Shown here: positions 1-32,000 of the stretch, in pieces | How positions within the stretch are numbered: position 1 is the stretch's first letter | Layout of the letters: each line of letters starts with the position of its first letter | Assembly: GCA_025839675.1 (NCBI GenBank) | Contig: CP104013.1 | Location: forward strand, 4,920,001 to 4,952,000 | Source of the DNA: Candidatus Lokiarchaeum ossiferum | GTDB taxonomy: Archaea; Asgardarchaeota; Lokiarchaeia; Sigyniarchaeales; Promethearchaeaceae | Length of the DNA: 32,000 nucleotides | Reading direction: 5' to 3' | Notes under the pieces: model-generated | Database searches by the model: none | What the model was told of the DNA's origin: nothing | What the model saw: only the letters and a program-made list of their open reading frames with translations | Position numbers and translations under genes: made by a program

Positions 1-1879
1 TCAGAGCTTTCCCATAGTTAAGTCGTTGAAGTAAATTTGAGATTTGAGCTCCATCTTTCTTGTGTTCTTGATACAATTTGGTAAGCAATTGGTAGTGTTT
101 TTTAGCAAAGGGTGTTTTTGGCGAATTTACTGTGTAAGAATGATCTGATTCTTTGTTCAAAGGCAAAAAGGCGTGATACTTTTGAATATACTGAAATGGG
201 ATTAATCCCGTACTTTTTGCTACTGAAAAACAGTATTTACTCTCAATTTGAGCGCGTTCAAAGGCTTTGAATTGCCAAGTGCTATACTTTTTGGATTGAA
301 TCCATCGGGATGGTTGAATTGTTATTATTTTTTGAACTCGGTCTTTTTCATTCGAAATAGGTTCTATAAACAGTAAATTTCTGGGAACTAACGACGCTCC
401 CTGACGAAATTTCGACTTATATGAAGATTCTTGTTTTCCATTTTTTGAAATTCCATTTACAATGGCTGAAATCATTTTTTTTTGAGTGGTTGGATCAAAA
501 GGAGCTAATCTTCCAACTAAGAACGAACAATCTGTTTTTATTGGGTTATAGGGGCTCTTTTCTATCTTTGAATCTTTGTTTGTGATACTCATTGGAAAAT
601 ACCATTGGGTTGAAGCTAATTTTACAGAAAAGGGGTTTTCCACACAGTCAAAGATGTTCCATTTAATCTTCAATCGATCTTCTAAAGACATTTTTCCTTT
701 CTCTGCTTTCATACAATGATTATGGATCCGAAAAACATCTTTGGTAAATGCCCAAAATTCAATATTTTTTAAACCTGTGAATTGACGAAACAGAGCATGC
801 TGTCCCGCATTTGCTAAACTGGCCGGGGTCACAAAAAACATTTTTCCTCCCTCCTCCAAATTCTGTCGTTGAGAATGGGTGATAAAAATGGTTGTCAACT
901 CTGTTGAAGTTGCTAATTTTCCCCCTAATAAGATTCCATAATCCATCCCTAATTTTTTGATTCTCGTTTTTTCTTCTTTTGACGAGATTCGATTTAATAC
1001 AACCCAAGGAGGATTTCCTATAAGTAAATCCATTTTTACTTGTGAAACATGGTTTGTTGGATTTGAAGGAAAAAGAAAATTGTCGTGAATTATTTTGGGA
1101 TCAATTAACTGATTCATTTGTTCTTCTTGGATTAAAATCAGATTTGCTCTTGCCATAAAACAAGCTAGGGGATTAATATCAATGCCATGTAGATTATTGT
1201 AAGCTTCTCTCTTTTCTACCATAGTTTTTTTTGAAGTGAATATTTTTTTAGCAATCTCACAAAGAAACGTGCCGGATCCGCATGAGGGATCTAAAACACG
1301 GTCACCAAACTCGTAAATGTCTCCCACCATCAAATGAGCTAACTCTGAATGGGTATAAAATTCCCCTTGGGGATGGCGAGTGGTGTTTGCAATCAATTCT
1401 TGATATATTTGCGTAAAAAGATCTTCTTTTTTAAATGAAACTGTCTTGAATGACTCTAATTTTTCATATTCTGCAAAGAAAATATTGATTATTTCTTGAT
1501 TTTCAATAATCCACCTCATATATGACGGGATTTTTAATAATTTTTCCATACTGTGAAATTTATTCTGAACCGTGCTTATTTGATCCGCATTTTTTTTATT
1601 TGGATTCCTTTCTTGAAAGATATAGATTATAAAAAACACTGATGTTATCAATTGAACGTGTTTTACAAACAATTCTTGATTAACCTCATCTTGCAGATAT
1701 AAATTTCGGAAGGATTCTTGCCATATTTTAAAATTGGCTTGGATCTTGTTGATTCCTCCCATTTGTAATTTCGAAGTTACTATTTTTTTCAGTTCTTTGC
1801 CGATTGGAGAAGAAGTTCCCCATTTTTCCATCAACCACGATCCACTGATCATAAAATTAAGTTTTTGCTCCTTCTCCAT
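1..1879 (-). CDS. N6-adenine DNA methyltransferase (gamma-class, Eco57I/TaqI-like); 5' complete, 3' end runs off the left window edge
   Basis: This gene is absent from the supplied ORF track because it is edge-truncated. My manual minus-strand translation from the ATG at 1879-1877 stays open to position 1 (626 codons plus 1 nt). Motif I is VLDPSCGSGTFL at 1262-1297. Motif IV is LIGNPPWV at 1001-1024. GEFYTHSELAHLMV lies upstream of motif I. The C-terminal part contains FRQGASLVPRNLLFIE, which resembles a TaqI-C-like specificity region. Confidence 0.85.
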   Translation of the reverse strand, partial: MEKEQKLNFMISGSWLMEKWGTSSPIGKELKKIVTSKLQMGGINKIQANFKIWQESFRNLYLQDEVNQELFVKHVQLITSVFFIIYIFQERNPNKKNADQISTVQNKFHSMEKLLKIPSYMRWIIENQEIINIFFAEYEKLESFKTVSFKKEDLFTQIYQELIANTTRHPQGEFYTHSELAHLMVGDIYEFGDRVLDPSCGSGTFLCEIAKKIFTSKKTMVEKREAYNNLHGIDINPLACFMARANLILIQEEQMNQLIDPKIIHDNFLFPSNPTNHVSQVKMDLLIGNPPWVVLNRISSKEEKTRIKKLGMDYGILLGGKLATSTELTTIFITHSQRQNLEEGGKMFFVTPASLANAGQHALFRQFTGLKNIEFWAFTKDVFRIHNHCMKAEKGKMSLEDRLKIKWNIFDCVENPFSVKLASTQWYFPMSITNKDSKIEKSPYNPIKTDCSFLVGRLAPFDPTTQKKMISAIVNGISKNGKQESSYKSKFRQGASLVPRNLLFIEPISNEKDRVQKIITIQPSRWIQSKKYSTWQFKAFERAQIESKYCFSVAKSTGLIPFQYIQKYHAFLPLNKESDHSYTVNSPKTPFAKKHYQLLTKLYQEHKKDGAQISNLLQRLNYGKAL

Positions 1880-1931
1880 TAGCTATTATAATCCATGCTT
1901 TTATTTTAAACCCATTTTTTTATTGATCTTG

Positions 1932-2558
1932 ATGGATGTAAAATATAGATTTACAATCGTTCGCCATGGTCAAACACCTGGAAACTCAAGTAATCGTTAT
2001 CTTGGAATCACTGATGAAGATCTAAATTCAATAGGTGTTCAACAAGCTCGAAATGCGGCCCAATTTTTACTTCAGTGTCGAGAATCCTTTGACATTTGTT
2101 TCTCAAGTCCTTTAATACGCTGTGTCCACACTGCAAATATCCTAAAAACAAAAATGAATTTTGACTATCTCATTGAACCCAAGTTACGGGAAAGAAATTA
2201 TGGAGTTTTTGAAGGCTTAACTCGAGATGAAGTGATGCAAAAATACCCTGATCTTCTTCAACAGTATAATCAAAATAAAGCTCGTATGATTTTGCCTCAG
2301 GGGGAATCTGCTCTTGATGTCGAATCAAGAATACATTCCTTCCTTTGGGAAGATCTTCCCCAAAAGTTCTCATCTGCACGTTCAGTTCTATTGATTACAC
2401 ATCTGAATCCCTTACGCGCGATTCTTCGTTTATTGAAATTAAAAACATGGGATATTTATTATACAAAATTTCAAAATGCCTCAATAACTCAAATACATAC
2501 GGATCTTCAAGTAAGTGAATTAGTGCTCTTCAATAAAACCCCTGCCAATTCCCCTTAA
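1932..2558 (+). CDS. Histidine phosphatase superfamily protein (phosphoglycerate mutase / CobC-like)
   Basis: The ORF-track frame is 1734..2558. The homologous part begins at MDVKYRFTIVRHGQTPGN (ATG at 1932), which carries the RHG catalytic motif. Later motifs are SSPLIRCVHTA, RERNYGVFEGL and LLITHLNPLRA. The first 66 codons of the track ORF overlap the divergent methyltransferase start and look like noncoding sequence. Confidence 0.8.
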   Translation: MDVKYRFTIVRHGQTPGNSSNRYLGITDEDLNSIGVQQARNAAQFLLQCRESFDICFSSPLIRCVHTANILKTKMNFDYLIEPKLRERNYGVFEGLTRDEVMQKYPDLLQQYNQNKARMILPQGESALDVESRIHSFLWEDLPQKFSSARSVLLITHLNPLRAILRLLKLKTWDIYYTKFQNASITQIHTDLQVSELVLFNKTPANSP

Positions 2559-2750
2559 ATCTTGATATTTTTGATTATTGGCAATGTAATCCAAAATTTT
2601 TAATTATATGCTACTTTTTACTGGATTACTAGTCTCAATTTCTTGCAGATTAGGACGTATTTGAATACGGCTTTACTTCAATTTTTATTCCACTCGGAAT
2701 AAAACAATCATTAGATTGCATGATGTAGGGTAGTTATATCAATTTGTTGC

Positions 2751-2758
2751 TTTATACA
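2751..2758 (+). promoter_or_regulatory. Candidate archaeal TATA-like box for the rpl11 operon
   Basis: TTTATACA lies about 46 nt upstream of the rpl11 ATG. GTGATG, an SD-like partial match to GGTGAT, lies just before the ATG. There is no transcript evidence. Confidence 0.25.
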
Positions 2759-2803
2759 AGCGTCTTAATCACGGTTTATTGAGATAAACTTAGTGATGAA
2801 AAT

Positions 2804-3298
2804 ATGGCGGATATCTTAGAAGTCGCAGCCTTAGTTGAAGGAGGAAAAGCATCTGGTGGACCTCCAATCGGACCTGCAGTTGGTCCAACCGGAGTCCCCA
2901 TCAAAAATGTTGTAGATACCATCAATGAAAAGACAAAGGATTTCAAAGGTCTAAAAGTCCCAGTAACCATCCTTATTAATAAAGAAGATAAAACATTCGA
3001 GATTAAAGTTTCCACACCTATGGCGTCAGCTTTACTCTTAAAAGAATGTGGTATCTCCAAAGGCTCTGGTGAACCTACAACCACTTTCGTAGGGGATTTA
3101 TCATTCGAACAAATTTTAAAAATTGCTCGAATGAAACGAGATTCTTTAAATGCTTTGAATATGAAGACATGCGCAAAAACTATTATCGGTACTGCCTTTT
3201 CATGCGGAATTAAAATTGATGGAAAGACTGCTCGTGAAGTACTCAAAAATGTTGACGATGGTCAATATGATGATCAATTAGCGGAGGGCGAAAATTAA
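2804..3298 (+). CDS. rpl11: 50S ribosomal protein uL11
   Basis: 164 aa. Motifs are GGKASGGPPIGPAVGPTGV, KVPVTI and IIGTAFSCGIKIDGK. It sits in the canonical position ahead of L1-L10-L12. Confidence 0.97.
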   Translation: MADILEVAALVEGGKASGGPPIGPAVGPTGVPIKNVVDTINEKTKDFKGLKVPVTILINKEDKTFEIKVSTPMASALLLKECGISKGSGEPTTTFVGDLSFEQILKIARMKRDSLNALNMKTCAKTIIGTAFSCGIKIDGKTAREVLKNVDDGQYDDQLAEGEN

Positions 3299-3299
3299 A

Positions 3300-4025
3300 A
3301 TGAATGTAGATAAAAAAGAAATTAAAAAAGCCCTTTCTACAGCTATTGAGCAATCGGTTTTAAAAATGGAAGGCAAATCTGATAAACCCCGGAAATTTGA
3401 TGAAACTATCGATTTAATTATAAATGTTCGAGATGTCGATATTAAAAATCCTAATAATCGAATTGATCAAGAACATTTGTTACCCCATGCAATCCCTGGT
3501 AATTACATCTCAAAAGATGTATGTTTTATCGCCAAGGATGATATGGAGGTCGCTTTAAAAGAAAAGGGATATACTGTATTAAATCCATCTGATTTGGACG
3601 ATATGCAAAAACGTTCCAACAAAGATAAAAAAGTAATGGCCAAAAAGTACAAGTATTTCGTGGCTCGTGCTGATCTTATGCGAAATCTTGCAAAAGTTTT
3701 GGCCCGATTCCTCGGACAACAAGGAAAAATGCCGAAACCTCAACCAAAAGGATTTGGGGTTATTAAACCTGATGAAGATATTGATGAATACCTTACCAAA
3801 TTGGGTCGGATCATCAAAATTTCCATGAAGAAACAATTATTGATGCAATTGAAAGTCGGTAAGAAATCTCAAAATGAAGATATTCTCTATGAAAACATTG
3901 AATCTGTCCTCAATTTTGTTGAAGGTAACTTACCTAATGGATTCAATAATATTAGCGGCATTTATCTCAAAACCACCATGGGTAAACCCGTGCCAGTGGC
4001 AGATACTGGAAAAAATCGACGGTGA
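3300..4025 (+). CDS. rpl1: 50S ribosomal protein uL1
   Basis: 241 aa, starting 2 nt after the rpl11 stop. Motifs are FDETIDLIINV, YFVARADLM, GKMPKP, and LKTTMGKPVPV at the C-terminus. It sits in the operon position between L11 and P0. Confidence 0.93.
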   Translation: MNVDKKEIKKALSTAIEQSVLKMEGKSDKPRKFDETIDLIINVRDVDIKNPNNRIDQEHLLPHAIPGNYISKDVCFIAKDDMEVALKEKGYTVLNPSDLDDMQKRSNKDKKVMAKKYKYFVARADLMRNLAKVLARFLGQQGKMPKPQPKGFGVIKPDEDIDEYLTKLGRIIKISMKKQLLMQLKVGKKSQNEDILYENIESVLNFVEGNLPNGFNNISGIYLKTTMGKPVPVADTGKNRR

Positions 4026-4032
4026 TTGAAAA

Positions 4033-4992
4033 ATGGTTATGCATAAACCACACATTTCAAAAGCCAAAGCGGCTGAAGTTGAACGATTAACAGAACTTGT
4101 TGGACGTTATAATGTCATCGGGCTCGCTCGTATCAGCAAAGTACCTGCAAAAGCACTCCACGGACTTCGTGATACCCTTCGTGGTGATGTAGTAATTACC
4201 ATGAGTAAGAAGAAATTAATTCTGAAGGCATTTGAAGCTGCTGGAAAAAACAATCTTCAACATTTAGCTGAAGAAATTGATGGAATCACAGCACTCTTAT
4301 TTACCGACATGAATCCAATTAAGCTTGCTCAGTTTCTCGAATCTAAAGCTGTAAAAGGACCCGCAAAACCTGGTGATATTGCTCCAATGGAGATCATTGT
4401 AAAAGCAGGAGATACCAAAATTGCACCTGGTCCAATAATTAGTGAATTGAATCAGAATTTGAAAGCGCCAACCATGATCAAAAATGGGACCGTGCACATT
4501 CGAAATGATACAGTTACTCATAAAGTCGGAGATTTAATTGATGCTAAACAAGCCCAATTGCTCGCTCGTTTAGGTGTTGAACCTATGACGATTAAATTGG
4601 ACTTTTACTCCGCATGGGAAGACGGTGAAATTATTCCAGAAGCAGTACTCCATCTTGATATGGAAGAAATCTTAGGAAATGTTCAATTGGCTGCAAGCCA
4701 AGCTTTGAACCTTGCCTTAGGAATTGGAATGATTACCTCCGAAACAGTTGAACCGATGATTGCTAAAGCACATCGATCAGCCGTTGCAGTTGCCCTTGAA
4801 TTACCAATCATTATTCCTGATCTTGTAGATCAATACCTTGCAAAAGCCACTCGAATCGCAAATGCTGTAAATGCGTCTGCATTAGGATTGGAAGTTGCTC
4901 CAGTGGTAGAAGAATCTGCAGCTGAACCTGAAAAGGAAGAAGAAAAGGAAGAAGAAGAAGAACCGGCAGGTCTTGGAGCTTTGTTCGGTTAA
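4033..4992 (+). CDS. rplP0: 50S ribosomal stalk protein uL10 (P0)
   Basis: 319 aa. GGTGA lies 7 nt upstream of the ATG. The C-terminus has an acidic tract followed by [12 protein letters not shown], the archaeal stalk tail. An alternative ATG exists at 4039. Confidence 0.95.
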   Translation: MVMHKPHISKAKAAEVERLTELVGRYNVIGLARISKVPAKALHGLRDTLRGDVVITMSKKKLILKAFEAAGKNNLQHLAEEIDGITALLFTDMNPIKLAQFLESKAVKGPAKPGDIAPMEIIVKAGDTKIAPGPIISELNQNLKAPTMIKNGTVHIRNDTVTHKVGDLIDAKQAQLLARLGVEPMTIKLDFYSAWEDGEIIPEAVLHLDMEEILGNVQLAASQALNLALGIGMITSETVEPMIAKAHRSAVAVALELPIIIPDLVDQYLAKATRIANAVNASALGLEVAPVVEESAAEPEKEEEKEEEEEPAGLGALFG

Positions 4993-5041
4993 AATCTCTA
5001 TCAATTTTTTAAACTAAATAAAATAACAAACGTGAAAAATT

Positions 5042-5338
5042 ATGGAATCTGTATACGCAGCCCTTTTATTACACAAAGCAGACAAGACTGTTGATGAAAA
5101 ATCCATCGAAAAAGTCTTGAAAGCCGCCGATGTAGAAGTTGACAAGAATCAAATCAAAGCACTCGTTGCTGGATTAGATGGAAAAAATATTGACGAATTA
5201 ATTGCCAATGCATCCGCAGCTCCTGTTGCCGCAGCTCCTGCAGCTGGTGCACCAGCCGCTAAGGCAGAAAAGAAAGAAGAAAAAGTTGAAGAAAAGAAAG
5301 AAGAAGAACCTGCTGGCTTAGGTGCCTTATTTGGTTAA
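5042..5338 (+). CDS. rpl12: 50S ribosomal stalk protein P1 (archaeal L12)
   Basis: 98 aa. It starts [11 protein letters not shown], has an Ala/Pro hinge ([15 protein letters not shown]), then a KE-rich tract and [12 protein letters not shown]. Confidence 0.95.
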
Positions 5339-5382
5339 GAATTTTTCTACATCATCTACTTAACTCCAATTTCTTTGAACCA

Positions 5383-5415
5383 ATGCTTTCCAATATCGGA
5401 AAGCATCCCTTTTTT
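5383..5415 (+). terminator. Hairpin plus oligo-T terminator candidate after the stalk operon
   Basis: A perfect 9-bp inverted repeat, ATGCTTTCC (5383-5391) and GGAAAGCAT (5398-5406), has a 6-nt loop. It is followed by CCC and a T6 run (5410-5415), with a further T-run just downstream. Confidence 0.5.
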
Positions 5416-5586
5416 ATCGTTTTTTCTTTAAATTTTGCTTTATATTAGAATTTATGAAAACAGTTATTTTGAAAGAAAAAATATTTAGATGTTAAGAATT
5501 AATAAAAAGTTACAAACATTTAAATACTTTTAAGATACACACTATATATACATAAAATACTATTATATAAAGTAAAGTGAAAAAAA

Positions 5587-6648
5587 ATGCCTGAAGAAGA
5601 ATATAACGAAGATGGAGATTGGGAAGAAGATGAAAATAAACTTCCTGAATTTAAAATTAGCGGGGCTTCAACTATTCCCGGTGGGGTCATGAATCGAGAT
5701 ATAAAGATTTCCGGTTCTGGGAGAATTGAATCTGATCTTGAATGTGGATTTCTGAAATGTTCCGGAAGTATGCGTGCAGTGGGTAATGTTGTTGCACATG
5801 ATGGAGTTCGAACTTCTGGAAGCTTGAATATAAAAGGTTCTCTTATGTCAGATACTTATGCAAAGTTTTCAAGTTCTGCGGAAATCGGTGGAAATTTGGA
5901 TGTTGTAGAAGCAGTTAATTCCTCAGGTTCCCTAGTTATTGGAGGACAATTGTCGGTAGAAGGGCATTCCAAACATTCCGGATCTACAATAATTACAGGA
6001 GATGCAGTTGTTGGGTCAATTCATGCTTCTGGATCATTTAAATGTGGAGGATTATTAAATGCTGAAGGATTAGCTCACTTTAGTTCCCAAGCCAAAGTGG
6101 GAGGTGAAATTGTTGTGGGGTCTATTCGGGCATCCGGTTCTTTTCGGGGAGGTAAAGCATTAGAAGTGGAAGAAGATGCTCATTTCAGCAGTTCTGCGAA
6201 AATAGAACTGGGAACAAGTGTAAATGGGAGATTGAGTACTTCTGGGTCATTCTCTTCAGGTGGAAATATTGAATGTGAACAAGGAGGACATTTTTCAGGG
6301 CAACTCGAAACTCCAGAAAGTTTATACTCCAAAGGGACCATAGATATTACCGGAAAAGCAAAAATTGGAAAACACATTACGGGTGCAGATATTTTTATCG
6401 GAGTATCAAGAACAAGTGTTATTAAAACCCATCGCCCAAGAGATGCATCCTTGATTGGAGGTAATTTAAGAGCTGAAAATCTTGTGGATATTGAAGATGC
6501 TTACATTGATGGTGATATTTATGGAAGAGTTGTGCGATTAGGCCCCAATACAAAAGTTTTAGGAACAGTCTATTTTGTAGATGATTTCGTAGTAGATAAA
6601 AAAGCGGAATTTGCTGGCAACCAACAAATTACAAATGAAGAATTATAA
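5587..6648 (+). CDS. Bactofilin-like (polymer-forming, beta-helix repeat) protein
   Basis: 353 aa with an acidic N-terminus and no obvious signal peptide or TM segment. Gly/Ser/Val-rich repeats have an SGS motif recurring at residues 42, 59, 77, 112, 131, 148, 183 and 219. The spacings are about 17-18 or 35-36 residues. The C-terminal part (IGGNLRAENLVDIEDAYIDGDIYGRVVRLGPNTKVLGTVYF) reads like CcmA/bactofilin windings. GTGA lies 7 nt upstream of the ATG. Confidence 0.6.
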   Translation: MPEEEYNEDGDWEEDENKLPEFKISGASTIPGGVMNRDIKISGSGRIESDLECGFLKCSGSMRAVGNVVAHDGVRTSGSLNIKGSLMSDTYAKFSSSAEIGGNLDVVEAVNSSGSLVIGGQLSVEGHSKHSGSTIITGDAVVGSIHASGSFKCGGLLNAEGLAHFSSQAKVGGEIVVGSIRASGSFRGGKALEVEEDAHFSSSAKIELGTSVNGRLSTSGSFSSGGNIECEQGGHFSGQLETPESLYSKGTIDITGKAKIGKHITGADIFIGVSRTSVIKTHRPRDASLIGGNLRAENLVDIEDAYIDGDIYGRVVRLGPNTKVLGTVYFVDDFVVDKKAEFAGNQQITNEEL

Positions 6649-6653
6649 ACCAA

Positions 6654-6663
6654 TTTTTTTTTT
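6654..6663 (+). terminator. Oligo-T tract (T10) 6 nt after the stop of the beta-helix gene
   Basis: A T10 run is seen directly in the sequence. Archaeal RNAP is known to terminate at oligo-T tracts. Confidence 0.4.
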
Positions 6664-6669
6664 CTTACC

Positions 6670-7479
6670 TTATAGGGACTCAATAAGTTCCTTTTTTACA
6701 TATAATTGTATATTTCTACCGACTTTCATGGTAGTAATAAGATCTCCTACGAGTAATTTATCCGTATGATATTTTACGGAATTTCGTTTTAAATTTAATC
6801 GTTTGGCAATTTGACTTGGGTTTATCCCAGGATTGTCTTCGATTATTTCCAATATTTGATAGGTCATCGGTGATTTTTGCAGAGAAAGGCTGAGATTGCT
6901 CTTCAATTGATCATTGAAAGAAGTAAAATAGATCACATAGCGTCCCATTTTTTTCTTCCGAATAACGCCATACTGAATTAAGACGCTTAAATGCCATTGC
7001 AATTGTCCTGGTTGCAATCCACTGTGTTTTCGTAATTTATTGTAATGGATGCCTGGATTTAAATCAATTAAGGAAATAATAATCTGGCGATTTTCATTCT
7101 CAAATACATCATCATTACTTAATCGATGAATTCCTTTTTCTGAAATTGTATATTGGCGAAACAGGGTCTTGTAACTTGTAAAATCGATTTCCAAAAAGAA
7201 AAATGCAATTCCCATTACTGCTAAGAAACTAGCCTTGAGTTCCAAATGGGGATTATATGGGCCCGTCATTTCATAACTTGGTGAAATAACGCTTTCATAG
7301 TCAAATAAATATAATAATTCTGTCCAATTGGAAATTAGAAAGTTGTTTAGACAATAAAAGAAAATTAAAAGTAAGAGAATTTGAACTTTATTAAACGGGC
7401 GTCTTAATAGATCTGCATGCGTTTCGTTATTTGGAAATTCTGCAAATGAATTTGAAATAGACATGATATTAGCCCTCAT
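6670..7479 (-). CDS. Membrane-anchored transcriptional regulator with two winged-HTH (ArsR/MarR-like) domains
   Basis: 269 aa. The N-terminal half has two hydrophobic segments (VQILLLLIFFYCLNNFLI and ASFLAVMGIAFFFL). Two wHTH-like modules follow: IISLIDLNPGIHYNKLRKHSGLQPGQLQWHLSVLIQYGVIRKKKMGRYVIY and YQILEIIEDNPGINPSQIAKRLNLKRNSVKYHTDKLLVGDLITTMKVGRNIQLY. Confidence 0.7.
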   Translation of the reverse strand: MRANIMSISNSFAEFPNNETHADLLRRPFNKVQILLLLIFFYCLNNFLISNWTELLYLFDYESVISPSYEMTGPYNPHLELKASFLAVMGIAFFFLEIDFTSYKTLFRQYTISEKGIHRLSNDDVFENENRQIIISLIDLNPGIHYNKLRKHSGLQPGQLQWHLSVLIQYGVIRKKKMGRYVIYFTSFNDQLKSNLSLSLQKSPMTYQILEIIEDNPGINPSQIAKRLNLKRNSVKYHTDKLLVGDLITTMKVGRNIQLYVKKELIESL

Positions 7480-7574
7480 ATTAACTAAAGATGTGTGAGC
7501 ATATAAATAGTAAGGTCAACTCCTAGAACAATTAAAAAAAATGCCCTTAAAAAAAAGCATCCAGAGAAGTGCGT

Positions 7575-7961
7575 TTATACAGCAGATGTCGAAATTTTTT
7601 GGGCTTCTTTGCAGCGCAAATCAATTTTTGTTTTCGTATATTTTCCCACCCGATAGATTGATCTCGCGCCTAAAATTCCCATATAAGCAAAAATTATAAT
7701 AGACCAAAATGTTCCCATGCAACTTGTAAAATATTTATAAAATTGGGGTAAAAGGGGAAGATCTAAACCTAACCGCTCCTTGTTATCAAGATAGGTTTGA
7801 TAAGTTGAGTCTGTAATTTTTCCATTTTGTAATAAATATTCATATGGATTCCCAGGCATAGCACGAGTTAGTGCAAAACTAATAAGCATAACTCCAAATA
7901 GGATTGGAATAACGCCCAAAAGTCGACGAATAGTGTAATTTAACATACTCATTTTTTCCAC
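7575..7961 (-). pseudogene. Orphan N-terminal fragment of an ABC peptide/nickel-type permease (DppB/OppB-like)
   Basis: 128 aa. The first ~80 aa match the canonical permease N-terminus: MLNYTIRRLLGVIPILFGVMLISFALTRAMPGNPYEYLL...YLDNKERLGLDLPLLPQFYKYF. Resemblance then stops and the ORF ends, whereas full-length permeases are about 300+ aa. No partner permease, ATPase or binding-protein gene is adjacent. Confidence 0.6.
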
Positions 7962-8051
7962 TTAAGAATACCAGATGAATTTACATTTATAAGGCATGAG
8001 GAAAGGAATTGGAACAATTCTCCAAAGAAGCATTCCTACAAGTAAAAATTG

Positions 8052-9170
8052 CTATTGCAAAATCAAATAGTCTTCTGGATGAGATCCTAAAGAAAGCTGA
8101 AGATATGCTTGTTGATTGCGGATATAAACTACTTCAAGGGATCCTCTCGCTTGAAAATGCTCTAAAAGTCTAACATTTTCCGTAAATCTTCCCCTTAAAG
8201 TAAAAGTTGATGAAATATCACTTAGTTCTAAATTGTTTTCTTTCAACATTTGGAGGTAGTCTTCCTTTAGATCAGTTTTACTCAAAATTTTAACGTTTGT
8301 GATCTCTAATTCCGATGGAGTTGTCCACCAATTCTGGTCTCCTGCAACTTGACCCTGAAGGGAAATTCTTCCCAGCGTTTGAATGCACCGAGTGGAAAAT
8401 AAATTTCTTTGGGCATAGATGAAACGATCTGAGAACGGTAAAAAGCGGATGAAGAACTCTCGATTTCGGAATTTTCCTTGGTGAAGTTTGCGAGATTCAT
8501 ATTTCAAGAAAGTATAAAAGGAAATTGTCTGGGTAGGAACTCGAAAAGTGTAATGATCTCTTAATTCATCAATATTGTAGGCTCTAATTTCTGTAGTAGA
8601 AGGATTATTTTCGAAAATTTGTCGGAGGCATTCTCTAATTTTAGCGGAATGTTCAAAACCATAGATTATTATGTCTATATCTGAATCGGGGGTTTCTAAT
8701 CCTACCAAAGTGGATCCTGTAACTCCAAAATGGTCTAAAGGTACTTGGGATAGTTCAGAGAGGCATTTACAAAAATCATATGTATCACGTTGGACGGAAG
8801 AAGAAGATTCTTGGGTGGAGAGATGGGATGAACAAAGAAATTTCTCCGGTTTATAGTGTTTTATTATCCTACAATTGGGGACCGCTTGCAATGGAAAATA
8901 ATATTTTTCCGAAATATATTCATATTCCGGATAATTTTGACGCACATATTTCAGTTTGTCTGATAATTCATAGATTTTTTGATAATTTTGCATTTTGTTT
9001 GTTTGAAGATTTATTTTCTGTCTATCTAAGGAACTGATTGAATCGGTTGGATGATACCGAATAAAACAAACGATTTCATTTTGAGGTTGATGAAAACCCT
9101 TGATTTCAAAAATATTTCCCATGAGATCCTCAATAAAATCACCTTCGATACAATATTCTAAATCTGACAT
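8052..9170 (-). CDS. Predicted Pol-beta-superfamily nucleotidyltransferase (archaeal COG1665-like) with C-terminal beta-rich domain
   Basis: 372 aa. The central motif FGVTGSTLVGLETPDSDIDIIIYG is the GS...DxD signature of minimal nucleotidyltransferases. The N-terminal EGDFIEDLMGNIFEIKGFHQPQNEIVCFIRYHP and HYKPEKF resemble, from memory, the archaeal predicted-nucleotidyltransferase family. I cannot assign a substrate. Confidence 0.55.
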   Translation of the reverse strand: MSDLEYCIEGDFIEDLMGNIFEIKGFHQPQNEIVCFIRYHPTDSISSLDRQKINLQTNKMQNYQKIYELSDKLKYVRQNYPEYEYISEKYYFPLQAVPNCRIIKHYKPEKFLCSSHLSTQESSSSVQRDTYDFCKCLSELSQVPLDHFGVTGSTLVGLETPDSDIDIIIYGFEHSAKIRECLRQIFENNPSTTEIRAYNIDELRDHYTFRVPTQTISFYTFLKYESRKLHQGKFRNREFFIRFLPFSDRFIYAQRNLFSTRCIQTLGRISLQGQVAGDQNWWTTPSELEITNVKILSKTDLKEDYLQMLKENNLELSDISSTFTLRGRFTENVRLLEHFQARGSLEVVYIRNQQAYLQLSLGSHPEDYLILQ

Positions 9171-9240
9171 TATCTTCTTGCTCTCTTTTAATTTAGGATT
9201 TCATTAATTTTTTTTTGAATCTTCCATTGCTAACTGTATA

Positions 9241-9783
9241 ATGCAAAAACTATTTCGCCAATTATTGATCGAATTGGGAGAAGATCCCGATCGAGAAGGA
9301 TTAAAGGATACCCCTAAACGGGTCACCACATCATACAAATTTCTGACCCAAGGCTATCGGCAAAGTGTTAAGGAAGTCATTAATGGGGCTTTATTTGAGA
9401 GCGAATCCGATGAAATGATTGTTGTGAAAGATATCGAATTATACTCGTTATGTGAACATCATATGCTCCCCTTCATCGGCAAATGTCATTTGGGGTACAT
9501 ACCTAATGGCAAAATCATAGGTCTATCTAAAACCGCTCGAATTGTTGACGTTTTTGCACGAAGGTTACAAATCCAAGAACGCCTAACAAAGCAAATTGGA
9601 AACGCAATAATGGAACATACTGGAGCACGAGGTGTTGCTGTGGTGATTGAAGCAAAACACCTTTGTATGATGATGCGTGGTGTGGAAAAACAAAACTCAT
9701 CTATGAAAACATCCTATATGACCGGTATCTTCCGAAGTGATATGCGGACTCGATCGGAATTCATGAGTTTAATAAAAGATTAA
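9241..9783 (+). CDS. folE: GTP cyclohydrolase I (type IA, FolE)
   Basis: 180 aa. Motifs are [50 protein letters not shown], and [12 protein letters not shown]. Confidence 0.92.
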
Positions 9784-9794
9784 GGAAGAAAAAA

Positions 9795-10520
9795 CTAAAA
9801 TAAGCGTTTTTTTGGTAATTTAAGCAATTTATTCGCTTTTTGTAAATCTTCGTAGGTATCAATTTCCATACAGATTTCATTTTTTATCGCAAGTGGATGT
9901 AGATGGATTTCGGAAGAGATCTGATTGAATGCATTTTCTGCATAACAATTAGTTTCATGTTGTTCCACAAATGAGTTTATTTCCCTCATCCACCGCTCCA
10001 TATCTGCTTGGATCCAATAATATAAAGGTAGTAAGAACGCGGCATTTTCCCCAAAAATATCCAGACCTATTTGCTTAATTTCATTGTCGATAATCAATCC
10101 CTTAAAATCTTTTTCTGGTAATGGTTCATCAAAATCAACAATCACCGAACTTTTTTCTTGTTTAATTATTTTTTCAACGACGGAATCTTCAAATACCAAA
10201 TCTCCGTGAAGCAGGATGATATCATCATGCATTTTTTCTCGAGCTAACCACATTGAATAAATATAATTTGTTTTATCATATAATGGGTTATTCACATAGG
10301 TTACCGTTATATTGGGAAATTTTTCCTTGATATGAGCTTGAATTTTGTCTTCAAAAGGTCCAGTTGTAATTAAAAAGTCCATAAATCCACATTTGACAAA
10401 AGTTTCTATTTGTCGTTCTAAGATGGTCTTATTCCCTACTTGAAGAAGAGATTTATGGGTATTATCAGTTAAGGGCTTTAACCTTCGGGCCAATCCCGAG
10501 TTCAGTATCATAATTTTCAT
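9795..10520 (-). CDS. LicC-like sugar/phospho-alcohol nucleotidyltransferase (candidate phosphonate or phosphocholine-type cytidylyltransferase)
   Basis: 241 aa. The N-terminal motif is MILNSGLARRLKPLTDNTHKSLLQV, a G-x-G/S-x-R-L type NTP-binding loop. HGDLVF follows later. It is the last gene of the pepM-ppd-adh operon, 16 nt after the adh stop. Confidence 0.75.
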   Translation of the reverse strand: MKIMILNSGLARRLKPLTDNTHKSLLQVGNKTILERQIETFVKCGFMDFLITTGPFEDKIQAHIKEKFPNITVTYVNNPLYDKTNYIYSMWLAREKMHDDIILLHGDLVFEDSVVEKIIKQEKSSVIVDFDEPLPEKDFKGLIIDNEIKQIGLDIFGENAAFLLPLYYWIQADMERWMREINSFVEQHETNCYAENAFNQISSEIHLHPLAIKNEICMEIDTYEDLQKANKLLKLPKKRLF

Positions 10521-10536
10521 AGTAATCAGTTTTTTT

Positions 10537-11706
10537 TTATTTAATATTATGTAAAATTTCCCGCAGATCTTCTTTGGTAACTAATCGAGGATTATGTTTG
10601 ACTCGATCTGGGGTAAAACCTTCCGCAATAATTTTCTCAATTCCATTTTCATCAATATTGAATTGGGATAACTTCGTTTCCAAAGCCATTTCTTTCATTA
10701 TCATGGTCAATTTCAATGCTGCTTCTTCTGCAGTTTTGGTTTTGAAAAGAGAAATAATTGTTTGTAGTCTTTGCGGTGCTTCTAAAGTATTATTTGGCGT
10801 TTCAAGGGCATTAAACTTGATAAATTCTCCTAGGGTGAGAGCACATGCTAATCCATGCGGAATGTTAAAATGGAGCGTCATTGGGTATGAAACAGAGTGA
10901 ACTGCTGTTGTTTTTGTATTACTAAATGCTAACCCCGAAAACATACTCCCTAAGGCCATTTGCGTTCGGTAGGAGAGATCGGAAGGGTTATGAAACATTT
11001 TGGTAATATTTTCCAGGATTAACTCAATAGACTTAAGAGCAAATTCATCCGAGACTGGATTATGATTTTTAGACCAATAGGCTTCAATCGCTTGACTAAG
11101 TGCGTCCAAACCTGTCATTGCGCTCATTTTTGGAGGTAATTTTAGTAATAGGGTAGGATCGATTATCGAAGCTTTTGCAAACATTTTAGGATCTGAGAGT
11201 GAAAATTTCTTAAAAAAATCCCCTAAATCCCAGACTGTGGCCCACCGAGTAACTTCACTCCCGGTTCCAGCGGTTGTAGGAACTAATATTAATGGAACTC
11301 CTGTTTTTTCTAAAGATTTTCCTTTTTTTAGGTAGTCATTAATGCTTCCATTATTTCTCCCCAAAATGGCCATACATTTTGCCGTATCCATGGCAGATCC
11401 TCCTCCTATTCCAATTATCAACCCATATTGGTGCTTTCTTACACGTTCTGCACCCCTATCAATAATACTGATAGATGAATATTTTCCAGGTTTCTCAAAA
11501 AAATCTGCTGTATAACCGTTTGCTTTTAATAAAGTGTGGAGGTTTTCATGAATGCCAAGTATATTTAATAGATTTTCATCCGATACAATCAAAATATGGT
11601 TATTCTGCACATATTTTTGAATCGTGGGAAGAATTTTTTTAAAAGCATGTACCCCAAATATAGTTTCAACAGGATTATAATAGGAATAGGAGATATTTGT
11701 TGTCAT
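10537..11706 (-). CDS. Group III iron-containing alcohol dehydrogenase (candidate phosphonoacetaldehyde reductase, PhpC/FomC/Pdh-like)
   Basis: 389 aa. Motifs are LIIGIGGGSAMDTAKCMA, VPTTAGTGSEVT, and metal-ligand-like histidines in AVHSVSYPMTLHFNIPHGLA. The phosphonoacetaldehyde assignment rests on context, directly downstream of ppd. Confidence 0.8.
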   Translation of the reverse strand: MTTNISYSYYNPVETIFGVHAFKKILPTIQKYVQNNHILIVSDENLLNILGIHENLHTLLKANGYTADFFEKPGKYSSISIIDRGAERVRKHQYGLIIGIGGGSAMDTAKCMAILGRNNGSINDYLKKGKSLEKTGVPLILVPTTAGTGSEVTRWATVWDLGDFFKKFSLSDPKMFAKASIIDPTLLLKLPPKMSAMTGLDALSQAIEAYWSKNHNPVSDEFALKSIELILENITKMFHNPSDLSYRTQMALGSMFSGLAFSNTKTTAVHSVSYPMTLHFNIPHGLACALTLGEFIKFNALETPNNTLEAPQRLQTIISLFKTKTAEEAALKLTMIMKEMALETKLSQFNIDENGIEKIIAEGFTPDRVKHNPRLVTKEDLREILHNIK

Positions 11707-11722
11707 TAACTTCTTCTCGGTT

Positions 11723-12853
11723 TTATTTGTTTAATTCTTCTAAGTAATTCATGAAATATTGTTTATTTTCGATGGGTGTTGTTGTAGGTCGGCCCAAATC
11801 TGCTCGTGCACCCGGTTTCACTTTAACAATGATCATTGCGGGTCCTGGTTTCAAGAAAACTTTCTTCACAGTCTCCGATAGTTTTTCTTTGTCAGAGATG
11901 GTTATTACTGAAGCATATCCACAAGCTTCCGCCAATTTTTCCAATTTTATTGTGTCTGACACTGTGGGTTGGCCTCCCGTCGAATCATGGACATTATTAT
12001 CAAAGAGAAAATGGTAATAATTAGATGGTTTGTAATGGCCAATCGTCGCTAAGGATCCCATTTGCATGATCATCGCTCCATCCCCATCCAATATAACTGT
12101 TTTTTTTTTGGAATTTAAAGCAATTCCGAGTCCAATCGCTGATGCGCATCCCATGGATCCAACTGTGTAAAAATCTCTGGGATCTTCTCGACGAGAAATC
12201 CGTGTTTCAAATAACTCCCGTGAGGTTTTACCTGTAGTTGAAATGATCACTTCTTGCCCTTCTAATTGTGAAATAATTGCTTGGATTGCTTCTTCTCGAG
12301 AGAAATTCGATTTAGGCTCCTTCGTTTTCTGGCTCTTATAGGGATCTAGTGTATTTTTTTTGATGATAAATGCAAAAGGAGAATTTTTCTCCTTAATGTA
12401 TGTGAGGGCTTTACTCAACTCTAGTTCTAAATCTTTTGGATTATCCGGAAATATGGTGTGGCGGATTTCCAAAGTGTCTAACAGTGGAATTGTAATTCTC
12501 CCCATTTTTTTATGTTGTGGTTCATCTTTTTTGCCTGGTTCTCCTCGCCATCCTATAAGCATCAATAGAGGGATAGAATAAACTTCGGGGTCGGCCAACG
12601 ATGTTATCGGATTAACGGTCTTTCCTAAACCAGAATTCTGCATATAAACAATACCACACTTTTTCGTGGCCAGATGATAACCCGAAGCAATTGCTAATGC
12701 TTCACATTCATTTGCTGCGATTACATTTTGTAGTACCTTCCCGTTCATATCATCTAAGAAACTCATCCATGATTTGAAGGTTGAATCGGGGACTCCTGTA
12801 AAAAAGTCTAATCCTTTTTTCTGAAAAATATTCCACATTTCATGAGGATTCAT
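11723..12853 (-). CDS. ppd: Phosphonopyruvate decarboxylase (ThDP-dependent)
   Basis: 376 aa. Motifs are FFTGVPDSTFKSW, NECEALAIASGYHLATKKCGIVYMQNSGLGKTVNPITSL, LMLIGWRGEPGKKDEPQHKKMG, and the ThDP motif LDGDGAMIMQMGSLATIG...FDNNVHDSTGGQ. Its start abuts the pepM stop with a 0-nt gap, and GGAGG lies upstream. Confidence 0.92.
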   Translation of the reverse strand: MNPHEMWNIFQKKGLDFFTGVPDSTFKSWMSFLDDMNGKVLQNVIAANECEALAIASGYHLATKKCGIVYMQNSGLGKTVNPITSLADPEVYSIPLLMLIGWRGEPGKKDEPQHKKMGRITIPLLDTLEIRHTIFPDNPKDLELELSKALTYIKEKNSPFAFIIKKNTLDPYKSQKTKEPKSNFSREEAIQAIISQLEGQEVIISTTGKTSRELFETRISRREDPRDFYTVGSMGCASAIGLGIALNSKKKTVILDGDGAMIMQMGSLATIGHYKPSNYYHFLFDNNVHDSTGGQPTVSDTIKLEKLAEACGYASVITISDKEKLSETVKKVFLKPGPAMIIVKVKPGARADLGRPTTTPIENKQYFMNYLEELNK

Positions 12854-14155
12854 TTATTTTCCTCCCGGAATAAGTTCAAGGATTTCTTTAATGGGCATAC
12901 AAAATTTCTCAGATGCTTCTTTAGCTCGCTCATTTTGTAAAATGGACTTTGCTGTGGCCACCATATTTGGATAGGCACTGCGTAAGAGATGATTTGCATA
13001 AATGACTATTTTTATACCCGCTTTGATTAATTCGTCTTCGGTTATTTGACAATATGTTGAAGGAACAACTACAATCGGGACTCTTTCCTCCAATTTAGCA
13101 AACTCTTTGCAAAAATCCAAAATTTCGGTTGGTTCTTTTTCTTTACTATGGATCATAATCGCATCTGCACCCGCTTTGATATAAGCTTTAGCTCGGGCCA
13201 ATGCATCGGCTTGTCCTTGTTTCAAAATCAAACTTTCAATTCGTGCGATGATCATGAAATGAGGTGTAATTTGTGCTTTTTTTCCCGCATTGATTTTTGC
13301 AGCAAAATTTTCAATGGAATCTTGAGTTTGTTTTACATCGGTTCCAAATAGAGAATTTCTTTTAGGTCCCACTTTATCCTCAATAATTACCGCAGAAACC
13401 CCCAACCGTTCAAGTTTTTTCACTGTAAAAATAAAATGTTCTGTCAAACCCCCACTATCGGCATCAACAATCATTGGTTTTGTGGTGACCTCTAAAATTT
13501 CATCGATATTTTTTAATCTGGATGTGATATCGACTGCACCCGTATCAGGTTTCCCTTTGGATGTTGAATCTGTTAAACTACTTTCCCACATCCCATCAAA
13601 TTCTTTCACCATTTCTCCTTTAACAATTCGAGTTTCTTCCACGATCCGGCCTGTTAAGCCATTATGGACTTCTAAAATTCGAACTATTGGTTTTAATTCA
13701 ATCAATTGTCGGAGTTTTCGTAAACGTAATTCCGGAGTTGTTCCGATACCAAATTTATCACGAAATAATTCATCTGAATTATATTCTTGGGAATATTCTG
13801 GTTCTATTAGTTTTCCTCCCCATTCATTTAAGATATTGATTACTTTTTCTCTGATATGTCGTTGAGGTCCTTCTTTCCAGTTGGTTCCATGAACTACATA
13901 ATCAGGTTTTATTTTATATAGGTTTTCTGAATAATCGAGAGTTTTCTGGGGAATAATTTCTGAAATTCCTTCAATAATCGAGATAATTTCTTTACGTTGC
14001 TCATAGTTCAGAACGGGAATTCTTCTATATGTGGCAATTGCTTCATCTGTAAGCATGCCAATTATTATTGTTCCAAGCTTTCTTGCTTCTTTTATTATTT
14101 TAATGTGACCTGGATGAATGAAATCTGCACTCATCGCAACATAAACTTTTGTCAT
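12854..14155 (-). CDS. pepM: Bifunctional cytidylyltransferase-domain / phosphoenolpyruvate mutase (Fom1-like architecture)
   Basis: 433 aa. Residues about 1-130 form an HxGH-type cytidylyltransferase domain (VYVAMSADFIHPGHIKIIKEARKLG, then VVHGTNW). Residues about 140-433 form the PEP mutase domain (ILEVHNGLTGRI, FDGMWESSLTDSTSKGKPDTG, MIVDADSGG, the PepM-type motif IIEDKVGPKRNS, and IMIHSKEK). Confidence 0.92.
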   Translation of the reverse strand: MTKVYVAMSADFIHPGHIKIIKEARKLGTIIIGMLTDEAIATYRRIPVLNYEQRKEIISIIEGISEIIPQKTLDYSENLYKIKPDYVVHGTNWKEGPQRHIREKVINILNEWGGKLIEPEYSQEYNSDELFRDKFGIGTTPELRLRKLRQLIELKPIVRILEVHNGLTGRIVEETRIVKGEMVKEFDGMWESSLTDSTSKGKPDTGAVDITSRLKNIDEILEVTTKPMIVDADSGGLTEHFIFTVKKLERLGVSAVIIEDKVGPKRNSLFGTDVKQTQDSIENFAAKINAGKKAQITPHFMIIARIESLILKQGQADALARAKAYIKAGADAIMIHSKEKEPTEILDFCKEFAKLEERVPIVVVPSTYCQITEDELIKAGIKIVIYANHLLRSAYPNMVATAKSILQNERAKEASEKFCMPIKEILELIPGGK

Positions 14156-14174
14156 GAGATTTTACCTATCCATA

Positions 14175-14198
14175 ATCAAGGTGTCCTTGATTTAAAAT
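14175..14198 (-). promoter_or_regulatory. TATA-like box plus 17-bp palindrome immediately upstream of pepM
   Basis: A perfect inverted repeat, ATCAAGG-TGT-CCTTGAT, spans 14175-14191. It lies 19 nt upstream of the pepM ATG (14155). It directly abuts a TTTAAAAT element at 14191-14198. An operator between the TATA box and the start codon is the geometry typical of archaeal repressors. Confidence 0.3.
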
Positions 14199-14531
14199 TT
14201 GTCTAAATGGTTGCTTACTAATAAGAAATAAGATTCCTTGTTATATTTCTGTCAAATTGTTGTTCAATTGAATGAAAATCCTAAATGATCTAAATTTGTT
14301 TAGGGTTCAATCAAATTTACATTAAATATTAGAGATTTGATTTTTAATCTGTGTTAAATTTCATCGCAAAAATACTATATCTTACCTTATGATTTCTACT
14401 AAAATACATCTACTTACCTATATGAAATTTGATTTTCTTTCATCTTAATTTCAAAATAAGTTATATTAAAGATATTATAATTTTTATTAGGTATGCGTTC
14501 CAAGATTGTATTAATCAATTCTGTGAGAAAA

Positions 14532-15464
14532 ATGGCTAAACGAAAATATACCGATATTGAAAAAATCAAAGCAATATATGAAAGTGTTAAAAAAAATGGA
14601 TACAAGAAGACTTCGGAGATATTTGATGAACATATTTCTCTTTTAGAACGAATTGTAATGCGATATCAAAATAATATAGTTGATAATAAAATGAAAGTAA
14701 TAATAATTGCTGCTGGAATGGGGTCCCGTCTTAAAGAAATGACAAAGTACCTCCCAAAACCATTGGTGGAGATTGAAGAAAACAAATCTCTTATTGAACG
14801 AGAGATTGAAACTCTTCACAAAGTTGGATTAAATGATATTGCCATTGTTCGAGGATATCAAAAAGATAAATTCACCATTAAAAACGTGGAATATTATGAT
14901 AATGATGTTTATACAGAGAATAATATTTTAGAATCACTCTTCTTTGCAGAAGATGCTATGGAAGATGGATTTATTTGTACCTATGCTGATAGTATTTTTT
15001 CCCAAGAAATCTTCCAGAAAATTTTGGATGCTCCCTATGATATGTGTATTGGAGTGGAACCAGATTGGAGAAAAAGATATGCAAAACGCGATGAACATCC
15101 TACCGATGAAGCAGAATTAGTTAAACTTGAAGATGGGAAAATTACTTCCATTTCCAAATTCTGCAATCCTGATACTTACGATGGGGAATTTATTGGAGTC
15201 GCAAAATTTACAAAAAAAGGGGCAGAAATCCTACGACGAAATTATCATCGAGCTCGGGAAAGTAAAACCTGTCGGTTTGAAGATCATCAACGATTTCATG
15301 ATGCTGTATCAATACGAAAGGCTTATTTGACGGATATGTTTCAAGAATTAATTGATCGGGGTTATCCAATTCATGCTGTCAAAGTTAATCATGGGTGGGT
15401 CGAAATAGACACTCAACAAGATTTTGATTATGCTAAAAAATTGATAGAAAATGGTGAATTATAA
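14532..15464 (+). CDS. LicC-like nucleotidyltransferase with a possible N-terminal HTH-like extension
   Basis: The core starts at MKVIIIAAGMGSRLKEMTKYLPKPLVEI (ATG 14691) and contains IVRGYQ, YADSIF and GEFIGVAKF. The open frame continues upstream to ATG 14532, which is preceded by GTGAGAAAA. That is the same GTGA-N6-8-ATG context as rpl12 and the beta-helix gene. The extension reads MAKRKYTDIEKIKAIYESVKKNGYKKTSEIFDEHISLLERIVMRYQNN. The track start at 14493 is also possible. Confidence 0.7.
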   Translation: MAKRKYTDIEKIKAIYESVKKNGYKKTSEIFDEHISLLERIVMRYQNNIVDNKMKVIIIAAGMGSRLKEMTKYLPKPLVEIEENKSLIEREIETLHKVGLNDIAIVRGYQKDKFTIKNVEYYDNDVYTENNILESLFFAEDAMEDGFICTYADSIFSQEIFQKILDAPYDMCIGVEPDWRKRYAKRDEHPTDEAELVKLEDGKITSISKFCNPDTYDGEFIGVAKFTKKGAEILRRNYHRARESKTCRFEDHQRFHDAVSIRKAYLTDMFQELIDRGYPIHAVKVNHGWVEIDTQQDFDYAKKLIENGEL

Positions 15465-15465
15465 G

Positions 15466-16776
15466 ATGAGTGAAATAAGTTCTGAAAATATTTCCTCGGA
15501 TGTTCCCGAAGAGTTAAAAAGTCGAAGAATTCAGATTTTTTTCACCGTTTGGGTCACTTATATGATTTACTATATAGGAAGATCTAATATCAGTGTTGCT
15601 AAACCGTTTATGATGGAAGAATATGGGATTTCCACCACTATTTTTGGATCTATCGGCTCTGCCTTCTTTTATGCCTACGCATTTGGACAATTCTTCAATG
15701 GGTTTTTAGGAGATAAATTGGGTGCCCGAAGGATGGTTTCATTGGGTTTGGTGGTTTCTTCCATATTTAATATCTTAATTGGGGGATTTGGACAAAATGT
15801 ATGGTTATTTGGTATTTTCTGGGGGTTAAATGGATTTTTCCAAGCTATGGGATGGGCTCCTTCTGTTAAAACCATTGCAAATTGGTTTCCTCCAAAGGAA
15901 CGTGGAAAATGGTCGAGTCGGTTAGGAACGTCGTATATGATCGGTGGATCACTTGCATGGGTAATTGCTATCTTAATTTCAAATACATTTGGTTTGTCAT
16001 GGAGATTTGTGTTTATAATTCCCGCCATTCTTATGGCTATAATTGGTGTTTTTAACTATATCAATGTCCGTAATGCTCCTGAAGAAGCGGGATTTTCCAC
16101 AATTGAAGAAGAAAGTGAAGGGAATGTTAAAAAAGGTGAGTCCAAAACAGATGAATATTTAGGATTCAAGTATACTCTCAAGGCTATCTTTACAAATAAA
16201 ACCATATTATTTGCTGCATTTGGACTTTTTTGTTTAAATATGGTTCGCTATGGCATAACTGAGTGGCTTCCAACTCTAATTGCTTTTGAATCAACAGATC
16301 AATTGACAATCTGGAAAATTGTTGCTTTCCCTGTTGGTGGGGCAATTGGTGCCCTAACATGTGCTAAGATTTCTGATAAATATTTGAAACAAAGAAGAAT
16401 GCCGATAATTTCTGTATTATTTGGATTATTAGCTCTTTCCTTATTTATTTATAGCAAGATTCCTCAAGTTAATCTAATAATTGGAGTACCTTTATTAACA
16501 ATAATTGGATTTTTAACCTTTGGACCTCATGCTCTATTAGTTTCCACAATACCTATGGAATTTGGAACGCGTAAGGCTGCTTCATCTGCAACTGGCTTCA
16601 TTGATGGGTGGGGTTATGTCGGAGCTGCAATCTCTACACAGATTGTGGGTATTATTTTAGAATCTGAAGGGGGATTGCAAACAGCCTATCTATTTTGGAT
16701 TATCGCTGCATTAGCTGCTTGTGTGATCCTTATGTTTAACTGGAAAAGTGTACCGAAGAAAAAAGAATTTTTATAA
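15466..16776 (+). CDS. MFS transporter, organophosphate:phosphate antiporter family (GlpT/UhpT/UhpC-like)
   Basis: About 436 aa with about 12 hydrophobic segments. The family-typical N-terminus is RRIQIFFTVWVTYMIYYIGRSNISVAKPFM, followed by FFYAYAFGQFFNGFLGDKLGARRM. GGTGA lies 8 nt upstream of ATG 15466. The track start at 15451 overlaps the upstream stop. Confidence 0.85.
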   Translation: MSEISSENISSDVPEELKSRRIQIFFTVWVTYMIYYIGRSNISVAKPFMMEEYGISTTIFGSIGSAFFYAYAFGQFFNGFLGDKLGARRMVSLGLVVSSIFNILIGGFGQNVWLFGIFWGLNGFFQAMGWAPSVKTIANWFPPKERGKWSSRLGTSYMIGGSLAWVIAILISNTFGLSWRFVFIIPAILMAIIGVFNYINVRNAPEEAGFSTIEEESEGNVKKGESKTDEYLGFKYTLKAIFTNKTILFAAFGLFCLNMVRYGITEWLPTLIAFESTDQLTIWKIVAFPVGGAIGALTCAKISDKYLKQRRMPIISVLFGLLALSLFIYSKIPQVNLIIGVPLLTIIGFLTFGPHALLVSTIPMEFGTRKAASSATGFIDGWGYVGAAISTQIVGIILESEGGLQTAYLFWIIAALAACVILMFNWKSVPKKKEFL

Positions 16777-16809
16777 ACTTGCGATTCATCAATTGAATTG
16801 AAGTTAAGC

Positions 16810-16831
16810 GGGTTTCTTTCCCACTTTTTTT
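16810..16831 (+). terminator. Weak stem plus T7 tract after the MFS gene
   Basis: GGG-TTTCTTT-CCC is followed by AC and a T7 run (16825-16831), about 35 nt after the stop. Confidence 0.3.
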
Positions 16832-16872
16832 ATCATTTATCATTTTTATTAATTTGCTTGTTAAAGTAGTAA

Positions 16873-16902
16873 ATGAAATTATCTCTCTCAAAATCAAGAA
16901 TT
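16873..16902. repeat. Copy A of a perfect 30-bp direct repeat (ATGAAATTATCTCTCTCAAAATCAAGAATT)
   Basis: It is identical to 16953-16982. Copy A lies just 3' of, and overlaps by 2 nt, the stop codon of the Nudix gene. Confidence 0.95.
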
Positions 16903-17488
16903 AGTCTTGATGTTTTAACCCTTTGAAATAAAACCAGACATTGCTTTCAATTATGAAATTATCTCTCTCAAAATCAAGAATTTTTTTTTGAAAATCACTC
17001 TTTTCAACCCAGAATGGAATAATTTCTTCTGCCTCCTCGTGTTTTGTTAACCCAATGTTTTCTTCAATAATTTCAAGTTCCACGATAGAAGTCGTTTCGT
17101 CTGTTAAATAAGCACTAGTTGCCATGAAGGGATGAATTTCAATGATTTTTCCATCATAACCTGTTTCTTCTTTTAATTCGCGGATTGCTGCATCTGTGAT
17201 TGATTCACCCTCGTTTATTAATCCTTTTGGAAATTCGATTACCCATTTATTTAATGGGACTCGGAATTCTTTGAGAAGTAATATTTTTGTCATATTTATC
17301 GAATGACAAAGCAAAATGACGATTTTTTGGTTATTTTTCCGTGAAACATAATCCCATTTGAAGTGATCTCCATCCTTACTCAAGCAAGATGCTTGTTTAA
17401 GTGCTAACCACTCTGTACCATGTAATTGTTTGATATCCGTAATTTTCATACCATTTTCCTCAATATATATTTCTATTTTTTGTTCCAT
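16901..17488 (-). CDS. Nudix hydrolase, ADP-sugar pyrophosphatase-like (NUDT5/ADPRase type)
   Basis: 195 aa. The Nudix box is GLINEGESITDAAIRELKEETGY within EFPKGLINEG... The N-terminal beta-domain pattern is WLALKQASCLSKDGDHFKWDYVSRKN. The alternative start ATG 17449 has GAGGA 7 nt upstream and would remove the 16-nt overlap with the upstream gene. Confidence 0.85.
   Translation of the reverse strand: MEQKIEIYIEENGMKITDIKQLHGTEWLALKQASCLSKDGDHFKWDYVSRKNNQKIVILLCHSINMTKILLLKEFRVPLNKWVIEFPKGLINEGESITDAAIRELKEETGYDGKIIEIHPFMATSAYLTDETTSIVELEIIEENIGLTKHEEAEEIIPFWVEKSDFQKKILDFERDNFIIESNVWFYFKGLKHQD
16953..16982. repeat. Copy B of the perfect 30-bp direct repeat
   Basis: It is identical to 16873-16902. 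It lies inside the Nudix CDS and encodes ILDFERDNFI on the minus strand. The copy-to-copy offset is 80 bp. Confidence 0.95.
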
Positions 17489-18246
17489 TCATTTAGCCAA
17501 TTAATAGAGTGCTCAATAAACAGATCTAAATATTTACCATCAAAATTATGGCCGGTCCCTTCGATTTCCACTCGTTTTTTCTTAAGTTTTGCAGGCATGT
17601 GTTGAAAAGCTTCAATAATAACTTTTGGGTATATGGTTGTATCTTTATTTCCATGAATTATTAAAGAAGGAACTTCCATATTTTCCAAGTATTGATTTGG
17701 ATTTTTCATTTTTTCATCAGAAATAAATGTATAATCCATAAGAACTGGATGATTGTTTAAGGATTCTCTTTTTATTGGAGGGCGTTTAAAGATATAGGCC
17801 AATTTCAAAAGAAATTTGTGAAATTTAGGAATTAAACGAAATATATAGAAAGCGGGTGCCCAAAAAATATATGATACAATATCGGGAATTTGGGTCACCA
17901 AGGCGGTTAATCCTCCAAAACTTAGCCCCAGTATATTTATTTTAACATAACCTTTTTCTTTTAAATAATTGTAAATATCTTTCAAGTCTTGGGATTGTTT
18001 GGATAATGTAATAGGTTCTCGGATGTTCTTCCCCGAACCTGAAAAATCGAATGTTATGGCATCATATCCGTTTTGATTTAAAATGGTCGCCGTTTTCTCA
18101 AACCTTCCCCATTCTGTCTGATCCCCTGTAAATCCATGACAAAGAACTACAATCGGCGTTATTAAAGGATCTTTCTCTGTTGTATAAATTGTTGCGTGTA
18201 AAAACCCATCAATGGATCGAGAAACTTGAATTTTTTTTAACATCAA
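17473..18246 (-). CDS. Alpha/beta-fold hydrolase
   Basis: 257 aa. The oxyanion region is VVLCHGFTGD. The nucleophile elbow is GLSFGG (GxSxG). IIHGNKDT and GTGHNF supply the Asp/His candidates. Confidence 0.8.
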   Translation of the reverse strand: MMLKKIQVSRSIDGFLHATIYTTEKDPLITPIVVLCHGFTGDQTEWGRFEKTATILNQNGYDAITFDFSGSGKNIREPITLSKQSQDLKDIYNYLKEKGYVKINILGLSFGGLTALVTQIPDIVSYIFWAPAFYIFRLIPKFHKFLLKLAYIFKRPPIKRESLNNHPVLMDYTFISDEKMKNPNQYLENMEVPSLIIHGNKDTTIYPKVIIEAFQHMPAKLKKKRVEIEGTGHNFDGKYLDLFIEHSINWLNEWNKK

Positions 18247-18274
18247 TTTATATAAGTTATTTTAACTGAAAAAA

Positions 18275-19912
18275 TTATTCTTGGATATATTTACTACCTT
18301 TTTGAAGAGCTAATTCTGCTCGAGCAAGTTCTCTCCCCAAATAAGCTGCATGATCTAGCCTCGAAATTAAGTTTTGTTTGATCATTTCTTTGCATATTGC
18401 TTCTGCATTTACCCCAGAAAAAACATCAGTCCCTGTAATTTGGTTATTAAAAAGAATATGATGGCTAACAATGATTTTTTTTTCCAGTTCATCGAGATAG
18501 ATCTTAAAAAAACCGTTGGGATCCATTATTGCGTCTGTTTTAAGTGGAGGTATTTCGATGAAAGATTTCCGATTTTCCATGAATTCAGGATATAAGTCTT
18601 TGAATTTAAAACTAAATGCATCTACTCCAAGATTGATCGGAGGTTGATCTAATTTTTTAGCCAGAAAAGCTAATTTTTTACTTCGATTTATTTCTTCAAA
18701 AGAGTGGCGTGTTTTATTGGATGCTTCAGTGCTCAATATTGCTGCAATATTTAACTCTGCTCCCAATAATGATAGAAGTGTGTTTATTCCTGGAGAATCT
18801 CCATCGGTTAATTCCGTAACATTTCCAAATCCCATCATAATTTGAGATTGAGGGTGATTTTCTGGCAGGTTATTTCGATATTCAAAATTCTGTAATTTTT
18901 CATTCAAAATTTGTAAAACGTGAATTGATGAAGTTAATCCTGGTGAAATGGGTGATTGTGTTATTGGATCTAACAAAATCCGCTTAAATCCCGCCTGACG
19001 CAATTTTTCTTCAATGAAAAATAATCTATCAACTATTTCTTTGGAGTTAGTTAAAGAAATTGGATATTTACTTGAAAAAGGGATAATTACTAAAGTAATT
19101 TCTTTGGAGAAATCAAGCAATTTCTTATAGTTATCAATAGTAACACTGAGAACCAAATCAACACCTGCCTTAACTGCTGTAACTATTTCATCTGCATTAA
19201 GGCTATCAATGCTAATTGGTGTTTTTAATTGAGATTTAATTAATCTAATAATTTCCGGAATTCTTGCACTATGATTCTCATTTGCAATACAACCCAAATC
19301 TATTACATTTACACCTTGTTGAACGTAGTTTGATGCAATTTTTAATAAAATTTCATTCGTTTTTTTTGGGAAATCAACAATTTCACCAATAAGTAGGGGC
19401 GGTAAAAAAGAACTGACCAAAACAGTTGGAAATTGATCGGAAAGATTAAAATAATTTTTGCTATTTTCGGATATTAATGTTTCTCTGGAGTTACAGATGA
19501 GTTCTTCCATTTTGGTCTGTCCTTGATTTTCTAATTTGATGTTTGCTGGATATTTGGCTGAAAAATCTGAAATGTTTAGCTTTTTAAGTACTTCTGGAAA
19601 AGTGCCAAAAAATTTCGGACCTTTTTTTATTCTTCCCTGAAATGGCCCTTTAATTTCATCTAAATCCCATGGAATTAATCCTGATACTAAAATGAAGTGA
19701 AATTCTTCCTTCTTAAATTGATTTAAGTAATTTTCCAACTCTATTTTTGTGAGGAACGCAATGGTTCCAATTGGGATCTTGGCAATTTGGAATTGATATT
19801 TGGCCTGAAAGTGATCTAAATTTACATTTTTTATGTAATCAAAGGCATTTTCTCCAGTGATCAAAAGAATTTTTTGTGGATTTTCAGATTTTAGTCTCAT
19901 CGCGCTATTCAA
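18275..19912 (-). CDS. Dihydropteroate synthase-like (pterin-binding) protein with N-terminal and C-terminal extra domains (MJ0107-like family)
   Basis: 545 aa. The central TIM-barrel pterin-binding-like region contains QQGVNVIDLGC, ISIDS, LVLSV and GFGNVTEL. The C-terminal about 90 aa (DPNGFFKIYLD...LDHAAYLGRELARAELAL) resembles the domain found fused to archaeal DHPS-like proteins. Its stop-proximal neighbours are pterin and cofactor genes. Confidence 0.7.
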   Translation of the reverse strand: MNSAMRLKSENPQKILLITGENAFDYIKNVNLDHFQAKYQFQIAKIPIGTIAFLTKIELENYLNQFKKEEFHFILVSGLIPWDLDEIKGPFQGRIKKGPKFFGTFPEVLKKLNISDFSAKYPANIKLENQGQTKMEELICNSRETLISENSKNYFNLSDQFPTVLVSSFLPPLLIGEIVDFPKKTNEILLKIASNYVQQGVNVIDLGCIANENHSARIPEIIRLIKSQLKTPISIDSLNADEIVTAVKAGVDLVLSVTIDNYKKLLDFSKEITLVIIPFSSKYPISLTNSKEIVDRLFFIEEKLRQAGFKRILLDPITQSPISPGLTSSIHVLQILNEKLQNFEYRNNLPENHPQSQIMMGFGNVTELTDGDSPGINTLLSLLGAELNIAAILSTEASNKTRHSFEEINRSKKLAFLAKKLDQPPINLGVDAFSFKFKDLYPEFMENRKSFIEIPPLKTDAIMDPNGFFKIYLDELEKKIIVSHHILFNNQITGTDVFSGVNAEAICKEMIKQNLISRLDHAAYLGRELARAELALQKGSKYIQE

Positions 19913-20481
19913 GTCTCTTTTTTTTCCAAAATATAAGTCATTATTTCTTGTGGATTGGAGAAAACAAGAGTGTTTGGAAATTTTGTCAAAGAATTTGCAT
20001 TTTTACTATTAAATTCATCGATCGTAATTTCTATGGTGCCTCCTTGAGGGATTTCTGTTTGGATTTTCCCGTGGACTATGTCAGTTGGAACCAAAAGAAT
20101 TTTTCCCCTTCCCTTAATCATCTGAGAAAAAATATTGGTGATCAAAGAATCTGCAATTCCACATCGCATTTTTGCTACGGAATTCGAAGTCACAGGACTT
20201 ATCACAAGAAAATCATAGAATCCTAAATTAAATTTGGCACAAATTGGAAAACCTGGCTTTTGAGTCCGACCATAATAGATTTTTTTTACTTGATTTGGGT
20301 TCTCTTTTTGAATTTTATCTAACCGAGATTTCAAAGAATACATATTAATTACTATTTCTGCTGCTTGGGATATAAATAAATCAATATTTTCCCCATTTTG
20401 CACTAATTTTTCAATTATTCCAATACTATTCTTTAATTGATGCCCTGCACCTGTTATCCCCCACGCGATTTTCATCATCAT
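19909..20481 (-). CDS. afpA: Archaeoflavoprotein AfpA-like flavoprotein (dihydromethanopterin-reductase-related family)
   Basis: About 190 aa. Motifs are KIAWGITGAGHQL and VISPVTSNSVAKMRCGIADSLITNIF...LLVPTD, a PF02441-type flavoprotein pattern. Three consecutive ATGs (20481, 20478, 20475) follow GGGAG. The track uses TTG at 20490. The stop overlaps the start of the DHPS-like gene by 4 nt. Confidence 0.75.
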   Translation of the reverse strand: MMMKIAWGITGAGHQLKNSIGIIEKLVQNGENIDLFISQAAEIVINMYSLKSRLDKIQKENPNQVKKIYYGRTQKPGFPICAKFNLGFYDFLVISPVTSNSVAKMRCGIADSLITNIFSQMIKGRGKILLVPTDIVHGKIQTEIPQGGTIEITIDEFNSKNANSLTKFPNTLVFSNPQEIMTYILEKKET

Positions 20482-20499
20482 TACTCCCAAATTTCTATC

Positions 20500-21573
20500 C
20501 TAATTTTTCTCAATCTCAAGATCATAAAAAATGTTATCCCATACATGCCCAGTTGCTTTATCAATCAATAAATTTTTAACCACTTCTTTTGAAGGACCGT
20601 CATTTAACCCTTCTGCGATATAAGCTGCACCTTGGGCCGCTCTTTTTGCATTTTTTGCATTATTCTTCATAATACGCAAAGGTGCTAGCATGAAAAGTTT
20701 TCTTTCAAGAATATCCTGCAGATATGGTTCAGCAGCTAATTTTCCTGATAAAAGAATATAGGTTGGAGGGTTTTCAGGTGAAAATATGCTACGAATCGCG
20801 TGAACATGCTTAACTATATCTTCTATATATGCATTTAGTGCTTTTCTGGTAATGAATTTGGTTTTTGATTCACGCAGAAGATGTTCCATAGTGAATTTCG
20901 GATCATTAACAACAGACAATACCCCACCTTTTTGAATTGTTTCTTTAGTTACAATATTTAGGAGATATGCCAGCTCCCCATCTAAAGCACCTCCTGCTCG
21001 AAATCCAAATAAATTTGAACCTCCAATGGAATCTATAATTTTTCCTTTTTCAATAGCCATTATTGAATTAAATGCACTTCCTAATTCTACAAAAATGGCA
21101 TTTACTTCGCTGCATTTGATCTGGTTTCGAAGCATGATGTCTTTTATCCCAACTACAACCGTACACAATTTATCTGCTGTTCCCATATCGATTTTATTTA
21201 TTTTTCTATATGCAGGAATTGTCGGAAGATGTTTAATTCCAGGCAAAATTAAGGCATTCCAACTTTTTTTTTGCATTTTATAAAGCAAGTTTTGAAGTCC
21301 CATTACTTTTTTTGAAGATTTCTTCCTTAACGTGATTTCAAATATATCTTCGGGAGTTAGATCTTGAACTTTTTTTATTGGGATTCCAAATCCACTGGGG
21401 GCTGCCAAAAAATCAAATGGTTCAAATTTTGATATTTCCACTATGATTCTCTCTGGATTATCTATGATTTGGGCTGATGGGATACTTTTATCCGCAAAAA
21501 CCTCATTATTGTTTGTATCATATCCAAAAATATCCCATGAACTCGTTCCAGGATCTATTCCTATCACTTTCAC
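20500..21573 (-). CDS. ASKHA-fold ATPase-like protein of unknown function (DUF1464 / 'predicted butyrate kinase'-like)
   Basis: 357 aa. The N-terminal phosphate-1 motif is MKVIGIDPGTSSWDIFG. Later motifs are ELGSAFNSIMAI, GGSNLFGFRAGGALDGELAYL and AAQGAAYIAEGL. The family assignment is from memory of the motif pattern. Confidence 0.6.
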   Translation of the reverse strand: MKVIGIDPGTSSWDIFGYDTNNNEVFADKSIPSAQIIDNPERIIVEISKFEPFDFLAAPSGFGIPIKKVQDLTPEDIFEITLRKKSSKKVMGLQNLLYKMQKKSWNALILPGIKHLPTIPAYRKINKIDMGTADKLCTVVVGIKDIMLRNQIKCSEVNAIFVELGSAFNSIMAIEKGKIIDSIGGSNLFGFRAGGALDGELAYLLNIVTKETIQKGGVLSVVNDPKFTMEHLLRESKTKFITRKALNAYIEDIVKHVHAIRSIFSPENPPTYILLSGKLAAEPYLQDILERKLFMLAPLRIMKNNAKNAKRAAQGAAYIAEGLNDGPSKEVVKNLLIDKATGHVWDNIFYDLEIEKN

Positions 21574-21590
21574 ATTGAATCATTTAGATA

Positions 21591-22364
21591 ATGGATATGA
21601 AAAATAAAGACTTTTTTTATTTGGAATCCAAATACTTCATAGCTGGTAAAGATATGAATGAACCACAAGAAAATACGAATACTGTTCAATTTGAACCTCT
21701 AATAAATTATGAATCAATTATCTGTGTACGATTTCTTGATAATCCCCAAAAGATAAATGCTGCATGCATAGGTGTTCATTTTACTTCGAATAATGAAGTA
21801 TATATTCATGCATATTCTGATACTCACACCCGAGCGATTTTACAGCCTGGGGTAACGTTTGTTATTAATTTTTCAGAATGTTTTTATGAATTCGTCATAG
21901 CAGGATTAAAAACGAAAGGGATTGATGAACGTGTGGACGAACTACCCATTTCTGCTTATCGAGATGATTTTTCGGTTCCAGTATTAAAATCATCATGGTG
22001 TGCAGTAGAATGTGAGGTCATCCCTATGCCGTCGAAAATTTTATCTAAACCTGAATGTCGCAGAAGAGAAGCTCCAAATATTAGGGCTAAAATCAAATCT
22101 ATTCACACTTTTCACTACCCGCATATTTTCAATAATCGTTCTATGAATCTTGCTATAGAAGCATTAATTTATGCTACTCGAATCCCCCTTTATGAAAAAT
22201 ATTCAAAGGAATATAAGGAGAGCCTTACCTCCTACCTTACAATTAAGAAAAAAATTACGGAATGGCGTGATATGGATCGCTTTGAAGAATCCTTTACAGT
22301 GATTGATAATTTTCTGATCGATCGAAATGTTAAGGTACAAGAACTATTTGATTTCAGTCACTAA
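21591..22364 (+). CDS. DUF447-like protein (MfnF-family candidate, methanofuran biosynthesis)
   Basis: 257 aa. INAACIGVHF...IHAYSDTHTRAILQPGVTFVINFSE and NLAIEALIYATRI resemble the DUF447 pattern (N-A-A-P-x-G-V ... T..N ... E..I.A.R). The context is a cofactor island. The 3' end overlaps the convergent mptD-like gene by 11 nt. Confidence 0.5.
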   Translation: MDMKNKDFFYLESKYFIAGKDMNEPQENTNTVQFEPLINYESIICVRFLDNPQKINAACIGVHFTSNNEVYIHAYSDTHTRAILQPGVTFVINFSECFYEFVIAGLKTKGIDERVDELPISAYRDDFSVPVLKSSWCAVECEVIPMPSKILSKPECRRREAPNIRAKIKSIHTFHYPHIFNNRSMNLAIEALIYATRIPLYEKYSKEYKESLTSYLTIKKKITEWRDMDRFEESFTVIDNFLIDRNVKVQELFDFSH

Positions 22365-22773
22365 TTTTTTTAATGCTCTTCATATACATAAGAGGATAAT
22401 TTAATTGCTCAATCCATTCTAAATGTCCAACTATGGACCATTCTTTATAACTGAGTTCTACCTCCGCTATTAAATTTCTCCCAGAAATCACAGTATAATC
22501 ATATTCATGACTTTTTGAAAATTTTTCTTCTTCAAAATCATCTAAAGCTTTGAAAGCGATACGAACCTCTTTAACGAATGGTTGACATTTGATGGAAGCA
22601 ATAATCCCCTCTGCAATTTTGGTTTGAATTGTTTCATCACAACAAATTGGAGTTCCTGAAAACTGATGAAAAATTGCTGCAAGTTTGATCCCAGTCTCAA
22701 AAATAGCTTGGTCTCTGTTTGAAACCTCGGGTATTCTATAAGAATCTGCAATTTTTTCCATATAACTTAACAT
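22354..22773 (-). CDS. mptD: Archaeal-type dihydroneopterin aldolase (MptD-like)
   Basis: 139 aa. NRDQAIFETGIKLAAIFHQFSGTPI matches my recollection of the MptD family core (ER-x-IFE-x-GI-x-LGA-x-YHQF-x-GTP). It is adjacent to mptG. Confidence 0.55.
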   Translation of the reverse strand: MLSYMEKIADSYRIPEVSNRDQAIFETGIKLAAIFHQFSGTPICCDETIQTKIAEGIIASIKCQPFVKEVRIAFKALDDFEEEKFSKSHEYDYTVISGRNLIAEVELSYKEWSIVGHLEWIEQLNYPLMYMKSIKKISD

Positions 22774-22810
22774 AGTCCCTAAACCTAAAAAAGCATATTA
22801 AAATAATGTA

Positions 22811-23815
22811 CTACAAAAATTCGATTTTATGACCTTTATTATTTGGTTTTGTTTCAATAAATGCACATTCTGGCGAATTTAATTCATTTTCTAACACATT
22901 TTGGACATAACTTTTAATGGAGATCATTAAACTATTTGAATCACAAATTGTAAAAATTGTTGGCCCAAAAGAAGACATTCCGACTGGAACACTGAATTTT
23001 TGATATATTTTTTCAATTAAAATGCTCACCAAAGAATTTTGCAAACTAATCTCTACTTTTTTGAATCCATGATTGTTAATGAAGTGTAAGCTTTGGGCCA
23101 TTAAGCTAATATTGTTTTCAATGAATCCGGGAAGGAATTGCATTAATATTCGGTGACTTATTTTTTCAACATCAGAAAGTTTTAAGGGAGTATATTTTTG
23201 AAAAATATTGATTTCTTCTTCTTTATTCGCTCCTTGTTTCACATTGAGCTGAATCAATAATATTCTCCAATTAGTTGGACATTTATTCAGATAAAAGGGC
23301 AATGCTGGAGGTGAAGCACTTGCTGAAGAGGGTAAAAACGATTGTTTATCTTTTCCCTTTCCAAAGGAATGACCTAAATCAAATACAAATCCTCCATTGA
23401 AGAATGTTTGATAGCCTATTCCAGATGTTCCTCCTCTACCAATTAGAACGGCCATTTGGTGAGGGGTCATTTCTGTTTCATATAACATACACATTCCTTT
23501 GGCTATAGTAAGGAGGAATTGAGTTTTTGAACCAAGTCCTTGATGTTCTGCTACGAATTTTTGAATCTTTACTGCAATTGGCTTTGGAACAATATTAAAT
23601 TTTTCATAGAATTTGATAGCAAATTCTTCGAAATAATTTTTGTGTTGTTGGGGTCCCGAGAATACAAATAAATCTGAGGTTTCATCTGAAAATTCTATTT
23701 TAAGTTGAGGGTTATTAACACATATCCCTAATCCTCCGTCTACTCTATCTAAACTCCCGTTCAAATCAATTAAGGATAAATGGATACGGGCTGGAGTAGA
23801 TATTTGAAATTTCAT
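22811..23815 (-). CDS. mptG: Beta-ribofuranosylaminobenzene 5'-phosphate synthase (GHMP-kinase fold)
   Basis: The start is taken at ATG 23815: MKFQISTPARIHLSLIDLNGSLDRVDGGLGICVNNPQLKIEF. The GHMP motif is GLGSKTQ, with GRGGTSGIG later. The 36 upstream codons of the track ORF (to 23923) are low-complexity and overlap the divergent gene start. Confidence 0.8.
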   Translation of the reverse strand: MKFQISTPARIHLSLIDLNGSLDRVDGGLGICVNNPQLKIEFSDETSDLFVFSGPQQHKNYFEEFAIKFYEKFNIVPKPIAVKIQKFVAEHQGLGSKTQFLLTIAKGMCMLYETEMTPHQMAVLIGRGGTSGIGYQTFFNGGFVFDLGHSFGKGKDKQSFLPSSASASPPALPFYLNKCPTNWRILLIQLNVKQGANKEEEINIFQKYTPLKLSDVEKISHRILMQFLPGFIENNISLMAQSLHFINNHGFKKVEISLQNSLVSILIEKIYQKFSVPVGMSSFGPTIFTICDSNSLMISIKSYVQNVLENELNSPECAFIETKPNNKGHKIEFL

Positions 23816-23898
23816 TAAAATAACCTCAAGAAAAATAGTGCAAAATTTGATAAATTTTTTTTCTTTTTCAAGGATAATTAAAATCTTGGAAAGAAAAA

Positions 23899-25290
23899 AT
23901 GGCCGATTTAGAAGGAATTGCAAAAAAATTATTGCAAAAAGGAATTGCCGATGAAAAAATCATTCATAATTTAATTGATCAATACAAAATTTATAAATCG
24001 TTCCCGGATAATGTTCTAAGAAAGATGGCTGCTGCCATTCTTAAAGAAAGTAAGATAAGTTTATCCGCTACAAGTCAATCTGAATTAAATCAAAAAATAG
24101 TAATCAATAAATTGTTAGGTATTCCTCAGGCAGATATTACGATGGGCCAAGGTGGTGTAGGTTGTAGAGGACAAGGTGATTTTTATGTACATGATTTATT
24201 GGCTAAATTATCCCAAACTTCCGTAAAACCCCATATTTCTCCTTTGTCTTTGGATGATACGGGGGCAATAGACCTTAATTTTAATTCATCTGCTATTAGT
24301 AAATCTAAGATCATTTTAACAAAGATGGAAGGGATGCATAGTCGTCTAAGTGATTATCCCTTTCTTGCGGGATTTCATGTGACTCGCGCAGCTTTGAGAG
24401 ATATTTATGTGAAAGGTGGAAATCCTCTTTCGATTATGGTGGATGTTCATCTCGCTGATGATGGTGATATTGGAAAATTATTTGATTTTCAAGCGGGTAT
24501 TGCTTGTGTTGCGGAAGTTGCGAAAGTACCCATCACTGCGGGTTCAACTTTACGAATTGGTGGTGATATGGTCATTGGAGATAGATTAACTGGAGGTATT
24601 GCAGCAATTGGTCAAATGGAATATTCATTTTTTAGGAAAAATATTCAAAATGGGGATATCATTTTGATGACTGAAGGCGCAGGAGGAGGAACTATTACAA
24701 CATCTGCTCTTTATTCCGGTCAACCGGAAGTAATTCTAAAAACGTTAAATCTAAAATTCCTGAAGGCTTGTAAATTATTATTTCAAAACCCATCAATATG
24801 TTCTGGAATTCATTCAATGGCCGATGTAACCAATGGAGGACTTCGCGGTGATTTGTATGAAATTAACAATGAATCTCAATTGGGAGCGCGAATTCGCCCA
24901 GAATTTGTAAAAAGTCTTGTTGACCCTAAAATTTTAGAAATGTTGGAAAGTAATAATATTGATTTTCTTGGTGTATCTTTAGATGCTCTTCTAATATTTT
25001 CTTCAGCCGAAGTTGCTCCAAAGATAATTGATCTACTTCAGAGTAATGGGATAAAAACATCTATCGTCGGAGAAGTTACTCCTAATCCCGAGATTATATT
25101 TGTATCACCCGATGGAGAAGAAAAAATTATTCCTCGATTTCGAGAATCTGCTTATACTCCAATAAAACAAGTCGTTGATAAAGATTCTATGAATTCAGCA
25201 AAAAATGAAATCAGAATCCTTCAAGCATATCAAAAAGCTCAAGAAAAAAGAAAATATTTTGAAACAATGCTGAAACATAATTCAAATTAA
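23899..25290 (+). CDS. AIR-synthase-related (PurM/ThiL/HypE/SelD superfamily) ATP-utilising protein, function unknown
   Basis: 463 aa. The superfamily motifs are LDDTGAIDL (DD-x-A/G) and, in the C-domain, SMADVTNGGLRGDLYEI. GVGCRGQGDFYVHDL lies near the N-terminus. An extra helical region of about 80 aa sits at the N-terminus. The gene is divergent from mptG across an 83-bp spacer. Confidence 0.7.
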   Translation: MADLEGIAKKLLQKGIADEKIIHNLIDQYKIYKSFPDNVLRKMAAAILKESKISLSATSQSELNQKIVINKLLGIPQADITMGQGGVGCRGQGDFYVHDLLAKLSQTSVKPHISPLSLDDTGAIDLNFNSSAISKSKIILTKMEGMHSRLSDYPFLAGFHVTRAALRDIYVKGGNPLSIMVDVHLADDGDIGKLFDFQAGIACVAEVAKVPITAGSTLRIGGDMVIGDRLTGGIAAIGQMEYSFFRKNIQNGDIILMTEGAGGGTITTSALYSGQPEVILKTLNLKFLKACKLLFQNPSICSGIHSMADVTNGGLRGDLYEINNESQLGARIRPEFVKSLVDPKILEMLESNNIDFLGVSLDALLIFSSAEVAPKIIDLLQSNGIKTSIVGEVTPNPEIIFVSPDGEEKIIPRFRESAYTPIKQVVDKDSMNSAKNEIRILQAYQKAQEKRKYFETMLKHNSN

Positions 25291-25307
25291 CTGGATTGAA
25301 TTTTTAA

Positions 25308-25835
25308 TTAAAATCCCTTTTCTTCAAGCAATTTGATGAAAGTTTTAAGATAATCGGTAATTTTTTGCATTATTTGTTTATATTCCTCAAAATTCTCAAT
25401 TAATGCGGGATCCGGAATATCGATTTCTTTCCCATCTAAGGCAATTGCAGACAATAATATTGTTTTATCCCGATATTTGGCGGGCATTTGAATATCTCGA
25501 TGAGATTGAGCCATAACAATTAAAGCTGTTGCATCCAGGAGATCTTCTTTATGCTTTCGTAATCTTCTTGGAAAATGTTGCTCAATTCTTTCGATTGGAA
25601 TTTGCTCTTCTAATAAGGCTCTCTCTGTCATTGGATGGATCCGAACATCTTTCTGATGGATAAACCCTCCGCTCTGGATAATAAATTCGTGTTTTCTTTT
25701 AACTTCTGATTGTTGCAATAATTGTTCAAACTTCATTTGAGCAAACGGGGACCGACAGATGTTTCCCAAACACACAAAAATTAATTTGGGATTGGTTGAC
25801 AATTTTAAAGCATTCCAAAAAGATTCTATCTTCAT
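25308..25835 (-). CDS. Low-molecular-weight protein tyrosine phosphatase
   Basis: 175 aa. The P-loop is LIFVCLGNICRSPFAQ (C-X5-R-S). The DP-loop is IDIPDPA. Confidence 0.85.
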   Translation of the reverse strand: MKIESFWNALKLSTNPKLIFVCLGNICRSPFAQMKFEQLLQQSEVKRKHEFIIQSGGFIHQKDVRIHPMTERALLEEQIPIERIEQHFPRRLRKHKEDLLDATALIVMAQSHRDIQMPAKYRDKTILLSAIALDGKEIDIPDPALIENFEEYKQIMQKITDYLKTFIKLLEEKGF

Positions 25836-25989
25836 TATTTAATGGTTTGAATTTCCTTTTTTATATAATATTTTTTCTATTATTGTAAAATAAAATGAGC
25901 TCATAATCATTGACATTATGATAATTAATACTTCAGTCGCTTATGAAATAGAAGGAAGTGATAAAAAAAATTAAAATTGCACGAAATTG

Positions 25990-26748
25990 TTAAACTTTAC
26001 CGTGTTTCTTTTTCTTTTCGTTGTAATTTTCTGTTTCAGCAGAAACAGAACGTTGGATTTTGGATTCAAAATCTTCAACGCTTAATTCGATATCACCATC
26101 AGGTGCGATCTTTCCTCTTTCTCGCATGATCTGGCGAGCTAAGATCCATAACATTTTGGAAAGACTTTTTCGACCCCGATTATTGCTTGGAATGGCTAAA
26201 TCGATGTTATATAAGTAATCATCTGTATCAATGAAAGAAACGACTGGAATTCGGGCTAATCGAGCTTCTGCTAATGCTTGTTTATCTGCATGTGGATCGA
26301 TCATAATGAGTACATCGGCTTCACTAAATTGGTCGATCATTGGATTTGTAAGAGTTCCTGGAATGAATCGCTCTGCTAATGCTTTAGCACCGGTTACTTT
26401 ACAGAATGCTTTTACTGGAGCACGCCCATATCTTCGGACTGAACATACCATAATTCGATCTGGATCGAATGATGCAAGGAATTTTCCTGCAATTCTTACT
26501 CGATCATCAGTGGCAGTTAAATCTATTACATATAACCCATAGCTGGTTGTTCGATAAATCCATTTTTCACTGTGAGCTGTTTTTAATTTTGTACCAATGT
26601 GAATTCCGTGGCTTAAATATTCATCACGAGGAATTAAGAGATTATCTTCTTTTTCCTCTTGTAAAACAACGGTTTCATCATCGATAGCTAGAACTTCATC
26701 AGAATTTTCTTCTGATTCTAATCTTTCTTTGATATTTTTACTGGACAT
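25990..26748 (-). CDS. rps2: 30S ribosomal protein uS2 (with acidic N-terminal and basic C-terminal extensions)
   Basis: 252 aa. The core contains YLSHGIHIGTKLKTAHSEKWIYRTTSYGLYVIDLTATDDRVRIAGKFL, IDPHADKQALAEA and IPVVSFIDTD. Confidence 0.93.
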   Translation of the reverse strand: MSSKNIKERLESEENSDEVLAIDDETVVLQEEKEDNLLIPRDEYLSHGIHIGTKLKTAHSEKWIYRTTSYGLYVIDLTATDDRVRIAGKFLASFDPDRIMVCSVRRYGRAPVKAFCKVTGAKALAERFIPGTLTNPMIDQFSEADVLIMIDPHADKQALAEARLARIPVVSFIDTDDYLYNIDLAIPSNNRGRKSLSKMLWILARQIMRERGKIAPDGDIELSVEDFESKIQRSVSAETENYNEKKKKHGKV

Positions 26749-27002
26749 TTGTTATTCACCAATTTTTTCGTTTCATTGATTCAATTCCATCTTGCGTGAA
26801 TCTCGCGAACGCCTAGAACCTTTTTTTCCAATGAATCATAAAATGATCCATCTGCTAGACGATTTAATCTATCTAAAGAAGGATGAATTAATAATTTTTT
26901 GATTAAATCGCCAAAAAACGGTTTTTACGTAGGAATACTAATATTACCTTGAGGAAAGGAATAACTTTTTACTGTAAAAATTAAATATATTTTTTGAGAT
27001 AT

Positions 27003-27551
27003 ATGCAATTTCAACAAAAATATGTTAGAGTTTTAGGTGCTGTTTTATTCGCTTTATTCTTTTCTTTATTTGGTGTATTTATATTCAGTGATTTTATTTA
27101 TCGGGGTATTTCAATTGGGGGTGATATTGTACCCCTACTTCAATCGGGGTCTTTTAATACCTTTTTTCAAGGGTTATATATGTTATTTGGTTCTGGATTT
27201 CAAGCAGATTGGTTCGGGGAGTTTTCTCAAAATAATATTCAAGAGTCGTCCCTTGGATTCATTTTATTTGGTGAAACTATATGGCCTGCAATTCTCACAT
27301 GGTTTACGGTAGGAATTTTGTCTGGAACCATTATTAAAGGTGTGAAACGTGGGTTAATTTTTAGTTTGATCTGGTTTGCTTCCATTTTCATCATCTGGGC
27401 TATCATTGGAATGTTTGCAGGAGCGGATTTTAGTTCCATGTTTATAAGGAATCTTGGCAATACAATGGGATCTTTGTTCACAATTTTCATTTTTTTAATT
27501 TTTGGAGGCGTCCTTGGAGGATTGATCAGCGGCCCCGCTAATTTCGATTAA
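27003..27551 (+). CDS. Small integral membrane protein, unknown function
   Basis: About 182 aa from ATG 27003; the track uses TTG at 26994. It has four or five hydrophobic segments with Gly/Phe-rich helices. I recognise no motif. Confidence 0.55.
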   Translation: MQFQQKYVRVLGAVLFALFFSLFGVFIFSDFIYRGISIGGDIVPLLQSGSFNTFFQGLYMLFGSGFQADWFGEFSQNNIQESSLGFILFGETIWPAILTWFTVGILSGTIIKGVKRGLIFSLIWFASIFIIWAIIGMFAGADFSSMFIRNLGNTMGSLFTIFIFLIFGGVLGGLISGPANFD

Positions 27552-27648
27552 ATTTTTTTTTCCTTAACTTCTTTATTTTTTTATTAAGTCTACAACAACT
27601 TTTATAGCATCTTAAACTATCTTATTTAAGTCGTTTTGAGGAATAGGA

Positions 27649-29184
27649 ATGAAAAATCGCGCCACACCCTTACAAATCTTTAAATTTTTAGATAAAACGA
27701 ATTGCAAATTATGTGGAAAAGAAAGTTGTTTAGAATTTGCCACAGATGTTTTAGAACGAAACATTGCACTGAAAAAGTGTGAACATTTACAATTTCCAGA
27801 ACAGCAAATGAATTATCATCAAATTCGTAAATTATTATTGCCTCCACAAAAAGAAGTTATTTTTGGAACAGGCACACGAAAATGTAAAATTGGCGGGGAA
27901 GAAGTTCTATATCGGCATCAAAGAACATTTTACAATCCTACTGCGATAGCGGTGGAAATTTCGGATAATATTTCTGATTGGAAAGAATTTGAAAAGAAAA
28001 TCCAATATTTAACAGATCTATCTATAATCAGAATTGGTGAAAAATTAACTTTGGATGCATTGGCTATCCGATATACTTCCCAAATTCCCGAAAATTATAT
28101 AAAAGTTGTTGAACTTGTTTTTAAAATTTCCAATTTACCCGTAATATTATGTTGCCTGGACCCATCTATAGTAGAAGGAATTTTAGAACATTTCCATGCT
28201 CATAGGCCTCTTATCTATGCTGCAAATTCTCAGAATGCTGATACATTTGCTAAAATCTCTCGGAAATATGATGTACCTCTTGCATGTTTTGCGCCTGATT
28301 TATCTTCATTAGTCAACTTGATTTCCTCTCTTGAAAAATTTGGGGTGACTGATATTGTAATTGATCCCGGAACTTTTTTCACTTCTGGGGGAAAATTTTT
28401 CACTTTGAATCGAATTCAAGAGATAAGGTACAATATTTTTGAAAATCACCATAGTTTAATGGGATATCCGTTAATGGGTGTTCCTGCAGTATTATGGAGC
28501 CAAAACCAAACAAACATATCTTCTGTAGAAGAATTATCGGCAGGGTTTAATTTAACTCCTGAAATCCAAAAAATATTTGAAGATCAATCTCAAGCATCGA
28601 CTTCCTTGTGGAAGAAACAATATGAAGAAGTTTTAATGGGTATTTTACTTCAAACCATTGACTCCAATCTTATTATTTCTCATGTTGGACAAAATGCTGA
28701 AGAAATTTGGGGGTTGATGGCGTTAATGACCTACAGACAGAATATATTCACTGATCCCCGCGTGTATCCTCGCGTAGATCCGGGTTTAACTATTATAAAT
28801 TCACCTTCTGAATGGTCTCCTGTCTATGTGACTTCTAACTATCGAATGACTAAAATCCCTGTTGAACAAGATTTAATTGATGCCAATCTGGATGGTTATC
28901 TCGTGGTTGTTGATACTGAAGGAATTGGAATTGAAAGTGCTACTGCTGGAGGTCAATTTAATGAAGAGCAGATAAAAAAAACCCTTGATAAACACAATAT
29001 TTTTAATAAAATTAGACATCGAATTATCATCATTCCTGGAATGGCTGCACGACTAAAAGCACCCTTGGAAGATCTCGCAAAATGTGAAGTATGGGTAGGT
29101 CCCCGGGATTCATCGTCTATTCCTTCTTTTATTCAAGAAAAATGGAAAATTGACGAGATAAAGGCTAAATATTCCCAAACTTAG
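27649..29184 (+). CDS. cdhE: Corrinoid iron-sulfur protein large subunit (CODH/ACS gamma subunit, CdhE/AcsC-like)
   Basis: 511 aa. The N-terminal [4Fe-4S] motif is C-x2-C-x4-C-x16-C (NCKLCGKESCLEFATDVLERNIALKKC). The C-terminal B12-domain pattern is YVTSNYRMTKIPVEQDL...YLVVVDTEGIGIESATAGGQFNEEQI...HRIIIIPGMAARL. Confidence 0.85.
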   Translation: MKNRATPLQIFKFLDKTNCKLCGKESCLEFATDVLERNIALKKCEHLQFPEQQMNYHQIRKLLLPPQKEVIFGTGTRKCKIGGEEVLYRHQRTFYNPTAIAVEISDNISDWKEFEKKIQYLTDLSIIRIGEKLTLDALAIRYTSQIPENYIKVVELVFKISNLPVILCCLDPSIVEGILEHFHAHRPLIYAANSQNADTFAKISRKYDVPLACFAPDLSSLVNLISSLEKFGVTDIVIDPGTFFTSGGKFFTLNRIQEIRYNIFENHHSLMGYPLMGVPAVLWSQNQTNISSVEELSAGFNLTPEIQKIFEDQSQASTSLWKKQYEEVLMGILLQTIDSNLIISHVGQNAEEIWGLMALMTYRQNIFTDPRVYPRVDPGLTIINSPSEWSPVYVTSNYRMTKIPVEQDLIDANLDGYLVVVDTEGIGIESATAGGQFNEEQIKKTLDKHNIFNKIRHRIIIIPGMAARLKAPLEDLAKCEVWVGPRDSSSIPSFIQEKWKIDEIKAKYSQT

Positions 29185-29239
29185 GAATGTTATTTTTTCC
29201 AAATTTTCTTAAAGCTAAAAGTTGAAAATATCATATAGA

Positions 29240-31270
29240 ATGATACCGCAAATTTCTTCCTACCAAAAGAATTCTGAATTACCATATAGGAATGTTGAAT
29301 TAAAGAAGGGGTTTTGGAAAGATCGGAATCGAACCAATCAAGAAATAAGTATTTTTTATCAATGGGATCAATTGGAAAAAGCGGGAAGTGTTGATAATTT
29401 CCGAATTGTGGGTAATCTTAAGAAAGGATTTCGCAAAGGATTTTTTTATTGCGATTCTGATGTCCATAAATGGGCGGATGCTGCATCAATTATTCTTGCT
29501 TCCCATTATGATGGGAAATTAAATGACATAATTGATGAGTATATTGCGATTATGGAACATGCTCAGTTACCTGATGGGTATCTCTACACATATAATCAAT
29601 TTCACTTTCCTGATCGCCGCTGGGCTAATATACAAATTGAACATGAGCTCTATTGTCTGGGTCATTTCATAGAAGCGGGAATTTCGCATTTTCAAGCCAC
29701 CCACTCAAAAAAATTATTGGATATCGTATCTAAATCGGCCGATTTAATCGTTGATTCCTTCCAGAATTGCTCTCCACTCATGACACCAGGACATCCAGAA
29801 ATTGAAATTGCTTTACTTAAGTTATATCAAATCACCCAAAATAAAAAATATTTGAATATGGCCCAACATTTTATTGAACAACGTGGGAAATCGCACAATT
29901 TCATATTTAACTTAGTGAAACAAAATTTTGATCAAAATCGGAGGAATAAATTAATAGAGATCCAGAAAAATGAATTAAATTTTGTAGAGAAACAATACCA
30001 TGGTTTCGATTTTAATGAAATGGCACAAAAGAAGGAACCATTTGCCATGGCATTTAGATCTCTGGTTTCTTTTCTCTCAGGTAAATATTTTCAACAACAT
30101 AAACCTCTAAGGAAATGGAAATCACCGGTTGGTCACTCCGTCAGATTTGGTTATTTCGTAACTGCTGCAACAAAATTATATCTTGAAAATGGTGATTCTA
30201 CTCTGCTATCCACTTTAGAACGATTATGGGACAAAATGGTTAGTAGAAGAATGTATATTACGGGAGGTGTGGGCTCTCTTCCGATCATTGAAGGATTTGG
30301 GCGGGATTATGAATTAAATAATTCTTACGCATATTGTGAGACTTGTGCCGCAATTGCCTCCATATTTTGGTCATGGGAAATGGCTTTAGCGACAAGTGAG
30401 CCTAAATACCATGATTTAATTGAACGTCAATTATATAATGCGGCTTCGGTCGGCATTTCTCTTGATGGAACAAAATACTTATACCGCAATATTTTGGAAT
30501 CTGAAGGGCATTTTGAAAGAAAACCGTGGTTTGATACACCTTGTTGTCCTTCTAATATTTCACGTTTGTGGGGACATTTAGGTAAATACATCTATTCAAG
30601 TAGTAACAATTCCATCTGGGTAAATCAATACATCGAATCAGAAACAAGGTTCAAATTAAATGATTCTAAAGAAGGTAAGATGCAAGAAGTAAAGATTCAA
30701 ATGGCTTCCCAATTTCCTTGGGGAGGAAAAAGCAATATTCAATTTCGCATGGCTTCTTCCCATGAGTTTAATCTTATTCTAAGAATCCCAAGTTGGGTTG
30801 AACATTTTGAACTGAAGTGCAATGATTCATCCATACCCTATACACTTCTCAATAATCCCAGTTCAAATTCTCAAATATTTCCCGATCGCTTGTTGCACAA
30901 TTCTTACTATATTAATGTTTTACGCACATGGCAACCCGATGATGTGATATCAATTAATTTTCCAATGAAAGTCCAGATAAATTATTCAAATCCTAAAGTA
31001 CGATCTAATAATCACAAGATCGCTCTTTCTCGAGGTCCCCTAATTTATTGTCTTGAAGATATCGATAATTTAAATGAAGATATGTCTAATGTGAAAGTAG
31101 ATTTGAATGAACCAATTCAAATTGAATTCAACGATTCTCTTCTAAAAGGAGTCACCACTCTTCAAGCTCGTTCAAATAAAAGTACTCCTTTAAATTTTGT
31201 TCCCTATTTTACGTGGTTAAACCGTAAAAAGTCAAAGATGCAAGTTTGGATTCGGACAAATAATTCGTAA
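29240..31270 (+). CDS. Glycoside hydrolase family 127 / DUF1680 protein (beta-L-arabinofuranosidase-like)
   Basis: About 676 aa from ATG 29240; the track uses TTG at 29222. Motifs are HELYCLGHFIEAG, GHPEIEIALLKLY, YITGGVGS, YCETCAAIA (the E-x-C metal/catalytic region) and DTPCCPSNISRLW (the Cys-Cys pair). Confidence 0.85.
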   Translation: MIPQISSYQKNSELPYRNVELKKGFWKDRNRTNQEISIFYQWDQLEKAGSVDNFRIVGNLKKGFRKGFFYCDSDVHKWADAASIILASHYDGKLNDIIDEYIAIMEHAQLPDGYLYTYNQFHFPDRRWANIQIEHELYCLGHFIEAGISHFQATHSKKLLDIVSKSADLIVDSFQNCSPLMTPGHPEIEIALLKLYQITQNKKYLNMAQHFIEQRGKSHNFIFNLVKQNFDQNRRNKLIEIQKNELNFVEKQYHGFDFNEMAQKKEPFAMAFRSLVSFLSGKYFQQHKPLRKWKSPVGHSVRFGYFVTAATKLYLENGDSTLLSTLERLWDKMVSRRMYITGGVGSLPIIEGFGRDYELNNSYAYCETCAAIASIFWSWEMALATSEPKYHDLIERQLYNAASVGISLDGTKYLYRNILESEGHFERKPWFDTPCCPSNISRLWGHLGKYIYSSSNNSIWVNQYIESETRFKLNDSKEGKMQEVKIQMASQFPWGGKSNIQFRMASSHEFNLILRIPSWVEHFELKCNDSSIPYTLLNNPSSNSQIFPDRLLHNSYYINVLRTWQPDDVISINFPMKVQINYSNPKVRSNNHKIALSRGPLIYCLEDIDNLNEDMSNVKVDLNEPIQIEFNDSLLKGVTTLQARSNKSTPLNFVPYFTWLNRKKSKMQVWIRTNNS

Positions 31271-31316
31271 AATATATTATTTTGCGTTTCTTTTTTTTCT
31301 ACAAGGTATAAAATTT

Positions 31317-31712
31317 ATGCGAAGAAAAGGATTAACAATATTTTGGCCACAATATTTCGATAAATCGCGTACAGTTAATATGGGTCGCAAAATTTCACTC
31401 GAAAGTGCAACAGAAAAACCAATACTTAAAGATTTAGCTACTGCGGCTCAAAAATTAAAATTTAAATATGAAATTGATCCTCGAAGTAAATATCCCCGCT
31501 CAACTTGGGATGAACCGGGATTATTACTCGTAGACACATTAGGCCAAAAAAAAAATGATGTATTAAAGAAAATGGCTCCTGAAATCCAAAAAGCTCGCAC
31601 TAATCGGTTGAAACAGTTGAAAGAAAGTAAAGTCAAAAAGAAACATAAGAAAAAAGCCCAACAAGCAGACATTCTCCGGCAAAAAATTGCGCAACAACGC
31701 AAGAAGAAATAA
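31317..31712 (+). CDS. srp19: Signal recognition particle protein SRP19 with long Lys-rich C-terminal tail
   Basis: 131 aa. The SRP19 core is TIFWPQYFDKSRTVNMGRKISLESA...YPRSTWDEPGLLLVD. The C-terminal about 45 aa are K/R/Q-rich and end in QQRKKK. Confidence 0.85.
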   Translation: MRRKGLTIFWPQYFDKSRTVNMGRKISLESATEKPILKDLATAAQKLKFKYEIDPRSKYPRSTWDEPGLLLVDTLGQKKNDVLKKMAPEIQKARTNRLKQLKESKVKKKHKKKAQQADILRQKIAQQRKKK

Positions 31713-31833
31713 AATCCAAAACATCTTTTTCTTTATTCTATTTTCCAGTTAATTAAAATAGTGTATGTAATTTGAATTTCAAATAAATATATTGAGAATA
31801 GAGTTAAAAAAGATGAATTTATTGTGTATTTAA

Positions 31834-32000
31834 TTATTCTAATAAAACACCATTAATATGTCCATGTTGCCCCGGTCGACTGGTAATTCTAACCTTACCA
31901 AGCTCGGTTTCAACAATTGCGCCTTTGGTTAAAATACTTCGACGCTGATAATCCACAGAAGCTTTATTCTCCTCAAGTCCTTTAATTGATACTTTTTGGG
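31834..32000 (-). CDS. rps8e: 30S ribosomal protein eS8 (C-terminal part; 5' end beyond right window edge)
   Basis: This gene is not in the ORF track because it is edge-truncated. My manual minus-strand translation reads ...DYQRRSILTKGAIVETELGKVRITSRPGQHGHINGVLLE-stop, with the stop at 31834-31836. The ITSRPGQ-G-x-N-x-VLL ending is typical of archaeal S8e. Confidence 0.8.
   Translation of the reverse strand, partial: QKVSIKGLEENKASVDYQRRSILTKGAIVETELGKVRITSRPGQHGHINGVLLE

Follow-up and report, generated by a model that had tools for sequence, protein, structure and literature searches.

The analysed window is a 32-kb stretch of Candidatus Lokiarchaeum ossiferum DNA. Within it, ORF calling delineated a minus-strand operon of four ORFs running from 14155 to 9795 with spacings of 0, 16 and 16 nt, and two divergent plus-strand ORFs (14493-15464 and 15451-16776) that share an overlap of 14 nt. 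The ORFs and operon gaps given in a first-pass annotation of this DNA were thus reproduced, all motifs quoted there (HPGH, IIEDKVGPKRNS, FFTGVPDS, YMQNSGLG, IGWRGEPGKKDEPQH and GGGSAMDTAK) were found in the translations, and its assignment of the locus to the archaea agrees with the 100% identity of the fusion protein to Ca. Lokiarchaeum ossiferum proteins. The features are as follows.

9795-10520, minus strand: cassette-specific LicC/PntC-like nucleotidyltransferase, 241 aa (PF00483 + PF12804), last gene in the operon
10537-11706, minus strand: predicted PhpC-type phosphonoacetaldehyde reductase, a group III metal-dependent ADH, 389 aa (PF00465 + PF25137)
11723-12853, minus strand: phosphonopyruvate decarboxylase Ppd, 376 aa (TIGR03297, TPP_enzyme_N + TPP_enzyme_C)
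12854-14155, minus strand: CyTase-PepM fusion, 433 aa (PF01467 + PF13714, TIGR02320)
14156-14492, no strand: AT-rich divergent intergenic region between pepM and the NTase-MFS pair, 337 nt
14493-15464, plus strand: second LicC/PntC-like cytidylyltransferase, 323 aa (PF12804 + PF00483)
15451-16776, plus strand: organophosphate:phosphate antiporter-family MFS, 441 aa (MFS_1, TIGR00881)
16901-17488, minus strand: NUDIX hydrolase, convergent with the MFS gene, 195 aa (PF00293)
17473-18246, minus strand: alpha/beta hydrolase whose membership in the system is uncertain, 257 aa (Hydrolase_4 + Abhydrolase_1)

The GC content across 14001-15000 is 0.279, and a block of ~65 nt immediately 5' of the pepM start is kept relative to the 95% relative (L012). 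The NUDIX gene had been left out of the locus as first described.

The fusion protein combines an N-terminal Fom1-type cytidylyltransferase domain (aa 1 to ~135, nt ~13751-14155) with a C-terminal PEP mutase (aa ~144-433). The PepM part scored 396.4 bits with TIGR02320 (PEP_mutase), above the NCBIfam equivalog cut-off of 319.55, and a check of catalytic residues that the first-pass annotation had proposed found 9/9 catalytic and gating residues kept: in the alignment, D204, D231, D233, E259 and K265 correspond to D58, D85, D87, E114 and K120 of the Mytilus enzyme, and N267, S268, R305 and H336 to N122, S123, R159 and H190. The closest solved relative of the cytidylyltransferase domain is the crystallised Fom1 domain that acts on 2-hydroxyethylphosphonate (HEP) (5x3d; E 2.7e-46, 70/127 residues identical, 55%), with ECT at 1e-13 and TagD at 3e-08. 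The HxGH motif is intact and the second CTP-binding motif is degenerate (YSQEYNSD versus YTPGISST in Fom1); judging from this motif, the L. ossiferum domain may therefore be weak or inactive. At E <= 1e-20 the fusion has over 8000 matches among database proteins, of which the top 120 all have the same PF01467-PF13714 architecture. Some of the matches carry the JGI label 'PEP phosphomutase / 2-hydroxyethylphosphonate cytidylyltransferase'.

Ppd, whose start abuts the pepM stop and which comes after pepM in all cassette loci, reached 467.2 bits with TIGR03297, above the equivalog cut-off of 312.5. Among NCBIfam models, the phosphonate-associated TIGR03405 (Phn_Fe-ADH) fits the ADH best; the score of 259 bits is under the cut-off of 423.7. 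The ADH segment HSVSYPMTLHFNIPH fits the PhpC-diagnostic signature H-x3-Y-x9-H and so contains the Tyr that is reported to be strictly conserved among PhpC enzymes. The enzyme differs from PhpC in the metal-ligand motif D-A-L-S-Q, where Gln takes the place of the PhpC His, and has this Gln ligand in common with sulfoacetaldehyde reductase; the motif recurs in 23/23 cassette-linked ADHs whose sequence fitted the motif pattern. The position of the ADH gene is likewise kept across cassette loci, and the 389-aa protein is predicted to be a phosphonoacetaldehyde reductase yielding HEP. The earlier view of the front end as a genuine PepM/Ppd/PhpC-type HEP route with a Fom1-like domain is supported.

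The 241-aa nucleotidyltransferase (NTase) closing the operon matches LicC over its full length (1jyk, E 1.2e-14) and also PntC (6pd1, E 2.7e-07). Cassettes of Loki, Heimdall and Woesearchaeota have orthologues (43-88% identity) in the same place, and inspection of the head-group pocket gave no substrate signal. The cassette thereby retains two cytidylyltransferases, the fusion domain and the 241-aa NTase.

The order CyTase-PepM, Ppd, ADH and LicC-like NTase is conserved in Lokiarchaeum relatives, Promethearchaeum syntrophicum MK-D1 and Heimdallarchaeaceae, and the same four-gene cassette is also present in Woesearchaeota and Nanoarchaeota (DPANN), in bacteria and in other MAGs. Most of its contexts outside this window are glycan-decoration clusters containing LicD, sulfatase-like proteins, flippases or glycosyltransferases. 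LicD flanks the cassette at two loci (L005 and L011), sulfatase-family proteins, a Wzx-type flippase, PMT_2 and glycosyltransferases flank it at three others (L006-L008), and LicD and the fusion lie on common contigs in four lineages. The novelty claimed earlier for an HEP-activating pathway was overstated: PF01467-Ppm fusions make up 23.6% of Ppm enzymes (Rice 2019; PMC6697681) and HEP neighbourhoods 8.5% of ppm neighbourhoods (Li & Horsman 2022; PMC8942020), in addition to the thousands of fusion matches above. As such fusions and neighbourhoods are already on record and the cassette is widespread, this is known biochemistry and no new pathway; the host lineage alone is new. Our search found no literature on Asgard phosphonates.

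The divergent genes have a different distribution. Both NTases belong to NTP_transferase/NTP_transf_3 with LicC (1jyk, E about 1e-14) as best solved relative, and the 323-aa protein shares just 32% identity with the 241-aa one, across 120 aa. It carries a three-helix N-terminal extension of ~65 aa, has homologues with 52-79% identity in Loki, Hermod, Hod, Odin, Thor, Hel and Heimdall, and its AF2 model (pLDDT 85.8) gave PntC (6pd2, the best), LicC and IPCT as top fold matches. An MFS gene lies directly 3' of NTases of this type in 33/38 eligible metagenomic loci. The transporter scored 230.9 bits with the OPA-family model TIGR00881, under the cut-off of 407.75, and matches GlpT (1pw4) at E 1.5e-40. 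It shares both phosphate-binding Arg residues of GlpT (R44 = GlpT R45; the Arg of MVRYGI = GlpT R269) and differs at the glycerol-binding positions (K80 to Q, H165 to Y); the same pattern, both Arg kept and K80/H165 not, is found in AepP, which imports 2-AEP (PMC8316502). The earlier link from GlpT and UhpT to fosfomycin is an analogy rather than evidence, there being no Fom3, HppE or FomD here. A NUDIX gene adjoins the NTase-MFS pair in MK-D1 (L014), in Heimdall (L015/L016) and at L012 and L085, making it a probable third member; its best NCBIfam model is NudE (ADP-compounds hydrolase; 50 bits, under cut-off), and from the sequence it is a candidate NDP-X (CDP-/CMP-head-group) hydrolase.

Gene neighbourhoods show NTase and MFS, probably together with NUDIX, to be a separable, Asgard-wide module apart from the cassette. 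The cassette occurs with no MFS module nearby at L001-L003, L005, L011, L013 and L019, cassette relatives at 81% and 76% lack the module, ~300 kb separate module and cassette in MK-D1, and the triads of MK-D1 and Heimdall have no pepM within 8 kb. The description of one locus with three NTase modules and a transporter is not borne out by these data. The transporter/NTase arm does recur next to PepM in other Asgard (L061, L075, L128 and L077). In other lineages, the module is found together with PepM, a CDP-alcohol phosphotransferase, a TagF-like protein and a 505-aa sulfatase-like protein.

We consider it fairly probable that the operon is an HEP 'phosphonyl-tailoring' cassette serving surface attachment and that the divergent genes form a separate Asgard-wide uptake/activation module. 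The PepM domain would convert PEP to phosphonopyruvate, Ppd would decarboxylate this to phosphonoacetaldehyde and so drive the unfavourable equilibrium forward, and the PhpC-type ADH would reduce the aldehyde to HEP. The Fom1-like domain, the 241-aa LicC-like transferase or both could then form CMP-HEP from HEP and CTP, in keeping with nucleotidyl activation being the prevailing strategy in phosphonate tailoring (PMC6697681). CMP-HEP would be the donor for a phosphotransferase encoded beyond the window, candidates near relatives' cassettes being LicD, sulfatase-like proteins and CDP-alcohol phosphotransferase, and HEP would be attached through an ester bond to an acceptor on the cell surface. 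In L. ossiferum, whose envelope lacks an S-layer, this acceptor would most likely be a glycan or glycoprotein. Exopolysaccharide of Stackebrandtia has yielded HEP conjugates (PMC8942020), surface glycoproteins have been proposed as the site of phosphonate in Prochlorococcus (PMC8931226), and the L. ossiferum cell is bounded by a single membrane that bears complex surface densities and lacks an ordered S-layer (PMC9834061). Because the cassettes of relatives are surrounded by genes for LicD, glycosyltransferases, flippases and sulfatase-like proteins, nucleotide-activated HEP for decoration of surface molecules is the most likely output, one of those that the first-pass annotation had suggested. 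In the module, the MFS would import a ready-made organophosphate or phosphonate against Pi, the 323-aa NTase would make its CDP/CMP conjugate and the NUDIX protein would trim the activated pool, with the product going into head-group transfer of the type that the cassette serves.

A Pfam scan of window ORFs of at least 100 aa, minus ORFs merely overlapping better-supported opposite-strand genes, revealed no aminotransferase, cupin, B12-radical SAM or LicD, in agreement with the earlier statement that AEP transaminase and known tailoring enzymes are missing from the window. The same scan showed no CDP-alcohol phosphotransferase, sulfatase-type protein or glycosyltransferase, and no phosphotransferase or flippase occurs anywhere in the 32 kb. 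A LicD search of limited sensitivity returned no Lokiarchaeum or Promethearchaeum protein. The final transfer step is therefore unsupported in L. ossiferum.

Attachment to lipid instead of glycan, in which a CDP-alcohol phosphotransferase (CDP-OH_P_transf) would place the HEP of CMP-HEP on a lipid alcohol to give an archaeal phosphonolipid head group, seems unlikely. A conserved CDP-OH_P_transf of ~270 aa (54-73% identity between loci) does lie near NTase-MFS and PepM at several Asgard loci, and Burkholderiales ppm clusters with two PntC genes hold phospholipid-synthesis genes (PMC8942020). However, the window has no such enzyme, glycan clusters are the majority of cassette contexts, and the best NCBIfam match of the module-linked protein is archaetidylinositol-phosphate synthase, far under cut-off. 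The Promethearchaeum CDP-OH_P_transf found 5-7 kb 5' of the cassette (L003, L019) is a distant paralogue with only ~30% identity to the module-linked one, and the housekeeping genes AlaX, thermosome and PALP stand in between.

More doubtful still is a single six-gene unit making a free small molecule, with the NUDIX or another hydrolase freeing the phosphonate (cf. FomD) and the MFS acting in export or self-protection. NTase-MFS is divergent from and adjoins pepM both here and in the 95% relative, its adjacency to PepM recurs as described, the neighbouring NUDIX could cleave a CMP-phosphonate, and transient cytidylylation is documented for Fom1 in work cited in PMC6697681. Against this stand the mutual independence of cassette and module, the absence from the window of any enzyme requiring a CMP handle (Fom3-like radical SAM, HppE, HEPD or MpnS), and the fact that OPA-family transporters characterised to date are importers or exchangers; AepP moves 2-AEP inward (PMC8316502).

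MpnS and HEPD are O2-dependent enzymes, and L. ossiferum is grown anaerobically. This, and the finding that 0/9 Asgard cassette loci examined have an MpnS-, HEPD- or Fom3-like enzyme beside the cassette, makes it very improbable that such an enzyme, unlinked in the 6-Mb genome, converts HEP or CMP-HEP to a different phosphonate (methylphosphonate or 2-hydroxypropylphosphonate, for example) before attachment, even though Woesearchaeota cassettes are directly preceded by genes for a B12-radical SAM enzyme and an additional free-standing CyTase, and N. maritimus makes methylphosphonate with the same PepM/Ppd/ADH front end (PMC8942020; PMC9381506).

The alpha/beta hydrolase is missing from L013. 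A 52% orthologue is located just 5' of the cassette in L001/L002, which have no 323-aa-type NTase, MFS or NUDIX, and in L. ossiferum the gene overlaps the NUDIX start by 16 nt.

The locus is best described as a 2-hydroxyethylphosphonate (HEP)-type phosphonyl-tailoring cassette beside a separable Asgard module for head-group uptake and activation. The biosynthetic logic of the first-pass annotation, in which PEP mutase (PepM), phosphonopyruvate decarboxylase (Ppd), an alcohol dehydrogenase (ADH) and a cytidylyltransferase lead towards activated HEP, is in our judgment right and was read accurately from the sequence. Our ORF listing agreed exactly with the genes placed there, giving a minus-strand operon with gaps of 0, 16 and 16 nt and two divergent plus-strand genes overlapping by 14 nt, and all motifs quoted were found in the ORF translations. 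The phosphonate genes sit inside a conserved pterin/tetrahydromethanopterin biosynthesis neighborhood (9241–9783 and 18275–25290), and archaeal ribosomal proteins L11, L1 and L10P are encoded around the locus. The features are:

9241–9783, FolE, pterin neighborhood
9795–10520, minus strand, LicC-like nucleotidyltransferase (241 aa)
10537–11706, minus strand, ADH (389 aa)
11723–12853, minus strand, Ppd (376 aa)
12854–14155, minus strand, cytidylyltransferase–PepM fusion (433 aa)
14493–15464, plus strand, second LicC-like nucleotidyltransferase (323 aa; NT323)
15451–16776, plus strand, MFS transporter (441 aa)
16901–17488, minus strand, NUDIX protein
18275–19912, DUF4346 pterin-binding protein, pterin neighborhood
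within 18275–25290, flavoprotein, DUF1464, DUF447, archaeal-type dihydroneopterin aldolase, GHMP kinase and AIRS-like protein, pterin neighborhood

The Pfam analysis covered ORFs of at least 100 aa, except those merely overlapping a better-supported gene on the opposite strand. Among these ORFs there was no aminotransferase, cupin, radical-SAM, LicD, CDP-alcohol phosphotransferase, sulfatase-type or glycosyltransferase match, and on this basis the list of enzymes that the first-pass annotation had given as absent (AEP transaminase, tailoring oxygenases, a Fom3-like enzyme and a phosphonate transferase) holds for the full 32 kb. The last transferase and the acceptor would be encoded outside this window. 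tRNA and Rfam scans of the window returned no matches, and the base composition of the cassette shows no anomaly.

The 433-aa protein combines PF01467 with PF13714. Its score against the NCBIfam PEP_mutase model TIGR02320 is 396.4 bits, above the equivalog cut-off of 319.55, and the sister families score lower (Pphn_pyruv_hyd 152.6, prpB 99.9 and CPEP mutase 52.4 bits). In an alignment with the Mytilus enzyme (1m1b), D204, D231, D233, E259, K265, N267, S268, R305 and H336 coincide with conserved positions of the latter, D58, D85, D87, E114, K120, N122, S123, R159 and H190, which we take to bind Mg, to form the gating loop or to take part in catalysis, and the EDKxxxxxNS motif of PepM is present. 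The C-terminal part therefore belongs to the PEP mutase family and is predicted to convert PEP to phosphonopyruvate. A relationship to methylisocitrate lyase with loss of the PepM residues, an outcome against which the first-pass annotation had proposed checking this motif and the catalytic residues, is contradicted, because all of these residues are conserved and the methylisocitrate lyase models reach only ~100 bits. In the database, the fusion is 100% identical to Candidatus Lokiarchaeum ossiferum proteins; the name '2-methylisocitrate lyase' in one NCBI L. ossiferum assembly is a misannotation, which the NCBIfam scores contradict.

As in Fom1 of Streptomyces wedmorensis (fosfomycin), an N-terminal PF01467 HxGH cytidylyltransferase domain is fused to PepM in the same domain order. 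The domain matches PF01467 with E 3.2e-12 and carries HPGH; its closest solved relative is Fom1 itself (5x3d, E 2.7e-46, 70/127 residues identical, 55%), with ethanolamine-phosphate cytidylyltransferase (1e-13) and TagD (3e-08) far behind, and the HxGH motif is unbroken in all 120 of the 120 closest fusion homologues. The GCT family has a second CTP-binding motif of the RTxGISTT type, the role of which is known from TagD/GCT enzymes. At this position (aa ~121–128) the L. ossiferum protein, unlike Fom1 (YTPGISST), has the degenerate sequence YSQEYNSD, and with the intact YTKGISST of DPANN orthologues and the intermediate FTEGLNSG of Promethearchaeum the motif shows a stepwise decay towards L. 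ossiferum. Because of this degeneration, the fused domain may be weakened in L. ossiferum or in the Loki clade as a whole, and this would give the operon a reason for its second transferase, otherwise unexplained.

The gene that follows pepM with a 0-nt gap encodes a Ppd with the ThDP domains PF02776 and PF02775, scoring 467.2 bits against TIGR03297 (equivalog cut-off 312.5). For the ADH, the best NCBIfam model is the phosphonate-associated TIGR03405, at 259.1 bits and under its cut-off of 423.7, followed by ErcA (230 bits) and SarD (205 bits). In a 2026 study of HEP dehydrogenases, PhpC-type enzymes strictly conserve a Tyr at the fourth position past the first metal-binding His (H260/Y264/H274 in the P. 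fungorum PhpC-type enzyme), where sulfoacetaldehyde reductases carry Phe instead (PMC13576164). The window ADH has the segment HSVSYPMTLHFNIPH, that is H-x3-Y-x9-H, with the PhpC-diagnostic Tyr present. Its metal ligands are not Asp/His/His/His, the second being Gln (GLDALSQAIE); sulfoacetaldehyde reductases bind metal through Asp/Gln/His/His (PMC13576164). The Gln ligand (D-A-L-x-Q) recurs in 23/23 cassette-linked ADHs, archaeal and bacterial, for which the motif pattern matched (loci L001–L049), which makes it a family trait rather than a sign of decay. By their residues, the cassette-linked ADHs with both the Gln ligand and the PhpC-specific Tyr look like a distinct PhpC subclass.

Both stand-alone nucleotidyltransferases belong to the NTP_transferase/NTP_transf_3 families (PF00483/PF12804) and are matched by LicC (1jyk, both E ~1e-14) and by PntC (6pd1, 2.7e-07 for the 241-aa and 6.7e-05 for the 323-aa protein), with an identity of only 32% between the two. 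PntC prefers AEP and LicC phosphocholine, and the characterized PntCs act on 2-AEP (PMC6697681). Orthologues of the 241-aa protein occupy the fourth cassette position at 43–88% identity. In nine of them, LicC W131 and W186 are replaced by an invariant D and A, respectively, and the equivalent of LicC D192 differs (Q, A, E, R, N, D), so that these residues point to no particular substrate; 'D105' of Rice et al. was left out of this comparison of head-group residues, as its numbering was not matched to the 1jyk alignment. The AF2 model of NT323 (pLDDT 85.8) has PntC as its top fold match (6pd2, E 1.8e-15); PntC, LicC and inositol-1-phosphate cytidylyltransferases match best, with sugar-1-phosphate enzymes scoring slightly lower. 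The first ~65 aa of NT323 (window 14493–14690) are predicted to form a three-helix bundle (H22–35, H37–44, H48–62, pLDDT ~80–92), found in the 307–323-aa versions of Loki, Hod and Hermod and missing from 254-aa versions. This extension, for which a Pfam search returned no match, may be HTH-like.

To survey the distribution of the cassette, gene contexts were looked up and GTDB species genomes scanned, and the results were tabulated by tblastn. The cytidylyltransferase–PepM, Ppd, ADH and LicC-like nucleotidyltransferase genes occur in the same order in Lokiarchaeum relatives, at 76–95% identity and with the same pterin-gene synteny, in Promethearchaeum MAGs and the isolate P. syntrophicum MK-D1 (75%), and in Heimdallarchaeaceae, Woesearchaeota, Nanoarchaeota and MAGs labelled Methanosarcinales. 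Bacterial fusions of 58–67% identity, with the first three genes in common, were found in CPR bacteria, Spirochaetaceae, Myxococcota, Bdellovibrionales and Gammaproteobacteria. The four-gene set is a conserved, mobile cassette. Its surroundings vary by lineage and usually consist of surface-glycan machinery: LicD, a conserved 441–446-aa protein, glycosyltransferases, NeuB and sulfotransferases at two of the loci (L005 and L011), and sulfatase-family proteins, a Wzx-type flippase, PMT_2 and glycosyltransferases at three woesearchaeotal loci (L006–L008). LicD and the fusion lie on common contigs in four lineages. Among 65 matches to a Heimdall LicD query none was named Lokiarchaeum or Promethearchaeum, although this search requires shared 5-mers and does not prove absence.

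Two observations concern these neighborhoods. The 441–446-aa protein (L005 6230–7555; L011 5179–6519), 54% identical between the two loci and without a Pfam match, adjoins LicD and may be a membrane partner of the transferase. In the woesearchaeotal loci L006–L008, a B12-binding radical-SAM enzyme and a stand-alone PF01467 cytidylyltransferase (~7900–10000) are placed directly upstream of the cassette, inside the glycan cluster; this radical-SAM enzyme may carry out a Fom3-like methylation of CMP-HEP for surface decoration and not for an antibiotic.

Among known systems, the fosfomycin pathway shares the route to HEP through PepM, Ppd and a group-III ADH (Fom1, Fom2, FomC). Unlike in that pathway, the LicC-like nucleotidyltransferase is a fixed fourth gene here, and the scanned window ORFs of at least 100 aa gave no Radical_SAM, B12-binding, cupin or DUF402 match that could represent the B12 radical-SAM methyltransferase Fom3, the epoxidase Fom4/HppE or the hydrolase FomD. 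Because these are missing from the window, the locus is not a fosfomycin cluster. A likeness also exists to Pnt clusters, in which a simple phosphonate is activated by a nucleotidyl group for transfer to surface glycans or lipids and which also have a Ppm–nucleotidyltransferase fusion and an extra LicC-family nucleotidyltransferase, with LicD and glycosyltransferases as neighbors in the cassette relatives (PMC6697681). Unlike Pnt clusters with PntCs acting on 2-AEP, the cassette has a PhpC-type reductase in place of the AEP transaminase, so the head group should be HEP. Its host is an Asgard archaeon, in contrast to the bacterial scope of the Pnt survey of 2019 (PMC6697681).

The PepM/Ppd/Fe-ADH front end also resembles, by description, the clusters of N. 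maritimus (methylphosphonate adduct) and Stackebrandtia nassauensis (HEP-exopolysaccharide), which alone among PhpC-type gene-cluster families have yielded isolated products (PMC8942020). The likeness extends to neighboring nucleotidyltransferases and to genes of the sulfatase-like or LicD type, a context indicative of phosphonate esters on exopolysaccharide, but the window itself, unlike those clusters, has no MpnS, sulfatase-like or LicD gene. No cupin-type Pfam match suggests an MpnS/HEPD-type oxygenase beside PepM, Ppd and ADH, and no unassigned window ORF has a suitable size. Marine surveys describe pepM/aepY/phpC neighborhoods with LicD, nucleotidyltransferases annotated as 'choline kinase' and arylsulfatases in bacteria and Thaumarchaeota (PMC9381506), and argue for phosphonylated surface glycoproteins (PMC8931226).

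The first-pass annotation treated the operon and its divergent arm as a single locus. The gene contents were accurate, yet the nucleotidyltransferase–MFS arm is a separable module. In the 81% relative (L013), a pterin gene abuts pepM, and NT323, MFS, NUDIX and hydrolase genes are all missing; the 76% relatives (L001/L002) likewise have no nucleotidyltransferase–MFS pair, and among the relatives compared only the 95% one (L012) has the layout of the window. Pterin-gene synteny is retained in both L012 and L013. The NT323 family spans Loki, Hermod, Hod, Odin, Thor, Hel and Heimdall. In MK-D1, the nucleotidyltransferase–MFS–NUDIX genes are found among TagF-like, GT2, DegT, sulfatase-like and GT4 genes, ~300 kb from the cassette of that strain, and in a Heimdall genome the triad adjoins Pst/PhoU genes. 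A metagenome scan with the NT323-family alignment yielded 80 loci, 38 of them with enough downstream sequence, and in 33 of these 38 the MFS gene directly follows the nucleotidyltransferase. The module nevertheless has a connection to phosphonates, and a reading of it as fully independent is too strong, since at four loci (L061, L075, L077 and L128) the pair is adjoined by PepM, or by Ppd with a cassette-type nucleotidyltransferase; the PepM of L075 has a C-terminal fusion to an NTP_transf_3 domain. At several Asgard loci (L060–L065, L075, L077), genes for a ~270-aa CDP-alcohol phosphotransferase and a ~505-aa sulfatase-like protein precede the pair. The sulfatase-like sequences agree at 64–73% identity from locus to locus, and they share 46% identity with the MK-D1 protein next to the triad, which there (L014 11238–12782) comes after NUDIX.

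The MFS protein, for which the organophosphate:Pi antiporter (OPA) family supplies the best NCBIfam models, aligns over its full length with GlpT (E 1.5e-40) and keeps both phosphate-binding arginines (R44 for GlpT R45, and the Arg of 'MVRYGI' for GlpT R269), with the G3P-contacting K80 and H165 of GlpT replaced by Q and Y. As these two residues are replaced and the cut-offs of named members are missed (TIGR00881 230.9 vs 407.75, glpT 185 vs 632, UhpT 165 vs 497), the protein belongs to the OPA family and is not GlpT, UhpT or PgtP. The same pattern, with phosphate-binding residues kept and glycerol-binding ones lost, is described for AepP of Pseudomonas putida, a GlpT-related permease that imports 2-aminoethylphosphonate (Murphy et al., PMC8316502). 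NUDIX is nearest to NudE-type NDP-X hydrolases among the NCBIfam models. That it is instead the NudB of the pterin pathway, as its position between FolE and MptD might suggest, is less likely, given the NudE-type best model, its travel with the nucleotidyltransferase–MFS pair in MK-D1 and Heimdall and its absence from L013 despite a complete set of pterin genes there. Around NT323 loci, tblastn recovered NUDIX in 0/33 eligible cases, the family being too divergent for this method, and a NUDIX-box regular expression recovered one (L085).

From the MFS residues, the AepP pattern, the fold matches of NT323, the type of NUDIX and the lack of a kinase, we infer a three-part role for the module. The MFS protein would import an organophosphate or phosphonate against Pi, NT323 would cytidylylate the imported compound, and NUDIX would trim, with the product feeding CDP-X-dependent transferases. 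Because no kinase is present, the imported substrate should already carry phosphorus. Such uptake followed by activation, with a transporter and a LicC-type cytidylyltransferase, recalls the Lic pathway (LicB/LicA/LicC/LicD), which, unlike the module, imports choline by a non-MFS permease and needs a kinase. AepP differs from the proposed role in feeding catabolism and not activation.

The phosphonate chemistry itself is not new, and for phosphonate biochemistry the cassette is routine. PF01467 is fused to 23.6% of Ppm enzymes (Rice et al., PMC6697681), and HEP-type neighborhoods make up 8.5% of ppm neighborhoods (Li and Horsman 2022, PMC8942020); with both arrangements already known, the earlier view of a new pathway does not stand. 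The interest lies in the host, because two cultured Asgard archaea with an uncharacterized envelope carry the cassette. The single membrane of L. ossiferum bears complex surface densities, and an ordered S-layer is lacking (PMC9834061); the same paper does not mention glycosylation or phosphonates. A full-text literature search found no paper linking Asgard lineages with pepM or phosphonate biosynthesis. The Asgard surface has been discussed in the context of cell–cell contacts relevant to eukaryogenesis. A second interest is the Asgard-wide nucleotidyltransferase–MFS module, of which we met no description, short of a dedicated literature search.

It would be a bold and, on present evidence, rather improbable reading that C–P-bonded HEP covers the S-layer-less envelope of Asgard archaea, both cultured strains among them, and that these archaea also run an undescribed, conserved system for head-group salvage and activation. 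In that system, an organophosphate/phosphonate:Pi antiporter resembling AepP would act together with a cytidylyltransferase of the PntC/LicC kind, NUDIX, a CDP-alcohol phosphotransferase and a sulfatase-like transferase.

The HEP prediction drawn from the cassette is directly testable in L. ossiferum and in P. syntrophicum MK-D1, since both strains are cultured and have the four genes. With chemical confirmation, a phosphonate would for the first time be assigned to an Asgard archaeon, and HEP conjugates would join the very few C–P compounds of archaea. In marine high-molecular-weight dissolved organic phosphorus, the phosphonates are mainly HEP and methylphosphonate (PMC8931226), and cassette-bearing sediment archaea (Asgard, DPANN) would extend the candidate sources of phosphonates.

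In the divergent intergenic region (14156–14492), a block of ~65 nt immediately 5′ of pepM is kept in comparison with the 95% relative. A TAGGTAAR repeat in this region (two exact copies and one variant) is not significant, with four matches window-wide against 1.36 expected and four reached in 7/100 shuffles. On the minus strand, 8052–9170 encodes a 372-aa protein with a weak Pol-beta-type NTP_transf_2 match and no NCBIfam match, which also adjoins FolE in L012 (69%) and L013 (40%). Further away, the window encodes a bactofilin-domain protein (353 aa, 5587–6648), the CODH/ACS delta subunit CdhD (27649–29184) and a GH127 beta-L-arabinofuranosidase-like protein (29222–31270).
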